This document shows, in pieces, positions 1-64,000 of a stretch of 64,000 bases of DNA. How positions within the stretch are numbered: the first letter of the stretch is position 1; every line of letters begins with the position of its first letter. This DNA comes from an uncultured Candidatus Saccharibacteria bacterium (GTDB lineage: Bacteria; Patescibacteriota; Minisyncoccia; SW-4-49-11). The DNA lies in contig CAZYEN010000029.1 in the NCBI GenBank assembly GCA_964646465.1, forward strand, positions 2,670 to 66,669. Direction: 5' to 3'. The translations under genes and the position numbers were made by a program. Below the pieces are notes generated by a model. It saw nothing but the letters and a program-made list of their open reading frames with translations, did not search any database and was not told where the DNA came from.

Positions 1-625
1 GTAGCGGAAAGGTTGAGGCTTGTACCATCGACTCCCAACCATAATAACTCAATATGCGAGGAGATGTAAAAGATTGTCTTACTTGTCTACTGCACAACCA
101 GAGCCCGAAATGTCTCCAATATTGGAAAAATTTGGGTATGGATGCAAACATGGTATCTCTTTCAGACATGAATATGGTGTTGAGATCTCCTACAATGATG
201 TCGTGGTCATTATCATTTAATATAGCTCTTAGCTCTCTTTCTCTTTTGACAGACGAATTAGCTTCTAAATATGTCACCGCTATCTTAACTCTATATATAT
301 CAAGGGAAACAAAGTTTCTATCCCCGTATAGGTTTTTAAGGGTACTAAATACAACCTCTTCAGGAATATCTTTTCTAACTAAGATGGCATAGTTCATATC
401 CTCTATATCTCCAAGAGGATACAATCCTTCCAATCTGTACTCTGGGAAGAGATGCTCAAATGTACCTTCCTGCCATTTATTCCAACCAAAAGCATCGATG
501 ATTGCCACCACTGATGGAGTAAAAAAATTTATGCATTCTGCGATTTGTCCTAGTCTTAGAGTATAGCCATAAATGTCTTTAATTTTGTAGTCTTTCTGAC
601 CTCCCTGGCAGATATTCCAAACCAT
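1..625 (-). CDS. Endonuclease/exonuclease/phosphatase (EEP) family protein, partial (C-terminus beyond window edge)
   Basis: My own minus-strand translation from the ATG (rc of 623-625) runs stop-free to position 1, more than 200 codons in ~30% GC DNA. The N-terminus reads MVWNICQGG and a later IIVGDLN motif is typical of the EEP fold. The ORF is absent from the track only because no stop codon falls inside the window. Confidence 0.55.
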   Translation of the reverse strand, partial: MVWNICQGGQKDYKIKDIYGYTLRLGQIAECINFFTPSVVAIIDAFGWNKWQEGTFEHLFPEYRLEGLYPLGDIEDMNYAILVRKDIPEEVVFSTLKNLYGDRNFVSLDIYRVKIAVTYLEANSSVKRERELRAILNDNDHDIIVGDLNTIFMSERDTMFASIPKFFQYWRHFGLWLCSRQVRQSFTSPRILSYYGWESMVQASTFPL

Positions 626-721
626 TAAGGTTAGAGAGTTTGTAGTGACCACTTGCAAAAGCTATAAAGAACATTATCTATATAACATATTTTAGCTATA
701 TTTGCAAGAGGGGGAGTAAAG

Positions 722-925
722 AAAAAACCCCGCTGCTTAGCGGGGTTGGATAGGTGTCCAAAGGCGTTCCAGCCATCTGGTACATTGCTCTGGGCTCATG
801 ATGAGCCAGAACCTGTCCATCTGGACAGGGGGGAGAACCACTGACTTCTCCCTATGGGGAGAGGAAGTTTCTGGTTGCTTGATCTCGAAAGAAATTTGAG
901 ACATTGTTTTATGTCTATTTTCAAT
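722..925 (-). ncRNA. Candidate structured RNA or cis-regulatory leader: GC-rich multi-hairpin transcript ending in an intrinsic terminator
   Basis: On the minus strand, a consensus promoter at 930-958 is followed by about 170 nt carrying at least four perfect 6-8 bp hairpins. Examples are cctgtcca-tc-tggacagg, ggctca-tga-tgagcc, cttctccc-tatg-gggagagg and ccag-atgg-ctgg. The region ends in the hairpin ccccgctaagcagcgggg plus a U6 tail (rc of 722-750). It is markedly GC-richer than its flanks. Confidence 0.35.
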
Positions 926-929
926 TACA

Positions 930-958
930 ATTATACCATAAAAACAGTGTTTTGTCAA
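930..958 (-). promoter_or_regulatory. Sigma-70-like promoter TTGACA-17-TGgTATAAT (extended -10), minus strand
   Basis: The rc of 953-958 is TTGACA. A 17-nt spacer follows, and the rc of 930-938 is TGGTATAAT. Confidence 0.4.
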
Positions 959-1010
959 CATATAGTGTCAAATATGAAAAATAAAAAGCCGTACAAATCA
1001 ATTGTGCGGC

Positions 1011-1796
1011 TTATAATGTTTTAGATGTGTTTTGTGAAGTCTGTGCTTCCAGACATTTTTTGAGGTTATTTAGTCTCCAATCAGCTATGTATATGAGTAG
1101 TCCGTAATTTATGTCATTATCTCGGTCTCTATGAGTTTTGTGTTTTCTTCTGTCTAACATTAAACTGGGGTTGCTCCATTCTTGAGTCAATATATCTAAA
1201 TCTATTGTGGTTATTTTGTTGTGTTGTGGTAGAAATCTCCTATTTAATAATATATCGAAATTAATTTTATATCTTAAGCAATATTCTTGTAGGTCTAGCT
1301 CGTGATACCCCCACCCTTTTACTCGTTTTATTTTTCTGATAGTTTGGTTTGATTGAATACAGATTAGATGAATATTTAGTTTGTCGGAGTATAGATTTTC
1401 TGATCTAAGTAAGATGTTAGATATTTCCTCTTTTGTACACTTGTCAAAAGATATATAAAGAATATTAGTGTCACGAATACATATTTTGGCTACATATATA
1501 TTGGGAGTTAGTTTCAATACTCTTATTTTGGCTGGAGATATGTAATAATCAGCAGTTGTTTTTAGAGTTGCTAGACAATACTGGTCATCACATATCCATT
1601 TTAGTTCATATTGATTCCTTATATCAATTATTTTTGTATCACCGGGTTTCGTATTTACAAATAAACAGTAAATTGGAGGGTCTTTTTGATCAAAAATGTC
1701 TTTAACATTTTGATTTCTTGGTAGTTTAGTTGGGTCAAGAATTAGCAAACTAAAGTATTCTGGTGATAAGGAGGTACTCATTTTGTAAAAGAACAA
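1011..1796 (-). CDS. Hypothetical protein
   Basis: A 261-aa ORF, AT-rich with no recognisable motif. The true start may be the internal Met (MSTSLSPEY). Confidence 0.45.
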   Translation of the reverse strand: MFFYKMSTSLSPEYFSLLILDPTKLPRNQNVKDIFDQKDPPIYCLFVNTKPGDTKIIDIRNQYELKWICDDQYCLATLKTTADYYISPAKIRVLKLTPNIYVAKICIRDTNILYISFDKCTKEEISNILLRSENLYSDKLNIHLICIQSNQTIRKIKRVKGWGYHELDLQEYCLRYKINFDILLNRRFLPQHNKITTIDLDILTQEWSNPSLMLDRRKHKTHRDRDNDINYGLLIYIADWRLNNLKKCLEAQTSQNTSKTL

Positions 1797-1898
1797 TTTG
1801 ATATTTTGATTATAACATATAATCTAATATCTTTAATATAAAATAAAAAGCCCACTCAGAATGTTCTGGGAGGGCTTTGGGTGAGTTAGGTTGGGCTA

Positions 1899-2666
1899 TC
1901 AAACTATAGCTTTAAAGCGAGGTCTTTTGCGCATTTTATTTATAAGCAGGCTAGAGGATAGGTACCAACAGTTCTCAAGGTGTTCGAGCTTAGTATCGAC
2001 AATATATATAATACACTTTGTGAAACTCCTATTTTGAAAATATCGAATTACTTCATCATTGAGCCGTTCTATGTTTCTTTCGGAAACAAAGTAATGTAAT
2101 CCTGCCTCATTCTCGTCGTGATGCTCAAAGTGTAGCCACTCCTGATAATCTCCTCCTTCATATTTTGTATTACAACTACAAATCATATCAAGGTCAGAGA
2201 CATTATAGTTTATAAGATTTAAGAAATCAAATACGTACCTTAGTTTTGTTATCTTCGGAATGTATAGTATCTTTAAATTTTTTAAATGTATTTCTAAAGA
2301 TTGCATTGGTCCCATCTTTAGCCTAGCAACAGGTGCATACCGTACATACTGGTTGTGGGGTTTATAGGAAGCTACACAATACTCTCCACACCATTGAATA
2401 TCCCATTGAATATCATAAAAATCAGTAATTTTATTGATGATTGGAGTTATTAAAAGTTTATTCCCGATAAAAATATAATGATTTACAGTATCTAGAGAAT
2501 TCTTATCTGGATCAGCCAATATATTGTTTGCAACCTCCTCCAACTCCTCTGCATAGAGTGGGAGTTGGACATTAATTATTATGGCCAACGAAGTGAGTCG
2601 GCGGGGTCTTACTCTTGGCTTTTCTCTGAACTTCATTTTAGTTCTCCAATTTTTGTGAAAGGGCAA
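1899..2666 (-). CDS. Hypothetical protein
   Basis: A 255-aa ORF with no recognisable motif. A -10-like TGGTATGAA abuts the annotated ATG, so the true start may be the downstream MKFREKP Met. Confidence 0.45.
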   Translation of the reverse strand: MPFHKNWRTKMKFREKPRVRPRRLTSLAIIINVQLPLYAEELEEVANNILADPDKNSLDTVNHYIFIGNKLLITPIINKITDFYDIQWDIQWCGEYCVASYKPHNQYVRYAPVARLKMGPMQSLEIHLKNLKILYIPKITKLRYVFDFLNLINYNVSDLDMICSCNTKYEGGDYQEWLHFEHHDENEAGLHYFVSERNIERLNDEVIRYFQNRSFTKCIIYIVDTKLEHLENCWYLSSSLLINKMRKRPRFKAIV

Positions 2667-2693
2667 GTTAATTCATACCATAAAAACAAGATG

Positions 2694-2713
2694 TTGTCAA
2701 ATTTCAGTGACAA
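2694..2713 (+). promoter_or_regulatory. Inverted repeat TTGTCA-N8-TGACAA in the divergent promoter region upstream of the ABC-2 exporter operon
   Basis: Perfect 6-bp arms are visible in the sequence, and an extended -10 TGTGGTATAAT lies at 2740-2750. The same ~45-nt motif block (ataccataaaaaca...ttgtcaa...agtg.caaata) recurs at 926-969. Confidence 0.3.
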
Positions 2714-2778
2714 ATAAAGTCTTATTTTAAGTATATTTTTGTGGTATAATGAATATATAAATTATAAAGTTTGCATTC

Positions 2779-3687
2779 ATGCCTAAAAAAATTTCTCTGG
2801 AGATTAAGAACTTATATAAAACTTATCAGGATGGAAAGGTAAAGGCTTTAAATGGCGTTGATCTTACTATTTATAAGGGGGAAATTTTTGGTCTTCTGGG
2901 GCCTAATGGAGCTGGGAAATCTACTTTGATTAATATTATAACTACTCTTGCTAATAAAACATCGGGTGATATTATAGTTAATGGTATTGATTTTGCAAAA
3001 TTTCCCTCAGAGGCCAAGACTTATCTCGGGGTGGTGCCACAGGAATTTAATTTTAATTGGTTTGAAAAGGTGGAAGATATTGTAGTTCAGCAAGCTGGAT
3101 TTTATGGGATGCCAGCGAGAGAAGCAAAAGAGCGGGCTGAAGTTTTACTCAAACGATTGGGTTTGTGGGATAAGAGGAATACAATCTCAATGAAATTGTC
3201 CGGAGGGATGAAGAGACGCTTGATGATTGTGCGGGCTCTGATTCATAAGCCTGAGATTTTGATACTAGACGAGCCCTCCGCAGGAGTAGATGTGGACTTG
3301 AGGCGAGAGATGTGGGAGTTTGTAAGAGAGTTGAATCAAGAGGGAGTGACTATTATCCTAACCACTCATTATTTGGAAGAGGCGGAGAATCTTTGTGATA
3401 GAGTAGGAATTATTAATAAAGGAAATATATTAGAAATAGGTACAGTCAAAGAATTATTATCTGAGCTTAAAAAAGATACTTTGGTACTGGATGTAGTGGG
3501 AGAGATAAGAGCTTTACCAGATAGGTATAGAATAGTTGAAGATGGTAGATTGGAGACAGATTTATTACAAGGAGAGGATTTATACAATGTTACAAATGAA
3601 TTACATAGCAAGGGGTTACAGGTGACGGGTATTAGGAATAAGACCAATCGTCTAGAAGAGGTGTTTATTAATAAAGTAAATCAATAA
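2779..3687 (+). CDS. ABC transporter ATP-binding protein (ABC-2/DrrA-like)
   Basis: Walker A GPNGAGKST, ABC signature LSGGMKRRL and Walker B ILILDEPSAGVD are all present. Confidence 0.9.
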   Translation: MPKKISLEIKNLYKTYQDGKVKALNGVDLTIYKGEIFGLLGPNGAGKSTLINIITTLANKTSGDIIVNGIDFAKFPSEAKTYLGVVPQEFNFNWFEKVEDIVVQQAGFYGMPAREAKERAEVLLKRLGLWDKRNTISMKLSGGMKRRLMIVRALIHKPEILILDEPSAGVDVDLRREMWEFVRELNQEGVTIILTTHYLEEAENLCDRVGIINKGNILEIGTVKELLSELKKDTLVLDVVGEIRALPDRYRIVEDGRLETDLLQGEDLYNVTNELHSKGLQVTGIRNKTNRLEEVFINKVNQ

Positions 3688-3688
3688 T

Positions 3689-4459
3689 ATGAAGGCTCCA
3701 GTTTTTACACCATTATATACGATTATCAATAAAGAAATGATTCGAATTTTTCGAATCTGGACACAAACATTATTACCTTCTGTTATTACTACGAGTCTTT
3801 ATTTTTTGATTTTTGGTTCTTTTGTGGGCTCTCAAATTAAGGATATTGAAGGTATTAGCTATATGCAGTTTATAGTACCTGGACTGGTGATGATGGCAAT
3901 TATTACTAATTCTTTTATGAATGTGGTAGGATCCTTTTTTGGAGCTAAATTTGGGAAAAGCATAGAGGAACTACTAGTATCTCCAACTCCAAACTGGGTA
4001 ATTGTCTGGGGTTATGTGATTGGAGGAGTGGTAAGAGGACTTGTAGTGGGAGTTTTGGTGCTGATTATCGCATTATTATTTACCAAGCTGACTATTATGA
4101 ATTTGTGGGCTGTTATTCTATTCTCAGTCTTAACGGCTGTAGTATTCTCATTAGGTGGACTTATGAATGCAGTTTTTGCTAAAAAATTTGACCATACAGC
4201 TATTGTACCGACTTTTGTACTAACCCCTCTTACTTATCTTGGAGGAGTGTTTTATTCGGTTAACGCTCTACCAGAATTTTGGCAAAATATCTCGAAATTT
4301 AATCCAATTCTATATATGGTAAATGGCTTTAGATTTGGATTTTTTGGAGTTACTGATGTCTCAATTACAATCTCAGTTGTAATCTTGGTGATGTTGGTCT
4401 TGATATTATCTATTACTGATGTAATTCTTTTGAGAAAAGGTGTGGGGTTGAGGAGTTAG
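3689..4459 (+). CDS. ABC-2 family transporter permease
   Basis: A six-TM hydrophobic profile, starting 2 nt after the ATPase stop in an operon arrangement. Confidence 0.8.
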   Translation: MKAPVFTPLYTIINKEMIRIFRIWTQTLLPSVITTSLYFLIFGSFVGSQIKDIEGISYMQFIVPGLVMMAIITNSFMNVVGSFFGAKFGKSIEELLVSPTPNWVIVWGYVIGGVVRGLVVGVLVLIIALLFTKLTIMNLWAVILFSVLTAVVFSLGGLMNAVFAKKFDHTAIVPTFVLTPLTYLGGVFYSVNALPEFWQNISKFNPILYMVNGFRFGFFGVTDVSITISVVILVMLVLILSITDVILLRKGVGLRS

Positions 4460-4479
4460 GGGGCGATAACATAATTATT

Positions 4480-4773
4480 ATGGAAACAATATATTTTATT
4501 TTAGTCTTATATACTATATTATTACCAATACCATTTGGCATATTTTGCATTATGTATACGATTAATTATAAAACTAAATATAAAAGTCAATTGTGGTGGA
4601 TATTAGGTCTTATTTGTATTTCTTATATACTTATGGCTATGGGAGGAATCATTAGCGATAATCTCGGTACAGATGGGGGGCAATTTAATTGGATTACTGA
4701 TATTATTATTACTATTAGCTATATCCTTGGATTTAGGTATCTATATAAAATAAAAAAATTAAGAGAAAAGTAA
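4480..4773 (+). CDS. Small hydrophobic membrane protein
   Basis: A 97-aa ORF with 2-3 predicted TM helices and no recognisable motif. Confidence 0.4.
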   Translation: METIYFILVLYTILLPIPFGIFCIMYTINYKTKYKSQLWWILGLICISYILMAMGGIISDNLGTDGGQFNWITDIIITISYILGFRYLYKIKKLREK

Positions 4774-4801
4774 AGTACTAGAAATACTTAGTAAATATTA
4801 A

Positions 4802-5146
4802 ATGAATATACTTAAAAATAACATTCTCACACTAACAATAATATTAGCGATAGCGATAATATTTTATTTTATTCCATTTATGTTTGGGCAATTCATATCT
4901 CCTTTTATAATTTTGATTGGGTTGAAAATGTCCCTACAAGCAAAAAGTTTAGATAAAATTATATTAGTTTTGGTGTCTATAGTATTTTATTGGTATTCTT
5001 TACAGATGATATCTTTAGAGATGGATCAATTAGATAATGTGATTGATAAAGAAGTACAAATTCCCACCAGTCAACTAACTCATAGTATTACAATATTTGT
5101 AGCTTGTTATGTAGTCGGTTTTGGGGCGATAAAAAGAAGAAAATAG
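4802..5146 (+). CDS. Small hydrophobic membrane protein
   Basis: A 114-aa hydrophobic ORF. Confidence 0.4.
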   Translation: MNILKNNILTLTIILAIAIIFYFIPFMFGQFISPFIILIGLKMSLQAKSLDKIILVLVSIVFYWYSLQMISLEMDQLDNVIDKEVQIPTSQLTHSITIFVACYVVGFGAIKRRK

Positions 5147-5147
5147 C

Positions 5148-5429
5148 TCACCCCTCCACTTTTTCAAATCTATTAACAATTTGTCCCTTTTCTAGTTGGA
5201 CGGGTGTATTCCAGCCATCCTCACCATTTACTTTTCTGACCCAGATTATTGAGTCGTCTAGACTTTGGTAAATTACTACAGGCTCTTCATCCCATTCTAA
5301 TAGGGCTAGATTGAGTACTTTGTAATGTTTTTGAGGACTTTTGTAATGATAATATTTAACTCCTATTTTTATATTATATTGCTCGAGATTTAATTTATCT
5401 AATAATTGAGTGGAGTCTGTATGTGCCAT
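5148..5429 (-). CDS. DUF1653-like small protein
   Basis: The pattern YYHYKSPQKHYKV...VVIYQSL...WVRKV...NRFEKV resembles the YrHYKG...VvYr...WvRP...RFe signature of DUF1653. Confidence 0.45.
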   Translation of the reverse strand: MAHTDSTQLLDKLNLEQYNIKIGVKYYHYKSPQKHYKVLNLALLEWDEEPVVIYQSLDDSIIWVRKVNGEDGWNTPVQLEKGQIVNRFEKVEG

Positions 5430-5480
5430 AGATTTTAAGTTTAGAATATACTTAATTATAGCATAATTATAGTCCCTCTA

Positions 5481-5511
5481 TATATAAATGCAAATGATTT
5501 GCATTTATATA
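5481..5511 (+). promoter_or_regulatory. Perfect 14-3-14 palindrome (tatataaatgcaaa-tga-tttgcatttatata), a candidate Zur/Fur-family operator
   Basis: The inverted repeat is seen directly in the sequence. It lies in the divergent intergenic region between the DUF1653 gene and the COG0523 GTPase gene, and COG0523 genes are classic Zur regulon members. Confidence 0.45.
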
Positions 5512-5527
5512 TATTCTTTGATATACT

Positions 5528-6631
5528 TTGAAAAGTAAATTAGATAATATTATGCAAGATAAGCAAACTAAACTTTTACCGGTGACGGTATTATCTGGAT
5601 TCTTAGGTAGTGGGAAAACCACTCTTCTTAATGCCATTCTCAAAAATAGGCAGGGTCTTAAGGTTGCTGTGATCGTGAATGATATGTCTGAAGTGAATAT
5701 TGATGCTGAATTGGTAGCTAATAATGAAGTCTCTCTAAGTCAGACTGAGGAAAAGTTAGTAGAGCTCAGCAATGGATGTATTTGTTGTACATTGCGGGAA
5801 GATTTATTGGTGGAGGTGAAAAAATTAGCTCAAGAAAATCGTTTTGATTATCTCGTGATTGAATCTACAGGAATATCTGAACCATTACCTATTGCTGAAA
5901 CTTTTACTTTTGATGATGAGTCTGGAGATATTTTGTCTAATTTCGCAAGATTAGATACTATGGTGACGGTGGTAGATACGGCTAATTTTATGAATTATCT
6001 TGCCTCAGAAGATCAGCTTAAAGATACTGATGAATCTCTTGGGGAAGAGGATACCCGAACCATTGTAGGACTCCTTACAGATCAAATTGAATTTGCTGAT
6101 GTGATTGTATTATCTAAAGTGGATTTGGTGGATAAGGGAACTGTGGGTACTATTCGAGGTATTGTAACCAAGCTTAACCCTGATGCCAGAATTATTGAAG
6201 CGGTGAAAGGCGATATTCCTCTTAATGAGATTCTCAATACCGGATTATTTGATTTTGATAAGGCTTCTCAAAATGTGGGGTGGCTCAAAGAGATGCGAGG
6301 AGAACATACTCCAGAAACTGAGGAATATGGCATTAGTAGTTTTGTCTATGAGTCCAAAAAGCCTTTTGATAGACAAAAGCTGATGGAATTATTGCAAAAT
6401 GGTACACTACAGGGCGTAGTCCGATCTAAAGGGTTTGCTTGGGATAATTCTGACCTTACGACAGCTTTATTATGGTCTCAAGCAGGGAATATTATCAATC
6501 TAGACCCGTATGGATATTGGAGTAAATCTAAGAGTGGGTATATTAAGGGGGAGCAAAAAATTGTCTTTATTGGAGCTAATATGGATAAAAAAGCTATTGC
6601 AGAAGCTTTAGATAAGTGTTTGGGGATATGA
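5528..6631 (+). CDS. COG0523 (CobW/YciC/ZigA-like) metallochaperone GTPase
   Basis: P-loop GFLGSGKTT, the CxCC metal motif GCICCTL, and a CobW C-terminal domain. Confidence 0.85.
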   Translation: MKSKLDNIMQDKQTKLLPVTVLSGFLGSGKTTLLNAILKNRQGLKVAVIVNDMSEVNIDAELVANNEVSLSQTEEKLVELSNGCICCTLREDLLVEVKKLAQENRFDYLVIESTGISEPLPIAETFTFDDESGDILSNFARLDTMVTVVDTANFMNYLASEDQLKDTDESLGEEDTRTIVGLLTDQIEFADVIVLSKVDLVDKGTVGTIRGIVTKLNPDARIIEAVKGDIPLNEILNTGLFDFDKASQNVGWLKEMRGEHTPETEEYGISSFVYESKKPFDRQKLMELLQNGTLQGVVRSKGFAWDNSDLTTALLWSQAGNIINLDPYGYWSKSKSGYIKGEQKIVFIGANMDKKAIAEALDKCLGI

Positions 6632-7461
6632 TTTTAGCATTTTTAGGTAAAGGTGGTAGTGGTAAGTCTTCTGTATCTGCTCAGATGTCCCTTTATCTTG
6701 CTTCTCAGAGGAAAAATGTATTGGCTATTGATGCTGATCATAATATGGATTTGTCATATAATCTGGAGGGAGAAGATATGATGTATTATGGAAATGCTTT
6801 AATGGATTTACAATTAGCAGTTGGTCTTGATAAAGAAGAAAAGTATTCAGCTGTATTTTTGCAGAATATAGTGAAACGATTTACTTTATCTCCATTATCT
6901 TCTGAAATTGAGAAGTATTCTATGAAGTTGGAGAATGGTATTCGATTGATGAGTGCTGGACCTCAAACTGATGATGTCCTGTATGGAAAAGCTTGTAGTC
7001 ATATTTTAACTACTCCATTAAAACTTCTTCTTCCTTTATTAGAGCTTCAAGAAAATGAGGTTGTGATAATTGATGAAAAAGCTGGAGCCGATGGAGTTTC
7101 TACAGGAATTATTACAGGGGTGGATATTGGAGTAATAGTTTGTGAACCAGCATTACATAGTATCAAAACTGCAAAGCAAATTGCAGAATTAATAAAATTT
7201 TATGAAACTCCTTATATGTTTGTAGGGAATAAAGTAACTTCAAGTGAAGACAAAAATTTTATTGAGGAAAGTTTGGGAGAGATTCCTATTGCTTACTTAA
7301 TGGAAAGTACGAATCTAAAAAGAAATCCCTCTCTCTTGGTTTCAGAGTGGAGTGATGAGCTGTCCATGATATTCGAACATGCACAAAAGATATCTCAGAA
7401 TAATCGTTTAGAAAGAACCATAAAGAAATTTCAACGAAATCAGAAATTTTCTCATAATTAG
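6628..7461 (+). CDS. CooC/MinD/ParA-family P-loop ATPase
   Basis: The deviant Walker A GKGGSGKSS is followed by AIDADHN. The start overlaps the upstream stop as ATGA (6628-6631), so the two genes are translationally coupled. Confidence 0.7.
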   Translation: MILAFLGKGGSGKSSVSAQMSLYLASQRKNVLAIDADHNMDLSYNLEGEDMMYYGNALMDLQLAVGLDKEEKYSAVFLQNIVKRFTLSPLSSEIEKYSMKLENGIRLMSAGPQTDDVLYGKACSHILTTPLKLLLPLLELQENEVVIIDEKAGADGVSTGIITGVDIGVIVCEPALHSIKTAKQIAELIKFYETPYMFVGNKVTSSEDKNFIEESLGEIPIAYLMESTNLKRNPSLLVSEWSDELSMIFEHAQKISQNNRLERTIKKFQRNQKFSHN

Positions 7462-7549
7462 TTGCCGTTACCAAAGAGCTCACGAGAATGGGTTCTTTGG
7501 TGATGGGAACATTACCAGGTTACAATCCCTTTACGGAGACTCACACATC

Positions 7550-8257
7550 ATGTGTAATGCACATTTCAATGAACATCTTGCTCCTCTTAATCGTCGGCAT
7601 TTGGAAGATGTTCAGACTTATTTTCCCTCTCAAGCTGAGTTTGCAGAAAAAGTCTTTCATGCGTTGATATCTAATTTGAATCCTCAGGTTAACCTTCTTG
7701 TTGCCTTTGTGGCTCTGAAGTATCAATATGATCTTGGTATGAGAGGTATTTTTGGAAGATTTGGCAGAGTGCTTTATGCTCCACTTTCTATCGTTGCAAA
7801 AACAGGCTCTCATGAATGGATTCGTTTCCGTCCCATCGTTGTGGAGGAACTTCACAAAAGTTTCCTTTCCCTTATGATGGCGAAAGAGAATCGTCTAGCT
7901 TTGGAGGGTGTGATGGGTGAGTATGGACTTACTCTATCGCAGAGACATTGCTGTGGCATTATCTTTGGAGAAAGTTCATCGGTATATCGCTTTGAGTCTT
8001 CAGATGAGTCAAAGTTGCGGAATGAAATGCGGAGTTATGCTGAATCAATGGGTATGCCTGTTAGAGTTGTAGAGTTTGATAATATCCCAAGTGAGAATAG
8101 TGATTTGGGAGTAGTTGAACGAGCATTTTATGATTTGTGCAGTGATGTGTTTGCTCGAATTGCATTGCAAGGATATGAATCTTATATTGATCCTCGGCAA
8201 GAATTGCTCTGGGATGAAATTGTTCTCTCAAAACCAGTTTTTATGAATACTTTGTGA
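7550..8257 (+). CDS. Hypothetical protein in a GC-elevated segment
   Basis: A 235-aa ORF. Sampled 60-nt lines here are about 38-40% GC, against roughly 28% in neighbouring genes. No motif was recognised. Confidence 0.4.
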   Translation: MCNAHFNEHLAPLNRRHLEDVQTYFPSQAEFAEKVFHALISNLNPQVNLLVAFVALKYQYDLGMRGIFGRFGRVLYAPLSIVAKTGSHEWIRFRPIVVEELHKSFLSLMMAKENRLALEGVMGEYGLTLSQRHCCGIIFGESSSVYRFESSDESKLRNEMRSYAESMGMPVRVVEFDNIPSENSDLGVVERAFYDLCSDVFARIALQGYESYIDPRQELLWDEIVLSKPVFMNTL

Positions 8258-8368
8258 GTTTGTACTCCATCAAGCCTGGCACCATGTGTTGGGCTTTTCT
8301 ATATTCAAAAAGATAATATTGTAGTACAATATATTTTAAATATTGTATCCCGAATCGATAAGAACAGA

Positions 8369-9073
8369 ATGATATATTGGAATCAAAGATTAGTAGTGGT
8401 ATTACTTACTATAATAGCGTTGGGGATTGTATCTATCAGTGCTATAGTATCTCCAAAGGGGGATGAGTTATTGGAGAAAAAAGCTTCTCTATCTTATAAT
8501 TCCATGTCTGATCCTAGTAGGACCTTTAGCGTGGACCAAGAGGCCAATATACCTACTTGGTTTACCAGTGGGATTGCTTTATATTTAGCTATGACTGCAG
8601 CTATGATTGCCTCCGTTGTAAAATCTCAAGGAAGTAAACAATCATGGGCTTGGAGAGGAATATCTATAATGGCAATTTATATCGCTCTTGATGAAGTGGC
8701 GGGATTCCATGAACTGGCAATTGAGCCTATAAGAGATACCTGGGAAATAAGCCCTTGGTTATATCAGGCTTGGGTCATACCAGCTATGCTAGGAGTGGTT
8801 TTTATCGGGATTATTTATTCTAGATTTTTGTGGAAATTACCTATTTATACAAAAATTTATTTATGTCTAGGGTCCTTAACTTATATTACTGGTGCTATTG
8901 GAGTAGAGGCAATTGGAGGGTTTGTATTGACTACTCAAGGTTTGAGTGATTGGTATGTTCAATTATCTCATATTGAAGAGTTTTTAGAAATGATGGGCTT
9001 GATCATTATTCTATATTCGGTTGTAGAATACGCTCGTCGTGAGCTTAAGTCTATGACAGTGATTTTAAAATAG
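8369..9073 (+). CDS. Polytopic membrane protein, hypothetical
   Basis: A 234-aa ORF with about six TM helices. Confidence 0.5.
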   Translation: MIYWNQRLVVVLLTIIALGIVSISAIVSPKGDELLEKKASLSYNSMSDPSRTFSVDQEANIPTWFTSGIALYLAMTAAMIASVVKSQGSKQSWAWRGISIMAIYIALDEVAGFHELAIEPIRDTWEISPWLYQAWVIPAMLGVVFIGIIYSRFLWKLPIYTKIYLCLGSLTYITGAIGVEAIGGFVLTTQGLSDWYVQLSHIEEFLEMMGLIIILYSVVEYARRELKSMTVILK

Positions 9074-9154
9074 AAAAATGTATGACAACTATTGACAAAA
9101 GTTCAAAAATATGTTAGTGTCCATGATAAATATAATTAGATTAGATGTGTCGCT

Positions 9155-10255
9155 ATGATTAGATTGTCTTTCCGCAAGTTTGCATTTATAGCTCAGTTGG
9201 TTGTTTTGACTTTAGTATATCTATTTTATATCATTTTTATTATACAACTATTAACAACAAAAGATTTAGGTAGATTAGAGTCTGCATGGTTAATAGTTTT
9301 AAGCGTTATAGGTCTATTTTGGATAAGTAATTTATTATTAAAAATTAAAATAGTTAAAAGACATATTCGCAGACTTTTTGTATTAAATATCAATTTACTA
9401 TTTAATAACCGTATAGTATGGTCTATTTTAGGTGTTTTTAATAAAAGATTTAAATTAATTAAAACTATATTTTTAGCATATCCAGCTAACCATAATTTCG
9501 CAAAAGAATATGTATTTGATAGTGTTTTAGAAGAGACTCGATGGTATCCTTGGTTTACAGGGTTTTTTATACAGAATGGAAAAGTCGGTTTAAAATTTGC
9601 TATATCTTCTACAGAGGATGACTTTAGAGATGAAAATAATTTAGATCAATTAAGAAGTGTTTGGTTAAAAATGAGTTATTTACAACATCTTTTAGAGTCT
9701 GACCAAATGACTTTTGCGGGTATTTTGCCAGGAGTATTTTATAAAAAGAATATTATTAACAATCTTCCGGTAGAGTTAGATAATACAGTTCAAGCTGTTA
9801 AGAAGTCAGTTTTATTAGTTATTGAAGAGTTGAACTTAAATAATAAAACGCCAATTATTGTGCTTGGAGGGAAGGGTTTTATAGGAGATAAATTTATTAC
9901 CGAGATGAGTGATAAAAAAATTTACTGTATTGATATAAAAGATAATAATTATAGTATAAATGAACTTATAAATTCTGCAAACGATAAAGTAATAATTCTC
10001 AATGTAGCAAGTCAGCGGGCGTTGCAAGATAACTTGATTTATTTTAATGAAAAAGTTATTATAATAAATGAAGTATATCCGGAACCTTCTACTGAAATAG
10101 TTAATCGAATAAAGTCTCAAGGTGGAACTATATTTCACATTGTGGGTGTTTCGGGAAGATCTTTCCCAAGATTTCCAAGAGCATATAGGAATGGGATACC
10201 TTGCTGTGCTAGTTGGAACAGTAAAAATACTGATGTTAAATTGATAAAAATATAA
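9155..10255 (+). CDS. Membrane-anchored protein with a C-terminal Rossmann-like (GxGxxG) domain, hypothetical
   Basis: N-terminal TM helices are followed by IIVLGGKGFIGDKF, a nucleotide-binding-like motif. Confidence 0.45.
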   Translation: MIRLSFRKFAFIAQLVVLTLVYLFYIIFIIQLLTTKDLGRLESAWLIVLSVIGLFWISNLLLKIKIVKRHIRRLFVLNINLLFNNRIVWSILGVFNKRFKLIKTIFLAYPANHNFAKEYVFDSVLEETRWYPWFTGFFIQNGKVGLKFAISSTEDDFRDENNLDQLRSVWLKMSYLQHLLESDQMTFAGILPGVFYKKNIINNLPVELDNTVQAVKKSVLLVIEELNLNNKTPIIVLGGKGFIGDKFITEMSDKKIYCIDIKDNNYSINELINSANDKVIILNVASQRALQDNLIYFNEKVIIINEVYPEPSTEIVNRIKSQGGTIFHIVGVSGRSFPRFPRAYRNGIPCCASWNSKNTDVKLIKI

Positions 10256-10268
10256 ATATAATACTGTA

Positions 10269-11885
10269 ATGATAGAATTAAATTTAATACAAATACTTTT
10301 AATTACAGTAGGTGTAACAAACTTTGCTTTAGGTCTATTGGTATTACTAAGCTTTAATAAGAAAAAAGATTATAGTAGTGGTTGGTTTGCTTTAGTTGCA
10401 TTTTCTGTTGTTCTATGGACCAGCTCAATGATTGTTTATAGAGGGTTTGATGATGTTAATAATATTGTGCTCTATACAAAAATATTATATAGCTCAGCTC
10501 TATTAATTCCTACAGTATTTTTAATATTTGTCAATAGATTGATTTCTAGTAAATATATATATATCAGTGAGTTTCTAGTTTTCTTTTTTTTCGTTGGTTT
10601 AGGTATATTAACCTTTTTCACCTCATATATTATTGAGTCTGTAATAATTTTTAAACCATTAGAAAATACAATTATATTTGGTGACTTATTTTTTCTTTAT
10701 GTACTATTTTTAATCATTGCATTCAATTTATCATTTTATAATTTACTTATAGAGTATAATCGTTATAAAGGGATAAGAAAAAAACAAATTTTGTTCATCA
10801 TTCTAGGTACAACATTATCTACATATCCTGCTTTTTTTACTAATTTAATATTGCCATGGATCGGAATATTTGCATTTAACTGGTTTGGACAATTATCGAC
10901 TATATTTCTTATTATCTTCACCACCTATGCTATTTTTAAACATCATCTATTTAATATAAAAATGATTCTATCAGAAATTCTTTTGGGAGTTATGGGAATT
11001 GTATTATTTATTTATATTTTTCTTTCTCGTAGCTTGTCTGAGGTAATAGTTAGTATTACATTTTTTATTATTTTTGTTATATTGGGATATAATTTGCTCA
11101 AGGAGTTATTAAGTGGAATCAAAAGAGAAAAAGAATTGGATATATCGAATAGGAAGTTAGAGGATACTATAGAGTCGAAGGATTTGTTTTTGAGAATGAC
11201 TTCCCATCAGCTTAGAACTCCCCTTACCTCTTTAAATGGCTTTTTATCTCTGATTTTAGAACAATGGCAAAGTAAATATAAGATGAATGAATATACCAAA
11301 AATGATATTGTAAAAGTATATATTAATGTACAACGATTGGTTGAATTAGTTAACGATGTACTTGCTCTAAATACAATCAAGGCCGGCAGATTTGGAGTTG
11401 TAATTAGGCCGAATATTGATATTAAAGAGGAGTTAACCTATTTAATTCAAGATAATAAATATATGCTTGATCATTTTACTACTAAAATCACTATAAAAAG
11501 CATAGGAGAAAATTTTATTGCTGATGTTGATAGTGTTAGAATGAAAAGTGTATTTCAGAATTTATTATCTAATGCTATTTATTATGGTAAAGATAAAATT
11601 TGGGTTACTTTGATTGATGAGGGTGATAGGATAAAAATTCGTTTTAGAGATAATGGGAATGGTATTGATATGAGTATAAGAGATAAAATTTTCAACCCTG
11701 GCTTTAGAGCGGTTGGTTTTGATGAAAGAAATCCTAATGGCTCTGGTTTTGGCTTATTTATATCAAAAAATATTATTGATCTTCATCATGGTTCCTTGAA
11801 GTTAAAATACTCGGGGACAGATAATGGTTCTTTATTTGAAATAAAATTACCTAAAAAACCTCTAATTGATAAATACAACAACTAA
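10269..11885 (+). CDS. Sensor histidine kinase (multi-TM sensor domain)
   Basis: The H-box MTSHQLRTPLTSLNGF, the G2 box GSGFGLFISKNI, and about eight N-terminal TM helices. Confidence 0.85.
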   Translation: MIELNLIQILLITVGVTNFALGLLVLLSFNKKKDYSSGWFALVAFSVVLWTSSMIVYRGFDDVNNIVLYTKILYSSALLIPTVFLIFVNRLISSKYIYISEFLVFFFFVGLGILTFFTSYIIESVIIFKPLENTIIFGDLFFLYVLFLIIAFNLSFYNLLIEYNRYKGIRKKQILFIILGTTLSTYPAFFTNLILPWIGIFAFNWFGQLSTIFLIIFTTYAIFKHHLFNIKMILSEILLGVMGIVLFIYIFLSRSLSEVIVSITFFIIFVILGYNLLKELLSGIKREKELDISNRKLEDTIESKDLFLRMTSHQLRTPLTSLNGFLSLILEQWQSKYKMNEYTKNDIVKVYINVQRLVELVNDVLALNTIKAGRFGVVIRPNIDIKEELTYLIQDNKYMLDHFTTKITIKSIGENFIADVDSVRMKSVFQNLLSNAIYYGKDKIWVTLIDEGDRIKIRFRDNGNGIDMSIRDKIFNPGFRAVGFDERNPNGSGFGLFISKNIIDLHHGSLKLKYSGTDNGSLFEIKLPKKPLIDKYNN

Positions 11886-11928
11886 AAATGGGTAGAATAA
11901 TTATATAATCGATTAATGAATATCTAAT

Positions 11929-14640
11929 ATGAAAAAAACTAAAAACTATTATCAGTTATCCATTGAAGAGTCTTTATTGGCTACTAAATCTAATCTTACT
12001 GGACTCACTAATCAGGAAGTATTGGATAGAAGGCGAGAATATGGTGAGAATATATTATTAACTAAGCAAGTAGAATCTCCTATTTGGCTGTTTTTAAAAC
12101 AATTTCATAATGGATTAGTATATGTGCTTTTACTAGCAGCTATTATATCTGTGATGTTTGATCATTGGGTGGATTTTTGGATTATTATTGTAATTATAGT
12201 TATAAACTCGATCATTGGATTTTATCAGGAGTATAGAGCTGAGAGAGCTGTAGTTGCTTTGGCTAAAAAAATATCTGTTAAGACCAAGGTCTATCGGGAT
12301 GGACATCTAGAAGAACATGATGCAAAGGATTTAGTACAAGGAGATATTATTGTGTTGGAGGAGGGTGATAAAGTTCCGGCTGATGCGAGGTTGATTGAGG
12401 CTGTCGAACTACAAACTATCGAGGCTTCTCTTACCGGAGAGTCTCAGCCATCTTATAAATCTATAGATATTATTACAGAAGATGTAGGTATTGGAGATAG
12501 AAGTAACTTAGTTTGGATGGGGACATTGGTAGCTACTGGATGGGCTAAGGCTGTAGTAGTAGCTACTGGAATGAATACAGCTATTGGAGTTATTGCAGAT
12601 GATTTAGACAAAGTAGAAATTGAAAGAACACACTTTCATATTCAAACAGATATATTAGCTAAACAACTGGCTATCTTTGCCTTTAGCTCGGCCGCTATAT
12701 TGTTTGTAATCGGATTTTGGTTTAGACAATTACCATTAGATGAAATGATTGGGTTTACTTTATCCGCTTTGGTTGGAGGCATTCCTGAAAGTTTACCTAT
12801 AGTATTGATTGTAGTATTGGCTATTGGAGCTAAGAGAATGAGTGATAAAAAGGCCATTATTCGCTCTTTACCAGTGACAGAATCTTTAGCTGTGATGGAC
12901 ACTATTATTACAGATAAAACTGGGACTTTGACTGAAAATAATATGACAGTGCAAAAAATATGGGTTTTAGGAGAGGAAATGGTAGATGTTAATGGTAGAG
13001 GCTTAGAGACAAAAGGAGAGTTTACACAAGGGACAAATAATATAATCCCCCTAGATTATCCCGGTATCTCTAAATTATTACATATAGCAGGTTTAGCTCA
13101 TAATGGTCAGATATATGAAGAAGTTTTAGAAGATGGAAGTTCTGTCGTGAAGAGTGTGGGGGACCCAACCGAGGTAGCTTTATCTATTGTCTCAATGAAG
13201 TCTAATCTCAATAAAGATTTACTGGATAGTGATTGGCATCGTTTGGCAGATTTGCCATTTCGTTCGGAGAATAAATTTCGAGCTACTTATCTTCACAATG
13301 TATCTCAAGATACCCATCAATTAATGGCTATTGGGGCTAGTGAGACATTATTGAATTTGAGCAATAAAATTCTAGACAAACAAGGAAATTTAATTTCCTT
13401 GAATGATGAGCATATTCAGGAGATCAATAAGCAAGTAGCACATTTGTCTAAACAAGCAATGCGAGTTATCGCTCTTGCTTATAAAGATGAAAAAGATAAT
13501 TTGAATGGCCTTAATGTTGAACAAGTACAGGATTTGGTCTTTGTAGGACTAGTAGGAATTATAGATCCACCAAGAGCTGAAGTGGCACAAGCCATTGCAC
13601 AAGCTAAACAAGCTGGAATTAGAGTGATTATGGCCACAGGAGACCATAAAGATACTGCTCTTGCTATTGCTAAATCTATTGGACTTATTGATGAGACAGG
13701 TCAAGCTCTTACGGATACTGAAATTCAAGAACTATCTGATAGAGAACTTTATAAAAAGTTAAAGACAATTTCTGTGCTAGCTAGATTAAGCCCTAGAACT
13801 AAAATGCGAGTAGCAGATATTTTTCAAAAACATAAACATATAGTGGCTATGACAGGAGATGGAGTCAACGATGCCCCGGCTCTTAAAAAGGCGGACATAG
13901 GTATATCTATGGGCATCAGAGGCACTGATGTGGCTCGGGAAGCGAGTGATATTGTGCTTACAGATGATAATTTTGTAAGTATAATATCCGCCGTAGAAGA
14001 GGGGAGGGTAATATTTAGGAATGTGCAACAAACTAGTATATTCTTGATTACTACCAGTGTAGCGGAGATTTTATTATTTATATTAAGTTTGAGTTTAGGT
14101 TTACCACTACCACTTTTAGCAATTCAAGTCCTGTGTCTTAACCTAGTCACTAATGGAATCTCAGATATTGCCCTAGCAACGGAGCGAAGTCATAAGAATA
14201 TTCTACTAGAGAAGCCATTACCAGTAAATATGCCAGTAGTCTCACCTAATACCTATCCATATATTATAATCATGACACTTACAATGACTGGTTTAGGATT
14301 TTGGATCTATCTAGCTTATTTGGGCAATGGAATAGAGCAGGCTAGAACAATGTTTTTCTTGTGCTTAGCCTTGATGCAATTAGCTAATACCTATAATATG
14401 CGATCCCCAAAAGAATCATTGTTTAGGATAGGATTTTTCTCTAATAAAATGATAAATCTAGCAGTTATAGCCTCATCCTTGATATTAGTAGCTATGATAA
14501 CTATGCCATTTTTACAAAATATCCTACAATTCACACCCGTTTCTCTATATGATGCAATCTATTATGGCTTTATCTCAATCGTGGTTGTCATCGCCGTCGC
14601 CGAATTCTATAAGTGGAGAATGAGGTTGGAGGGGAAGTAG
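11929..14640 (+). CDS. Cation-transporting P-type ATPase (P2-type, Ca2+/Mg2+-like)
   Basis: The phosphorylation motif DKTGTLT, the hinge motif MTGDGVNDAPAL, a TGES motif, and ten TM segments. Confidence 0.9.
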   Translation: MKKTKNYYQLSIEESLLATKSNLTGLTNQEVLDRRREYGENILLTKQVESPIWLFLKQFHNGLVYVLLLAAIISVMFDHWVDFWIIIVIIVINSIIGFYQEYRAERAVVALAKKISVKTKVYRDGHLEEHDAKDLVQGDIIVLEEGDKVPADARLIEAVELQTIEASLTGESQPSYKSIDIITEDVGIGDRSNLVWMGTLVATGWAKAVVVATGMNTAIGVIADDLDKVEIERTHFHIQTDILAKQLAIFAFSSAAILFVIGFWFRQLPLDEMIGFTLSALVGGIPESLPIVLIVVLAIGAKRMSDKKAIIRSLPVTESLAVMDTIITDKTGTLTENNMTVQKIWVLGEEMVDVNGRGLETKGEFTQGTNNIIPLDYPGISKLLHIAGLAHNGQIYEEVLEDGSSVVKSVGDPTEVALSIVSMKSNLNKDLLDSDWHRLADLPFRSENKFRATYLHNVSQDTHQLMAIGASETLLNLSNKILDKQGNLISLNDEHIQEINKQVAHLSKQAMRVIALAYKDEKDNLNGLNVEQVQDLVFVGLVGIIDPPRAEVAQAIAQAKQAGIRVIMATGDHKDTALAIAKSIGLIDETGQALTDTEIQELSDRELYKKLKTISVLARLSPRTKMRVADIFQKHKHIVAMTGDGVNDAPALKKADIGISMGIRGTDVAREASDIVLTDDNFVSIISAVEEGRVIFRNVQQTSIFLITTSVAEILLFILSLSLGLPLPLLAIQVLCLNLVTNGISDIALATERSHKNILLEKPLPVNMPVVSPNTYPYIIIMTLTMTGLGFWIYLAYLGNGIEQARTMFFLCLALMQLANTYNMRSPKESLFRIGFFSNKMINLAVIASSLILVAMITMPFLQNILQFTPVSLYDAIYYGFISIVVVIAVAEFYKWRMRLEGK

Positions 14641-14773
14641 TCAGTTGTAAGAAAATATGGGACAACTGAAATTAGAGGCTGCCGCCCCGGTAAAGTTTTG
14701 TTAAACATAGTTTATTCTATTGACAGTAATTGACAATAGTTATACTATAAAAGAGTAGTGTTAAAATAAATAT

Positions 14774-16474
14774 ATGTATATAAATCAAACATGGTATGTA
14801 AAAAAGTCTGTTTTGCTTGTGGCCTCATTAGCCACATTTTTTGTTTATGATGCTTATGCTTTGGCGAATGCCAATAATAATCAAGGGTTAAATGAATATG
14901 TTGACCCTAGTCAAAACCCTAAGTATTCTCAAGTTTATAATGAAATTACTTTTACAGGAGATGGAATTACCAAAGAAGAATTAGATGATATAAATAGCCT
15001 TATAAACTTAAAAGAAAATTCTATTGAAGAGCCTATAGCTGTGGTAGGTGAGGAAGTCGTCCCTATCTCTAAATTAAAAATAGGAGCTAAAATCAAAAGC
15101 CTAGCTTATAATAGTAGTCCTGAGGACACTAAATTTATAGAATTAAATTATTATAGAGGCAAAGATGAAAATTTAGAAAATAAAAAAGCCAAGAGAAAAG
15201 AATTAAAGGATAAAAAATCTAAAGAATTGGAAACAATAGTGGCTAAATTAGATTATGAAATTAATACACAAGAACAACGAATACAAAAAAATAAAACCAA
15301 CTGGGACAAAAAAGCTAAATCCAACAAAGCTCAAGTAGAGAAATTAAAATCTAAAACTCAAACAGCCATTAGCAATAACAATAAAGAAATAATGGATATT
15401 CTATACCCTAGTAAAGAGAGTATAGATAAACTTAATGCTGCAATTTTGGAAGAGCGAAATAAATCTAAGAATTTTTTGGAGCAGAATGCTAATCGACCAA
15501 AGTATATAAAGGAAAAACTGCAAACTTCGATTAAAATTCCGGAAGTTTTAGCCTGGGGAGATTCTTCTAACTCAGTTAATAATTTAGTTATTTATAATCG
15601 AGCAAACTGGGACTATATCTGGGATGTAGATTATGCAAATGCTGTGAATGGACAAACTTTCAAACTCTGGGGTAGAGCTAATGATGCTCCAAAACAATTT
15701 AGATTCATAGATGCTAGAGCTGAGATTAGATTTGTTGGAAAAAAGGGAGTAGAGAAATGTGTAGATGTAGATTTAGCTAATGGTAGATATGATAATGGAG
15801 ATAGAGTGCATCTTTGGGACTGTCATGGTGGTAATAATCAGAAATTTATAGTACAATCAGATGGTACTATTAGACCTAAATTTGCACAACATATGTGTCT
15901 TGATGCTAGTGCAGGAGTTAGTTATGGAAGTCGTATTCATCTTTGGCAATGCCATGGAGGGAGTAATCAAAAGTTCAATGCCGGGGAGTATGATTTTGAT
16001 GGCCAGAGATTTTATTTGAGGATACAATCTTTATCAACTCCAAACGCGCAGAATGTTGTAGGGCATACATTCGTTTCAGTATGGCGTACTGGTAGAGGAA
16101 TTACTAATACCTTTAGCTTCTGGCCTAATAAAGACTTTAATGATTCAAATTATAATGGTAGAAAAAATAATATAGGTACAGGAAATAATATCAATATAGA
16201 TCACGAAAATGATTGGAACAATTCATATTATGGGACTGAAAAAGGTTTTCGATATAAAGATATAAGCATAACAAAGCAAATGTATGATGAAATAAAATAT
16301 ATGAGAGGATATCAAGCTAAGAGTTCATACATAACCTATTCTTATGATTGGTGTTTATTAAATTGTGTTAGATTCTCAACAGATTTATGGAATAAATATA
16401 CTGGTGATTCACTAAGATCATACAGTTACTCAACAGGATGTCATTCTCCAGGAATTGTATATAATAGTCTTTAA
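14774..16474 (+). CDS. Secreted protein with a Lys-rich coiled-coil region and a ricin-B (beta-trefoil) lectin domain
   Basis: An N-terminal signal peptide is present. The repeated motifs HLWDCHGGNNQKF and HLWQCHGGSNQKF are QxW-type ricin-B repeats. The Cys-containing C-terminal domain was not recognised. Confidence 0.75.
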   Translation: MYINQTWYVKKSVLLVASLATFFVYDAYALANANNNQGLNEYVDPSQNPKYSQVYNEITFTGDGITKEELDDINSLINLKENSIEEPIAVVGEEVVPISKLKIGAKIKSLAYNSSPEDTKFIELNYYRGKDENLENKKAKRKELKDKKSKELETIVAKLDYEINTQEQRIQKNKTNWDKKAKSNKAQVEKLKSKTQTAISNNNKEIMDILYPSKESIDKLNAAILEERNKSKNFLEQNANRPKYIKEKLQTSIKIPEVLAWGDSSNSVNNLVIYNRANWDYIWDVDYANAVNGQTFKLWGRANDAPKQFRFIDARAEIRFVGKKGVEKCVDVDLANGRYDNGDRVHLWDCHGGNNQKFIVQSDGTIRPKFAQHMCLDASAGVSYGSRIHLWQCHGGSNQKFNAGEYDFDGQRFYLRIQSLSTPNAQNVVGHTFVSVWRTGRGITNTFSFWPNKDFNDSNYNGRKNNIGTGNNINIDHENDWNNSYYGTEKGFRYKDISITKQMYDEIKYMRGYQAKSSYITYSYDWCLLNCVRFSTDLWNKYTGDSLRSYSYSTGCHSPGIVYNSL

Positions 16475-16484
16475 GAGTAAAATT

Positions 16485-16709
16485 ATGAGAAAAAAACTAA
16501 TTGGAATATATTTTATCTTGCTAGGAACATCGGGTATAACTTTGATATCTAGTATAGTATTTATGGTCTATAACCTATCTAATATAAAAGCTGGTAAAGA
16601 AATTTTGTTTAATTATATTTTTATAATAAATATGTATACATTTATTGCTTTATTGGTTGTGGGAGCTATAAGTTCTATCTACTTTAGATATATAAAACAA
16701 AACAAATGA
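16485..16709 (+). CDS. Small membrane protein (paralog family member 1)
   Basis: A hydrophobic 74-aa ORF. The start was moved to MRKKL to avoid overlap with the upstream gene. Confidence 0.4.
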   Translation: MRKKLIGIYFILLGTSGITLISSIVFMVYNLSNIKAGKEILFNYIFIINMYTFIALLVVGAISSIYFRYIKQNK

Positions 16710-17098
16710 AGAAAATTTATTTATTCTATAGTCTGGTTATATTATCAAGTATTAGTTTTTTAGGTGAAAAGTTATCATGGGAGATAGTTAATATAAAATC
16801 GGATAATGGGTTAATGTCTATTCTAGCAACACTGTTATTTTTGAGTGTATCTTTAATTTTACCTTTTCTGAATACTTTAATATTTTCTTTCAATATCTTT
16901 GGAAAAAAGCCAATTTCAGATAAGAGTTTTTCTAGTCTCATTGCTATTTATGGCACAGTGTACTTAATATGGGCTACTATTATTGGATATAGACATATAG
17001 TTTCAGAGTGGATTTATGAAAATAGAGAAATAGGCTGGATAAGTCTAGGGGTATTATATATAACCATCTCATTATATAAGAAATTTCAAAAGGTTTAG
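16706..17098 (+). CDS. Small membrane protein (paralog family member 2)
   Basis: It shares MKK..., an ILPF...FGKK motif and MSILATL with the neighbouring genes. Confidence 0.45.
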   Translation: MKKIYLFYSLVILSSISFLGEKLSWEIVNIKSDNGLMSILATLLFLSVSLILPFLNTLIFSFNIFGKKPISDKSFSSLIAIYGTVYLIWATIIGYRHIVSEWIYENREIGWISLGVLYITISLYKKFQKV

Positions 17099-17171
17099 TG
17101 TAATGATGTATTTTAAACAGGGTATTTGATATACAATATAGGTTTTTACAAATTTAACTTAATAACATAAT

Positions 17172-17567
17172 ATGAAAAAACTATTCTTGAGTAAACATAT
17201 TCTAATATATCTTATGTCATTGAGTTCAGTTATTTTACTACTTGGATCGATTTTGAATATATCTGCATTGCAATTCAAAATAGGAATAATTGGAGACATA
17301 GCTTTTATTATATCTAGTATATTGCCGTTTATTATTTTACCTATATTTTTAGCCTCAGTTTTCGGACTTTTTCAGAATAAAAAATATATATTAACCTGGT
17401 ATCATAGGCTAATATATATTCTAATTGTAATTTTATCTACCATATATATCATAATTTCTTTTGGAAACCTGAATATTTTAGGTAATTTTATATATTCAAA
17501 TTCTTATTATATTTTATGGAGTATAATTGGCTTAAGTTTAGCTTGTATAAATATGATTAAAAAATAA
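17172..17567 (+). CDS. Small membrane protein (paralog family member 3)
   Basis: The ILPFIILPIF...FGLFQNKK motif parallels member 2. Confidence 0.45.
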   Translation: MKKLFLSKHILIYLMSLSSVILLLGSILNISALQFKIGIIGDIAFIISSILPFIILPIFLASVFGLFQNKKYILTWYHRLIYILIVILSTIYIIISFGNLNILGNFIYSNSYYILWSIIGLSLACINMIKK

Positions 17568-17570
17568 ACT

Positions 17571-17903
17571 ATGTCTATACTCGCCACCCTAACTGTTTTA
17601 ATCCCTTTTTTAACCCTTATGTTCAATGCAGGCTCAGATGATAAAGGGATATTTGTTGCAACTATATTTTTGGGATTTTTAATTCAATCTATTATATTTA
17701 TAACCTGGTTGCTTTTGAGCATAGTGAGCCTTCATACAAAATATAAATTATTCAAAATTATCCTGATAATCCTAGCTCATATACCTCTTTTATATATTAG
17801 ATATTTTGACAATATGGCTTATATGATTTGTTATGCTATAAGTTTATTTTTATGTATCATAATTATACTAATTGACTATAAATCAGGAAATTGGCTGGAG
17901 TAG
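17571..17903 (+). CDS. Small membrane protein (paralog family member 4)
   Basis: The MSILATL N-terminus is shared with member 2, and the protein is hydrophobic. Confidence 0.4.
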   Translation: MSILATLTVLIPFLTLMFNAGSDDKGIFVATIFLGFLIQSIIFITWLLLSIVSLHTKYKLFKIILIILAHIPLLYIRYFDNMAYMICYAISLFLCIIIILIDYKSGNWLE

Positions 17904-17984
17904 GATTTTGATTTATGTATTTTTGTCTCACTTAAAAGGTAAAAATATGCTATAATACAAACAACCATTAAATTCTCATAATCT

Positions 17985-18587
17985 ATGAAAGGAGTAGTCT
18001 ATATAATGACAACAGTAGTCGATGGACTAATAAAAATAGGACAGACAGGCAGTCAAAATTATCAAGAAAGGATGAGAAATCTAGAATCAAATGGATACTA
18101 CAATGTCTCAGGACTAAAGAGATTTTTTGCAATTGAACTAGAAGATTATATTTACAAAGAAAATCTACTCAAAGAAATTTTCAATAAGCATAGAGTAGCA
18201 GATAGTGAACTATTCGCCTTAGACTATGATTTGGTAAGGCAATTATTACTATCTTTTGAAGGTAACCTAATATATCCAAAAGACATAGACAAAGAAAAAG
18301 AATTTGATGAAGTAGCAAAATCCAGAGAACAAAGTGCAAAATTTAGTTTTTATAAAAAAGGCATACAAAATGGAGAAGGAATTGTCTTCATAGCCGACAA
18401 AGATATAACAGCAAAAGTAGTAGGGGAAAGAGATGTAGAATATGGGGGACAAATTTATAAACTATCTCCATTAACCCTTAAAATATATCAACAAAAAGGT
18501 AATAGCAATAAAAGTGGAGCCTATCAAGGAGCCGCCTATTGGCAATATAAAGGAAAGAAATTAAAAGATTTACCGGATAGGGAGTAG
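17985..18587 (+). CDS. GIY-YIG-like T5orf172 domain protein with a DUF4357-like C-terminus
   Basis: GVVYIM...GLIKIGQT matches the T5orf172/MUG113 motif G.vYil...g.iKIG.T. An extended -10 TGcTATAAT lies at 17948-17956. Confidence 0.5.
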   Translation: MKGVVYIMTTVVDGLIKIGQTGSQNYQERMRNLESNGYYNVSGLKRFFAIELEDYIYKENLLKEIFNKHRVADSELFALDYDLVRQLLLSFEGNLIYPKDIDKEKEFDEVAKSREQSAKFSFYKKGIQNGEGIVFIADKDITAKVVGERDVEYGGQIYKLSPLTLKIYQQKGNSNKSGAYQGAAYWQYKGKKLKDLPDRE

Positions 18588-18638
18588 GGGGTTGGGTTTT
18601 ATATAAAAAATTATAAAGACAGATGAGAGGCTTGTAAT

Positions 18639-19004
18639 TTATTCTTCAATCTTTGAATCTTTTTTTACTGGGTCTTTGTGCTTATCTAGTATCTGATATA
18701 CTCTTTGTCTAGTTATTTTGTACTTTTTGGCTATATCTTTAACTGACATATCAAATAAAGTATAATCTTTAAGTATTTTTAAGTGGTTATCATTTGCAAA
18801 CTTAGAGATATATATTTCTTTCTTCTTACTTTTGGAGTTGTTATGATATCTATCGACTATTTCCTTGTCGTATAATTTGACCCTTTCGCCTGTTTTCTTG
18901 AAGTATATAATCATTTCTATATTTACAAAAGTTGTAGTGGTTATAAGTTGCTTTTTAGCCTGCTGTGTATAATAGTCTTTTCCGTTTACATTTATTATAT
19001 CCAT
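18639..19004 (-). CDS. Small helix-turn-helix DNA-binding protein
   Basis: The C-terminal MSVKDIAKKYKITRQRVYQIL is HTH-like. Confidence 0.45.
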   Translation of the reverse strand: MDIINVNGKDYYTQQAKKQLITTTTFVNIEMIIYFKKTGERVKLYDKEIVDRYHNNSKSKKKEIYISKFANDNHLKILKDYTLFDMSVKDIAKKYKITRQRVYQILDKHKDPVKKDSKIEE

Positions 19005-19329
19005 ATTGTTAAGTTATTCATATAATTTCCTGCTTTTTCTACTACATTATATATTTCATATATCCAAACAGATTATGATTAATAATTAACCATATAATGT
19101 ATTATTATACTATACTTTTTTAAATAAAAAAGACCAGATAAACCTAAGTCGGATATATCTAGTCCTGTGCGTTGTCTAGCTTGTAACTAACTAACAAAAA
19201 AGTTACATAAATAATTTATCATAAAAAATAACAACAGTCAATAATTTGTATGGGATAAGAATGAAGTATAGTAGAGTAGATATTAATTTAACATAATGGC
19301 TTTTACGCACCTTAAGACGGAGTTAGAAT

Positions 19330-19450
19330 TTAGATTTGAACTATTTCACCCCCCTTTTTTTAGGAGGGGGTGCCTGAAAGGTAGGGGGTGGATTGCTTTT
19401 TGTCTCCCTTAGGAGGGAGTACCCGTAGGGGGAGGGAGGACAGAAAGCAT
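19330..19450. repeat. GC-rich hairpin repeat cluster. It contains a 44-bp unit (19398-19440) that recurs inverted at 30903-30946
   Basis: The hairpins cacccc...ggggtg, ctccct-tagg-agggag and ccc-gta-ggg are present. ttttgtctcccttaggagggagtacccgtagggggagggagga matches the rc of 30903-30946 with two mismatches. Confidence 0.6.
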
Positions 19451-19547
19451 TCATAATTTACAATTTATAACTTTATTATCTCATCTAGTGCCAATATTGA
19501 CAAAATATATTATTCCTGTTAATATATTTTCATATTCTACATATGTA

Positions 19548-19580
19548 GCGTCCCCCCTAGAGATAGGGGGCTTTCTTTTT
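19548..19580 (+). terminator. Hairpin gtcccccc-tagagata-ggggggc followed by a T-rich run. It is preceded by a TTGACA-17-TAATAT element at 19497-19525
   Basis: The hairpin is seen directly in the sequence. It is oriented as a plus-strand intrinsic terminator, and it also sits immediately 3' of the minus-strand MazF-like gene. Confidence 0.35.
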
Positions 19581-19980
19581 ATAATTTATATAATTTTTTA
19601 AATTGAGCTTTTATTTTTTTAGTGTCATTAACATCAATTCTACCAATTTTATTTTGTAGTCTTCTATAATCAATTACTCTAATTTGATGTAGACAAGCGA
19701 CCATATTTAGTTCTTTATGAATGAAATGTACAAACCAAGATCCAGATTTTATTTTGGTTGAAGTTGGTATAATTAAAAAGGTATGGGGAGAGAGTTTTTT
19801 GAAAATAATAACTGGTCTTGTATATCTGTTAGATTTACCACTAATTTCAGTCCCGATATTTTCTCCTAAATGAGCCCACCACAAGTCTCTTTCTGAAACA
19901 AAAGGAGGTTTGTGATTATTATTATCTAGTTTTGGTTTTAAAAGGAACCAAGCTTGGAAATTTTTTATAAATGTTTTCAT
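19579..19980 (-). CDS. MazF/PemK-family toxin (mRNA interferase), apparently solitary
   Basis: ERDLWWAHLGENIGTEISGK..RPVIIF ... IIPTSTK ... LHQIRVIDYRRLQNKIG parallels MazF, which reads GDvw.vdf.p..G.E..g.RPvlV...TS...qirtiDk.RL. No antitoxin ORF of at least 60 aa lies upstream. Confidence 0.6.
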   Translation of the reverse strand: MKTFIKNFQAWFLLKPKLDNNNHKPPFVSERDLWWAHLGENIGTEISGKSNRYTRPVIIFKKLSPHTFLIIPTSTKIKSGSWFVHFIHKELNMVACLHQIRVIDYRRLQNKIGRIDVNDTKKIKAQFKKLYKL

Positions 19981-20100
19981 ATATATTAGCTACTCTTTTT
20001 ATATTATACCTTTAAATAATTTCAAAGTAAAATATAGGAGAGGGAGAGAATATAGTTCCACCCCGTCAGTCAAAGCCTGCCACCCCTCAAAAGGGGAATT

Positions 20101-20128
20101 CTAAAATAATGTCGGCGAGGGCACCGAC
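20101..20128 (-). terminator. Intrinsic terminator downstream of the V-ATPase D-subunit gene
   Basis: On the minus strand, gtcggtgccctcgccgac is followed by auuauuuuag. Confidence 0.4.
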
Positions 20129-20158
20129 TCTACGAATTCATCATTTACAATTATTCTC

Positions 20159-20773
20159 CTACAATCCCAAAATTTCTTTGACTTTCATTATGGTGACTTT
20201 TTCTTGGCGGGTGAGTTCGTCTAGGGAGTTTTGGATGGATTTGAGATTGGTTTTCATCTCGGGGATGATGACATATTCTAGGGCATTGACTCGTCTTCTG
20301 GTGGCTTCTATTTCCTCAGCTAATAGCCTGGCGGTGAATTCTATCTCAGCTAATTTTACTAACAGGGGTAGTATATTTTGGATTGTTAAGAGGGATTGGT
20401 CTAAATCTTTGGGTGTGCCTAAAGTTCCATATTGGAAGGGGTCTCCTTGTAAATGAGGGATTATATGTGGGATGGTCACTCCCATAATAGATTTTTTTTG
20501 TAATTCTAGATAGGTCTTGGCTTGGGAGAGATGGATTAGTTCATTGATAGCTTCGGTTGAAATTTTGGTCTGAGCGAATTGAAATAATTGTATTGCTTCT
20601 ACAATTTTGGGAGTTAATTCTCCTCTTAGCTTGATTACTTCTTGGATAATGGCTAAAAACTCTTGTATTAGTCCATCTCTTTTGTCGGTGAGCAAACCAT
20701 GTCCACGAGAAGCGGTTTTAATCTTCTTTTTGAGCTTGAGGGCTTCTTGTCTGGTCGGTTTGACGGCAGGCAT
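20159..20773 (-). CDS. atpD: V/A-type ATP synthase subunit D
   Basis: The N-terminus has a subunit D-like profile, the protein is 204 aa, and it occupies the last position of the operon. Confidence 0.85.
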   Translation of the reverse strand: MPAVKPTRQEALKLKKKIKTASRGHGLLTDKRDGLIQEFLAIIQEVIKLRGELTPKIVEAIQLFQFAQTKISTEAINELIHLSQAKTYLELQKKSIMGVTIPHIIPHLQGDPFQYGTLGTPKDLDQSLLTIQNILPLLVKLAEIEFTARLLAEEIEATRRRVNALEYVIIPEMKTNLKSIQNSLDELTRQEKVTIMKVKEILGL

Positions 20774-20775
20774 AT

Positions 20776-22161
20776 TTATTTGGAATACTTATCTATAAAT
20801 TCGGGCTTGATTTTCTTTAGTTCTTTTCTCGGTAATATTGATAATAATTCCCAAGACAAATCTAAGGTGTCTAGAATGGTTCGGTTTTCTCGTCTTCCTT
20901 GCCTTATATATCTACTCTCAAATGCTTCAGCGAATTTGATATAGGCTTTATCTGTCTCTGATAGGGCTGATTCTCCTAGGATTAAGGCTAATTCCTTGAT
21001 TTCCATACCTTTGGCATAGGAGGAGGCCATTTGCTCTTTGACGGCGGATAAATCTTCTCGGCTGTATTTTTTATCTACGCCAATTCGGGATAATGATCCA
21101 ATTGGTTGGATTGGAGGGTATATTCCTTGATTATGTAGCTCTCTATTGACCATAATTTGGCCTTCTGTGATGTATCCGGTTAAATCTGGTATTGGATGCT
21201 GCTTATCATCATCTGGCATTGTAAGGATAGGGATTTGGGTGAGTGACCCTGTGGATCCTTTGACTATTCCTGCTCTTTCATACAGGGTTGCAAGGTCGGT
21301 ATATAGATATCCTGGATATCCTCGTCTTCCTGGAATTTCTTTTCTAGAGGCTGAGACTTCTCGGAGGGCATCAGCATAATTGGTCATATCTGTTAGGATG
21401 ACTAATACATGCATATTCTTCTCAAAGGCTAAGTATTCTCCTAGAGTGAGAGCTAATCTTGGTAGGGTAATTCGCTCTACAATTGGGTCGCTAGCGGTGT
21501 TGATAAACAAAGCTGCTCTCTCCATCGCTCCGGTTTTTTCAAATGAGTCTATGAAGAATTGAGCTTCTTCAAAGGTGACTCCCATAGCTGCAAAGATTAC
21601 TACGAAAGGTTCTTCGGCTTTGACTAAATCTGTTCCATTTTGTAGGGCTACAACTTGGGCTTGTTCAGCAATTTGGGTGGCTATTTCAGAATGTGGTAGT
21701 CCTGACCCTGAGAAAATAGGTAGTTTTTGTCCTCTTACTAGGGCATTTAGTCCGTCTATGGTGGAGATTCCAGTTTGAATAAATTCACTAGGGAATTGTC
21801 GCATTCCTGGATTGATAGGGGAGCCATTGATGTCTAGATATTTCTCAGCGATTATTTCTGGTCCGCCGTCTTTGACTTTACCAGCTCCTGTGAATACTCG
21901 TCCTAACATACTGTCTGAGACTCCAAATTTGAGAGTTTCTCCTAAGAAGGCTATCTCGGCATTCTTTACATCTAATCCGTCGGTACTAGTGAATAACTGT
22001 ACTACAGCGGTGTCTTTGCTGGCTTCTAGTACTCGTCCTTGTCGGATTTGTCCTTTTGAGTCTCTAATTTCCACCATTTCCTCGAAGGCAACTTGTGGGA
22101 CTTTCTCAACTACGACTAGGGGTCCGGCAATTTCTTTGATTGTGTTATACCATTTCTTCAT
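20776..22161 (-). CDS. atpB: V/A-type ATP synthase subunit B
   Basis: A 461-aa non-catalytic B subunit, highly conserved throughout. Confidence 0.9.
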
Positions 22162-22170
22162 ATAATTATC

Positions 22171-24003
22171 CTAAATTCCACTTATTACTTTATTGATACC
22201 AAAGTCCTCGGATTTATCATTATCTTTGAGATTTTGAATTGTGCTTGAGATATTTTCTATTAGAGACACTATATTCTCAATGTCTGATTCTGGAGTATTT
22301 TTGAGTCTAGCAATTTCTTCACGAATTGGTAGGTCTAGGATATCATTTATCTCAATTTGAGGATTATTTTTGGCGGTTTCAGTGGCTTCATTATGGAAGG
22401 TCATCATTGCTTTTAGCATCAAATACATTTTACGAGTTGAGGCAAAGGCATCAATTTCATCAAAGGCATTTTGTTGTAGATAATCTTCTCGAAGTCCTCG
22501 AGCTGTATCTAGGAGTATTTTCTCAGAGGTAGATAGGGCGTCCATTCCTACTAATTTTATAATATCGTCTAGCTCATTTTCTTTCTGTAAAATTTGCATT
22601 GCTAAATCTCTTAGGTCTTTCCAATCTGAATCAGTTGCATTGATGAAATATTCTTCTACATTATCTTTGTATAGGCTATAACTATTGAGCCAATGAATAG
22701 ATGGAAAATGTTTTTTGGCGGCTAGAGATGCATCTAATCCCCAAAAAGCTTTGGTCACTTTAAGAGTGGCTTGGCTAACTGGTTCAGATAAGTCTCCACC
22801 TGGAGGTGATACGGCTGCAATGATAGTGGCTGACCCAATTCTTTCTTCTGTTCCTAATGTGCTGACTATTCCGGCTCTTTCATAAAAGGCTGAAATTCTA
22901 GATCCAAGATAGGCAGGATATCCTTCTTCTCCTGGCATTTCTTCTAGTCTTCCTGACATTTCTCGCATAGCTTCTGCCCAACGAGAGGTTGAATCGGCCA
23001 TCATAGCTACATTGTATCCCATATCTCGATAGTATTCAGCTAAGGTAATACCTGTATAAACTGAGGCTTCACGAGCTGCGATTGGCATATTGGAGGTATT
23101 GGCAACTAAAATCGTTCTTTCCATCAAAGGTCGTCCAGATTTTGGATCTTTAAGGTGTGGAAATTCTACCAATACATCGGTAATTTCATTTCCTCTCTCT
23201 CCACAACCTACATAAACTACAATATCTGCATCTGACCATTTTGCTAATTGATGTTGAATAACTGTTTTTCCAGCTCCGAATGGTCCTGGTACGGCGGCTG
23301 CTCCTCCTTTTGGAATTGGGAAGAATGTATCTATAATTCTTTGTTGAGTTATTAGTGGAGTAGTTGGCACTTGTTTTGCTTTGTATGGTCTTGGGGTTCT
23401 AACTGGCCATTTGTGCATTAATTGGACTGGGTTTTCTCCAATTGTAGCTATTGTCTCGGTAATTGTGAATTCTCCTGCCTTGATATCCTTAACTTCTCCC
23501 TCTACTCCAAATGGAACTAAAATCTTATGAGTAATTAACTCGGTCTCTTGTACTGTACCTAATATGTCTCCAGTGGTTACAGAGTCTCCTTTTTTGACTA
23601 ATGGCTTAAATTCCCATTTCATCTCTCTGTCTAGGCTAGGAGCGGTTAAACCTCTTGCAATATATTCAGCATTCAATCCTTGGGCAGCTGCTTTCTCAGC
23701 AATTACATTTAGAGGTCGTAAAATTCCATCAAATAATCCAGAGGTCAAAAGTCCTGGGCCTAATTCAATACTAAGGGGCTCTCCAGTTGAGACAACAGGC
23801 TCTCCTACGATTAGACCAGAGGTGTCCTCATAGACTTGAATGGAGGCTGTATCACCTTTTAATTCAATGATTTCCCCCATTAATTCTAGATTTCCAACTT
23901 TCACTAAATCATACATTTTAGCTCCTTTCATGGAGTCTGCGATAACTAGTGGTCCTGAGATTTTGATGATAATTCCGGTATTCATAGTAATTAGTTTAAT
24001 CAA
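22171..24003 (-). CDS. atpA: V/A-type ATP synthase catalytic subunit A
   Basis: Walker [10 protein letters not shown], 610 aa with the A-subunit-specific non-homologous insert, and the ERGNE region. Confidence 0.92.
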
Positions 24004-24323
24004 GAGTTGAATAATTTGTCTAGGCTCATACCTACGGCTTTCTCGGTCAGCTGCTTTAGCTCCTCAACAGAGTTGCTATCTGAGCTAATAGGTAGCTGTG
24101 ATATAGGTATATTGAGGGAATTGAGAACTTTTCTTTGCTTGGTAGATAATATAATGTTGGATGCTATAAAGATAATTGCGTACATCTCTGCATCTTTCTG
24201 GATATTAGCTATTATCTGATCTATTTCCAAGTCATCACTATTCAAAGTTTCAAAACCAAATAGTTTAAATAGTAGTGTTATTTCAGTATCAGCGATTAGA
24301 GCTGGCTTTTTATAGTCTATCAT
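24000..24323 (-). CDS. atpF: V/A-type ATP synthase subunit F
   Basis: A 107-aa ORF with the N-terminal LIADTEI..LF.L.G profile, in the F position of the operon. Confidence 0.7.
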
Positions 24324-25258
24324 ATATTGGAATAATCTATAAATCTTAATTGAGCCTGTTTAGAATCAATTTGTTTGGAGTGGTGTAGAATCAATAATTT
24401 AAAGTTAGTAATTGTATATTGGAGCCTCTCGGTATATTGTATAATTCTATCCCCAGACATCCCTGTAAATTGAGCTTTACTTAAGGCTTTGATCTCATTT
24501 TTAATAAGGGTGTTTTCAATGTTTATTGTGTTAATATCTACCGGAGCTAGATTTAGATATTGGCCTATATCTCCTAACACATCTCCAAAACCAAAGCTTT
24601 TTACAGCATTTATAGCCAGACTTCCCTGAATAGGTAATAAATGTCTTAATATATGTTCTTTTGACTGTCCTTTTTGAGTTCTTGTTAAAACATTGAGTAG
24701 GGTATAGCTATCTATTTTAGCTAATATAAAATCCTTCATTATATCACTACTTCTGTTTAGGTTTTCAAATAGTAGAGTTAAAAATATTTCTTCTAAATAA
24801 GAGATTAGGCTAAAGCTATCTTGTGAGTGAATAAGTTTTTCCTCTTTGGCTAATAATTTAGACTTGAACTGTGCAGAATAATATAGTTTATCAGAGACTT
24901 CAGTTAGAATTTGTTCAAACCCTTTCTCTCCAAGTGTCTCCCCATAAATAGTTTTATTAATAGATAGTGTTTTGAGTTTTTCAAAGTCTTGAGACATCTT
25001 GAGATAAATAAAGGGGGCAGAGTTCTCTGGCAAAAGGGATAGGATTTCTGTTATTTGTTGGTGATAATACTGATTGAGTTTATTTATTAAATTTTCTAAA
25101 TTGAGTTCGGCTAGACCAAAGGACTCTCGAATTGTATTTAGAATTACTTCGATACTATCAGTTACTAAAAGTGCTTTAGTCGTATTAGACTCAGGTAAAT
25201 AACTTAGTCTAGTTACGTATCTACTAGTTACACCAATTAGAGGGACTTGTAAACTCAT
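24320..25258 (-). CDS. atpC: V/A-type ATP synthase subunit C (d)
   Basis: A 312-aa helical protein in the operon position between E and F. Confidence 0.7.
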   Translation of the reverse strand: MSLQVPLIGVTSRYVTRLSYLPESNTTKALLVTDSIEVILNTIRESFGLAELNLENLINKLNQYYHQQITEILSLLPENSAPFIYLKMSQDFEKLKTLSINKTIYGETLGEKGFEQILTEVSDKLYYSAQFKSKLLAKEEKLIHSQDSFSLISYLEEIFLTLLFENLNRSSDIMKDFILAKIDSYTLLNVLTRTQKGQSKEHILRHLLPIQGSLAINAVKSFGFGDVLGDIGQYLNLAPVDINTINIENTLIKNEIKALSKAQFTGMSGDRIIQYTERLQYTITNFKLLILHHSKQIDSKQAQLRFIDYSNI

Positions 25259-25791
25259 ATTTCCTTCATTATGGCAGGTAGTGTTTTTTGTTTTACTTTA
25301 TCAAGAATATCCTCTACAGTAATTTCTAAATTCACCTCATCTAATTTAGCAGTGATGGCTCCTAAGTTAGAGCCTTGTTCTAGGTTATTTTTTTTATACC
25401 CTAGACTTTGAGTAATGCTTGCTAATTCTTTAGAGTAGTTGCCACTTATATTTAAAGTTGTAGAATTGGGGATATCTTTTAATATCTTTTGGATTGAGTC
25501 TTTTACAAAGTTTGAGTTTATAATCTCTGGTATTATATCCTTATAAATAGAGTTAAGTTGAGTTTGGATTGAATAACCGTAGTTAAACTTTTGAGTTTTA
25601 CTTTGTTGAAATTTATGGAAATTAATTTGAGTTGCCACTGCCTCGTCAATTTTCTCGGCATGTATTTTTTTAGTCTCAGATACGACTCTGTCCCAAGTGT
25701 TTTTAGTCTCTTTTAACTCTGCTTGATACTGAGCCTCTAACTTCTTAACATCTTTATTTATCTGAGATTGTATTGAATCTGCTAAAGTCAT
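25255..25791 (-). CDS. atpE: V/A-type ATP synthase subunit E (peripheral stalk)
   Basis: A 178-aa ORF with an N-terminal coiled coil and a globular C-terminus, correctly placed in the operon. Confidence 0.7.
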   Translation of the reverse strand: MTLADSIQSQINKDVKKLEAQYQAELKETKNTWDRVVSETKKIHAEKIDEAVATQINFHKFQQSKTQKFNYGYSIQTQLNSIYKDIIPEIINSNFVKDSIQKILKDIPNSTTLNISGNYSKELASITQSLGYKKNNLEQGSNLGAITAKLDEVNLEITVEDILDKVKQKTLPAIMKEI

Positions 25792-25792
25792 A

Positions 25793-26308
25793 TTATCCTA
25801 CTGATACTCCGTTAATAATCAAAATAGAAACTAGAAGTCCGAACACAGCGAAAGTCTCTACCAAGGCTGCTAGAATAATAACTTGTCCAATTTTAGATTT
25901 ATCTCTAGAAATTAACTGTACACCACTGGCGATTACATCTCCTTGATATTTACCTGAAGCTAAACAAGTAAGTCCGACTGGAATTCCTGCAAAAGCCAAA
26001 ATCATACCGTTCTGCCAACTTAAATTTGCAAATTCACCAGATAAAACTCCTGTGTTTTGTAAAATCAGCACAGCTGCCAAAAGTCCATAGATGGCCTGGG
26101 ATCCTGGAAGAGCAGACAACAAAAGCACATTCCCAAATTGAGAATCATCTTCCGCTACCAATCCTGCTCCGGTTTTTCCTGCTGTAGATACTCCAATAGA
26201 TGAACCAGCACCAGCCAATCCTGCTGCAAGGGCTGCTCCTAATACTGCTAAACTTACTCCTAATATTTCCATATTTTCAACTTTAACTCTTATATAAGGG
26301 ACACTCAT
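25793..26308 (-). CDS. atpK: V/A-type ATP synthase proteolipid subunit K (c)
   Basis: A Gly/Ala-rich four-helix proteolipid of 171 aa. Confidence 0.85.
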   Translation of the reverse strand: MSVPYIRVKVENMEILGVSLAVLGAALAAGLAGAGSSIGVSTAGKTGAGLVAEDDSQFGNVLLLSALPGSQAIYGLLAAVLILQNTGVLSGEFANLSWQNGMILAFAGIPVGLTCLASGKYQGDVIASGVQLISRDKSKIGQVIILAALVETFAVFGLLVSILIINGVSVG

Positions 26309-26376
26309 TGTTTACTGGTATCCTTTTCACTATACTCCTAATTTAACCTATGAATACAGTGAAAGAGATCACAGTA

Positions 26377-28413
26377 TTATTCAATAACACTGTACTCTTG
26401 GGATCTTGTTACTACTTGCAGTGGTCTTCCTCCAGATTGGAAGAATTTGCTGAAAAACTCTACAAAGTGTAGCCTACCAACATTGATGTAAGTACCTAAT
26501 ACATTAAGAGCTATATTAAATACATTTCCAGCTACGAATATAATTGTCATAATTATATATCCAATTATTACCCAAGCTCCACCTTTTTCTACAAACCCAC
26601 TTCCTGCTAAGTTTGCTAAAGTACCAACTACTCCTGCAATAATTCCAGTAGCAAGGCCTAGAGCTACCAACCTAGTATAGGATAGTATGTCAGATAGATA
26701 TCCTACCACTCCAAAAAAGACATCGTAAGCTCCTTTTCCAAATTTAGCAAAAATGGATTTCATTTCTCTTCCCAAAAGATATATCATCACAAATATATAG
26801 GCTATATATACATATAGTAGGGGATCAATTAATAATTTTAGGCCATCTCCTAACAACTCCATATTAATTAAAATTAGGAATATTCCGAATATTAGAGCTC
26901 CGGCCCATAGAATTGAATCTAGACTGGCATCTAAAAAAGATTTAGAGTTATAAGCTTGAACTATATTGAGCACCAAACCAAATAGTAAATGTACTATTCC
27001 AAGAACGATTGTGAATCCCATTAAAGCGATAACACTATCCATTGGGTTAAGAATCTGCATCTTTTGTAAGAGAGGAATCAAACCAATGTTGATTAGAAAT
27101 TTCATATGTGGTGAGGCTGTAGCAGGATCTACAACATCTGGTGTAATCCCAAACCAACTACCAAATAAAGCTCCAATAATCAATGTAGAGATAGATGCAA
27201 TAAATACAACTGCAAAAATATCTCTAATACCTGATTTTAATCTAGGATTAATTAATCCAAGTCCTGTCAAAATAATCAAAATAAGAGCATACCCTGCCTC
27301 AGATAAAGCCAAACCGAACATAAAGGTGAAGAAAATTGCAATAGACAGGGTAGGGTCAATTTTACCGGCTTGTGGATACCCCATGATTTTTGTGACTGTC
27401 TCAAAATGTCTAATTATTGGAAGGTTCTTCAGTATCACTGGACTTGATTCAAAGTTTGCTGGTAACTCAACTACCTTGCCACTATCAGTGATTTTAGATA
27501 CTGATTGTCTGACAGAATCAAATTGTTCTTCATCTACCCATAATTGTATTGATGAGTTTTCTTCGGATTCTGGATTAAATGAATGTAAATAAGAAATTAA
27601 ATTCAGGTGTGAGTTTAGCACGTCAACTAATATAGCTAAATCCTTGAATTTGACGGGCGATTTTTTAAGTTCTCGTCTTAATTTAGTTAATAACTTATTA
27701 TTTGAGTTAAGCTCTTGTTTACTATTGTGATAAATGTCATAGAAAGATCCACTGACTTCGGCTGGGAATTGTATTAATGTTGCTTGATTCTGTATTATGT
27801 CAATGGCAATTTTAACTTGATTCTTCGGTAGTGCTAAAATATATACGTAATCAGTTCCAAGTTTTTTTACGGATTCCAGTACCATAGGAGATACCGCATG
27901 CTCTAATTGTTCTGCTATATAATGTGCTCTAGACTCGTCTATCAAAAATGGTAAAAAGCTAATGTATGAGTATGATTTAAAGATATTTATTTCAATATCT
28001 TTTAATGGTTCAGATTTAGCAATAATGTCCTGTAGAACCTCCTGACGTATTAGTAGGTCATCTTTTAGCTCTGCCTTCTCTACAATCTCCTTAGCCTTTA
28101 TAATAATATTATCTTTTTCTTTATCATAATGTTCAAACACATCTTCAGTTATACTAAATCTATCATCTAGTACGGCAGAAAGCATTGACTTTTTTTCTAA
28201 ATGGTATTCTTTATATACATCTAGAGCTTTATTGACTATATCTAAGTTTTCTAAAATATCTTCTTGTATAGCATGATGTTTCTTAGAAAGTGGTGTTCTT
28301 TCTACTTTTTCTATTATTTCACCAACTTGTTGTTTTTGAAAATATGATAACAGTTCGAGTTGATGTTTGTTAGGAACTGTAACTTGGATTAGTTTAGATG
28401 CTTTAACTCCCAT
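26377..28413 (-). CDS. atpI: V/A-type ATP synthase subunit I (a)
   Basis: A 678-aa ORF with a soluble N-terminal half and a C-terminal half of 7-8 TM helices, placed second in the operon. Confidence 0.85.
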   Translation of the reverse strand: MGVKASKLIQVTVPNKHQLELLSYFQKQQVGEIIEKVERTPLSKKHHAIQEDILENLDIVNKALDVYKEYHLEKKSMLSAVLDDRFSITEDVFEHYDKEKDNIIIKAKEIVEKAELKDDLLIRQEVLQDIIAKSEPLKDIEINIFKSYSYISFLPFLIDESRAHYIAEQLEHAVSPMVLESVKKLGTDYVYILALPKNQVKIAIDIIQNQATLIQFPAEVSGSFYDIYHNSKQELNSNNKLLTKLRRELKKSPVKFKDLAILVDVLNSHLNLISYLHSFNPESEENSSIQLWVDEEQFDSVRQSVSKITDSGKVVELPANFESSPVILKNLPIIRHFETVTKIMGYPQAGKIDPTLSIAIFFTFMFGLALSEAGYALILIILTGLGLINPRLKSGIRDIFAVVFIASISTLIIGALFGSWFGITPDVVDPATASPHMKFLINIGLIPLLQKMQILNPMDSVIALMGFTIVLGIVHLLFGLVLNIVQAYNSKSFLDASLDSILWAGALIFGIFLILINMELLGDGLKLLIDPLLYVYIAYIFVMIYLLGREMKSIFAKFGKGAYDVFFGVVGYLSDILSYTRLVALGLATGIIAGVVGTLANLAGSGFVEKGGAWVIIGYIIMTIIFVAGNVFNIALNVLGTYINVGRLHFVEFFSKFFQSGGRPLQVVTRSQEYSVIE

Positions 28414-28443
28414 ATAAATTTATATATTTACAAAATATGATTA

Positions 28444-28713
28444 TTAATTTAACTGACTTAAAATGATAGCTTTGATTTTTTGAATATCTAGCTTGATATC
28501 AGGTTGTTTAGAATCAGTAGATTGTTTTTCATAAGTAGATAACTTTTCTTCTACAATTTGATTCTTGTTCAAAATCTCTTTTTTTAAAATAGTTACTTTA
28601 TCTTTAGACCGAGTAACATATTCTTGAGATTGGACATTATAGTCTTTTTGTAAAGATTTCTTTTTACTAGCAAAAGACTTTTCAATTTCAATCAACTCAA
28701 CAAGTTTTTTCAT
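28444..28713 (-). CDS. Small coiled-coil protein, probable V/A-ATPase subunit G/H (peripheral stalk)
   Basis: An 89-aa charged helical protein encoded by the first gene of the operon. Confidence 0.4.
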   Translation of the reverse strand: MKKLVELIEIEKSFASKKKSLQKDYNVQSQEYVTRSKDKVTILKKEILNKNQIVEEKLSTYEKQSTDSKQPDIKLDIQKIKAIILSQLN

Positions 28714-28734
28714 AGGTGTTTATAATTACAACTC

Positions 28735-28763
28735 ATTATAGTCCAGAGAATCACATTTGTCAA
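28735..28763 (-). promoter_or_regulatory. Consensus sigma-70 promoter TTGACA-17-TATAAT driving the V-ATPase operon
   Basis: The minus strand reads ttgaca aatgtgattctctggac tataat. Confidence 0.5.
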
Positions 28764-28793
28764 TTATTTATTTTGTTTTTGTGTCAAATAGAA

Positions 28794-30239
28794 TTATAAA
28801 AAAAACTTTTTACGAATGATTTCATCCTGTTCTCTTTGCTTTTCTTCGATTAAATTGATGGCTTTAATTTTGAGGTCTTTTAGGTCTTGGGTGGCAAGTG
28901 CTTGGGATTGTGATTTGAGGTATTCAATATAATTTTTACTAGGGTCCTCTAAAATTTCAGCTAATAGCACATTGAGAATTATTCCTATAATTGGCCCAGG
29001 TTTAATATTGAGTTCATTTATCAAGATATTGCCATCAATTTTGAGCATGGATAAATCTATTGGGTCTAATAAAACCTTCTCAGTCATATATTCAAAGTGA
29101 CGTAGGCGATAGGGGCGGGCCTTTGGCGTACCTGATCCTATACGATCACATTCTCGCAGTTTAATCAAGTCTTTGATATTCTCAGCCCCTACATTACGTA
29201 CTAATTTACGAATTGAGGTCTCTGTAACTTCATTAGTATCATAGTAAAACATATGGTATCTAACTAGTTTAGAGATTCTAGCTGAAAACTTTTTGGGATA
29301 ATGTAATCTGTTCAAAATATCATAAGCCATACTGGCTCCTACTATTTCATGATTATGAAAGGTACAAGTTTTCCCAATACCTTCTTTGGTGCGGGGTTTG
29401 GCAATATCGTGTAGTAATCCGGCCATTCTTAAATCAAAACTCCAATCCATATCACAAGCATGTTGCATAGTTCGTAGTAAATGTTCCCATACGTCATAAA
29501 TATGATGCCCATTTTGCTCTACTCCAATACCTTCCTCTAGTTCTGGCATAATGTAGTGTAGTAGTCTGCTATCTCTGAGCAGAATATATCCATTCATAGC
29601 TCGCGGAGTCAGCATCATTTTGGTGAGTTCATCCCGAATTCTCTCTTGAGCAATATGTTTTAGATTTGGTGCTAACTGTTGTATAGCCTGTAAGGTTTTA
29701 GATTCAATCACAAAATCTAATTGCACAGCAAATCTCACAGCTCGCATTAGTCTCAAGGCATCTTCATTAAATCTATCTTGGGGCTCTCCCACCGTACGGA
29801 TGATTTTGGCTTGAAGGTCATCTAAACCTCCAAAAAAATCCTGAATTTCACCTTGTCTATTCATTGCAAGAGCATTTACAGTAAAATCTCGACGAGCTAG
29901 GTCTTGAGATAGTTCAGACACAAATTCTACTTGCTCAGGGTGTCTATTATCTGTATATTGAGACTCCTCACGGTAGGTTGTAACTTCAATAATCTCCACC
30001 GATTCATCAGGACGGCGATATTTTACCCCCACTGTGCCAAAAGTATTCTCATACACAGAGTCGGGGAATAGCTCTTGAATTTGTACAGGTAGGGCATTGG
30101 TAGTAATGTCCCAGTCTACGGGAGTTTTATTACCTAATACTAAATCTCTCACACTACCTCCAACGATAAAAGCCTCAAAACCAGCTTCTTCTAATGTGTG
30201 CAGGATGAAAAGTATGTGATTCGGTATATTATAATTCAT
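28794..30239 (-). CDS. cca: CCA-adding tRNA nucleotidyltransferase with an HD domain
   Basis: The head motif GGSVRDLVLG..DWDITT, the RFAVQLDF motif and the HD region LLHDIAK. Confidence 0.85.
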   Translation of the reverse strand: MNYNIPNHILFILHTLEEAGFEAFIVGGSVRDLVLGNKTPVDWDITTNALPVQIQELFPDSVYENTFGTVGVKYRRPDESVEIIEVTTYREESQYTDNRHPEQVEFVSELSQDLARRDFTVNALAMNRQGEIQDFFGGLDDLQAKIIRTVGEPQDRFNEDALRLMRAVRFAVQLDFVIESKTLQAIQQLAPNLKHIAQERIRDELTKMMLTPRAMNGYILLRDSRLLHYIMPELEEGIGVEQNGHHIYDVWEHLLRTMQHACDMDWSFDLRMAGLLHDIAKPRTKEGIGKTCTFHNHEIVGASMAYDILNRLHYPKKFSARISKLVRYHMFYYDTNEVTETSIRKLVRNVGAENIKDLIKLRECDRIGSGTPKARPYRLRHFEYMTEKVLLDPIDLSMLKIDGNILINELNIKPGPIIGIILNVLLAEILEDPSKNYIEYLKSQSQALATQDLKDLKIKAINLIEEKQREQDEIIRKKFFL

Positions 30240-30258
30240 AAAAATTTTTGATAAATTG

Positions 30259-30335
30259 TGGAGCCAATGGTGGGGATCGAACCCACGACCTATGCGTTAC
30301 GAATGCATTGCTCTACCAGACTAAGCTACATTGGC
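30259..30335 (-). tRNA. tRNA-Thr (anticodon CGU) with encoded CCA
   Basis: The rc reads GCCAATG-TA-GCTT-AGTCTGGTA-GAGC-A-ATGCA-TTCGTAA-CGCAT-AGGTC-GTGGG-TTCGATC-CCCAC-CATTGGC-T-CCA. I folded this cloverleaf by hand. The anticodon is CGT. Confidence 0.85.
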
Positions 30336-30393
30336 GCACTTTTAGTATAGTCTAAAATAGCTATTAGAGCAATATATAAATAAAAGCCCCCGA

Positions 30394-30741
30394 CTATCTT
30401 AGTGGGGGCTTTAATCTTTGAATTCTTGTGTTTGACCTTAATAATTTTGTATTTCTACGTATCAACTTGTCAATTAGACGATATATATTATCATCTAGTA
30501 AGATTGATATTTGAGGCATCTCAGAACATTGTTCTATTTGGTGGCGAATATGACTTATTGCAGAGTCTATAGTATTAATAGAGTTTCCACTTTTACCAAT
30601 ATCTCGTTGATCATTTTGAGTGATTATCTTTTCTAAACCTGATAAACTAGAAACTGAGATAGTCTTGGATTCTTTAGCTCTTTGTAATAGTTGAAGAATT
30701 TTATTCCATTGTTTATATGAATAAGTGCGTGAGGTCGACAT
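30394..30741 (-). CDS. Hypothetical protein
   Basis: A 115-aa ORF with a GAGG ribosome-binding site 5 nt upstream of the ATG. Confidence 0.45.
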   Translation of the reverse strand: MSTSRTYSYKQWNKILQLLQRAKESKTISVSSLSGLEKIITQNDQRDIGKSGNSINTIDSAISHIRHQIEQCSEMPQISILLDDNIYRLIDKLIRRNTKLLRSNTRIQRLKPPLR

Positions 30742-30819
30742 GAGACTTTCCTCTGTAGATTGGTATTTAGACTATCAAAATCTAAGTTTTATGTCAAATT
30801 ATGATTTATGTCCTCCTTT

Positions 30820-31020
30820 GGAGGAGGTGGCACGAAGTGGCGGTGGTGTATTAGGTTTAATATTATTACAAACAAGTGTTTATTTTAGTATTTCAAAATT
30901 TATCCACCCTCCCCCTACGGGTACTCCCTCCGAAGGGAGACAAAATATCAAATACAGGAGACTGCAAGGTCGCCCCTACGGAAAAACATTATGGAGGGGT
31001 AAACCCTCCGCTACGAGAAA
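30820..31020. repeat. GC-rich hairpin repeat cluster, an inverted copy of the 19330-19450 family
   Basis: The hairpin tcctcc-aaa-ggagga is present. tccaccctccccctacgggtactccctccgaagggagacaaaa (30903-30946) is the reverse complement of 19398-19440. An internal partial duplication (gtaggggcgacc...agtctcc) is also visible. Confidence 0.6.
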
Positions 31021-31044
31021 AAAAAGCCCCGCTGAGTGCGGGGC
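31013..31044 (-). terminator. Intrinsic terminator (gccccgcactcagcggggc plus U8) downstream of the GC-rich gene
   Basis: The hairpin and T-run are seen on the minus strand. Confidence 0.55.
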
Positions 31045-31065
31045 TTGAGTTGTAGGATCGGTGTC

Positions 31066-31632
31066 TCAGGAAGCCATGAGATCAAACAGAAGTTGGTACC
31101 ATTGATCGAGACCATCATTCAGGAGCTCCAATGCTTGGTCATCGATCACCTCCATCACTGGGGGGTGAGGTTTCCCGATGATGGCTGGTTTGCTACCTAG
31201 TTCTTCTCGGACACTCTCCCAATATGAGGCCGTCTTAGTTGAAAGCTGGAAACGTTCTCCAAGGAAGGTGGTATCCATTGAGGGCACCTGCCCAGGTAGG
31301 GTTCTATTAAACTCATTCCGCTCCTCCTGAGCGGCGAGAGACACCAAAGCCTCACGGGCTTTGGTGGCCTGCCCGTAATCAATACGGGCTAGATCCCGTT
31401 CGAGCTCTATGAGCTCAGCACTTCTGTCGCACCAAGGCGACACAAGTCGGTAAAATTCCACCAGCTGAGTGAGAGGAGTTCCTCCATGACTACGGAGAGA
31501 TAGGGCAGTATGAGTCCCTGTAGCTTTCTTCTTCAAGTGTTCCAGCTTCTGCTCCACTTGAGCAGAAGAGGTTCCTAGCGAGCGAAGTCGCTGAGGAATA
31601 TGAAAATTGGAGAGGACTGTGGTGATAGCCAT
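31066..31632 (-). CDS. Hypothetical protein encoded in a ~50% GC island
   Basis: A strong AAGGAG ribosome-binding site lies 8 nt upstream of the Met at 31632. Sampled lines are 45-57% GC, against about 28% for their neighbours. No motif was recognised. Confidence 0.5.
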   Translation of the reverse strand: MAITTVLSNFHIPQRLRSLGTSSAQVEQKLEHLKKKATGTHTALSLRSHGGTPLTQLVEFYRLVSPWCDRSAELIELERDLARIDYGQATKAREALVSLAAQEERNEFNRTLPGQVPSMDTTFLGERFQLSTKTASYWESVREELGSKPAIIGKPHPPVMEVIDDQALELLNDGLDQWYQLLFDLMAS

Positions 31633-31711
31633 TAGGCTAACTCCTTGTAAAATGTACAGAATTAACCATACCACAAAATCAACAAAATGTCAATATATAT
31701 AGACAAATATT

Positions 31712-33127
31712 TTAAGATTTTATAATTACACTTTGCCCGTCTTTATCCTGGATGGTATAGCCTAAATTAGATAATTCTTGTCTTAGTTTGTCAGCTTGTG
31801 CAAAGTCTTTATTAGCTCGAGCTTGATTGCGTTGATTAAAAATTTCTACTATCTCAGCGGGGATTGAGGTTTTGGTGAGGGGTAAATCTAGAGCCAGTAC
31901 TCGCTCTAATCTCTGGAACAATTTGAGTATATGGCGTCTTGGGATGGGCTCTTGTGCGTCTATTGCTGTGTTGACTTCTTTTATAAACTCAAACATAAAA
32001 GCAATAGCCTTTGGGGAGTCTAGGTCAGAGAATAGGGATTTTTTGAAATTATTATAAGTATCTCGGATTAATTTTTGGAGTTTTGGGTTTTTGCGATGGG
32101 GTTTGACTAAATTCACTCTATTAATAAAGTCTATAATTCGCTGGCGTGTTTGTTTGGCTTGCTGTAATGATTCCCAAGAAAAATCTATATCGGAGCGATA
32201 ATGTGCCATCAAGACCAATAATCTTAAATCTAATGGGGAATAGCCTTGAGTAATAATATCATCTAGGGTTATAAAAGTTCCCGCTGATTTTGACATCTTA
32301 TCTGTGTTGATAGTTAGAAAATAGTTATGAAGCCAATAATTAGCCATTGTCTTGCCAGTATCTGCTTTGAACTGAGCTATTTCATTAGTATGATGAATTG
32401 GGATATGGTCTTTGCCTCCTGTATGTATGTCAAATGGTGCATGAAGCAAGGAATCTGCCATTACCACACATTCAGAATGCCAACCAGGGAATCCAATACC
32501 CCAAGGGCTATTCCATTCCATTTGTCTTGTCTCTCCTTTAGGTGAGAACTTCCATAGAGCAAAATCTGAGGGGGATTTTTTCTCTCCCATCTCAACTCTA
32601 GCTCCAGCCTCTTGAGCTTGTAATTTTAAGTGAGCAAAGTCAGAGTATTCTTGTAATTTGGTAGTATCAAAGTATACTCCATCACTTGTAATATAGGTAT
32701 AGCCCTTTTTTTCTAATCTTTTGATTAAATTTATTTGCTCTCTTATATATTCGGTAGCTTTAGGGTAGTGATCGGATGGAAGTACATTAAGCTTAGCTAG
32801 ATCTTCTTGCCAGAGCTTAGTATATTTGATTGCTACTTCTTGGGCGGTAAGTTGTTCTCTTCTGGCTCCTTTTTCTAATTTATCCTCACCAGTGTCCTCA
32901 TCACTAACTAGATGTCCTACATCAGTAATATTAGTGACGGAGTAGACATTATAATTATGTAATTTTAGAGTTCTTTTGAGTAAGTCGTCAAACAGAGATT
33001 TTCTTAAATTTCCAATATGTTGCCTGTCATACACGGTTGGCCCACAACTATATATAGAGACTCTTTTGGGGTGAATGGGTTTGAATGGTATCACTGCTCG
33101 GGCTGGAGTATTATAAAGTTTAATCAT
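31712..33127 (-). CDS. cysS: Cysteinyl-tRNA synthetase
   Basis: The HIGH-type motif CGPTVYDRQHIGN and the KMSKS motif. Confidence 0.9.
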   Translation of the reverse strand: MIKLYNTPARAVIPFKPIHPKRVSIYSCGPTVYDRQHIGNLRKSLFDDLLKRTLKLHNYNVYSVTNITDVGHLVSDEDTGEDKLEKGARREQLTAQEVAIKYTKLWQEDLAKLNVLPSDHYPKATEYIREQINLIKRLEKKGYTYITSDGVYFDTTKLQEYSDFAHLKLQAQEAGARVEMGEKKSPSDFALWKFSPKGETRQMEWNSPWGIGFPGWHSECVVMADSLLHAPFDIHTGGKDHIPIHHTNEIAQFKADTGKTMANYWLHNYFLTINTDKMSKSAGTFITLDDIITQGYSPLDLRLLVLMAHYRSDIDFSWESLQQAKQTRQRIIDFINRVNLVKPHRKNPKLQKLIRDTYNNFKKSLFSDLDSPKAIAFMFEFIKEVNTAIDAQEPIPRRHILKLFQRLERVLALDLPLTKTSIPAEIVEIFNQRNQARANKDFAQADKLRQELSNLGYTIQDKDGQSVIIKS

Positions 33128-33135
33128 AAAAAAGA

Positions 33136-34779
33136 TTATTGTAATGGATTGGATGTAACTTTATTCGGTGGGCGATATGTAGAGTAGAAGGCATCTCTTT
33201 TTATCATAACATCACCTTCATATATTTCACGATAAGCTACTGTTTTCATTGAGCCATCTGAGCTAGATTCTAAGACAACAGGTTCAATGGTTTTAGCGGT
33301 TCGTCCTGTTGAGGTTCCATAAATTTCATAGTAAAGAATAGTCCCCACAATATAATGTTGAATTAAAATATGGTTGTTAGTATCATTTTGGAACCTAAAA
33401 TCTGGTTTTGGTAAATAAATTGTGGCATCAAGTCCTGGCTTCCCATAGTAATTTACCACATATGAGTGATTTCTTCTCTCTGTAATTTGTAGTCCGGCAT
33501 TCAGTGCAGCTCTAAATAGTGTAGTGGATACTTGGCAAATACCTCCTCCATATTCAGGTATGGTTTTATTCCCTTTTATTACTAGTTCTGGTAAATATCC
33601 ATTGCGAGCATCAACTTTACCTAATGTATTTACAAATGAAAACTCTTCTCCTGGTTTTAGTAGAGTGCTTGAGATTTTATTAGCAGCTACATTAATATTT
33701 CTAACTCTACTTTTACTAGACCCTCTAAAGTTAGATTCACCTTTTCCCAATAAAGTTTTCAGCCCCAGAGCATCAAACTGAGACTCATCAATCAAGGGTG
33801 AGGTTACTGCTACAAATAGTTCAGTTTTAGTGATGCCAGATAAAATATCATTTCTAATCCTCTTAGAACTTTCCTCCATCATTAATTTGGTACCTTCTTT
33901 TCCAGGCTCTAAGATCTCTATTTGTTGAAGTTCAGGATTAAATCTTAATTTAGCATTAACTGGTTGGCTGGTTAGTGTTTTTTGTACGGATTCAAGATAT
34001 TCTTTGATGATGTCTTGGGAAATATCAATTTCTTTAGTTGTCTGATCAATGGTAATCCAAGTAATAATTTCTTCAGGAGGTACTTTTATATTTATATCAT
34101 TAAAGAATATAGTATGTTCTCTTATCATAGAGTCAAGGTCACTTTTTTGAGACTCCCAAGAAGCTGTAGTAATAGCAGGGAGTTCTTTATTAAGTGGAAT
34201 TTCTAACCTAATACTTTCTTCTTTTAGCTTTGCAGTTATAGCGGGAGCAATGTTTTCAACATCCAGACTTTCTCCGGCTTGTTCAGGAATTATAATTATT
34301 ACTCCGTCTTTATAATCTAATTTAGCATCAGCAAGAGTTTTAAGAGCAGGATTTACTTTAGCTCCCAGTGATGATTCCAACACTTCATTGTCACTTGTAT
34401 ATATCCAATTGACATCTGTATCTTGTAGTATATGACTCAGACTAGTTATAATATTACTCTTTCTCTTTATTTTATAGGCTTGTACTAAAGTGTCATCTAT
34501 ATTAAGCTTGATACCCAATTCTTCTAATGTTGTAATATACTCCTGTCCTCCATAAGTTAGAGTAATATTTTTATTACTTAGATTTTTATTCTTTTTATCT
34601 AATATATCGAAAGCCTCTTTTAGATTTTTAGAACTAATATCTAATCCTTGTACTGACACACGAGGATAGACTGAGTCACGATAAGAATAAGCTACTACAC
34701 CAAATACAGTAGATAGGATTAATAATATAAAACTGATAATGATTAATGGTAGCTTAAATTTTTGCACAAATAATTTCAT
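33136..34779 (-). CDS. VanW-family protein (membrane-anchored)
   Basis: An N-terminal TM helix, and the C-terminal GGGICQVSTTLFRAALNAGL motif characteristic of the VanW domain. Confidence 0.7.
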   Translation of the reverse strand: MKLFVQKFKLPLIIISFILLILSTVFGVVAYSYRDSVYPRVSVQGLDISSKNLKEAFDILDKKNKNLSNKNITLTYGGQEYITTLEELGIKLNIDDTLVQAYKIKRKSNIITSLSHILQDTDVNWIYTSDNEVLESSLGAKVNPALKTLADAKLDYKDGVIIIIPEQAGESLDVENIAPAITAKLKEESIRLEIPLNKELPAITTASWESQKSDLDSMIREHTIFFNDINIKVPPEEIITWITIDQTTKEIDISQDIIKEYLESVQKTLTSQPVNAKLRFNPELQQIEILEPGKEGTKLMMEESSKRIRNDILSGITKTELFVAVTSPLIDESQFDALGLKTLLGKGESNFRGSSKSRVRNINVAANKISSTLLKPGEEFSFVNTLGKVDARNGYLPELVIKGNKTIPEYGGGICQVSTTLFRAALNAGLQITERRNHSYVVNYYGKPGLDATIYLPKPDFRFQNDTNNHILIQHYIVGTILYYEIYGTSTGRTAKTIEPVVLESSSDGSMKTVAYREIYEGDVMIKRDAFYSTYRPPNKVTSNPLQ

Positions 34780-34827
34780 ATATAATATATATTTCTAATT
34801 ATAGTTTACTACAGCTTAATTATATTA

Positions 34828-35829
34828 TCAAATAAACTTACCTCTTATTTGACGGAATATTTTATAAAAATTAAAAATAAGTCTTTTATGAATTAAAATT
34901 TGGCTATTTGGGTAATCAATAGTTTTACCTCCAAACTGTTTCTTGAATCTTGAAATTCCTTGCCAAGATTTTTTAGTATTAGATATTCCCCAAAAGTCAT
35001 AGATTCTTTTGCTGATTTTTTTTGCTTCCAAAATAGAATGCCACTGTAATAGGGGAGGAGCCATCAGATTACGATACTGATTACTGGAAGCTCCGTGTAG
35101 ATAAACTCTTTGGTCTAATATATCTAAAATAATATTTGCAGCTAAAACTTTCCCTTCGTGTTCGGCTATAATTAAAGATACTTTTAGGTGAGATGATTCA
35201 CTTTTGAATAAATGTCTGTAATGTGATTTTGAATGAACAGCAAAGTCACCTCGTTCACTAGTTTCTTGTATAAGATTGAAAAATATATCAAAGTATTTAT
35301 TAAACTCAGGTTCATTTATTGTAATTTTTTTAATTTCTACTCCTTTTTTTTGAGCCAATTTAATATTATATCGCATTTTGGAATGCATATTTTTTAGCAA
35401 ATTTTCTTCTGATAAGCTTAAATCTAATATTTGAGTTTGATGGGGAAGTCTTTCTAATGTACTATTTTGAGTATATTTATCAAAAAATTGAATATAATTA
35501 TTATATATATCTTTAGCTGGTTCTAGCAAAGTAAATATAGCATTATACTTTTGAGCTAGTTCTTTAATATTATCCCAAAATTCTTGAATTTGTTTTTGAG
35601 ACAGTTTGTCGGAGTATAAAATTGGACCCCTTGGGATATATAATTGGGTATATCTTGAAATTAATTTATAAACATAAATTTGGGCAAATATTATTATGTT
35701 ATTATTTTTATCTTTTATAATAACTCTCTCTAGAGTCAGATAGTCTGTCCTAATCAACTCTGCCCAATCTAAAAATTGATAATATTCTGATATATTGTCT
35801 GGGGATTTTTGATTAGGGGCTAATATCAT
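34828..35829 (-). CDS. FemAB/MurM-like aminoacyltransferase (GNAT-fold), tentative
   Basis: The C-terminus reads LHGASSNQYRNLMAPPLLQWHSILEAKKISKRIYDFWGI, which resembles the FemABX family. Confidence 0.4.
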   Translation of the reverse strand: MILAPNQKSPDNISEYYQFLDWAELIRTDYLTLERVIIKDKNNNIIIFAQIYVYKLISRYTQLYIPRGPILYSDKLSQKQIQEFWDNIKELAQKYNAIFTLLEPAKDIYNNYIQFFDKYTQNSTLERLPHQTQILDLSLSEENLLKNMHSKMRYNIKLAQKKGVEIKKITINEPEFNKYFDIFFNLIQETSERGDFAVHSKSHYRHLFKSESSHLKVSLIIAEHEGKVLAANIILDILDQRVYLHGASSNQYRNLMAPPLLQWHSILEAKKISKRIYDFWGISNTKKSWQGISRFKKQFGGKTIDYPNSQILIHKRLIFNFYKIFRQIRGKFI

Positions 35830-36785
35830 ATTAACTGTGGCTCTAATGTTGTTGCTATTTCAATAATTTCATCCATAGTAGCAAGCCCATTGACTGATCC
35901 TATCTCTCGCAATACTGAGGAGCTTTGTATGATACCCCATTTTAAAGCCTCAGATATATTTTGTGATTGAATAAAATTAGCTAAGAACCCAGCAGCAAAG
36001 GCGTCTCCAGCTCCAGTAGTCTCTCTTTTTTCTACTACTCTAGCTGGTAAATGTAGAATAGTATTATTATCACTAACATAAGCCCCATTATTACCATCAG
36101 TTAGTCCAATAGTTTTGACTCCCATATTATGTAATTTCTGAATCAAGTTAGGAATATGTTCATCAGAAGAATTTAATATATGCTGAGCTTCTTCTTTATT
36201 TAAAAATATCACATCGGCTTTTGGCAAAATTTGATGAATGAAACTCATATTATGTTTGAGTAAATATGATCCTGGATTAAAGGCAATTTTATATGAATAA
36301 TCTGTATTAATTAAGCTTTCTAATAATTTTTCACTACCATTGCTAAGAGATGTAATGTATATCCATTCACTCTCGGGTATAGTTAACCTAGTATAATCTT
36401 TAGGTTTATGATGAGATAAAACCACTCTCTCACCATTAATAGAAAGTATAGTAGATTGATTAATTCCAGAATTTTCACTAGGAATGATATGATCAGTATT
36501 TAAATTAGTGTCTCTAAGAGCTTTTAATACATAAGTAGATATGGAATCAGTACCTATTGAAGCTACAAAAGAGGTTTGAATCCCTAATAAACTTAAGCCA
36601 TAAGTTAAATTATAAGCATTTCCTCCTATATATTCATGCATTTCTGAGATTGGTATTTTATGTCCAATCTCTAAGTTAACCACAAAATTACCAGGATTTA
36701 TATCAGAGGGTACTATATCAATTTTAGGTAATACTAAAAATCTATCTAAGGTTATATCTCCAATTACAGCACATTGATAAGACAT
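35826..36785 (-). CDS. PfkB-family carbohydrate kinase (ribokinase-like)
   Basis: The C-terminal GAGDAFAAGFL signature and the overall fold profile. Confidence 0.8.
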   Translation of the reverse strand: MSYQCAVIGDITLDRFLVLPKIDIVPSDINPGNFVVNLEIGHKIPISEMHEYIGGNAYNLTYGLSLLGIQTSFVASIGTDSISTYVLKALRDTNLNTDHIIPSENSGINQSTILSINGERVVLSHHKPKDYTRLTIPESEWIYITSLSNGSEKLLESLINTDYSYKIAFNPGSYLLKHNMSFIHQILPKADVIFLNKEEAQHILNSSDEHIPNLIQKLHNMGVKTIGLTDGNNGAYVSDNNTILHLPARVVEKRETTGAGDAFAAGFLANFIQSQNISEALKWGIIQSSSVLREIGSVNGLATMDEIIEIATTLEPQLI

Positions 36786-36790
36786 ATTAA

Positions 36791-37225
36791 TTATGGGTTA
36801 ATATTAATAATTCTCTCATTTGAATTAATAACTTCAAATTCGATTTTAGTATTAGGGATGTTCTTCCAGAGATTTGGAGTTTTGCTAGCCCATTCGATCA
36901 ACAAAATATTTTTAGTGTTTTGAATCATATCCATAATACCTAAATCTAAAACCTCCCATTCTTGATTCAATCTGTATAAATCAAGATGATAAATTTTATA
37001 GTCAGAATCTGGTATAGAATATGGCTTCATGATTACGAAGGTAGGGCTTGTGACGGGTTGGACTACTCCTAAGCCAGCTAAAAACCCTTGGCTAAAAGTT
37101 GTTTTGCCTCCCCCCAATTCACCCTCTAGTAATACGACATTAGGTTTTTTGTTGTCTAAAACATCTTTAGCTATATCTTTAGCAAGATTTTTAGTTTCAA
37201 CTATAGATTTTGAAATTATTCGCAT
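36791..37225 (-). CDS. tsaE: tRNA t6A biosynthesis ATPase TsaE (YjeE)
   Basis: The P-loop LEGELGGGKTTFSQGF in a ~144-aa protein. Confidence 0.8.
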   Translation of the reverse strand: MRIISKSIVETKNLAKDIAKDVLDNKKPNVVLLEGELGGGKTTFSQGFLAGLGVVQPVTSPTFVIMKPYSIPDSDYKIYHLDLYRLNQEWEVLDLGIMDMIQNTKNILLIEWASKTPNLWKNIPNTKIEFEVINSNERIININP

Positions 37226-37227
37226 AT

Positions 37228-40227
37228 TTATAATACTTTTATTCCCAAGACTCTTTCTAGTTCTGCAAAATCAGTAGTATGGTCTAATACCTTTAGGATA
37301 CCAGAAACTTCTAAAGTTGTCATCCCTTCCTCAATAGCTAGGCTCTTGATATTAGCAGTTGAGGCATTAGATATAATAGTTTCTTTGATTCTGGGTGTCA
37401 GTACTAATACCTCAAATATAGCAGTGATGCCATTATATCCATTTGGATGCTCGGGGCTAGACTTAGACTCAAGAATAGTATCAGGTATTATACTATGATA
37501 TCTCTCTGGTAATTTAGATTTGATTATATCTTTTTGTTCATCAGAAAGGGTAATAGGGGTTGCATTAGTAGGGTCTATTTTTCTAACAATTCTCTGAGCA
37601 ATAGTCACATTTACAAAAGTAGCTATTTCAGACAGTCCCACTCCCAAGTCATATAATCTTAAAATAGCCGAAGCAGCATCATTGGTATGTAGAGTAGACA
37701 ATAATAAATGTCCAGTAGCTGCTGTTTGCATCGCTACCTTAGCAGTCTCTCCATCTCTTATCTCCCCGATTAAGACAATGTTTGGATTTTGTCTTAAAAG
37801 AGCTCTGATAGCATTAGGGAAACTATAACCAGTCTCTTCATTGATACTGGTCTGTAAAATTCCAGATAATTTATATTCAATTGGATCTTCTATAGTGATA
37901 ATTTTGACTCCAGGTTGATTTAGCGTGTTGAGGGTGGCGTAAAGAGTTGTAGACTTACCAGCACTGGTAGGCCCGGTTACTAAAATTAGTCCAGTAGTTG
38001 CTTTTAACTGTTCCTGTAAAAGTTTAATATTATACTCATCCATGCCGAGGTCTTGTAATTTTATATTAGTAATATCTGATCTTAGTATTCTAAGTACAAT
38101 AGTCTGTCCATAACCTCCTGGAATGATAGAAACTCTGACATCAAAGTTTTTGTCTGTAAAAATAGTGAATCTACCTTCTTGGATTTTATTAGCAATATCT
38201 AAAGGTAGCCCAGTAAAAATTTTAATTTGGCTTAAAATTTGAGGATAGAGTGATTTCGGAACACGAGCTTCCTCATACAATACTCCATCAATCCGAAATC
38301 TAATTATAAGATCAGACATATCTGGCTCAAGGTGAATGTCGGTGGCTCTTTTAGTTAATGCAGCATTAGTAATAGCTGTAAGTTGGTCGTTAATAGACAT
38401 CGATTCAGATATATGGTCAATTTCGGGTAGAGAATCACCAGATTTGTTAATATGAATTCCTCGAGATAAGGCTGACGTCAAAGTAGTCTCATAAATTTCA
38501 TCTACATAAGATATATCTCCCGCCACAGATAAAACCTCTTCAAGGGAAGTCTCTCCATCTACTGCATGTAATACTCCATCTTGAAACAGAGTAACCATAC
38601 CATTTTCAATAGCTTTTCTAAAGATTTTAAATTCTGGAGTATTGTTAATAATTAAATCTTTAATATTGTCACGGGTTTCAAATAATTCATATAAAGCAAG
38701 TCTGCCCTTATAACCTATACCATAACACTTAAAGCAACCTTTTGGACGATATAATCTAGTAATATCTTGAGGTATGGTTAAGTTAGATTTAGGCGATATT
38801 ATAGCCAAGGCTTTTTTTATATAATCTAATTCATTTTCTTCTGGAATATACTCTTCCTTACAATCACATAGCCTCCTTACTAATCTCTGAGCTACAAAAA
38901 GATTCATTGCCGAGATTATTAGTTGGGGGCTAGAACCAAACTCTTTTAATCTAGTAATAATTCCTACCGAATCATTTGTATGAATAGTAGAGAAAACTAA
39001 ATGTCCTGTAATAGCTGCGTTAACAGATATACTAGCTGTTTCATTATCTCTAATTTCTCCAACCATAATTACATCAGGGTCTTGTCTTACAATAGCTTTT
39101 AGTCCATTGGCAAAAGTATATCCTTTTTTATTATCTACTTGAGTTTGATTAATGTTGTGTAATCTATATTCAATAGGATCCTCAATAGTAATTATATTCG
39201 TTTCACTCCGATTAACATAATTAAGAAAAGAGTATAGACTAGTAGTTTTACCTGAACCTGTAGGCCCAGATAACATTATCATTCCTTGAGGTTTGTCTAG
39301 ATTTCTAACTATAATATCTAAAAAAGATTCACGAATGCCAAAATCATAAATATCTAAACTATGAACTGCTGTATTAAGCAGTCTCATAACGATAATCTCT
39401 CCAGTTTTACTAGGTAAGATAGAAACTCTAACGTCAATAGATTGCTTTATATTCCCATTACTCTCTTTGATGGTAATAGAAAATCGACCATCTTGAGCAA
39501 TAGTTTTAATATTTAAAACTAGAGAGGCTAAATTCTTGACTCTTGAAATTAATAATTTATACATTTCATTATCAAAGTTCAAAATATCTTGTAAAACTCC
39601 ATCTATACGGTATCTAAGACGAGTAATATCTCCTTTTGGCTCAATATGTATATCACTAGCAAGTGCTGTTATAGCCCCAGCACAAATTATTTGAGTTAAT
39701 TCAGAAGTGTCAATAGCGTCAATTTTACGAGCAAAATCTTCTAATGAGACTACTCCTTGATTAAACTCATCGATCATTGTAAGAGGAATTATTAATTTAT
39801 CTTTAACAATTTCACTTCTCTCCTGTAAAAATTCATAGGAATTATAACCCTTCTCTAAACTATACTGTGAAACTAGATACAAATCCAGTCCATACTTATT
39901 TTGATACAACCTTTGCAATATTGTTTTAGCTATAGGATTATCTAGATCTTGTAGCGCTATCTTAAGATTTAGTCCAGATCTTTGAAAAATTATCATCTTA
40001 GCTTTTTGGGCCTGTTCTTTAGTTAGAATTTTAAGAGCATCTGGATTAATTGGAATAAATTGCAAGTTAAGATAAGGTATACCAAGACTATCTGCTAAAT
40101 TTTGAGTATTAGATTCTTCTTCTTTTTTACGGATAGTAGATAAATTCATATCTACCACATTGTCAGAATGTAATTTATCTCGAAAGCTTTGCCGATTGGA
40201 TTTTTTTTGTTTTAATATTGTGCTCAT
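37228..40227 (-). CDS. pilB: Tandem-fused double GspE/PilB-type secretion ATPase (type IV pilus/T2SS assembly ATPase x2)
   Basis: Two complete units are present. Each has a GspE N-domain-like region (ASDIHIEP), a Walker A (GPTGSGKTT and GPTSAGKST), an Asp box (VGEIRD and IGEIRDGETA) and a His box (GHLVFSTIHTND and GHLLLSTLHTND). A CxxC...CxxC tetracysteine motif sits between them. Confidence 0.85.
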   Translation of the reverse strand: MSTILKQKKSNRQSFRDKLHSDNVVDMNLSTIRKKEEESNTQNLADSLGIPYLNLQFIPINPDALKILTKEQAQKAKMIIFQRSGLNLKIALQDLDNPIAKTILQRLYQNKYGLDLYLVSQYSLEKGYNSYEFLQERSEIVKDKLIIPLTMIDEFNQGVVSLEDFARKIDAIDTSELTQIICAGAITALASDIHIEPKGDITRLRYRIDGVLQDILNFDNEMYKLLISRVKNLASLVLNIKTIAQDGRFSITIKESNGNIKQSIDVRVSILPSKTGEIIVMRLLNTAVHSLDIYDFGIRESFLDIIVRNLDKPQGMIMLSGPTGSGKTTSLYSFLNYVNRSETNIITIEDPIEYRLHNINQTQVDNKKGYTFANGLKAIVRQDPDVIMVGEIRDNETASISVNAAITGHLVFSTIHTNDSVGIITRLKEFGSSPQLIISAMNLFVAQRLVRRLCDCKEEYIPEENELDYIKKALAIISPKSNLTIPQDITRLYRPKGCFKCYGIGYKGRLALYELFETRDNIKDLIINNTPEFKIFRKAIENGMVTLFQDGVLHAVDGETSLEEVLSVAGDISYVDEIYETTLTSALSRGIHINKSGDSLPEIDHISESMSINDQLTAITNAALTKRATDIHLEPDMSDLIIRFRIDGVLYEEARVPKSLYPQILSQIKIFTGLPLDIANKIQEGRFTIFTDKNFDVRVSIIPGGYGQTIVLRILRSDITNIKLQDLGMDEYNIKLLQEQLKATTGLILVTGPTSAGKSTTLYATLNTLNQPGVKIITIEDPIEYKLSGILQTSINEETGYSFPNAIRALLRQNPNIVLIGEIRDGETAKVAMQTAATGHLLLSTLHTNDAASAILRLYDLGVGLSEIATFVNVTIAQRIVRKIDPTNATPITLSDEQKDIIKSKLPERYHSIIPDTILESKSSPEHPNGYNGITAIFEVLVLTPRIKETIISNASTANIKSLAIEEGMTTLEVSGILKVLDHTTDFAELERVLGIKVL

Positions 40228-40342
40228 GAATATAGTGTATATATTAAAATTATATCATAAAACACTAAAAATAACAAATTTACGGGCTATATTGAACATA
40301 GCAATTTTTATATTTGTGATTAATATGATATAATATTTTTAT

Positions 40343-41413
40343 ATGAGATATATAAAAGATTATACAAGCTCTCTAGAAGGTAAATGTGTTCTGGTGAGAA
40401 TAGATGTTAATGAGCCTGTGGATGAACGGGGTTATCCTCAAGATACCTTTAGAATAAAAAAGTCTTTAGAAACTATTAATTTTTTACGAGAGGCTGGGGC
40501 TAAGATTATTCTAATAGCTCACTTGGGGGATCCTCAAAAAGACGGTAGAGAAGGTTTGTCTTTAGAGCCAATTTCTAAAGTATTGGGTCAGGTTGGTGCC
40601 TTTGAGATTAAATTTATCTCTGAAAATATTGATGATATACATCCTAATGTCATCAAAAATATGTTAAATTCTGAGGTTGTACTTTTAGAAAATTTGAGAT
40701 TTGATTCCAGAGAAGAGGAGAATAGTCAAGAATTTGCTAAGATATTAGAGCAATTTGCTGACTTGTATGTTAGTGATGCTTTTTCAGTTATGCATCGCAA
40801 ACATAGTTCAGTAGTTGCTATTACGGAAATTTTGCCTTCCTTTGGTGGTCTTGTTCTGGAGCAGGAGTTAGATGCTTTAAATTATATATTAAATAATCCG
40901 AATAAACCAGCCGTCGCTATTATTGGAGGGGCTAAAATATCTACTAAATTACCAGTTATTAAGGCATTGGAGTCCATTTTTGATAATATTCTTGTGGGGG
41001 GTAAAATTGCAAATGAATATATTGATGAATATGGTGTAGCACAAAATGAGAAAATTATTTTACCAATAGATTTTATTGATAAAGAGAGATATGATATTGG
41101 TCCAAAAACAAGAGAATTATTTGCAAGTTATATCTCTCAAGCCTCGACTGTGATCTGGAATGGTCCTATGGGTTGGTTTGAACAAAATCCTTATGATGAG
41201 GGAACTGAATTTATAGCTAAAGCTATTGCTGAGAATGAGGCTAGTTATTCTGTAATTGGTGGGGGAGAAACTATAGATGAAGTTCATAATTTACATCAAG
41301 AGTCTAAAATAGATTTCATCTCTACTGGTGGAGGGGCTATGTTGGAGTATATAGCAACTAAAGGGCAGTTACCTGGAATCAAGGCTCTTGCAAGTAATAA
41401 TTTAGATATATGA
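40343..41413 (+). CDS. pgk: Phosphoglycerate kinase
   Basis: The N-terminus reads VLVRIDVNEP..D...RI...L.TI..L...GAKIILIAHLG, which is a PGK signature. Confidence 0.85.
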   Translation: MRYIKDYTSSLEGKCVLVRIDVNEPVDERGYPQDTFRIKKSLETINFLREAGAKIILIAHLGDPQKDGREGLSLEPISKVLGQVGAFEIKFISENIDDIHPNVIKNMLNSEVVLLENLRFDSREEENSQEFAKILEQFADLYVSDAFSVMHRKHSSVVAITEILPSFGGLVLEQELDALNYILNNPNKPAVAIIGGAKISTKLPVIKALESIFDNILVGGKIANEYIDEYGVAQNEKIILPIDFIDKERYDIGPKTRELFASYISQASTVIWNGPMGWFEQNPYDEGTEFIAKAIAENEASYSVIGGGETIDEVHNLHQESKIDFISTGGGAMLEYIATKGQLPGIKALASNNLDI

Positions 41414-42528
41414 GAATAGCTGTACACGGTTCACATTTGTGTCAGGAGCGGGAGGATGGAAATCAGACTTATATTTTGAATTTATTCCGAGCTATTCGAG
41501 ATATTGATAGGGTTAATCAATATACTTTTTATTATAATAAACCTATTAATAAAAAGGTAGAAGCTCCCAATTTTGTGCACAAAGTACAGCAAACTCCTTT
41601 TATGTGGACTCAGAGAGTATTCCCATTTTTATTGCGCCGAGATAAACCGGATGTACTGTTTATGCCGATTCAAATGTTACCTTTTTTGAAGGCACAAAAA
41701 CAAAAATCTGTAGTTACAATTCATGACTTAGCCTTTCTTTTATATCCAGAAACTTTTCCTGCGAAGGATGCTTTTTTACATAAACTGTATGTCAGAGAAG
41801 CGATTACCAAGGCTGACCATCTAATTGCTATTACAGAGGCTACCAAACAAGATATAGTTAAATTTTATAAAGTTAATCCAAATAAAATTACTGTAGTTTA
41901 TCATGGTGTGGATAAAGATAGATTTAGATTAATGCAAGAAGGAGAGGAAAATCTAGTTGCAGATGTTAAGACTAAATACAATATTACTAAGCCTTATATT
42001 TTATATATTGGGAATGTGCAACCTCGTAAAAATATCCAGGGCTTAATCAAGGCTTATCAAAAATTAAGGAAAACTTCTGATCATAATTATCAGTTAGTTA
42101 TTGCAGGAGCGAAGGCTTGGTTAGTAGAAGAGGTGATGAAGGAAATAGGAGCTGCATACAGAGATGATATAGTTTTTACCGGTAGATTTGAAGATGCAGA
42201 ATTAGCACCACTTCTGTGGGGAGCGAATCTATTTGTATTACCTAGCTTTTATGAAGGATTTGGGTTGCCAATTTTAGAGGCTATGGCTTGTGGAGTTCCT
42301 ACATTAGTTTCCAACACCCCTAGTTTGGTGGAGGTTGGGGGCGAAGCCTCACTATCTTTTGACCCTCATAGTATTGACGATATGGCAAAAGTGTTAGACA
42401 ATGTAATAAGTAATCCTGATTTGAGAATTGAAATGAGGAAAAAAGGGTTAAAAAGAGTAGCGGAATTCTCTTGGAATCTTTGTGCAAAGCAAACTATAGA
42501 TGTAATTCAAAAGATTAACTCACTATGA
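41410..42528 (+). CDS. Glycosyltransferase family 4
   Basis: The EGFGLPILEAMACGVPTLVSN motif, with an ATGA overlap onto pgk. Confidence 0.8.
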   Translation: MRIAVHGSHLCQEREDGNQTYILNLFRAIRDIDRVNQYTFYYNKPINKKVEAPNFVHKVQQTPFMWTQRVFPFLLRRDKPDVLFMPIQMLPFLKAQKQKSVVTIHDLAFLLYPETFPAKDAFLHKLYVREAITKADHLIAITEATKQDIVKFYKVNPNKITVVYHGVDKDRFRLMQEGEENLVADVKTKYNITKPYILYIGNVQPRKNIQGLIKAYQKLRKTSDHNYQLVIAGAKAWLVEEVMKEIGAAYRDDIVFTGRFEDAELAPLLWGANLFVLPSFYEGFGLPILEAMACGVPTLVSNTPSLVEVGGEASLSFDPHSIDDMAKVLDNVISNPDLRIEMRKKGLKRVAEFSWNLCAKQTIDVIQKINSL

Positions 42529-43577
42529 GAAAAATTATACCTAATGACAAAAAGTTGCCAAAGAAAAAAATGAAGCCTTGGAAAAAAAGGTTATTGATTA
42601 TCTTTGTAATACTTTTCTTGATAGGTGTTTCTGTGCTTGGATATTTTGCTTATAAAGCTAATAAATCCATTAATAATATTACTGGAGAAAATCAGTCTAT
42701 TTTTGATACTGCTAAGTCACTATTATCTGGGGCTGCAAATAAACAACTAAAATCAGATAATGGTAGAACAAATATAGTACTATTAGGTATGCGTGGCGAA
42801 AACGACCCTAACGGAGGATTACTGTCTGACTCTATAATGATTCTTTCAATACAACAAGAATCTAAAAAAGTGGCTATGATATCTATCCCTAGAGATTTAA
42901 GAGTAGAAGTCCCAGGTATAAAAGGATATAGTAAGCTAAACTCAGCTCATGCAGTTGGTTTTAAACAAAACCCATCACAAGGTTTGCAATATACTATGAA
43001 AGTTTTAGAAGAGGTTACAGGTATGCCTATGCATTATGGAGTTAGTGTGGACTTTATTGCTTTTAAAGGAATTATTGATGCTTTAGGAGGTGTTACAATT
43101 AATGCTGCAAGTGACTTTTATGACCCTAACTATGATGGAGGAATTAGAGTTAAAAAGGGCTTGAATGATTTAAATAGTGATAGAGCTTTGAAGTATGTTC
43201 AAGCAAGATTAACTAGTAATGATTTTGACCGTTCCCGTCGTCAAAGAGAGGTAATTACTGCGATAAAAGATAAAGCTGATCAGAACGGTTCTCTTAGAAA
43301 TCCAATCTTTATGCTAGATCTGTTAGAAAATTTTGGAACTAATGTAAGGACTACTATGACAGTTGACGAGTTGAGAATGACAGCTGATACTATTGGTACT
43401 TTGGATATGAACAATATGATTCAAAAGGGTTATGATACTTCTGCAGAAGGTCCTTTTACATCTCAAACTTTGCCTAGTATTGGGTATGTTATTGTTCCAA
43501 GAGGTGGTAACTTTAATGTATTCCAAAAAGATATACAAAGTGTATTTGATGCTGAGACTGACTTAACTCAACCTTAA
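42525..43577 (+). CDS. LytR-CpsA-Psr (LCP) family phosphotransferase
   Basis: An N-terminal TM helix and IVLLGMRGEND....SDSIMILSI, with an ATGA overlap onto the upstream gene. Confidence 0.85.
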   Translation: MRKIIPNDKKLPKKKMKPWKKRLLIIFVILFLIGVSVLGYFAYKANKSINNITGENQSIFDTAKSLLSGAANKQLKSDNGRTNIVLLGMRGENDPNGGLLSDSIMILSIQQESKKVAMISIPRDLRVEVPGIKGYSKLNSAHAVGFKQNPSQGLQYTMKVLEEVTGMPMHYGVSVDFIAFKGIIDALGGVTINAASDFYDPNYDGGIRVKKGLNDLNSDRALKYVQARLTSNDFDRSRRQREVITAIKDKADQNGSLRNPIFMLDLLENFGTNVRTTMTVDELRMTADTIGTLDMNNMIQKGYDTSAEGPFTSQTLPSIGYVIVPRGGNFNVFQKDIQSVFDAETDLTQP

Positions 43578-43580
43578 AGT

Positions 43581-44405
43581 ATGTACAAATATAAGTATAA
43601 GGTAGCTATTACAATTGTAAATTACAATACAAAAGATCTACTTTTATATTGCTTAAAAAAAATTTATAATGCTCAAATCAGTATTCCATTTCAAGTTATA
43701 GTTTTAGACAATGCTTCTAATGATACTGATGATATAGAAGAAGAAGTCAATGATAAATATCCTCTAGTAGAATTCTTAAAGCAACCTACAAATGATGGAT
43801 ATACTAAAGGCGTCAATATTTGTGCTAAATATGCTCAGTCTGAGTATATATTTAATTTGAATACAGATGCTTTTCTAGACAAAGGAGTGGTCGAACAGAT
43901 GGTTAGTTATTTGGAAAAAAATCCATCAGTTGGTTTGATCGGTCCACAGCTTTTAAATTTTGATAGTTCAATACAAGAGTCAACATATCACTTTTTAACT
44001 CCATTATTAGCACTTTATCGTAGAACCCCAATAGGGCTACTTCCATTTGCAAAAAAAGCAATTGATAAGTTTAAAATGTCTGATTGGAATCATCAATCTG
44101 TAAAAGAGGTGGATTGGGTACTGGGAGCTGCCTATATGTTCCCTAAAACTATAATTGAAAAAATTAATTATCTTGATGAAGATATGTTTTTATATTTATC
44201 TGATACTTATTTTGCTTGGCAAGTCTGGTTGAGCGGGTATAAGGTTGTCTATTATCCAGAGGTTAAAATGTATCATTATCATCGTAAATCTAGTCAAAAT
44301 GGTTTTATATTTAGGTTATTATTTAAAAAAATTTACTGGATACATATTCAAGACGGAATTAAGTTCTTCCGTAAAACATGGGCTAAGCCCAATCCTCATC
44401 AATAG
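43581..44405 (+). CDS. Glycosyltransferase family 2
   Basis: AITIVNYNTKDLL...VLDNASND, the GT-A DxD region. Confidence 0.8.
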   Translation: MYKYKYKVAITIVNYNTKDLLLYCLKKIYNAQISIPFQVIVLDNASNDTDDIEEEVNDKYPLVEFLKQPTNDGYTKGVNICAKYAQSEYIFNLNTDAFLDKGVVEQMVSYLEKNPSVGLIGPQLLNFDSSIQESTYHFLTPLLALYRRTPIGLLPFAKKAIDKFKMSDWNHQSVKEVDWVLGAAYMFPKTIIEKINYLDEDMFLYLSDTYFAWQVWLSGYKVVYYPEVKMYHYHRKSSQNGFIFRLLFKKIYWIHIQDGIKFFRKTWAKPNPHQ

Positions 44406-44424
44406 TTAACTTGAAATTTACATT

Positions 44425-45606
44425 ATGAAATTATATAACTTTTTATTCACAGCTATTCTTCTAATTATATCTTTTGTTTTAGGAGGATTTTATTTTCAAG
44501 ATTATGTGTATAGTTTTATTTCTTCTAATTCTAAATTGTCAAATAATTTAGAGACTGATTCTTTACAAAAAGTATATAACTTTTTACGAGAGGAATATCT
44601 TTATCCTGATAAATTTGAAGACAAATTAAATGCAGAGTTAGGTGCAGTAAAAGGGGTAGTAGAATCTCTTGATGATCCATATACTGTTTACTTATCTAAA
44701 GATGAATATAAGGATTTTTCAGAGAGTTTAGATGGTAAATTTCAAGGAATTGGAGCTGAAATTGGACTCAAAGAGGGTCAGTTAATAGTTATCTCTCCAA
44801 TTGCAGGTACTCCAGCTAGTAAGGCTGGGTTATTGCCAGGAGATGCTATTATTAATATTAATGGTGAAAATACGTTTGGTCTCAGTGTAGACAAAGCAGT
44901 TTCCAAAATTAGAGGAGAAAAAGGAACCGAAGTTAAATTAGAAATAGCAAGAGAAGGGCAGGATGGAATAAAAGAATTTGTTATAGTTAGAGATACTATA
45001 GATGTTCCAAATATTACAATTAAAGAAAAAGATGAAGTTGGTATTATTACTTTATCTCAATTCCAGGTGGAAACAGCTCAAGAATTAGATAAAGAAATAG
45101 TAAAGTTGCAAAAAAAAGGTATTAATAATGTAATACTAGACTTAAGAAATAATCCTGGAGGCTATTTACAGGCAGCCGTTGAAGTAGTTGAATTATTTAC
45201 TCCAAAAGGATCGGTCGCAGTGATAGAAAAAGGCAGAGAATCTAATATGGTAAAAGAGATAAAAACTAAAAAGGCTCCCAAATATGAAGAAATAAAGTTA
45301 GTAGTACTAGTCAATCAAGGCTCAGCCAGTGCTTCTGAAATAGTAGCAGGTGCTCTGAGAGATTTGAAAGATATTAAGTTAGTTGGGCAGCAGACTTTTG
45401 GTAAAGGTTTAGTACAAAGTACTAAAGAGTTTCCTGATGGATCTGTTTTAAAGTATACTATTGCAGAATGGTTTACTCCTGATGGATCGGCTCTTAACAA
45501 AGAAGGAATTAAGCCAGATTTTGAAGTAAAATTAACAGCTGATGATATTAAAGCAGAAAAAGACCCTCAATTAGATAAAGCAATAGAAATAATAAAATCC
45601 AAATAA
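44425..45606 (+). CDS. ctpA: Carboxyl-terminal processing protease (S41, CtpA-like)
   Basis: The PDZ region GLLPGDAIININGEN, and the catalytic region LVNQGSASASEIVAGAL with a downstream Lys. Confidence 0.85.
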   Translation: MKLYNFLFTAILLIISFVLGGFYFQDYVYSFISSNSKLSNNLETDSLQKVYNFLREEYLYPDKFEDKLNAELGAVKGVVESLDDPYTVYLSKDEYKDFSESLDGKFQGIGAEIGLKEGQLIVISPIAGTPASKAGLLPGDAIININGENTFGLSVDKAVSKIRGEKGTEVKLEIAREGQDGIKEFVIVRDTIDVPNITIKEKDEVGIITLSQFQVETAQELDKEIVKLQKKGINNVILDLRNNPGGYLQAAVEVVELFTPKGSVAVIEKGRESNMVKEIKTKKAPKYEEIKLVVLVNQGSASASEIVAGALRDLKDIKLVGQQTFGKGLVQSTKEFPDGSVLKYTIAEWFTPDGSALNKEGIKPDFEVKLTADDIKAEKDPQLDKAIEIIKSK

Positions 45607-45610
45607 ATAT

Positions 45611-46825
45611 TTATATTTGATCGAAAGAAACTATGTTCCCATTGATCTCTACTCCATTTTGAGAAATGCTTTTAGAGCTAATAATAACTCTTTTATTAAT
45701 TCCGAGTAAATCAGCTTCTGCGAATTTTATGCCAGGTCTTTCATTACGGTTATCGAATAAAACGCTTTGATTATTTTCTTTAAGATTATCATATAGTTCC
45801 CCGGCTTTTTGCATAACTTCTACCGAGTCCGTGTTTAGGGCGATAAGATGAATGTTAAAGGGGCTAACCTCAACAGGCCACTTCATTTTAGCTTCATTTT
45901 CAGCAAAAACCTCTACTAAAGTTCCCATTAATCTAGAAATTCCAATTCCATAACATCCCATAATTACAGGTTTATTTATACCATTCTCATCAGTAAATTC
46001 TAAGTCAAAAGCTTCAGAGTATTTTGTTTGTAATTTGAATATATTTCCAACTTCAATGGATTGTCTTTGAGTTAAATCAGAGTTATTACACTCAGGACAA
46101 GTTTTTTGTTCTTCTATAATTTCTTTATTGATAGCAATATTACATTTTTCACATATAAAAATCGTATCTTCTCCAATATCAGATATGGTTTGGAATTCGT
46201 GAGAATATTTACTAAAAGTACCGCCTGAAGCATAAGTCTTAAGAGTAATATCACCAATACCAAGCCTTTTATAAATGTTCAAGTAGGCTTGAGTTACGAT
46301 CTCGTAATATGTATCTAAATCTTCAGAAGAACTATGAAAGGAATATAAATCTTTCATAATAAACTCTCGACCTCTTAATATGCCTGATTTTGCCCTTTTT
46401 TCATCCCTAAATTTAGTTTGAATTTGATAAGCAGCTAAAGGTAAATCTTGATATGATTGAATAAGATTTTTTGCTATAGGTGTTATAATCTCTTCATGAG
46501 TAGAACCTAAAGCTAACTCTGTTGAAGTGTAGTAAGAAGTAAATCTGTAAAGTACATCTAAACTATCCCATCTACCAGTTTTTTCCCAATAAGATTTTGG
46601 TTGTAAGGCTGGTAACAATAGTTCTTGAGCTGATATTTTATTAAGTTCTTGTCTCACTATACTTTCAATATTTTGTAAAACACGATAACCTAATGGTAGG
46701 TAAGCATAAACTCCAGCCATAACTTGTTCCACGTAGCCTGCTTTTATTAGAATTTTGGCGTTTAAAGACTCTTCAGATTGAGATATATATTTTCTAGTTT
46801 TTGAAATTAATTCAGATTGATACAT
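45611..46825 (-). CDS. proS: Prolyl-tRNA synthetase, bacterial type, lacking the INS editing domain (a CxxC...CPEC mini-insert is present instead)
   Basis: Motif 2 reads QIQTKFRDEKRAKSGILRGREFIMKDLYSFH and motif 3 reads GCYGIGISR. The protein is only 404 aa. Confidence 0.8.
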   Translation of the reverse strand: MYQSELISKTRKYISQSEESLNAKILIKAGYVEQVMAGVYAYLPLGYRVLQNIESIVRQELNKISAQELLLPALQPKSYWEKTGRWDSLDVLYRFTSYYTSTELALGSTHEEIITPIAKNLIQSYQDLPLAAYQIQTKFRDEKRAKSGILRGREFIMKDLYSFHSSSEDLDTYYEIVTQAYLNIYKRLGIGDITLKTYASGGTFSKYSHEFQTISDIGEDTIFICEKCNIAINKEIIEEQKTCPECNNSDLTQRQSIEVGNIFKLQTKYSEAFDLEFTDENGINKPVIMGCYGIGISRLMGTLVEVFAENEAKMKWPVEVSPFNIHLIALNTDSVEVMQKAGELYDNLKENNQSVLFDNRNERPGIKFAEADLLGINKRVIISSKSISQNGVEINGNIVSFDQI

Positions 46826-46833
46826 ATTAAGTT

Positions 46834-47295
46834 TTAATTATTAAGTAAGGTACTTATTTTATCTTGAGGGAAGTATTTCATAACAATGTGCCATACTGGT
46901 TTGCGATATTCATGTAGAAATTTTTCAATTTTATTTTGAGATACCCATAGAAATCCTCCTAATTCTCGTCTATCTACTCTAATTGATTGGGTTCCTCCAT
47001 TGAACCGTAACAACATAATGGTTTGCTCTTGTCCTAAGTTTTCGTCCCTGATTAATCTTTTAGGAAAATAGAAAGTGTGTTTTTCTGGACATTTATCCAA
47101 AATTGTAAAATCAGTAGTGTTTAATTCTTCTCCTAACTCTCTTATTATGGCTTCTTCATGAGTTTCATTTTCATTAACTCCGCCTTGAGGAAATTGCCAG
47201 TGTAGAGGGTCATTTGCCCTAGATACAATTAATACATTTTCATCTTTATCGAATATGATTGCTAGTACATTTTTTCTTAGCTTACCATAGGACAT
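46834..47295 (-). CDS. Nudix hydrolase
   Basis: The Nudix box reads QGGVNENETHEEAIIRELGEELN, matching GX5EX7REUXEEXGU. The gene lies 8 nt upstream of proS on the same strand. Confidence 0.75.
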   Translation of the reverse strand: MSYGKLRKNVLAIIFDKDENVLIVSRANDPLHWQFPQGGVNENETHEEAIIRELGEELNTTDFTILDKCPEKHTFYFPKRLIRDENLGQEQTIMLLRFNGGTQSIRVDRRELGGFLWVSQNKIEKFLHEYRKPVWHIVMKYFPQDKISTLLNN

Positions 47296-47458
47296 ATATT
47301 TTTAAAATTAGGCTATTATCATAATTGCATATATTATAGCTTATATTTAGTATTTTGTATATATTTAAAGTATTTTTATTTAAAAAGATGAGAAATATCG
47401 TAGACAAAAATTTAAAAACATGGTATATTATACTATATTAATATAATATAGTATAAAT

Positions 47459-47698
47459 ATGAGTAAAAAACTATTAGAAAAACACCCAGATCACAAAGAA
47501 TTCATTTATAAGACTGAGATTATAGCAAGATATGCTCTAAAAGCTATGGTAATATTAGTAGCTATTACACTTGTCCTGTATCAGGTATTGTTCGCTTTGT
47601 CATATCTTGGGTTAACTTCATATCAAGAATATAAGCAAGAGCAACAACAGAAGCAGCAGCAAGAAGCTCTAGAGCAGTTACAAGAAGATAAAAAATAA
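47459..47698 (+). CDS. Small protein with one TM helix and a Gln/Lys-rich tail
   Basis: A 79-aa ORF followed by a clean terminator. Confidence 0.35.
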   Translation: MSKKLLEKHPDHKEFIYKTEIIARYALKAMVILVAITLVLYQVLFALSYLGLTSYQEYKQEQQQKQQQEALEQLQEDKK

Positions 47699-47728
47699 AT
47701 AATAATTTTTTTCACTACCTTTGCAATA

Positions 47729-47751
47729 GAAGCCGGTAATTCCGGTTTTTA
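47729..47751 (+). terminator. Intrinsic terminator (agccgg-taatt-ccggtt plus T5)
   Basis: The hairpin and T-run are seen in the sequence. Confidence 0.5.
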
Positions 47752-47814
47752 TTGTAAATATATTCAATATGGTATAAACTAAATATAGTTTAGAAATTAC
47801 ACTTTTATTTAAAT

Positions 47815-48876
47815 ATGAACATCATAGAATTTAAGGCTGAGTTTCAGTCCGTATTAGCCCAAGCTATTAAATCAAAATTTACAGAATATAGTCAGTATAC
47901 TGATGATCAGGAGATTTTAGAGATAATTAATTATGCTAAATCTATTATAGGTGGAGGAAAATGTATTCGACCTTATATGGCATATATCTTGTATGAAACC
48001 TTGGGATGTGATAACAAAGAGGTTGTTATGGATTTATTAGTATCTTTAGAAATCTTCCATTCCTTTGCATTGATACATGATGATGTAATTGATGAAGGCA
48101 AAATGCGTCATAAGGTAGAAACTTTACACACTTTTGTATCAAAAAGGATACAATATAATCATAGGACTTTTGCACACAGAATCCATTATGGCCATTCTCA
48201 GGCTATCTTGGTAGGTGATTTATTATTCTCGTGGTCCATTAGTAGATTTCATCAATTTAGTCACTTACCTTATTATAATGAAGCTTGTAAAATTTTTCAT
48301 ACAATGATAGATGAGGTGGCTATAGGACAGATGATAGATGTTAATGTTATGACTAGAGATGCAATTAGTTCTCAATTGATAGAAACTAAAATGCGACTCA
48401 AAACAGCAGGATATACTTTTGTAAGGCCAATGCAGATAGGCGTTGCACTGGCAGGTAAGGAAAAAGAACTAACCCAGTTTTGTGTGGACTTTGGGATAGC
48501 TTTGGGCTTGGCCTTTCAAACTCAAGATGATATTTTGGATGTTATTGCTGATCCGAAAATAATTAAGAAATCAGTTCTATCAGATATAAGAGAGCATCAA
48601 CATACTTTTTTAACACAATATGTGCTTGAAAATGGTAAAAACTCAGACATTGTAGAATTAGAAAAATATTGGGGAAAATCTGAATTAAATGACAGTGATC
48701 AGTTCCATATTGTTAAACTTTTCGAAAAAACTGGAGCATTATCTTATGCTAGATCTAAAGTCGCAGAATATCTAGATCAAGCTAAACAGATTACCTTAAA
48801 GGAAAAAAATATTACTGATAAAACTAAACTGGTATTAAATCAATTAATAAAGTATATCGAAGATAGAGGTTATTAA
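47815..48876 (+). CDS. Polyprenyl diphosphate synthase (trans-isoprenyl transferase)
   Basis: FARM LIHDDVIDEGKMR and SARM FQTQDDILDV. Confidence 0.85.
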   Translation: MNIIEFKAEFQSVLAQAIKSKFTEYSQYTDDQEILEIINYAKSIIGGGKCIRPYMAYILYETLGCDNKEVVMDLLVSLEIFHSFALIHDDVIDEGKMRHKVETLHTFVSKRIQYNHRTFAHRIHYGHSQAILVGDLLFSWSISRFHQFSHLPYYNEACKIFHTMIDEVAIGQMIDVNVMTRDAISSQLIETKMRLKTAGYTFVRPMQIGVALAGKEKELTQFCVDFGIALGLAFQTQDDILDVIADPKIIKKSVLSDIREHQHTFLTQYVLENGKNSDIVELEKYWGKSELNDSDQFHIVKLFEKTGALSYARSKVAEYLDQAKQITLKEKNITDKTKLVLNQLIKYIEDRGY

Positions 48877-48880
48877 GAAT

Positions 48881-49741
48881 ATGGATAAATATACTCAATC
48901 AGTAGAATCTATCACCAAGCAATTTGGAACAAGCTATTATTTTGCAACCAGATTTTTACCCATTGATTTGAGAGAGGCGACCTATGCTTTATATAGTTTT
49001 TTTCGTATTCCAGATGAGATTGTGGATAATTCCATTCACGAAAAAGAAGATTATATCTTAGCGGAACTAGAAGATTGGGAAGAAATGTGGTATAAAGCGT
49101 ATAAGGGGGAAACAACAATATATCCAATTTTAAACTTAACGAATCAAGTTTTTAAGCAATATAATATACCTTATCAGTATAGTCTAGATTTTCTAAAAGC
49201 TATGAAACAGGATGTTTATACTACAAGATATGATACATATAAGGATTTGAAAAATTATATGCATGGTTCCGCCTCAGTTGTTGGTTTAATGATGAGTTAT
49301 GTCATAGGGTTTAACAATGAAAGAGCTTTATATTATGCTTCATACTTAGGTGAAGCTATGCAACTTACTAACTTCATTAGGGATATAGGAGAAGATTATA
49401 AAGAAAGAGGTCGAATTTATTTACCTCAAGAAGATATGAATAAGTATAGTGTAAAAGAAATAGATATTAAAGATAATAAAGTTACTGATAATTTTATTGA
49501 ATTAATAAAATTTGAAATTAAGAGAGCAAGAAGTTTATATAGAAAATCTGATAAAGGTATTAAATATCTCAATAAAAGAGGTAGATTTGCTGTTATAATG
49601 GCAAGTCGTATGTATGAAGCTATTTTAGATAAAGTAGAGCAAAATAATTATAATGTTTTAACTAGAAGAGCAAGAACTTCTAAAAGAGAAAAAATATATA
49701 TATTGGGTAAATCAGCTTTAGAATATGGATTTCAAGGCTGA
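48881..49741 (+). CDS. Squalene/phytoene synthase family protein (CrtB/CrtM/HpnD-like)
   Basis: Asp-rich motifs YSFFRIPDEIVD and NFIRDIGEDYKERGRIYLP. Confidence 0.8.
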   Translation: MDKYTQSVESITKQFGTSYYFATRFLPIDLREATYALYSFFRIPDEIVDNSIHEKEDYILAELEDWEEMWYKAYKGETTIYPILNLTNQVFKQYNIPYQYSLDFLKAMKQDVYTTRYDTYKDLKNYMHGSASVVGLMMSYVIGFNNERALYYASYLGEAMQLTNFIRDIGEDYKERGRIYLPQEDMNKYSVKEIDIKDNKVTDNFIELIKFEIKRARSLYRKSDKGIKYLNKRGRFAVIMASRMYEAILDKVEQNNYNVLTRRARTSKREKIYILGKSALEYGFQG

Positions 49742-49807
49742 AGCTTTTGTATTTGAATATACTTAATATATATGATATAATTGATTTAATACTAAATAAT
49801 AAGTAAT

Positions 49808-50881
49808 ATGGCAAAGAATAAATCCAAATCTACAGACAAGATTAGTAAGAATGATAAAATACAATCAGTATTAGAAGATATAAAAAGTAAATTCGGAGAT
49901 GAGTCAATGATGAAATTGGGAGATGTCAAAAAAGTTGACATTAAAGCTTATTCAACTGGATCTATTTCTCTTGATAGAGCTCTTGGAATTGGCGGAATGC
50001 CACAAGGAAGAATTATAGAAATTTATGGGCCAGAATCCAGTGGTAAAACCACTATTTGTTTGCAAGTAATTGCTAATGCCCAAAAAGAAGGAGGAGTGGC
50101 TGCTTTTATAGATACAGAACATGCTTTGGATCCAGAATATGCAAAAAAATTAAAAGTTAATACGGATGATCTTTTGATTTCTCAGCCTAATACAGGAGAG
50201 GAAGCTTTATCTATTGTAGAGGCTTTGGTGCATTCAGGGAATGTAGATATTATTGTATTAGACTCAGTTGCTGCTATTGTTCCTAAAGCAGAAATTGAGG
50301 GTGATATGGGAGACTCACATGTAGCAATTCAGGCCAGATTAATGTCCCAGGCTCTTCGTAAGTTAACAGCTATTTCAGCTAAAGCTAATACTACAATTAT
50401 TTTTACCAATCAAACTCGTATGAAAATTGGAATGATGGGATATGGTAGTCCAGTTGAAACTCCAGGTGGTAAAGCTTTAAAATTTTATGCTTCAGTTAGA
50501 ATAGAAATTAAAAGAGTAGCTCAGATTAAGAAAGGAGAAGAGGTTATTGGAGCTAGAACTAAAGCTAAAATTGTTAAGAATAAAGTTGCTGCACCATTCA
50601 AGGTTGCAGAATTTGATATTATGTATAATGAGGGAGTCTCTCTTGAGACAGATTTAATTAATTTGGCACTTAAAGTGGGTGTTCTTAAGAAAAAAGGTAC
50701 ATATATTCAAGATTTAGAAGGTAATACTTTAGGTCAAGGTTTAGAATCAGCTAGAAAAGCCTTAAGAGATAATCCGGAGTTATTACAGCAAGTATATGCT
50801 GATGTATTAGCTAAGGAAGATGCTAATATTGATAGTATAGATACGGTTGATAGTGTCATTGCTAATTCTGTGGAAGAGTAA
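49808..50881 (+). CDS. recA: Recombinase RecA
   Basis: Walker [10 protein letters not shown], conserved throughout. Confidence 0.95.
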
Positions 50882-50883
50882 AT

Positions 50884-51642
50884 ATGGCTTATACCTTAGT
50901 GTTAATGCGACATGGAGAGAGTGTTTGGAATCAGCTAGATAAATTTACTGGTTGGACTGATGTTGAATTATCTACTAAAGGTATTCAAGAAGCGAAAACA
51001 GCTGGGGTAATGTTGCTACAAAATGGTTTTGAATTTGATATAGCTTATACTTCTATGTTAGATAGAGCTATAGATACATTACAATATGCATTAGAAGGAG
51101 CCCATATGACCTGGATACCTGTCGTTAAGGACTGGCATCTCAACGAAAGACATTATGGCGGTTTGCAGGGTAAAAATAAAGCTGAATCTATAGATGAATT
51201 TGGAGAGTATCAGGTAAAAGTGTGGAGAAGAGCATTTGCTATTAAACCTCCATTATTATCTGAGTATGATTCTAGATATCCTGCTAATGATGAGAGATAC
51301 ATTGATATCCCAGCTGAACAACTTCCTATTGGAGAGTCTCTCAAGGATACTTTAGATAGAGTTCAGCCATATTGGGAATCAGAGTTAAAACCAGCTATTT
51401 TATCTGGCAAAAGGTTAGTTATTTCAGCTCACGGTAATAGTTTAAGAGCTCTGTTGAAATTTTTAGAAAATATTTCAGATAATAAAATTATTGATATAGA
51501 AATACCAACTGGAAATCCATTGATTTATGAATTAGAAGAACATACATTAAAAGTTTTAAAGAAATATTACTTAATAGATATAAAAAATAAAAGTAATAAA
51601 AATATATTTAGTAAATTGAAATCTATTTTTAAATTAACTTAA
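50884..51642 (+). CDS. gpmA: 2,3-bisphosphoglycerate-dependent phosphoglycerate mutase
   Basis: LMRHGESVWN ... ERHYG, the histidine phosphatase signature of dPGM. Confidence 0.85.
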   Translation: MAYTLVLMRHGESVWNQLDKFTGWTDVELSTKGIQEAKTAGVMLLQNGFEFDIAYTSMLDRAIDTLQYALEGAHMTWIPVVKDWHLNERHYGGLQGKNKAESIDEFGEYQVKVWRRAFAIKPPLLSEYDSRYPANDERYIDIPAEQLPIGESLKDTLDRVQPYWESELKPAILSGKRLVISAHGNSLRALLKFLENISDNKIIDIEIPTGNPLIYELEEHTLKVLKKYYLIDIKNKSNKNIFSKLKSIFKLT

Positions 51643-51645
51643 ATT

Positions 51646-52323
51646 ATGTCAAAGATTATTTTAGTAAGACATGGTGATAGTCAATGGGATCAAGAAAATA
51701 GATTTATAGGTTGGGTAGATGTTCCGTTATTGGAAAGGAAAGATTTACTTAAGAATATAGGTAACGTATTATTAAATAATAATACGGATATAGATGTTGT
51801 TATAACATCAACATTAGAAAGATCAATTGTAAGTGCTTGGACTATTATGAATAGTATGTATCATTCTTGGATAACAGAAATACATGATTGGCGACTAAAC
51901 CCAAGACATTATGGAATAATACAGGGCTTAACCTATCAAGAGGCTATTTTAAAATACCCTAATATTAATGAGATTAATTTGAGTTGGGATCAAACGGTAA
52001 ACCCAATTGCATTAGATGATAAAAATCATCCCAGGTATGATAGGAGGTATTCTAATGTAGAACCAGAAAAATTACCTTCAGTTGAAAGTTTAAAAGATGT
52101 TTATTCAAGGGTAGAGACTTTCATTACAGATGTCTTATTGCCAATCTTGGCTAAAAATGAGAATATTTTAATTGTTGCTCATCATGATAGTATTCGTTCT
52201 ATATTAAAATATTTTCAAAAATTATCGATTGAGGATACTATTGCATTTAATATTAATCCTTCTCATTCTATAGTATTAGAGTATGATGCTAATACAGGAA
52301 TATCAACTCAATCTCTCTTATAA
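51646..52323 (+). CDS. Histidine-phosphatase (dPGM-family) paralog
   Basis: LVRHGDSQWD ... PRHYG. It is a tandem paralog of gpmA with a shortened C-terminus. Confidence 0.75.
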   Translation: MSKIILVRHGDSQWDQENRFIGWVDVPLLERKDLLKNIGNVLLNNNTDIDVVITSTLERSIVSAWTIMNSMYHSWITEIHDWRLNPRHYGIIQGLTYQEAILKYPNINEINLSWDQTVNPIALDDKNHPRYDRRYSNVEPEKLPSVESLKDVYSRVETFITDVLLPILAKNENILIVAHHDSIRSILKYFQKLSIEDTIAFNINPSHSIVLEYDANTGISTQSLL

Positions 52324-52345
52324 ATATAATTAAATTATTGAGTAT

Positions 52346-55315
52346 ATGTATAATCATAGAATTATTGAACAGAAATGGGTTCAAAAGTGGTCCGAGGGAT
52401 TTGTAGATTACACAATTAATCCTCAAACATCTGAGGATAAAAAATATATTTTAGTTGAATTCCCTTTCCCTTCAGGAGCTGGACTTCATGTAGGACATAT
52501 CAGAAGTTATGTAGCTCAGGACATTAAAGCTAGAATATATAGAATGCAAGGAAATCAGGTGTTATATCCCATAGGTTGGGATGCTTTTGGTTTGCCAACA
52601 GAAAATTATGCTATTAAAAATAATATATCCCCAGCAGTAGCAACAGCAGATAATATAAAGAATTTTAAAAAACAATTAGCAGTCCTAGGGTTGTCTTTTG
52701 ATTGGAGTCGTGAAATCAATACCACTGACCCTAAATATTATAAATGGACTCAATGGATTTGGCTACAAATGTTTAAGTCAGGCCTTGCCTATCAAGATAC
52801 CACTCAAGTTTGGTGGTGTGAAGAATTAAAGACTGTCTTAGCTAATGAAGAGGTGATTGATGGTAAATCAGAGCGGGGAGGACATCCTTGTATTAGAGTT
52901 CCACTTCGGCAATGGATGTTAGCTATTACTAAGTATGCAGATAGATTAGACCGAGATTTAGAAAAAGTAGATTATTTACCAATTATCAAAACTCAACAAA
53001 GAAATTGGATAGGACGTAGTGAGGGGTTTGAGTTAAAATTTCAAGTTCAAGATATAGATCAGAATATAGAAATATTCACCACTAGAATCGATACTATTTT
53101 TGGAGTGACTTTTTTAGTTTTAGCTCCGGAACATCCACTTTTAGATAAAATTGTAAAAGCAGAATATAAGAATCAAGTTAAAGAGTATCAAGAGCAAACA
53201 AAATCTAAAAGTGATCTTGACAGACAACAAAGTAAAGATAAAACCGGGGTATTTACTGGAGCTTATGCTATACATCCACTAACAGAAGAACTAATCCCAA
53301 TTTGGATAGCTGATTATGTATTGGCAAGTTATGGTACAGGGGCTATAATGGCGGTCCCTGCCCACGATGAGAGAGATCAGGAATTTGCCAAAGAGTTTGG
53401 ATTATCTATTAAGCAGGTAGTTGCTCAATATACTACTCTTACAGGGCAAGATGCTCCAAAGAGTGATGAAAATATTGTGGAATTTGATGCTGCAACGGTA
53501 ATTATTAAACATTGGGTAGAAGAGTTATATTATGTCGTTCAATTTAGTAATAAAGCACAAGGTTTTGTTGGGGGGCATGTTGAATTAGGTGAGACAACAG
53601 AACAAACCGCAATTCGTGAGACGGCAGAAGAATCTGGATATATAGATATTAAAAATATTGAGCAGCTTATAGCACATGCATATGGCCGTGGATATAAGCC
53701 ACGTAAATCAAGAGAGGAATTATGCCATGATTCTCTTTACTTAATACATTTGAAAAGTGGTGAGAGGGTTGATGTTAATGATCATGAGATTAAAAATGGT
53801 GACTGGCTGAGTGCAGAAGAAATTGTAAGATCACAATTATTTTCTGATGGACACCGTTTATTTTTTGAATATTATCTCAATCAAAAACCATTTACAGGGT
53901 ATGGAAAACTTGTTAACTCAGGAGAATTTGATGGACTATTTTCAGAAGAGGCAAAGAAATCTATTATTACAATATTAGAAGAGCAAAATATCGGACACAG
54001 AAAAGTCCAATATAAACTTCGTGATTGGGTTTTCTCCAGACAAAGATATTGGGGAGAACCATTTCCTATTGTTTGGATAATTGAAGAGCATTATAAAAAA
54101 ATATCAGGAGAGATTGCTAGATTTTTACCTAGTCAAGCAGTAACTAGAGAAATAGAGGGGGTATTGCAGTATGCTGTCCCAATTGCAGTTTCAGATTTGC
54201 CATTAGAATTACCAGAAGTAGATTCTTATGTCCCTCAAGGATTAGGTGAAAGCCCATTAGCTCAAGCTACAGATTGGTTAGAAGTTTGGTATAATGTCCA
54301 AACTGGCCAAGCCATATCCAGGCAAAATCACAAGCCAGATAGTAATTGGGTAGAAGCCTTACGAGAAACCGATACAATGCCTAATTGGGCAGGAAGTTCT
54401 TGGTATTATCTTAGATATATTGATCCTAATAATGATGAGAAATTAGCTGACCCAGAATTATTAAAAAATTGGCTACCAGTATACTTATATAATGGAGGAA
54501 TGGAGCATGTTACATTACATCTATTATATTCAAGATTTTGGCATAAATTTTTATATGATATTGGAGTAGTCCATACCATAGAACCATATCAGACCAGAAT
54601 TAAGCACGGTATGATTTTAGCTGAAGGTGGTGTAAAAATGTCCAAGTCCAAAGGGAATACTGTTGACCCGATTGAAATGGTAGAGTCATTTGGAGCAGAT
54701 TCTCTGAGAGTTTATGAAATGTTTATGGGGCCTTATGATGAAGCCATAGCTTGGGACACTAAAGGTTTAATTGGATGTAGTCGCTTTTTAAAAAGAATCT
54801 ATCAATGGGTAAATGATATGAAAGAGCAAAAATTACAACCCAATAATGATAAAGCTAATCTAGACTATGAGACACATTCATTAATCAAGAAAATTACTCA
54901 AGATATAGATAATCAGAAATATAATACTTGTGTTAGTAGTTTGATGGAATATCTTAATTTATACAATACTCAAGATATAGGTATAGATAATATTAAAATA
55001 TATATTAAATTATTAGCTCCATTTGCCCCACATTTAACAGAAGAATTATGGGAAATAGTAGGGGAGAAGAATACAGTACATAAGTCCATATGGCCAATTT
55101 ATGATGATACTAAATTAGTCCAAAGCCAGTTAGATTATCAAATCCATATCAATGGTAAAATGCGAGATATCATCACAGTATCGAATGCATCCAACGAGGA
55201 AGAAATTCAAATACAAGCCCTCAACTCAGACAAAGTAAAACATATTCTGTCAGACAATATTCCAAAAAAAATTATAATAAATCAAGATAAACAAATAGTA
55301 ATAATTATTGTATAG
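52346..55315 (+). CDS. leuS: Leucyl-tRNA synthetase with a ~155-aa MutT-like Nudix domain inserted after the CP1 editing domain
   Basis: HVGH, the CP1 region TTRIDT...GTGAIMAVPAHDERD and KMSKS are all present. Between GLSIKQVV and LVNSGEFDGL there is an extra segment with the Nudix box GGHVELGETTEQTAIRETAEESGY. Confidence 0.9.
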   Translation: MYNHRIIEQKWVQKWSEGFVDYTINPQTSEDKKYILVEFPFPSGAGLHVGHIRSYVAQDIKARIYRMQGNQVLYPIGWDAFGLPTENYAIKNNISPAVATADNIKNFKKQLAVLGLSFDWSREINTTDPKYYKWTQWIWLQMFKSGLAYQDTTQVWWCEELKTVLANEEVIDGKSERGGHPCIRVPLRQWMLAITKYADRLDRDLEKVDYLPIIKTQQRNWIGRSEGFELKFQVQDIDQNIEIFTTRIDTIFGVTFLVLAPEHPLLDKIVKAEYKNQVKEYQEQTKSKSDLDRQQSKDKTGVFTGAYAIHPLTEELIPIWIADYVLASYGTGAIMAVPAHDERDQEFAKEFGLSIKQVVAQYTTLTGQDAPKSDENIVEFDAATVIIKHWVEELYYVVQFSNKAQGFVGGHVELGETTEQTAIRETAEESGYIDIKNIEQLIAHAYGRGYKPRKSREELCHDSLYLIHLKSGERVDVNDHEIKNGDWLSAEEIVRSQLFSDGHRLFFEYYLNQKPFTGYGKLVNSGEFDGLFSEEAKKSIITILEEQNIGHRKVQYKLRDWVFSRQRYWGEPFPIVWIIEEHYKKISGEIARFLPSQAVTREIEGVLQYAVPIAVSDLPLELPEVDSYVPQGLGESPLAQATDWLEVWYNVQTGQAISRQNHKPDSNWVEALRETDTMPNWAGSSWYYLRYIDPNNDEKLADPELLKNWLPVYLYNGGMEHVTLHLLYSRFWHKFLYDIGVVHTIEPYQTRIKHGMILAEGGVKMSKSKGNTVDPIEMVESFGADSLRVYEMFMGPYDEAIAWDTKGLIGCSRFLKRIYQWVNDMKEQKLQPNNDKANLDYETHSLIKKITQDIDNQKYNTCVSSLMEYLNLYNTQDIGIDNIKIYIKLLAPFAPHLTEELWEIVGEKNTVHKSIWPIYDDTKLVQSQLDYQIHINGKMRDIITVSNASNEEEIQIQALNSDKVKHILSDNIPKKIIINQDKQIVIIIV

Positions 55316-55482
55316 TAGAGTTTGGCCTAAAATTTTACCCTCTTTAAGGGTTTTTTACCTCGATAGAAGAGATGATTTTAGTTAACTGAAATTTATTTCA
55401 CTACGATATGGATATAATTTTTATAGCTTAGGGTTTATTCTCCTCCATACATATATTTAAAGCACCCACTTCCAAGCTAAAT

Positions 55483-57102
55483 TTAACTCTTATATCCCTT
55501 ACGAATATATTCTAGTACCATGCGATGAGTATTATAATAGCTTCCAATTAAAGATATAGCTGATCTTTGCATTTTGCTAAATTTATCTCTATCATTATAA
55601 AATACATCAATGGCATTATTAATATTGTCATACATACTATTAATCTCCTGATACTCATCACTGCCGGCAATTGTCCATCCATTGACATTATGTATCCCAC
55701 TTTCTGGCCACCAACCATCATAGGTTGAAATATTCAAAACTCCATTTAAGGAGGCTTTCATACCACTTGTACCAGAGGCTTCATAGCAAATTCTTGGAGT
55801 ATTCAGCCAAACATCAACTCCGCTAACTAATAGTTTTGACATCTCCATACTATAATTTGGTAGATAAATTATTTTTAGATATTCATTATTATACTCTTTC
55901 GCAATAGATAATATTCTTTTAATGATGTCTGCACCTACTAAATCTGTATGATAGGCTTTACCGGCAAATATAATGTTAATCCCTTTATACTTTTCAGCTA
56001 AACTAACTAATCTTTCAATATCTGAAAAAATTAAATGAGCCCTTTTATATTCAGTTGCTCTTCTAGCAAATCCGATAGTAAATGCATTGGGTAGAAAATC
56101 TATATTTGTCTGTTGTATTAGATAATTAGCTAGATTATCTTTATTAATTTGATGGGCTTGTTTTATATCTTCAGCTGGAATTCCTTCTACATATCTTAAT
56201 ATCTCAGGATGCATTTGCCAACTGGGAAAATATGATTGTAAAACCTGATTGATTGAACTCGAAACCCAAGTAGGGCTATGAATGCCATTGGTAACATAGT
56301 CAATTTTATGTTCAGGAAACATGGCAGAAGAAACCTCTTGATGTTTGGCTGATACAGCATTGGAATAGTCTGCTAAAGACAGAGCTAATCTAGTTAAATT
56401 AATTGTATCTTCAGCTTCAAAAGCTTCTTTTGGTATATTTTGTAATTGCTCTGGCTTACATATATTCCTTAGCCATTCTATTGGTAATCTAGTATGTCCC
56501 CCAATTAGAGGTGTGTGTGTGGTAAAGACAACCTGTGCTGTTGGATGGTCTATTTCTAAAGCAATTAAAGCACTATGACTTTCATTTAGATGAAATGTAT
56601 GTATTTCTGTACATCCAAGGATATTGAGAGCATATTTACTACCAAGTCCTAATACTAATAATTGTCTTCTGAAAATTTCTGAATCGGGGGAATAAACTTT
56701 ATCTGATACGGCTCTGAATTCAGCTGAGTTTTCTTCTAAGTCAGTATCTAGGAGAAGAATAGAAATTGATTTATTGGATAGGGGAGAAGTATATATAAAT
56801 TCCCAGATGTTGACCTTAACTATTTCATTGGCAAGGGGTATGGTGGTTTTTCCAATTAAATTTAGGAGTTTAATATAATCCCATTCTTGGGGATGAGCAA
56901 TTTGTCCATCCATATCATCTAGAGTCTGATCTAGATACCCGTGTTTATATAGTATACCAACTCCTACTACAGGTAAACCTAGATCAGCATAGCTTTTTAT
57001 TGTATCTCCTGCTAGTATGCCAAGTCCTCCGGTGTATAATTTTATATCATCAGATAGCCCAAATTCCATACAAATATAGGCAGTTTTTGGTGTATAATTC
57101 AT
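55483..57102 (-). CDS. glgP: Alpha-glucan phosphorylase (GT35, short GlgP-type)
   Basis: The N-terminal YICMEFGL...GGLGILAGD and the PLP-Lys region EASGTSGMK. Confidence 0.85.
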   Translation of the reverse strand: MNYTPKTAYICMEFGLSDDIKLYTGGLGILAGDTIKSYADLGLPVVGVGILYKHGYLDQTLDDMDGQIAHPQEWDYIKLLNLIGKTTIPLANEIVKVNIWEFIYTSPLSNKSISILLLDTDLEENSAEFRAVSDKVYSPDSEIFRRQLLVLGLGSKYALNILGCTEIHTFHLNESHSALIALEIDHPTAQVVFTTHTPLIGGHTRLPIEWLRNICKPEQLQNIPKEAFEAEDTINLTRLALSLADYSNAVSAKHQEVSSAMFPEHKIDYVTNGIHSPTWVSSSINQVLQSYFPSWQMHPEILRYVEGIPAEDIKQAHQINKDNLANYLIQQTNIDFLPNAFTIGFARRATEYKRAHLIFSDIERLVSLAEKYKGINIIFAGKAYHTDLVGADIIKRILSIAKEYNNEYLKIIYLPNYSMEMSKLLVSGVDVWLNTPRICYEASGTSGMKASLNGVLNISTYDGWWPESGIHNVNGWTIAGSDEYQEINSMYDNINNAIDVFYNDRDKFSKMQRSAISLIGSYYNTHRMVLEYIRKGYKS

Positions 57103-57149
57103 TTTTATTAATCTTTATATGTTATTTACTAAGTATAACATATTATTGA

Positions 57150-57176
57150 AAAATAAAAAATCCCCAATTTGGGGAA
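57150..57176 (-). terminator. Intrinsic terminator downstream of rpmA (uccccaaauugggga plus a U-run)
   Basis: The hairpin and T-run are seen on the minus strand. Confidence 0.5.
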
Positions 57177-57206
57177 TATTTTATTACAGTATAAAGAAGA
57201 TTATAT

Positions 57207-57479
57207 TTAGACTACGGAAACAGTTTTAACTATTTTTCTCTTTCCAGTAAAAGATGTCTTTTTAGTGTCTTTAAATGCAATCACTCCATTGGCTACAGAA
57301 TACAAAGTATCATCAGCTCCTTTCGCTACATTTAGTCCAGGATGAAACTTGGTTCCTCTTTGTCTAATAATAATTTGTCCTTTCTCTACTTTTTGTCCAG
57401 CGTATAGTTTAACTCCAAGGTATTTTGGATTTGAATCTCGTCCTAAAGTTGTAGATCCACCAGCTTTTCTATGTGCCAT
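57207..57479 (-). CDS. rpmA: 50S ribosomal protein L27
   Basis: [24 protein letters not shown]...[13 protein letters not shown]. The start was trimmed to the conserved MAH. Confidence 0.9.
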
Positions 57480-57516
57480 ATCGAATATTATTACTATATA
57501 TGATATAATAATACAT

Positions 57517-57909
57517 ATGAAACATAAATTTGTCAAGAAGATTGAAGTCTTTTTACTAGCTATGTCAGCTATATTAATAGGTGGCAGCGCTTATCTTATT
57601 GGGAATATGAATGCTCTTGAATCGAATCTAAGTGAAATCCAGATAGTTTATCCAGGTTCCATTGTTACTCAACCTGATACGACAATTAAGGGAATTAAGT
57701 CAAATCAAACTATAACTAAACCTATTGATAATACTGTATCTACCATAGATACGGGTAAAATAGTTGCTAGTAAAAATGGTAAAAGATATTATTATCCAAA
57801 TTGTGGCGGGATTAATAGAATTAAATCAGAAAATCGTATATACTTTGATACAAAGGAGCAGGCAGAAGCTAAGGGCTTGACTCTTGCTTCAGGATGTAAA
57901 GCACTATGA
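57517..57909 (+). CDS. Membrane-anchored or secreted small protein with a Cys-containing C-terminal domain
   Basis: The start was set at MKHKF because the upstream part of the track ORF overlaps rpmA. An N-terminal TM helix is present. The C-terminal YYYPNCGG...[15 protein letters not shown] motif was not confidently assigned. Confidence 0.45.
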
Positions 57910-58730
57910 GAAAAACTTATATTCCAAAGACATATAATAGAAATGAAAAAACAATTGCTAGGTCTAAATCTAGAAATTTAATTATAGATTTATTAAAGTT
58001 TATAATGGTAGCCTTGATAATAGGTGGAATTGGATATATATTGTATTCACCAATTTTAAATATAATTCGTTTTGAAGTTAACTTAGAAGACGCAGTACTG
58101 AAAGATGACATTATATCTAGAACACAAAACCTGGTAGAAGATCAAACTTATTGGTGGTATAATAATAAGAATATAATTTTACTAAAAGCTAAAGAATTAG
58201 AAAAATACTTATTACAAGAGTTTCCACAAATTAAAAGTGCTGTAATTAAAAGAAATTTATTTGATAGAGTGATAGATTTAGATATTATACTTAGAACTGC
58301 TACTTTTTATAGTTGTTATGATGAGATCTGCTATAATATAAGTGAAGATGGCTTTAATATGGGGGCTAATCCAGTTTTAGATGCAAACTTAGTTGAAATA
58401 AAAGGATTATCTACAAAACAAGTTGGAGAAACATTTCTCTCGGAAAGAGAAATGAATTGGCTTAAGAATATTGTAGAGGAATACAATACAATAGATAATA
58501 TTAAAATTAATACTATTTATATTCAGCAAAAATCTAAAGATAGTATAGATAGTGTTTTGGTCTATACAGAAAAGGGATATTATATTATGCTAGATTTAGA
58601 TACAGATATAATTTATCAGGCACAAGTATTAAAGCAAGTATTTATTTCTCAAATTCCTTTAGAGAGGCAAAATTCATTAGAGTATATTGATTTGAGAATA
58701 AAAGATAGAGCTTATTATAAATTCAAGTAA
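57906..58730 (+). CDS. FtsQ/DivIB-like cell-division protein (single TM plus POTRA-like), tentative
   Basis: The topology is a cytoplasmic N-terminus, one TM helix, then a region with an (IRF)EVN.....L..L..FP.IKSA.IKR profile. Confidence 0.4.
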   Translation: MRKTYIPKTYNRNEKTIARSKSRNLIIDLLKFIMVALIIGGIGYILYSPILNIIRFEVNLEDAVLKDDIISRTQNLVEDQTYWWYNNKNIILLKAKELEKYLLQEFPQIKSAVIKRNLFDRVIDLDIILRTATFYSCYDEICYNISEDGFNMGANPVLDANLVEIKGLSTKQVGETFLSEREMNWLKNIVEEYNTIDNIKINTIYIQQKSKDSIDSVLVYTEKGYYIMLDLDTDIIYQAQVLKQVFISQIPLERQNSLEYIDLRIKDRAYYKFK

Positions 58731-58733
58731 TCT

Positions 58734-60524
58734 ATGTTGAATAAGTTATTACAAGTATATAATAAAACTCCATTATGGGTTTTTATCTTAGGTTTAACTT
58801 TAATTTTAGGAGTTTTGGCTTTTGGATCTAGTGCTGGAGATTCTTTGACTGTAGATGAAAGTCCACATATTGTAGCGGGGTATTCTTATGTAGTTGAGGG
58901 TGATTATCGTTTAAATCCAGAACATCCGCCACTGCTAAAATTATTATCAGGGATATCTATTTGGTTAGGGGATAAATTAACTTCTCAAAATATATATTTT
59001 CCTAACAATATACCGGCCTGGAATGAAAAGGTTAATGCTCAATGGGATATGGGTTATGAACTCTTATTTCAATCTGGAAATGATGCCGATACTATAATTT
59101 GGTGGGCTAGATTACCTACAATTCTAATTTTATTGTTGGGAGTTGTATGTATTGCGTATTCAGTCAATTATCATACAAAGAGTAAAAGTATTGCTATTAT
59201 TAGTAGTGTTTTGTATGTTTTTTCGCCAAATGTGATTGCTCATGGCAGATTAGTGACTACGGATTTAATCGCGAGTCTAACCTTTTTAGTAGTGATAGAT
59301 TTTTGGATTAGATATCTTAAAATTCCTAGTTGGAGACATATTATATATCTGACTTTAGCCATAGGCATAGCTTTCTTAGCTAAATTTTCCACAATACTAT
59401 TAATTCCATTAATGATATTGACTGGTTTTAGTTATATATTTATAAAATATTGGAAGGATAAAAGATTAATTTTTAAAAATATAATTTTAATACGAGATTT
59501 TATAATTATTGGTCTTGGGGTCTTTATAATAATAAATTTAGTTTATTTTATTACAATGCGTAATATGAGTCTAGATACTCAGCTGAGGTTAGTACAAGAA
59601 TCTTTTCCACAAGAAAATCAGATTTCTGATTTAACTAAACAAGGTTTATCTAATATTATTCAAACCCCATCTCTTAGATATTTTGGACAATACATGCTAG
59701 GTCAGGCTATGGTGATTCAGAGAGTCGGAGGCGGGAACACAACCTTTTTATTAGGTGAGTTTACCAACCAAAGTTTTATAGAGTATTTCCCACTAACCTA
59801 TTTACTAAAAGAAAATCTAGCGGCCATTCTTAGCTTATTTAGTATATTATTAATATCAGTAATTAAATTAACACATATATTTAGAGATAAAAAAATTAAT
59901 CTCAAGTCTAGGATTCTTAATAATTGGTATCTAATTACCATTATCTGTATGATAGCAATATACTGGATAATTAGTGTTAGAGGTAATCTAAATCTAGGGA
60001 TTAGACATATTTTACCAGCTGTTATTTTGACCTATATTGTTATTGCTTTTGGAATTGTCAAATTACTAATACCTATGAAATTTTCTAGGGTAATATTAGG
60101 GATATTTTTATCTTGGTATATTTTAGCTGCAATATTGACATATCCAAACTATATTTCAAGTTTGAATATATTAGCTGGTCAAAATCAAGGATATCAAACT
60201 TTCACAGATTCCAACTTAGATTGGGGACAAGATTTGAAAAGACTAAATAATTGGACTAAACAAAAAAACATTGATACACTATATATAGATTATTTTGGTA
60301 CTGGAGATGTGAAATATTATCTGCCTGATATCAACATAATACCCATTAAGTCAACTGATGGCCCACAAATTGGGTACACGGCAATTAGCGCCACTATGTT
60401 TCAAGATTCTTTCTATAATAGACAAAATGACCCATATTATCAAGAATATTGGTGGTTAGTATGGAGAAGGCCGGACTATATTATAGGAAATTCCATTCTA
60501 ATTTATTATAATGACAAATATTAA
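58734..60524 (+). CDS. GT39/GT83-like polytopic glycosyltransferase (PMT/ArnT-type)
   Basis: DESPHIVAGY...EHPPL lies in the first loop, and the protein has 10 or more TM helices. Confidence 0.7.
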   Translation: MLNKLLQVYNKTPLWVFILGLTLILGVLAFGSSAGDSLTVDESPHIVAGYSYVVEGDYRLNPEHPPLLKLLSGISIWLGDKLTSQNIYFPNNIPAWNEKVNAQWDMGYELLFQSGNDADTIIWWARLPTILILLLGVVCIAYSVNYHTKSKSIAIISSVLYVFSPNVIAHGRLVTTDLIASLTFLVVIDFWIRYLKIPSWRHIIYLTLAIGIAFLAKFSTILLIPLMILTGFSYIFIKYWKDKRLIFKNIILIRDFIIIGLGVFIIINLVYFITMRNMSLDTQLRLVQESFPQENQISDLTKQGLSNIIQTPSLRYFGQYMLGQAMVIQRVGGGNTTFLLGEFTNQSFIEYFPLTYLLKENLAAILSLFSILLISVIKLTHIFRDKKINLKSRILNNWYLITIICMIAIYWIISVRGNLNLGIRHILPAVILTYIVIAFGIVKLLIPMKFSRVILGIFLSWYILAAILTYPNYISSLNILAGQNQGYQTFTDSNLDWGQDLKRLNNWTKQKNIDTLYIDYFGTGDVKYYLPDINIIPIKSTDGPQIGYTAISATMFQDSFYNRQNDPYYQEYWWLVWRRPDYIIGNSILIYYNDKY

Positions 60525-60532
60525 ACAAATTT

Positions 60533-60997
60533 ATGCCAGAAATACCTAATAATACTGAAAATAATATTATTGAACAAAGTCAACACTCAATAGAGAGGCA
60601 GACTGAAAGTTTAAATTCAATAGAATATATTAAATCTGAATTTAATATAGAAACAGCTCAACCCAGAGTGGAGCAGCCTGTTGTGTATGAGAACGAGAAA
60701 CATATAAAGCAAGTTGTAGAAACTCAGAAACAAATATATCAATCCAATATATCTAATAAGCAGCTCTCAGATAAGATCCAAGAAAAATATAGTTGGCTCT
60801 TAAGTATTCCAGAAGCAAATAGAATAGATGTTTCTGTCAAACTGATTACCACCAAAGGAAAAGATATATTAGAAGTGATTCATGCCTTCTTGGCGATTGA
60901 GGATTATGTATCACTAGATAGGTTAGAAGAAAGTCTCAATGCAATTTACCCTACTCTAGTAAGTGAGGGTTTGCTTCCCGATGTACACGATAAATAA
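60533..60997 (+). CDS. Hypothetical protein
   Basis: A 154-aa ORF immediately upstream of the TraD-like ATPase gene. Confidence 0.4.
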   Translation: MPEIPNNTENNIIEQSQHSIERQTESLNSIEYIKSEFNIETAQPRVEQPVVYENEKHIKQVVETQKQIYQSNISNKQLSDKIQEKYSWLLSIPEANRIDVSVKLITTKGKDILEVIHAFLAIEDYVSLDRLEESLNAIYPTLVSEGLLPDVHDK

Positions 60998-61005
60998 AAT
61001 TTATT

Positions 61006-63429
61006 ATGCTTACAGTTCTATATATAATTCTAATCATTTGGGCAGTAGCTATGATATATCTAATTACTAATTTGATTGTTCAGCCCTTTTGGGAAAAAAG
61101 AAGAGTAAATAGAGGTCTATCAATGACACAATATCAGATTATTGTTCCTCGTAACATCCCTAAACCTGAGTCTAATATCAAAGATCTGATTAGTATAATG
61201 GAACAAGTTTATGCTAGTTTTTCTTATCTAAAATTAGAAAACTTTATAAATAGAATTCGTTATAGTAATCCATATATATCTCTTGAAATCGTTAGTCCAA
61301 CTGAGAGAGATGAGATTAACTTTTATATTGGTGTGCCTAAAGGCTATGAGTCTATTTTTGAGAAACAAATTCATGGAGTATATCCTGAAGCTGAATTAAA
61401 AAGAATTACCGATTATAATGTTCTCGTGCCAGGAGCAGAGATTAGAGCTGGTTACCTAAAACTAAAAAAACCTTACGTTTTACCAGTTAAAACCTATAGA
61501 GAGTTGGAATCAAACCCTTTGAATGTTATAACTTCAGCTTTATCTAAAATTCAGGAAGATGAAAGTGCGGTCGTCCAGATCTTAATTCAAAGGATATCTG
61601 ATAATTGGATTGATAATGGACAAAAAGTAATGAAAAAGATGCAAAAAGGGGAGTCTTTCAAAGACGCTTACTCTGATGTTTTTGGAAGTTTAGATAGACA
61701 ATTTATCAAGACTTTAGGTCAAGTTACAAAATCAAAGAACCTTTCAGAAAATGAACCTAAAATACTATTACCTCAAGAATCTGTGATGTTAGAAAAAATT
61801 AGTCAGAAGACTTCTAAGGTAGCTTACGCAACTAATATTAGGCTATTAACTATATCTAAAGACAAGCATAGAGCAGATATGTTATTTGACCAGCTAGAAG
61901 GAGCTTTCGCTCAATTTGCTAACGGAGATCTGAATGAATTTAAGGTTGTTAAGTATCCAATTTATAATGTCAAACAATTCATCTATACATTTATATTTAG
62001 GTTATTCTCCGGCAAAGAGGCTATGATTTTGAATACTGAAGAGTTAACTAGTATCTATCATATCCCAGCTGTCGGAGTGGAGACGCCTAAAGTTACTTGG
62101 ATTACTTCCAAAACCTCACACCCTCCAGTAGATCTACCAAAAACAGGATTATTAATTGGTAAGAATATATATAGAGGAGAAGAAGTGGAAATTCGAATGA
62201 AAGAAGAAGACCGTAGGAGGCATATGTATCTGATTGGACAAACTGGAACGGGTAAAAGCTCTTTGATGAAAAAAATGATTCAAGAAGATTTAGAATCAGG
62301 ACATGGGTTAGCTTTACTTGATCCTAATGGAGACTTTGCAGTAGAGGTGTTAGGAATGATACCAGAGCATCGTATGAATGATGTTATTTACTTTAACCCT
62401 GCTGATACTCAATATCCAATGGGACTTAATATTCTTGAAGCTCGTATCCATGAAGAAAAAGACTTCTTGATTCAAGAAATGATTTCTATATTCTATAAAT
62501 TAGTCTCTGACCCTAGTATGATAGGTCCAATTTTTGAGCATAATATGCGAATGGCAATGGCAGCTTTAATGTCTGATGTTAATAATCCTAGAACTTTAGT
62601 TGAAATCCCTTTGATGTTTACAGACGAAGCTTTTAGAAGAGAAGTGTTATTAACTGTAGATGATCCAGTGATTAGACATTTCTGGGAAAAAGAATTTCCA
62701 GCTACTCAAAAAGGCTCCCAAGCAGGAGATACTTTAGGATATCTTTTGAGTAAATTAGGAAGATTTATTGAAAATGAAATGGTGAGAAACATAATTGGAC
62801 AATCTAGGTCAGCTTTTGATTTTCAAGATATTATGAATTCAGGTAAAATTTTGATTGGCAATTTATCCAAAGGGGGCTTAGGAGAACAAAATAGTAATCT
62901 ATTAGGTATGTTATTAGTCTCCAAATTGCAAATGGCGGCTTTTAAGCGAAATGAAATTCCAGAAGAGCAAAGACGAGACTTCTATCTTTATCTAGATGAG
63001 TTCCAAAACTTCACAACAGACAGCATCTCTACCATATTATCAGAAGCTCGTAAATATAGATTATGTCTAATTCTGGCTCACCAATATATAGGGCAATTAT
63101 CTGATGGAATTAGGAATGCAGTCTTTGGAAATGTTGGAACTGTTGTAAGTTTCAGGATTAGCTCCGATGATGCTGAAATTATAGCTCAAAGAATGCAACC
63201 ATATTATACAGTTGAAGATTTAGTGTTAATAGATAATCTTAAAGCAGTAATTACTTTAATGATTGATGGTAAAACCAGTAAAGCTTTTAATATGGAAGTA
63301 ATCTTTGCCAATAAATCAGATTTATCTCTACAACAAACGGTAATCATGCAATCAAGGCAAAAATATGCAAAACCAGTAGCTGAGATTAGAGCAGATATTG
63401 AGAGTCGCACCCATAGTATGTTACAATAA
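61006..63429 (+). CDS. TraD/TraG/VirD4-like coupling-protein ATPase (T4SS DNA-binding domain family)
   Basis: An N-terminal TM helix, Walker A GQTGTGKSS, Walker B LYLDEFQNF, and a TraG-D_C-like region LILAHQYIGQL...VSFRIS. Confidence 0.65.
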   Translation: MLTVLYIILIIWAVAMIYLITNLIVQPFWEKRRVNRGLSMTQYQIIVPRNIPKPESNIKDLISIMEQVYASFSYLKLENFINRIRYSNPYISLEIVSPTERDEINFYIGVPKGYESIFEKQIHGVYPEAELKRITDYNVLVPGAEIRAGYLKLKKPYVLPVKTYRELESNPLNVITSALSKIQEDESAVVQILIQRISDNWIDNGQKVMKKMQKGESFKDAYSDVFGSLDRQFIKTLGQVTKSKNLSENEPKILLPQESVMLEKISQKTSKVAYATNIRLLTISKDKHRADMLFDQLEGAFAQFANGDLNEFKVVKYPIYNVKQFIYTFIFRLFSGKEAMILNTEELTSIYHIPAVGVETPKVTWITSKTSHPPVDLPKTGLLIGKNIYRGEEVEIRMKEEDRRRHMYLIGQTGTGKSSLMKKMIQEDLESGHGLALLDPNGDFAVEVLGMIPEHRMNDVIYFNPADTQYPMGLNILEARIHEEKDFLIQEMISIFYKLVSDPSMIGPIFEHNMRMAMAALMSDVNNPRTLVEIPLMFTDEAFRREVLLTVDDPVIRHFWEKEFPATQKGSQAGDTLGYLLSKLGRFIENEMVRNIIGQSRSAFDFQDIMNSGKILIGNLSKGGLGEQNSNLLGMLLVSKLQMAAFKRNEIPEEQRRDFYLYLDEFQNFTTDSISTILSEARKYRLCLILAHQYIGQLSDGIRNAVFGNVGTVVSFRISSDDAEIIAQRMQPYYTVEDLVLIDNLKAVITLMIDGKTSKAFNMEVIFANKSDLSLQQTVIMQSRQKYAKPVAEIRADIESRTHSMLQ

Positions 63430-63448
63430 AATTTATTAAATAATATTT

Positions 63449-64000
63449 ATGATTAATATTTGTCTTACCGGAATTAAACCCACAGGAAGTTTGCATATTG
63501 GTAACTATTTTGGAGCTATGAAACCCATTTTAGAGCTATCTAAACAAGCTGAATTTGATAGAACTTTAGTATTTATAGCTAATTTACATTCGCTTAATAG
63601 TATTAAAGATGGGGAAACTCTGCGAACCTATACCCAAGACATTGCGCTTGATTATTTAGCATTAGATTTAGATTTAGCTAAAACAAGTTTATTTTTACAA
63701 TCAGACATTAAACCGCTGACTGAGCTTACATGGATATTCAATAATCTAGTTACAGTCGCTTATTTAGAGAGGTCTCATGCCTATAAAGATGCAATTGATA
63801 ATGGCAAAGAAGCCAATATGGGATTATTTGACTATCCGGTTTTGATGGCAGCAGATATTTTATTGTATCAATCCAATGTAGTACCAGTGGGACAAGACCA
63901 AAAACAACATATTGAAATTGCTCAAACTATAGCCAAAAAATTCAACTCTCAATATGGTCAATTCTTCATCATCCCCAAACCGTATATTCAAGAAAATACA
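63449..64000 (+). CDS. trpS: Tryptophanyl-tRNA synthetase, partial (3' end beyond window)
   Basis: My own translation from the ATG at 63449 gives TGIKPTGSLHIGNY (HIGH) and YPVLMAADIL, with no stop before the window ends. Confidence 0.85.
   Translation, partial: MINICLTGIKPTGSLHIGNYFGAMKPILELSKQAEFDRTLVFIANLHSLNSIKDGETLRTYTQDIALDYLALDLDLAKTSLFLQSDIKPLTELTWIFNNLVTVAYLERSHAYKDAIDNGKEANMGLFDYPVLMAADILLYQSNVVPVGQDQKQHIEIAQTIAKKFNSQYGQFFIIPKPYIQENT

Follow-up and report, generated by a model that had tools for sequence, protein, structure and literature searches.

Among the Nudix hydrolases, RppH of Escherichia coli (NudH/YgdP) acts as an RNA pyrophosphohydrolase and as a hydrolase of Np4A and Np4 caps, and the plant-type asymmetric Ap4A hydrolase of lupin (Lupinus angustifolius, 1F3Y) belongs to the same subfamily. 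The substrate Np4A is formed from aminoacyl-adenylate and NTP, a reaction common to class II aminoacyl-tRNA synthetases (aaRSs). The aaRSs are the main source of Ap4A (PMC10148737), and the nucleotide cleft of E. coli RppH and its contacts with the β-phosphate of Ap4A involve residues R27, Q30, L83, V137, F139 and Q95 (PMC8833179). Bacterial prolyl-tRNA synthetases (ProRSs) lacking the editing domain INS have been described before and are reported from 34% of bacteria, and the known remedy for the absent domain is the trans-acting factor ProXp-ala/YbaK, which acts after transfer (PMC3973320). In Firmicutes and in the Candidate Phyla Radiation (CPR), proS can be found downstream of rseP(rasP) in a tight same-strand pair, where it relies on transcription from upstream. 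Bacillus subtilis has this gene order, rasP followed by proS.

We describe here a different upstream partner of proS, an RppH-like Nudix hydrolase gene, in a 64-kb window (the whole stretch of DNA analysed, 64,000 nt) from a lineage of the ultra-small Patescibacteria (CPR) that appears to be related to Candidatus Elulimicrobium. The window holds about 60 genes, three of which encode aaRSs (CysRS, ProRS and LeuRS), and the features of the gene pair are as follows:

46834..47295, minus strand: Nudix hydrolase gene (153 aa), first of the pair, assigned to a divergent branch of the RppH/NudH and plant-type Ap4A hydrolase subfamily (from the ORF list)
45611..46825, minus strand: bacterial-type prolyl-tRNA synthetase gene (404 aa), second of the pair, no INS editing domain (mini-INS architecture)
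46826..46833, minus strand: Nudix-proS spacer of 8 nt, AACTTAAT, from the Nudix stop to the proS start, no Shine-Dalgarno-like sequence
47116..47184, minus strand: Nudix box, aa 38-60, GGVNENETHEEAIIRELGEELNT, with catalytic R52, E53, E56 and E57, preceded by the WQFPQGG signature (regex and alignment)
46088..46153, minus strand: C225-x2-C228...C243-x2-C246, putative structural zinc site at the INS stump (sequence, alignment and model)
47333..47361, minus strand: candidate σ70-like promoter for both genes, TATACA-17-TATAAT (10/12), the best match, ~38 nt ahead of the Nudix start

The junction reads ...AAT AAT TAA, AACTTAAT, ATG TAT CAA, which confirmed all elements of the first-pass annotation's description of a Nudix ORF 8 nt before proS on the same strand. 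Its reading of the two genes as an operon was also supported, as the gene order and a spacing of 1–12 nt were kept in eight loci from five sub-lineages (spacers of 8, 5, 3, 12, 10, 9, 2 and 1 nt, always on the same strand). With the shared strand, short spacer, conserved order and no internal promoter or terminator, the Nudix and proS genes look like an operon and their co-transcription is predicted. The promoter scan found no promoter-like sites on the minus strand within the Nudix ORF, and no terminator-like sites were found in a scan of 45300-47900. The promoter evidence is weak, because promoter-like sites were no more numerous than in shuffled sequence; the local GC content is about 30%, and since the genome is AT-rich, promoter-like hexamers occur everywhere and the scan therefore has no discriminating power. 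No Shine-Dalgarno sequence was visible for any gene inspected, and translational coupling is therefore unreadable from the sequence.

The pair is conserved across divergent sub-lineages. The five sub-lineages (the window with loci L006 and L088; L007 with L086; L001; L003; and L005) each have different flanking genes, with retention of the order Nudix then proS, and the lowest pairwise identity among linked loci is 47% for ProRS and 54% for Nudix. Across 28 pairwise comparisons, ProRS and Nudix identities are correlated (r=0.82), consistent with joint vertical inheritance of the two proteins. With about 60 genes and three aaRS genes in the window, a single Nudix/aaRS adjacency arising by chance in one genome is by our own estimate not improbable (roughly 10%); the real evidence for more than chance is the conservation in relatives. 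Monophyly of the Nudix-linked ProRSs was unsupported in neighbour-joining (NJ) analysis (0/40 bootstraps), since the tree is star-like at its deep nodes and has a long branch for L005; the probable single origin of the pair is therefore drawn from the Nudix proteins, which form a coherent family. Taken together with a promoter scan without discriminating power at this GC content and the lack of visible Shine-Dalgarno sequences, the failure of NJ to show the linked ProRSs as one clade would also fit two independently expressed neighbours, held together by packing of a compact genome, with an unrecognised proS promoter inside the Nudix 3′ end and a conservation that only reflects limited sampling of a shallow clade. 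We consider this very unlikely, as junctions are 1–12 nt in 8/8 loci, the identities given above are not those of a shallow set, and the flanks differ on both sides in each sub-lineage with the Nudix-proS junction alone preserved.

Conservation of the neighbourhood, which had been set as a test of the original proposal, thus holds within the lineage, but not outside it: the pairing was present in 2/79 ProRS-anchored loci of other species and absent from 77/79. We also assembled a background set of ~77 distant RppH-family loci by a metagenome scan with the WQFPQGG pattern, which matches generic RppH genes, with no close relatives of the Nudix protein among the matches listed; no ProRS gene was present within 4 kb of any of these loci, again among the matches listed. 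The nearest outgroup Nudix gene (41% identical) is followed by an aspartokinase-like gene instead of proS. Locus L087 lacks the pairing, although its ProRS is 59–62% identical to the linked group and hence as close to its members as these are to each other. In the Peribacteria locus L066, a genuine Nudix gene (Pfam E=8.6e-14) lies 7 nt upstream of proS, but we rejected it as a second independent case, as it is unrelated and not shared with the sister Peribacteria L055 and L058; this adjacency is probably due to chance, being about as expected among 79 loci by our own estimate. The more common neighbour of proS was an M50 protease gene, which ended on the same strand ≤900 nt upstream of proS in 32 of the 74 loci with enough upstream sequence, and was directly adjacent in about half of these 32 (gaps of 1–13 nt in 16).

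The product of the first gene is a Nudix protein (Pfam PF00293, E=1.6e-16, 61 bits versus a cutoff of 21.1), with a Nudix box (GGVNENETHEEAIIRELGEELN) that has the full set of catalytic residues and departs from the consensus GX5EX7REUXEEXGU only at the terminal Gly, which is Asn here and Gly in most homologs. Residues R52, E53, E56, E57 and E111 were invariant across 20 aligned family members, as were W33, Q34, P36, Q37, G38 and G39, with E111 corresponding to E120 of E. coli RppH, so that the catalytic E53, E56, E57 and E120 of RppH are all kept. The best NCBIfam match was RppH NF001936 (PRK00714.1-3) with 90.6 bits, under its cutoff of 118, and four further NCBIfam RppH models likewise scored below cutoff; because of these scores the protein was classed as RppH-like and divergent rather than as an equivalog. 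Sequence matches in the PDB covered the full length and were best for the lupin Ap4A hydrolase (1F3Y, E=2e-15), followed by E. coli RppH (phmmer E~1e-12 over aa 7–144). The AF2 model (pLDDT 93.1) has the Nudix fold, and its top Foldseek matches were the E. coli RppH structures 4S2Y and 7SP3 (TM 0.80–0.83, rmsd 2.4–2.7 Å, 31% identity). When the RppH cleft and phosphate-binding residues were mapped by sequence alignment, using residue roles from PMC8833179, 4/6 were kept or conservatively replaced (R27=R26, L83=L81, Q95=Q89, F139=Y130), and two were altered (Q30 to P30, V137 to H128). Sequence and modelled fold place the protein on a divergent branch of the subfamily of RppH/NudH and plant Ap4A hydrolases; given the below-cutoff scores and the two altered cleft residues, it may prefer other substrates than RppH does. 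The proposed hydrolysis of Np4N agrees with a subfamily that includes Ap4A hydrolysers (1F3Y; the RppH-Ap4A complex 7SP3); the protein does, however, cluster with canonical RppH, which is one half of what had been named beforehand as refuting the proposal.

The second gene encodes a ProRS with the Pfam domains tRNA-synt_2b (PF00587) and HGTP_anticodon (PF03129), which matched TIGR00409 (proS_fam_II) with 421.7 bits (cutoff 306.7) in a split match with the INS region left out, and its PDB sequence matches were bacterial ProRSs. The cis-editing INS domain between motifs 2 and 3 is absent, and the conserved blocks GED and E(V)GNIF are here only 35–44 aa apart; in alignment to the Enterococcus faecalis ProRS, the match resumes ~120 chain residues later, across the longer INS region of that enzyme. 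The AF2 model (pLDDT 85.3) matched the fold of bacterial ProRSs with E~1e-39, and its best reciprocal match was the INS-less ProRS of R. palustris (2I4L, TMq 0.86, TMt 0.79), while the 404-aa model covers only some 62% of full-length ProRSs (TMt ~0.62). The protein scored 365.5 bits against NF008979/PRK12325, the NCBIfam model of the alphaproteobacterial mini-INS type, below the cutoff of 550; it shares the mini-INS architecture with the alphaproteobacterial type but belongs to a distinct lineage of short ProRSs in CPR.

The split match and the segment C225-x2-C228-x14-C243-P-E-C246 agreed with the first-pass annotation, which had noted a ProRS without INS and a CxxC...CPEC element in its place. 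A CxxC-x(12-16)-CxxC motif was present in 61/86 short ProRSs, and 23/86 had at most one Cys in the stump; two others had partial motifs (C-x2-H...CxxC in L003 and C-x3-H...CxxC in L070). In the ProRS alignment A2, C225, C243 and C246 were invariant and C228 was at least 90% conserved. The model places the first CxxC at the turn of a β-hairpin (220–225/230–233, pLDDT 93–96), which aligns with the INS-flanking strands of the E. faecalis ProRS, and sequence matches to Zn-ribbon proteins were weak (E 0.3–1.7). We rejected the possibility of a foreign or Nudix-tied element, as the segment is what remains of the INS stem and corresponds by homology to the hairpin that flanks INS in full-length ProRSs, and the four cysteines form a probable structural metal site that would close the INS stump. 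Our literature search found no published description of this motif in the stump of CPR ProRSs, and a Cys4 staple in most of them therefore appears undescribed and is easy to test.

A hydrolase gene next to the gene for an editing-deficient ProRS might suggest that the Nudix protein replaces INS by destroying misactivated alanyl- or cysteinyl-adenylate released from ProRS, as pre-transfer proofreading in trans. In keeping with this, no tRNA_edit domain (PF04073; YbaK/ProXp-ala) was found in the ~45 ORFs of the 64-kb window that were scanned with Pfam, but these represent a fraction of the genome, and a window this short is no basis for concluding that trans-editing factors are lacking. Nudix substrates are nucleoside diphosphates linked to another moiety, whereas aminoacyl-AMP is a monophosphate mixed anhydride, which makes aminoacyl-adenylates unlikely substrates; to our knowledge their hydrolysis is carried out by HINT-type and not by Nudix enzymes. 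The Nudix protein moreover keeps most of the RppH-type nucleotide cleft (4/6 residues). The short Cys4 ProRSs (61/86) overwhelmingly have no Nudix neighbour, and one linked ProRS (L005) has no Cys at all; because the short Cys4 form occurs both with and without Nudix, the absence of the editing domain is taken to be unrelated to the Nudix gene, and the link drawn between the two in the first-pass annotation is not supported. Finally, mini-INS ProRSs are the norm in CPR, and the reported 34% of bacteria that have them manage without such a partner; the known solution is ProXp-ala/YbaK acting in trans after transfer (PMC3973320). We regard such an editing role as hardly credible.

A further Nudix domain of the window is found within the LeuRS gene (52346..55315, plus strand):

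53549..53854, plus strand: Nudix insert of LeuRS, following the CP1 editing domain, given for context only as it lies outside the operon (Pfam NUDIX, aa 402-503, E=2.1e-12)

The Nudix box of this insert is intact (GHVELGETTEQTAIRETAEESG), and both Nudix-box sequences of the window are thereby associated with an aaRS. Among 187 relatives of the insert, Nudix inserts were present in all LeuRS-sized proteins checked by Pfam (9/9). We rejected the free Nudix protein as a paralog of the insert, as BLASTP gave E=0.29 with similarity confined to the Nudix box; since the two are not close paralogs, they represent two independent associations rather than one system. The Nudix insertion in LeuRS that had been pointed out is thus real and widespread, but does not form a single system with the Nudix-proS pair. 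It was noted in passing that Nudix, HAD and α/β-hydrolase inserts are widespread in the LeuRSs of CPR bacteria, and we find the LeuRS inserts a more intriguing lead than the Nudix-proS pair. A literature search found no publications specific to Nudix-ProRS, Nudix insertion in LeuRS, CPR aaRS editing domains or a ProRS zinc ribbon.

Such associations could reflect functional coupling, with ProRS making Np4A from aminoacyl-adenylate and NTP, and the co-expressed Nudix enzyme clearing the by-product or the resulting Np4 caps stoichiometrically, as one instance of CPR bacteria repeatedly tying Nudix enzymes to aaRSs by operon or, in LeuRS, by fusion. The pair being kept in five sub-lineages with unrelated flanks fits this, as do the bona fide Ap4A hydrolases and Ap4A-bound RppH of the Nudix subfamily, the recognised role of aaRSs as main Ap4A source (PMC10148737), the LeuRS inserts, the aaRS association of both Nudix boxes in the window and the independent, unrelated Nudix gene upstream of proS in L066. 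The pairing is nevertheless limited to one lineage, and is missing from 77/79 other ProRS loci, from the nearest outgroup Nudix and, among the matches listed, from all of the ~77 RppH-family loci; L087 with its equally close ProRS does without it, the L066 case is not common to L055 and L058 and is about at chance level among 79 loci by our estimate, and the LeuRS insert is no close paralog of the free Nudix. No ProRS feature correlated with the presence of Nudix among the 86 short ProRSs, and we found no evidence for ProRS being a particularly strong Ap4A producer. Functional coupling via Np4A is unsupported, and we consider it unlikely. A broader version, in which CPR bacteria systematically attach Nudix enzymes to aaRSs to destroy Np4N or adenylylated by-products at source, with an obligate ProRS partner in this lineage and one to three domains fused to LeuRS (with HAD or α/β-hydrolase) across many lineages, appears distinctly unlikely; if true, it would be a new layer of aaRS-coupled nucleotide housekeeping where the usual ApaH- or YqeK-type Np4A hydrolases are lacking.

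The explanation we prefer, with a probability of about 60%, is that Nudix-proS is a housekeeping operon of two genes, specific to this lineage, that needs no functional coupling through Np4A. By homology with the RppH/NudH family, the Nudix enzyme would act on RNA 5′ ends, removing pyrophosphate or Np4 caps, and also hydrolyse free Np4A and Ap5A, and so license 5′-end-dependent RNA decay and hold dinucleoside polyphosphates low. The second gene would supply the housekeeping ProRS, of the mini-INS type that appears standard across CPR, its stump probably closed by the Cys4 metal site. One promoter upstream of the Nudix gene is predicted to drive transcription of both genes, with translation of proS probably coupled to termination of Nudix translation. 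The pair may persist because an essential proS without its own promoter and a junction of 1–12 nt leave no neutral breakpoint, and this would not need a common substrate for the two enzymes. A pair conserved in five sub-lineages with reshuffled flanks is, on the other hand, a classic signature of functional or physical interaction, and pure lock-in may be too dismissive.

Of the earlier interpretation, the operon, the Ap4A-hydrolysing subfamily and the LeuRS insert were retained, and the link to editing was not. The outcome is mainly one of annotation, with the Nudix protein as RppH-like, the ProRS as the CPR version of a known editing-less mini-INS type, and the pair as a lineage marker operon. 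The proS pairing and the widespread LeuRS inserts also raise the testable possibility that reduced genomes couple the clearance of nucleotide by-products to synthetases, which, if shown, would link the biology of Np4A and Np4 caps with the fidelity and economy of translation in CPR bacteria.

Compared with known systems, the Nudix protein has the size and fold of E. coli RppH and shares with it the WQFPQGG signature, the Nudix box, the catalytic Glu residues and the cleft residues R27, L83, Q95 and F139 (the last being Tyr here), but differs in its clade-specific conserved blocks NDPLH, LIRDE and HEYRKPVW and in adjoining proS, as none of the ~77 other RppH-family loci does among the matches listed. 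The lupin Ap4A hydrolase, its best PDB sequence match (aa 7–142 aligned), is in contrast a eukaryotic enzyme with about 29% identity. With the mini-INS ProRSs of alphaproteobacteria (R. palustris 2I4L; C. crescentus), which rely on ProXp-ala/YbaK in trans (PMC3973320), the CPR ProRS has in common the bacterial-type catalytic core, the anticodon-binding domain and a short stump for INS, and it differs by the conserved CxxC-x(12-16)-CxxC of that stump. The gene arrangement resembles the rseP(rasP)-proS pair of Firmicutes and CPR in the position of proS downstream in a tight same-strand pair, the upstream partner in this lineage being an RppH-like Nudix gene instead of an M50 protease gene.

The first-pass annotation described a 153-aa Nudix protein encoded 8 nt upstream of a 404-aa ProRS on the same strand, the ProRS having a Cys motif in place of its INS editing domain, together with a Nudix insertion in the LeuRS of the same window, and each of these details proved accurate. 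The features concerned are:

46834..47295, reverse strand, Nudix ORF (153 aa)
45611..46825, reverse strand, ProRS (proS) ORF (404 aa)
46088-46153, reverse strand, conserved Cys4 motif, putative structural zinc site closing the INS stump (motif in 61/86 short ProRSs)
52346..55315, forward strand, LeuRS, with a Nudix domain at aa 402-503 (Nudix box intact)
about 53549-53854, forward strand, Nudix insert in LeuRS

The genome has a low GC content (~32%) and belongs to the Patescibacteria/CPR, and its ProRS has its closest named relatives in entries labelled Parcubacteria, Minisyncoccia, Paceibacterota and Ca. Elulimicrobium humile (83% identity). The junction of the two genes reads AAT AAT TAA / AACTTAAT / ATG. 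Divergent from the Nudix gene is a 79-aa ORF (47459-47698, forward strand) whose tail is rich in Gln/Glu and for which a membrane segment is predicted. It is probably a real small protein, since it is also kept as a called 79-aa gene at two loci of other genomes (L088 and L089).

The 153-aa protein is a Nudix hydrolase (Pfam PF00293, E=1.6e-16), and its top NCBIfam matches were five RppH models, every one below cutoff (best 90.6 versus 118). In a comparison with solved structures, its entire length could be aligned both to lupin Ap4A hydrolase (1F3Y) at E=2e-15 and to E. coli RppH at E~1e-12. When 20 sequences of the family were used for an AlphaFold model (pLDDT 93.1), the closest folds were E. 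coli RppH structures (TM 0.80-0.83, 31% identity), among them 4S2Y, with RNA bound, and 7SP3, with Ap4A bound; 1F3Y ranked next. Invariant in the 20-member alignment are the WQFPQGG signature, Nudix-box residues R52/E53/E56/E57 and E111, the equivalent of E120 in E. coli RppH, while of the RppH cleft residues (PMC8833179) R27, L83 and Q95 are kept in the window protein and F139, Q30 and V137 are replaced by Tyr, Pro and His, respectively. Together, these matches, the model and the residues argue that it is a divergent RppH/NudH-family enzyme, RppH-like by homology and short of equivalog membership.

A word-indexed search of 5.8 billion proteins with the Nudix protein gave, among the matches listed, only 31 clusters (58-88% identity, with two outliers), and at three loci reached from these homologs (L001, L003 and L005) the Nudix gene was directly upstream of a ~410-aa ProRS. 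A ProRS-anchored survey, independent of Nudix presence, covered 79 loci from species representatives in which a ProRS ORF could be recognised, and this Nudix was upstream in only two, the two closest (L006 and L007, with 86% and 65% ProRS identity). Further look-ups placed it upstream of proS in L088 (78%) and L086 (62%) but not in L087 (59%). The eight linked loci, window included, represent five sub-lineages, with Nudix-proS spacers of 8, 5, 3, 12, 10, 9, 2 and 1 nt, pairwise identities down to 47% for ProRS and 54% for Nudix, and flanking genes wholly different from one sub-lineage to another; L001 has two RNase J genes near the pair. Pairwise Nudix and ProRS identities co-vary (r=0.82), consistent with joint vertical descent, and a neighbour-joining tree of ProRSs did not resolve the linked ones as a single clade. 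The pair looks like a genuine operon, conserved inside one lineage but not beyond it.

At other CPR loci the commonest gene upstream of proS encodes an M50 (RseP-like) protease (32 of the 74 loci with sufficient upstream sequence), and not one of some 77 distant RppH-family loci listed as background (26-40% identity) has a ProRS inside 4 kb. Of the outgroup Nudix proteins, the nearest (P0030, 41% identity; locus L170) is followed by an aspartokinase-like gene starting MLIVQKFGGTSVG, and the next (29% identity) adjoins an ATP-synthase gene. Upstream of P0030 is dagK, as in L086:

L086:3011-3355, dagK (DAGK_prokar), just upstream of the Nudix gene
L170:203-547, dagK (DAGK_prokar), just upstream of the Nudix gene
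L007:5077-5421, 114-aa ORF of the same size in the same position

This arrangement suggests that dagK-Nudix is the older neighbourhood, which proS joined later. In one Peribacteria locus (L066) an unrelated 156-aa Nudix gene (5505-5975, forward strand; Pfam E=8.6e-14) is located 7 nt upstream of proS (start 5983/6001), a juxtaposition that is probably due to chance or very recent, and no such Nudix was found upstream of proS in the sister Peribacteria L055 and L058.

The best-supported reading, with a probability of about 0.6, is that Nudix and proS form a two-gene housekeeping operon. The RppH-like enzyme would trim RNA 5′ ends or Np4 caps and also hydrolyse Np4A; in Gram-positive-like systems, such 5′-end trimming feeds RNase J-dependent decay. 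The essential proS gene would be transcribed from a promoter shared with the Nudix gene, the best candidate being at 47361-47333, upstream of Nudix, and a promoter scan gave no candidate site within the Nudix ORF. A junction of 1-12 nt and an essential gene downstream would make the two genes difficult to separate, and this can account for the pair's persistence with no need of shared chemistry. The Np4A-linked coupling of the two enzymes proposed earlier draws indirect support from the Ap4A activity of the subfamily and from Nudix fusions in LeuRS, but is doubtful given the narrow phyletic range of the pair and the lack of any ProRS feature that correlates with Nudix.

The ProRS is of bacterial type, with tRNA-synt_2b and HGTP_anticodon domains (Pfam) and a split match to TIGR00409 (421.7 bits versus a cutoff of 306.7) that passes over INS. 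Short bacterial-type ProRSs (395-446 aa) are the rule in CPR, with only 35-44 residues between the GED and E(V)GNIF blocks, a segment that in the window contains C225-x2-C228-x14-C243-x2-C246. The CxxC-x(12-16)-CxxC motif was present in 61 of 86 short ProRSs and partial in two (CPHH in L003 and CQNGH in L070, where the first knuckle seems to have His in place of its second Cys), with at most one Cys in the remaining 23, a variant also seen in the non-CPR Ozemobacter genomes L078 and L084. In the ProRS model (pLDDT 85.3 overall, 93-96 over residues 221-260) the first CxxC is at a β-hairpin turn, with the return loop carrying the second, and this hairpin aligns with the strands where INS emerges in E. 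faecalis ProRS, so that the Cys4 site, probably a structural zinc site, looks like a staple on the INS stump. The motif occurs both with and without a Nudix neighbour, and the Nudix-linked ProRS of L005 is Cys-free, which argues that motif and Nudix gene are independent features. The interpretation in the first-pass annotation is partly supported, in that the putative operon holds up. There is no evidence for its relation to the missing editing domain, and replacement of editing by Nudix hydrolysis of adenylates, chemically unlikely for such an enzyme, is highly improbable. No tRNA_edit domain was found among the ORFs scanned with Pfam in the 64-kb window, a result with little bearing on the genome as a whole.

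The LeuRS insert had 187 relatives at E<=1e-3 in an exhaustive search of 1.84 billion representatives, and the best nine were all LeuRSs, each with one to three Nudix domains and some with extra modules around CP1, such as HAD_2 (P0152) or Ser_hydrolase/α/β-hydrolase (P0171). A Falkowbacteria LeuRS (L038:1959-5495) has like inserts, including the latter module. CPR LeuRSs are a hotspot of hydrolase-domain insertion around the CP1 editing domain, for which we found no paper, and we consider this more striking than the Nudix-proS pair. Directly upstream of the window LeuRS are two tandem His_Phos_1 (phosphoglycerate-mutase-like phosphatase) genes (50884-51642 and 51646-52323, forward strand), and a similar tandem pair is beside proS in L001 (6748-8175).

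Elsewhere in the window, translation-related genes are clustered at 28794-33127 (reverse strand), including a third aaRS, CysRS, which has no Nudix association, and a low-GC stretch at 16700-20000 (0.26 at 16-18 kb), with some ORFs lacking a Pfam match, could be a small islet of mobile or defence type:

28794-30239, reverse strand, CCA-adding enzyme or poly(A) polymerase, HD domain
30259-30335, reverse strand, tRNA-Thr(CGU)
31712-33127, reverse strand, CysRS
17985-18587, T5orf172/GIY-YIG-like protein
18639-19004, HTH protein
19579-19980, MazF/PemK toxin

A V/A-type ATPase operon (subunits D, B, A, c and I) is located at 20159-28413 (reverse strand). The 999-aa type II/IV secretion ATPase at 37228-40227 (reverse strand) contains an MshEN domain besides two stretches of T2SSE, and it resembles a PilB-like ATPase that has undergone tandem duplication or fusion. 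No recognisable Shine-Dalgarno sequence was present at the gene starts inspected (such as 42525, 43581, 44425, 47815, 49808 and 52346), where upstream regions are merely AT-rich, suggesting SD-independent initiation in this organism.

Nudix and ProRS both fall in known kinds of protein. We found no published description of a Cys4 motif closing the INS stump, and this mini-INS variant, with a short segment standing in place of INS, is possibly undescribed. The mini-INS type itself, devoid of editing and dependent on trans-acting ProXp-ala or YbaK, is well known, with a reported occurrence in 34% of bacteria (PMC3973320); in fold, the window ProRS model has its best reciprocal match in R. palustris ProRS (2I4L), likewise without INS.

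Follow-up and report, generated by a model that had tools for sequence, protein, structure and literature searches.

A Nudix hydrolase domain inside CP1, the editing domain of a CPR leucyl-tRNA synthetase, carried on a strain-variable cassette

The window, a stretch of 64,000 nt, encodes a canonical leucyl-tRNA synthetase (LeuRS), and sequence comparisons support the presence within it, in frame, of a genuine and apparently catalytically intact Nudix domain. The domain is nested in the CP1 editing domain and belongs to a cassette that is exchanged between strains; we regard both this architecture and this cassette behaviour as nearly certain. Aminoacyl-tRNA synthetase genes are conserved to a degree that few others reach, and the editing domains of the enzymes serve as drug targets. 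Here CP1 houses a complete second enzyme, an arrangement seen repeatedly in two superphyla of ultra-small symbionts. Recombination exchanges this enzyme between strains, and it has sister cassettes drawn from other hydrolase families, an unexpected plasticity for a core translation enzyme. The system could reveal how minimal genomes handle synthetase by-products (Ap4A), damaged nucleotides or tRNA.

The host synthetase and its insert

The leuS gene has an unbroken reading frame that runs through the insert and encodes 989 aa. The product scores 918 bits against the bacterial LeuRS profile TIGR00396 leuS_bact (cutoff 548), which it matches in three stretches, and aligns to Thermus thermophilus LeuRS (1H3N) with an E-value of 7e-188. 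By this profile score and by its HVGH, TTRIDT, D344 and KMSKS elements, it is a bacterial-type LeuRS. Residues H48, G50 and H51 of the first signature, T245, T246, R247, D249, T250 and D344 of the editing domain, and K764, M765, S766 and K767 of the last signature are invariant in an alignment of 69 sequences (A1). The AF2 model of the protein has a pLDDT of 89.4 and a pTM of 0.79.

All motifs quoted in the original prediction are present, namely HVGH, TTRIDT, the universal Asp motif, the Nudix box with its preceding strands, and KMSKS. The leucyl-specific region, which was said to be kept, is missing before KMSKS: T. thermophilus residues 581-636 have no counterpart in the 1H3N alignment, and the query passes from aa 760 to 764 (...LAEGG-VKMSKS) where this domain would sit. 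The leucine-specific domain is found in most LeuRS, not all.

The 1H3N alignment pairs query residues 2-360 with 4-363 and residues 517-576 with 378-437, so that 156 aa stand in place of a 14-aa loop of the T. thermophilus enzyme. Close orthologues are shorter by exactly 157 aa (471 nt). The editing-domain profile PF13603 matches in two stretches because the insert splits it at profile position 144 of 185. The insert is thus nested inside CP1 and does not replace the linker after CP1, as had been proposed. Its junctions read ...KQVVA/QYTT... and ...FTGYG/KLVN..., with the slash marking the boundary.

Table 1. Coordinates of leuS, its motifs and the Nudix cassette in the window
Feature	Residues (aa)	Position (nt)	Strand	Remarks
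leuS, bacterial-type leucyl-tRNA synthetase hosting the insert		52346..55315	+	ORF of 989 aa
HIGH signature HVGH	48-51	52487..52498	+	read from sequence
CP1 editing domain, N-terminal part	~219-360	53000..53425	+	PF13603 positions 1-144 = aa 219-363
T-rich motif TTRIDT	245-250	53078-53095	+	within N-terminal part of CP1
GTGAIMAVPAHDERD with universal Asp344	330-344	53333-53377	+	within N-terminal part of CP1
Recombination cassette: Nudix and adjoining CP1 flanks		53378..53970	+	tract differing between Nudix+ and Nudix- alleles
Nudix hydrolase domain nested in CP1	361-516	53426..53893	+	
Nudix box G410-x5-E416-x7-R424-E425-T-x-E428-E429-x-G431-Y432	410-432	53573..53641	+	read from sequence
CP1 C-terminal part and return to catalytic core, GKLVNSGEFDGL...KLRDW	517-560	53894..54025	+	aligns to T. 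thermophilus 378-437
KMSKS signature	764-768	54635..54649	+	LAEGG immediately before

The predicted insertion of a Nudix domain in LeuRS was borne out by PF00293, which scores 47.6 bits for the full-length protein and 51.9 bits (E 1e-13) for the insert by itself; the gathering score is 21.1. The box lies within FVGGHVELGETTEQTAIRETAEESGY (aa 407-432, nt 53564-53641), preceded by the strands ATVIIKHWVEELYYVVQF (aa 383-400). It follows the consensus GX5EX7REUXEEXGU, with T and Y instead of I/L/V at its two 'U' positions, and the alpha/beta/alpha Nudix fold is predicted with high confidence. The LeuRS-embedded Nudix clade has a distinctive N-terminal segment, DAPxSDE...KHWxEExYY, and type-A inserts keep a basic patch, RGYKxRKxRE.

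Identity to the window insert ranges from 16 to 89% among 31 aligned LeuRS inserts and is only 16-35% for most of them. Every member of this set has G410 and the metal ligands E425, E428 and E429, and at least 90% have R424 and G431. We conclude that the domain is probably catalytically competent. A pseudo-Nudix with a structural, regulatory or protein-binding role would fit the substitution of R424 or E416 in a few family members, a dN/dS that is higher in the insert than in the host gene body, and the existence of non-enzymatic Nudix domains, described in the Nudix-clan review (PMC5389931). The invariant metal ligands and the confidently predicted fold argue against it.

Exchange between strains and spread across lineages

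Outside the cassette tract (~53378-53970) the window is 88-95% identical to a syntenic Nudix- orthologue (L023), and inside it the two are unalignable. A second pair of contigs (L024 and L025) is ~99% identical over 12.5 kb, and their sole difference is a 471-nt indel and its flanks, the replaced tract corresponding to aa 348-560. Between the window and L025, identity is 97-100% over nucleotides 53381-53785 and ~78% elsewhere in the gene. One homologue (P0006) shares 95% identity with the window in the insert and 76% in the body, while for another (P0004) the values are 63% and 89%. Relative to another lineage, dS is 0.073 in the insert and 1.14-1.43 in the LeuRS body. Nudix+ and Nudix- alleles are interleaved in a tree of LeuRS bodies, and the gene order recA, His_Phos, His_Phos, leuS is identical with and without the insert. 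With dS values ~15-20-fold apart within one gene, the mosaic leuS of these lineages is a hazardous phylogenomic marker.

An assembly artefact was rejected, as the allele recurs on many independent contigs from many assemblies (P0005 on at least 24 independent contigs). A transposon or intein mechanism was also rejected: the insert has no terminal repeats, only repeats at chance level, and a Pfam search of the window LeuRS returned no intein (Hint), endonuclease or mobile-element domains. Taken with the continuous frame and the conserved active site, these results make it highly improbable that the insert is non-catalytic, an artefact, an intein or a mobile element.

In sum, this is a normal bacterial-type LeuRS of a Paceibacteria (CPR) genome in which a complete Nudix pyrophosphohydrolase domain has taken the place of a CP1 surface loop. 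Together with the adjoining CP1 flanks, the domain forms a cassette of ~0.5-0.6 kb, which homologous recombination anchored in the conserved flanking motifs AVPAHDERD and RDWVFSRQRYWGEP moves between LeuRS alleles. Strains that are nearly identical can therefore have or lack the Nudix domain. With their isogenic backgrounds, the matched Nudix+ and Nudix- alleles are directly comparable and provide a natural experiment.

These alleles bear on the pre-transfer editing function that was originally suggested, in which the Nudix domain would hydrolyse mis-activated aminoacyl-adenylates (Nva-AMP, Ile-AMP). The domain lies physically within the editing domain, and it would act on an adenylate that this enzyme itself releases. 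However, an aminoacyl-adenylate, as a mixed anhydride, lacks the diphosphate bridge that Nudix enzymes cleave and that defines their substrates. The canonical post-transfer editing residues are intact in Nudix+ and Nudix- alleles alike, and the insert, being in CP1, does not adjoin the synthetic site. Strains that are ~99% identical over 12.5 kb manage with or without the domain, which indicates that it is dispensable for LeuRS fidelity. Pre-transfer editing is therefore very unlikely. We infer that aminoacylation and editing by the synthetase do not depend on the Nudix domain, which would be an accessory module tethered to the synthetase and not part of amino-acid proofreading.

The architecture is not confined to the window. 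A scan of genomes with the type-A subset of the insert alignment (A3) matched 22 loci in Paceibacteria, other CPR phyla and Woesearchaeota; all 22 prove to be LeuRS ORFs, which span 945-1196 codons and carry the match at codons 361-550. An exhaustive phmmer search of 1.84e9 protein representatives with the insert gave only 169 matches at E<=1e-3. Fifty-nine of these are at least 400 aa long, and 52 of the 59 are clearly LeuRS and two more weakly class I synthetase. PF00293 occurs in 58 of the 120 LeuRS clusters among the matches listed. A word search with the insert alone gave 55 candidates, none significant, which reflects a limit of the word index, since the full-length and phmmer searches gave relatives.

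Judged by these sequence searches, CPR bacteria and DPANN archaea commonly have the LeuRS-Nudix architecture, contrary to the rarity implied at first. In both groups the Nudix clade is almost restricted to LeuRS and to this one CP1 loop, although it has a few free-standing members such as P0125 and P0128. The architecture appears to be undescribed, in agreement with the original prediction: no description of a LeuRS-Nudix or aaRS-Nudix architecture was found in open-access papers and bioRxiv, including a term search of the Nudix-clan review (PMC5389931), and reports elsewhere are possible. Precomputed Pfam annotations already show this architecture.

Nudix subfamily and candidate function

The description of the insert as MutT-like holds in the generic Nudix sense and fails for the MutT equivalog. 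The insert reaches 19.9-22.6 bits against TIGR00586 (cutoff 97.9) and 17.6-21 bits against NF008044 (cutoff 148), both profiles of the MutT 8-oxo-dGTP diphosphatase, and the MutT-family HMM matches cover the Nudix box only. It scores 28 bits against the NudC profile NF001299 (NAD(H) diphosphatase; cutoff 158). The motif SQPWPFPxS, which by a rule given in PMC5389931 lies downstream of the box in NudC, was not found in that position, where the sequence is IDIKNIEQLIAHAYGRGYKPRKSREE.

A profile of the insert family matches AvrM14, CT771, Aquifex 3I7U and lupin 1F3Y at E-values of 1e-11 to 1e-9, and its best PDB match is AvrM14-A/B. The Ap4A hydrolases CT771, 3I7U and 1F3Y match at 2.5e-10 to 1e-9, with AvrM14 and uncharacterised MutT/Nudix proteins equal or better. 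Fold-search neighbours of the insert include the NTP pyrophosphohydrolases NudI/YfaO, YmfB and MutT, and also RppH. Two tyrosines follow the box, Y446 at +14 and Y450 at +18 in the X-loop, and the alignment column of Y450 is aromatic in most inserts. An X-loop Tyr ~17 aa downstream of the box correlates with ApnA activity, according to the same review (Srouji 2017, PMC5389931).

We lean to an ApnA-type substrate because of the profile matches to Ap4A hydrolases and AvrM14, the conserved X-loop aromatic at +18 and the type-A basic patch. The likeliest substrate would be a dinucleoside polyphosphate or a related adenylylated NDP-X, of the Ap4A/ApnA type made by synthetases, and we offer this assignment tentatively. 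Ap4A clearance, the second function suggested in the original prediction, is plausible on the sequence evidence. For the explanation as a whole, with architecture, cassette, competence and substrate taken together, we put the chances at about even.

Other hydrolases occupy CP1 in related LeuRS. Their inserts comprise HAD_2, Ham1p_like, a serine hydrolase or a second Nudix domain, the alternative cassettes occupying two CP1 sites, and an IleRS-like protein carries Nudix and His_Phos_1 domains. Such families are said to have been classed as house-cleaning enzymes by Galperin et al. in 2006. The Nudix domain could be a hitch-hiking enzyme that clears compounds such as oxidised or deaminated NTPs and ADP-sugars from the general nucleotide pool without functional coupling to LeuRS. 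Its location would reflect insertion-tolerant CP1 loops and the expression assured by an essential gene in a reduced genome. The NTP pyrophosphohydrolases among the fold neighbours are consistent with this role, as is the acceptance by CP1 of LeuRS of lineage-specific insertions 25-45 A from the editing site (PMC5038320). Restriction of the clade almost entirely to one loop of LeuRS in both CPR and DPANN is nevertheless hard to explain without some coupling, and a core sanitising role would not be expected to vary among 99%-identical strains. House-cleaning without coupling is thus possible, if doubtful.

A further reading is that the tethered Nudix domain repairs tRNA or RNA ends or counters toxins. 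It would strip damaging groups, for example a 3'-pyrophosphate, a nucleotide cap or ADP-ribose, and so shield translation from toxins or phages, and the HAD, His-phosphatase and esterase domains of relatives would act likewise. CP1 binds the tRNA 3' end (A76), toxSAS toxins pyrophosphorylate the tRNA CCA end, and (p)ppGpp is a substrate of Nudix enzymes such as Thermus Ndx8. The insertions fall in this A76-binding domain. Their presence or absence between strains, horizontal exchange, alternatives at two CP1 sites and raised dN/dS resemble an arms race, and the matches to AvrM14, which we take to be an RNA-decapping Nudix effector, and to RppH point in the same direction. We consider this function unlikely: PADLOC gave one generic Nudix-box match only, tblastn against 50,697 phage records found no homologues, no toxin or immunity genes are linked in the conserved neighbourhood, and Ham1 acts on free NTPs. 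A PHROGs search returned generic Nudix families.

In a broader and likewise improbable form, CP1 of CPR/DPANN class Ia synthetases (LeuRS and at least one IleRS-like protein) would be a docking platform for horizontally exchanged, strain-variable phosphohydrolase/esterase cassettes (Nudix, HAD, Ham1, His-phosphatase, serine hydrolase). These would exploit the hold of CP1 on the acceptor end of tRNA, either to repair tRNA or RNA ends or strip them of modifications, or to destroy synthetase-targeted nucleotide toxins. If true, this would amount to a defence or repair layer centred on translation that has so far gone unrecognised.

Comparison with known systems

Mycoplasma mobile LeuRS, like the window LeuRS, has a short peptide instead of the leucine-specific domain before KMSKS. 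There GKDG replaces the domain, as described in PMC3643597; the window LeuRS has EGG at this position, and M. mobile thus provides a precedent for the missing domain. The likeness is one of host enzymes and has no bearing on the Nudix domain. The window LeuRS differs from the M. mobile enzyme in having a CP1 domain with all editing motifs.

The insertions I1ae-I4ae of archaea and eukaryotes and Iax1-3 of apicomplexans are, like the Nudix insert, extra polypeptide nested at CP1 surface positions. The editing core remains intact around them, and no editing role is known for them (PMC5038320). These are short structural elements without an enzymatic fold, whereas the insert described here, 156 aa long, is an entire Nudix hydrolase whose catalytic triad is conserved, and it is strain-variable.

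The NCBIfam family NF040702 ('isoleucine--tRNA ligase, N-acetyltransferase domain-containing') also combines a class Ia synthetase with an unrelated catalytic domain in one polypeptide, but the partner is GNAT, not Nudix, and the synthetase is a different one. The free-standing Nudix proteins Aquifex 3I7U, Chlamydia CT771, T. thermophilus Ndx1 and E. coli RppH have the fold and the box in common with the insert and are among its best profile and structural matches; the insert also has an aromatic residue in the X-loop. Identity between the insert and these ApnA/RNA pyrophosphohydrolases is only 15-24%, and the score cannot separate Nudix subfamilies. They are independent proteins, whereas the insert clade sits inside LeuRS.

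A Nudix domain nested in the CP1 editing domain of LeuRS

The leuS gene encodes a bacterial-type LeuRS (TIGR00396 gives 918 bits where the cutoff is 548, with the match in three stretches). In the alignment to T. thermophilus LeuRS (1H3N), residues 2-360 correspond to 4-363 and residues 517-576 to 378-437, so 156 residues stand in for a 14-residue loop. The Nudix domain starts 17 residues past the universal Asp344. The Pfam editing-domain model PF13603 is interrupted at profile position 144 of 185, which places the insert inside CP1 and not in the linker after it, where the original prediction had put it.

Features in and around leuS
Feature	Residues	Window position	Strand	Basis or remark
404-aa ORF, class II prolyl-tRNA synthetase-like		45611..46825	-	likeness by eye
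Free-standing Nudix, 153 aa		46834..47295	-	PF00293, 61 bits
Two ORFs upstream of leuS		50884..51642, 51646..52323	+	tandem, after recA and right before leuS, gaps of few bases
leuS ORF, 989 aa		52346..55315	+	single continuous frame
HVGH	48-51		+	read in translated sequence
TTRIDT (T-rich editing motif)	245-250	53078..53095	+	read in translated sequence
GTGAIMAVPAHDERD (ends at universal Asp344)	330-344		+	read in translated sequence
Nudix insert	361-516	53426-53893	+	alignment to 1H3N
FVGGHVELGETTEQTAIRETAEESGY (Nudix-box region)	407-432	53564-53641	+	read in translated sequence
EGG in place of T. thermophilus residues 581-636, just before KMSKS	757-768	54613..54649	+	alignment to 1H3N
KMSKS	764-768		+	read in translated sequence

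PF00293, whose gathering score is 21.1, confirms the predicted Nudix domain with 47.6 bits for the full-length protein and 51.9 bits (E 1e-13) for the isolated insert. The Nudix box reads G410-x5-E416-x7-R424-E425-T-x-E428-E429-x-G431-Y432, and the catalytic apparatus is intact. The earlier label "MutT-like" holds only in the generic Nudix sense, since the insert scores far below every cutoff of the MutT, NudC, YtkD and RppH equivalog models. Neither intein or endonuclease domains (Pfam scan) nor terminal repeats (repeat search) were found at the insert, and GC content is unchanged across it.

HVGH, TTRIDT, GTGAIMAVPAHDERD, FVGGHVELGETTEQTAIRETAEESGY and KMSKS are all where they had been reported, and an alignment shows that editing and synthetic motifs are intact in alleles with (Nudix+) and without (Nudix-) the insert alike. 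The T-rich motif is TTRIDT here where TTRPDT is usual; closely related Nudix- LeuRS, P0014 among them, share this substitution, which is therefore unrelated to the insert. The leucine-specific domain, previously thought to be kept, is absent: nothing corresponds to T. thermophilus residues 581-636, and the sequence runs ...LAEGG-VKMSKS. Mycoplasma mobile LeuRS has been reported to lack the domain as well (PMC3643597). Residues 577-672 (window 54074..54361) form a cysteine-free segment, longer than the one that holds a CxxC...CxxC zinc motif in relatives such as P0066. The equivalent segment in close relatives of the window lineage is likewise longer and cysteine-free.

The free-standing Nudix gene lies directly upstream of the 404-aa ORF, in the same orientation. 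Its product is judged to be RppH/NudH-like from a WQFPQGG...REL.EE motif, and by eye the ORF resembles class II prolyl-tRNA synthetases. This Nudix protein belongs to a clade other than that of the LeuRS insert and scores 52 bits with the insert-family HMM. In the loci L023-L025, counterparts of both tandem ORFs are annotated His_Phos_1 (phosphoglycerate-mutase-like), and the arrangement is kept.

Distribution of the LeuRS-embedded Nudix family

LeuRS-Nudix is a family, not a one-off. PF00293 occurs in 58 of the best 120 LeuRS clusters returned for the full-length protein, Paceibacterota- and Harrisonbacteria-labelled proteins among them. An exhaustive phmmer search of 1.84 billion cluster representatives with the insert alone matched only 169 proteins at E<=1e-3. 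When the 59 matches of at least 400 aa were classed by BLASTP to the LeuRS body, 52 were clearly LeuRS, two (P0213, P0247) were weaker class I synthetase matches and five had no match. A genome scan yielded 22 loci from Paceibacterota, Paceibacteria, Sungiibacteriota, Adlerbacteria, other Patescibacteria and DPANN archaea such as Woesearchaeota, all 22 with a LeuRS ORF of 945-1196 codons. The Nudix match lies at codons 361-410 of the open frame in 20 loci and at 502-550 in L006 and L018, which carry an additional insert upstream of it.

Across 31 aligned inserts (16-89% identical to the window insert), G410, E425, E428, E429 and W487 are invariant, and conservation is 90% or more at R424, G431 and K454. 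This conservation of catalytic residues argues for a working enzyme, and the LeuRS-embedded Nudix is predicted to be a functional hydrolase.

Free-standing relatives are few (e.g., P0125 and P0128, ~160 aa each). P0124 (379 aa) is a stand-alone protein of three tandem LeuRS-type Nudix repeats, and P0123 (311 aa) combines one with a second, different Nudix domain, so the module exists outside synthetases too. In MAGs labelled archaeon or Woesearchaeota (L012-L016, L019; DPANN), LeuRS is of the bacterial type too and contains this CP1-nested Nudix in its type-B variant, the matches lying mostly near 6001-6498. This suggests whole-gene transfer between CPR and DPANN, or mis-binning.

Gain, loss and exchange of the cassette

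The main new result, and the most surprising, is that this Nudix cassette is mobile and accessory. A neighbour-joining tree built on LeuRS bodies, leaving out the insert region, interleaves Nudix+ and Nudix- alleles (P0005+/P0038-, P0002+/P0014-, P0007+/P0041-). Relative to the window, P0006 is 95% identical in the insert and 76% in the body; the corresponding values for P0004 are 63% and 89%. The Nudix- orthologue P0014 shares the window's gene context (recA, His_Phos, His_Phos, leuS), and DNA of its locus is 88-95% identical to the window except at about 53378-53970. L024 (Nudix-) and L025 (Nudix+) have the same gene order and ~99% identity across 12.5 kb, the sole major difference being a 471-nt indel with diverged flanks (LeuRS residues 348-560). 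The domain is dispensable at strain level.

Synonymous divergence between the window and L025 is 0.073 in the insert versus 1.14-1.43 in the LeuRS body, and identity is 97-100% over nt 53381-53785, compared with ~78% in the background. The flanks of Nudix+ alleles are closer to distant Nudix+ LeuRS than to their nearest Nudix- relatives. We infer that cassettes are exchanged by homologous recombination anchored in conserved motifs on either side. For the insert dN/dS is 0.32-0.66, compared with 0.10-0.16 for the body, indicating that the insert is selected, but more weakly or more diversifyingly. An assembly artefact, considered in the original prediction, is excluded by the presence of P0005 on at least 24 independent contigs.

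Possible functions and related architectures

The original interpretation is supported in part. Its proposal that the Nudix domain hydrolyzes mis-activated aminoacyl-adenylates in pre-transfer editing is unlikely, as an acyl-adenylate has no diphosphate bridge and near-identical strains manage without the domain. The best matches of the insert-family profile, at E 1e-11 to 1e-9, are the decapping effector AvrM14, two MutT/Nudix proteins that are uncharacterised, and three Ap4A hydrolases (CT771, Aquifex 3I7U and lupin 1F3Y). Most of the 31 inserts share an aromatic residue at +18 after the Nudix box, in the X-loop, and a basic patch, RGYKxRKxRE, is conserved among those of type A. According to the Nudix-clan review, an X-loop Tyr correlates with ApnA activity (PMC5389931). 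These leads point weakly to dinucleoside polyphosphates or RNA ends as substrates.

Other cassettes occur in related synthetases. HAD_2 is nested in the LeuRS P0020 (Pfam scan) and P0052 (precomputed annotation, PF13419) at residues 242-397, where RSEGxE and FTTRxDT flank a second site in CP1. These proteins are close relatives, and their sister alleles lack the HAD insert (P0019/P0020, P0048/P0052). Pfam scans also identified Ham1p_like (residues 246-376) plus Nudix in P0067, two Nudix domains each in P0069, P0104 and P0111, a serine hydrolase (PF06821, residues 752-919) in P0111, and Nudix plus His_Phos_1 within the IleRS-like P0213. Related CPR LeuRS can carry second or third Nudix domains (e.g., P0104 residues 933-1058), and extra domains sit at the second CP1 site, after the catalytic core or just before the anticodon-binding domain.

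HAD and Ham1 cassettes in related synthetases favor an uncoupled house-cleaning enzyme, which we consider a tentative possibility. A role in tRNA-end or RNA-end repair, or as a counter-toxin module, seems improbable, even though the population behavior resembles an arms race and the insert sits in the A76-binding domain; PADLOC, PHROGs and phage tblastn searches returned nothing specific.

A Nudix domain nested in any aaRS was not found described in an open-access and bioRxiv literature search or in a term search of the comprehensive Nudix-clan review (PMC5389931). LeuRS-Nudix, an aaRS with an accessory domain, thus appears undescribed, as originally supposed, though databases contain it, since automated Pfam annotation already displays this domain combination. 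Among the closest described systems are CP1 insertions that are structural and of unknown function (PMC5038320) and the IleRS-GNAT NF040702, an aaRS with another appended enzyme domain.
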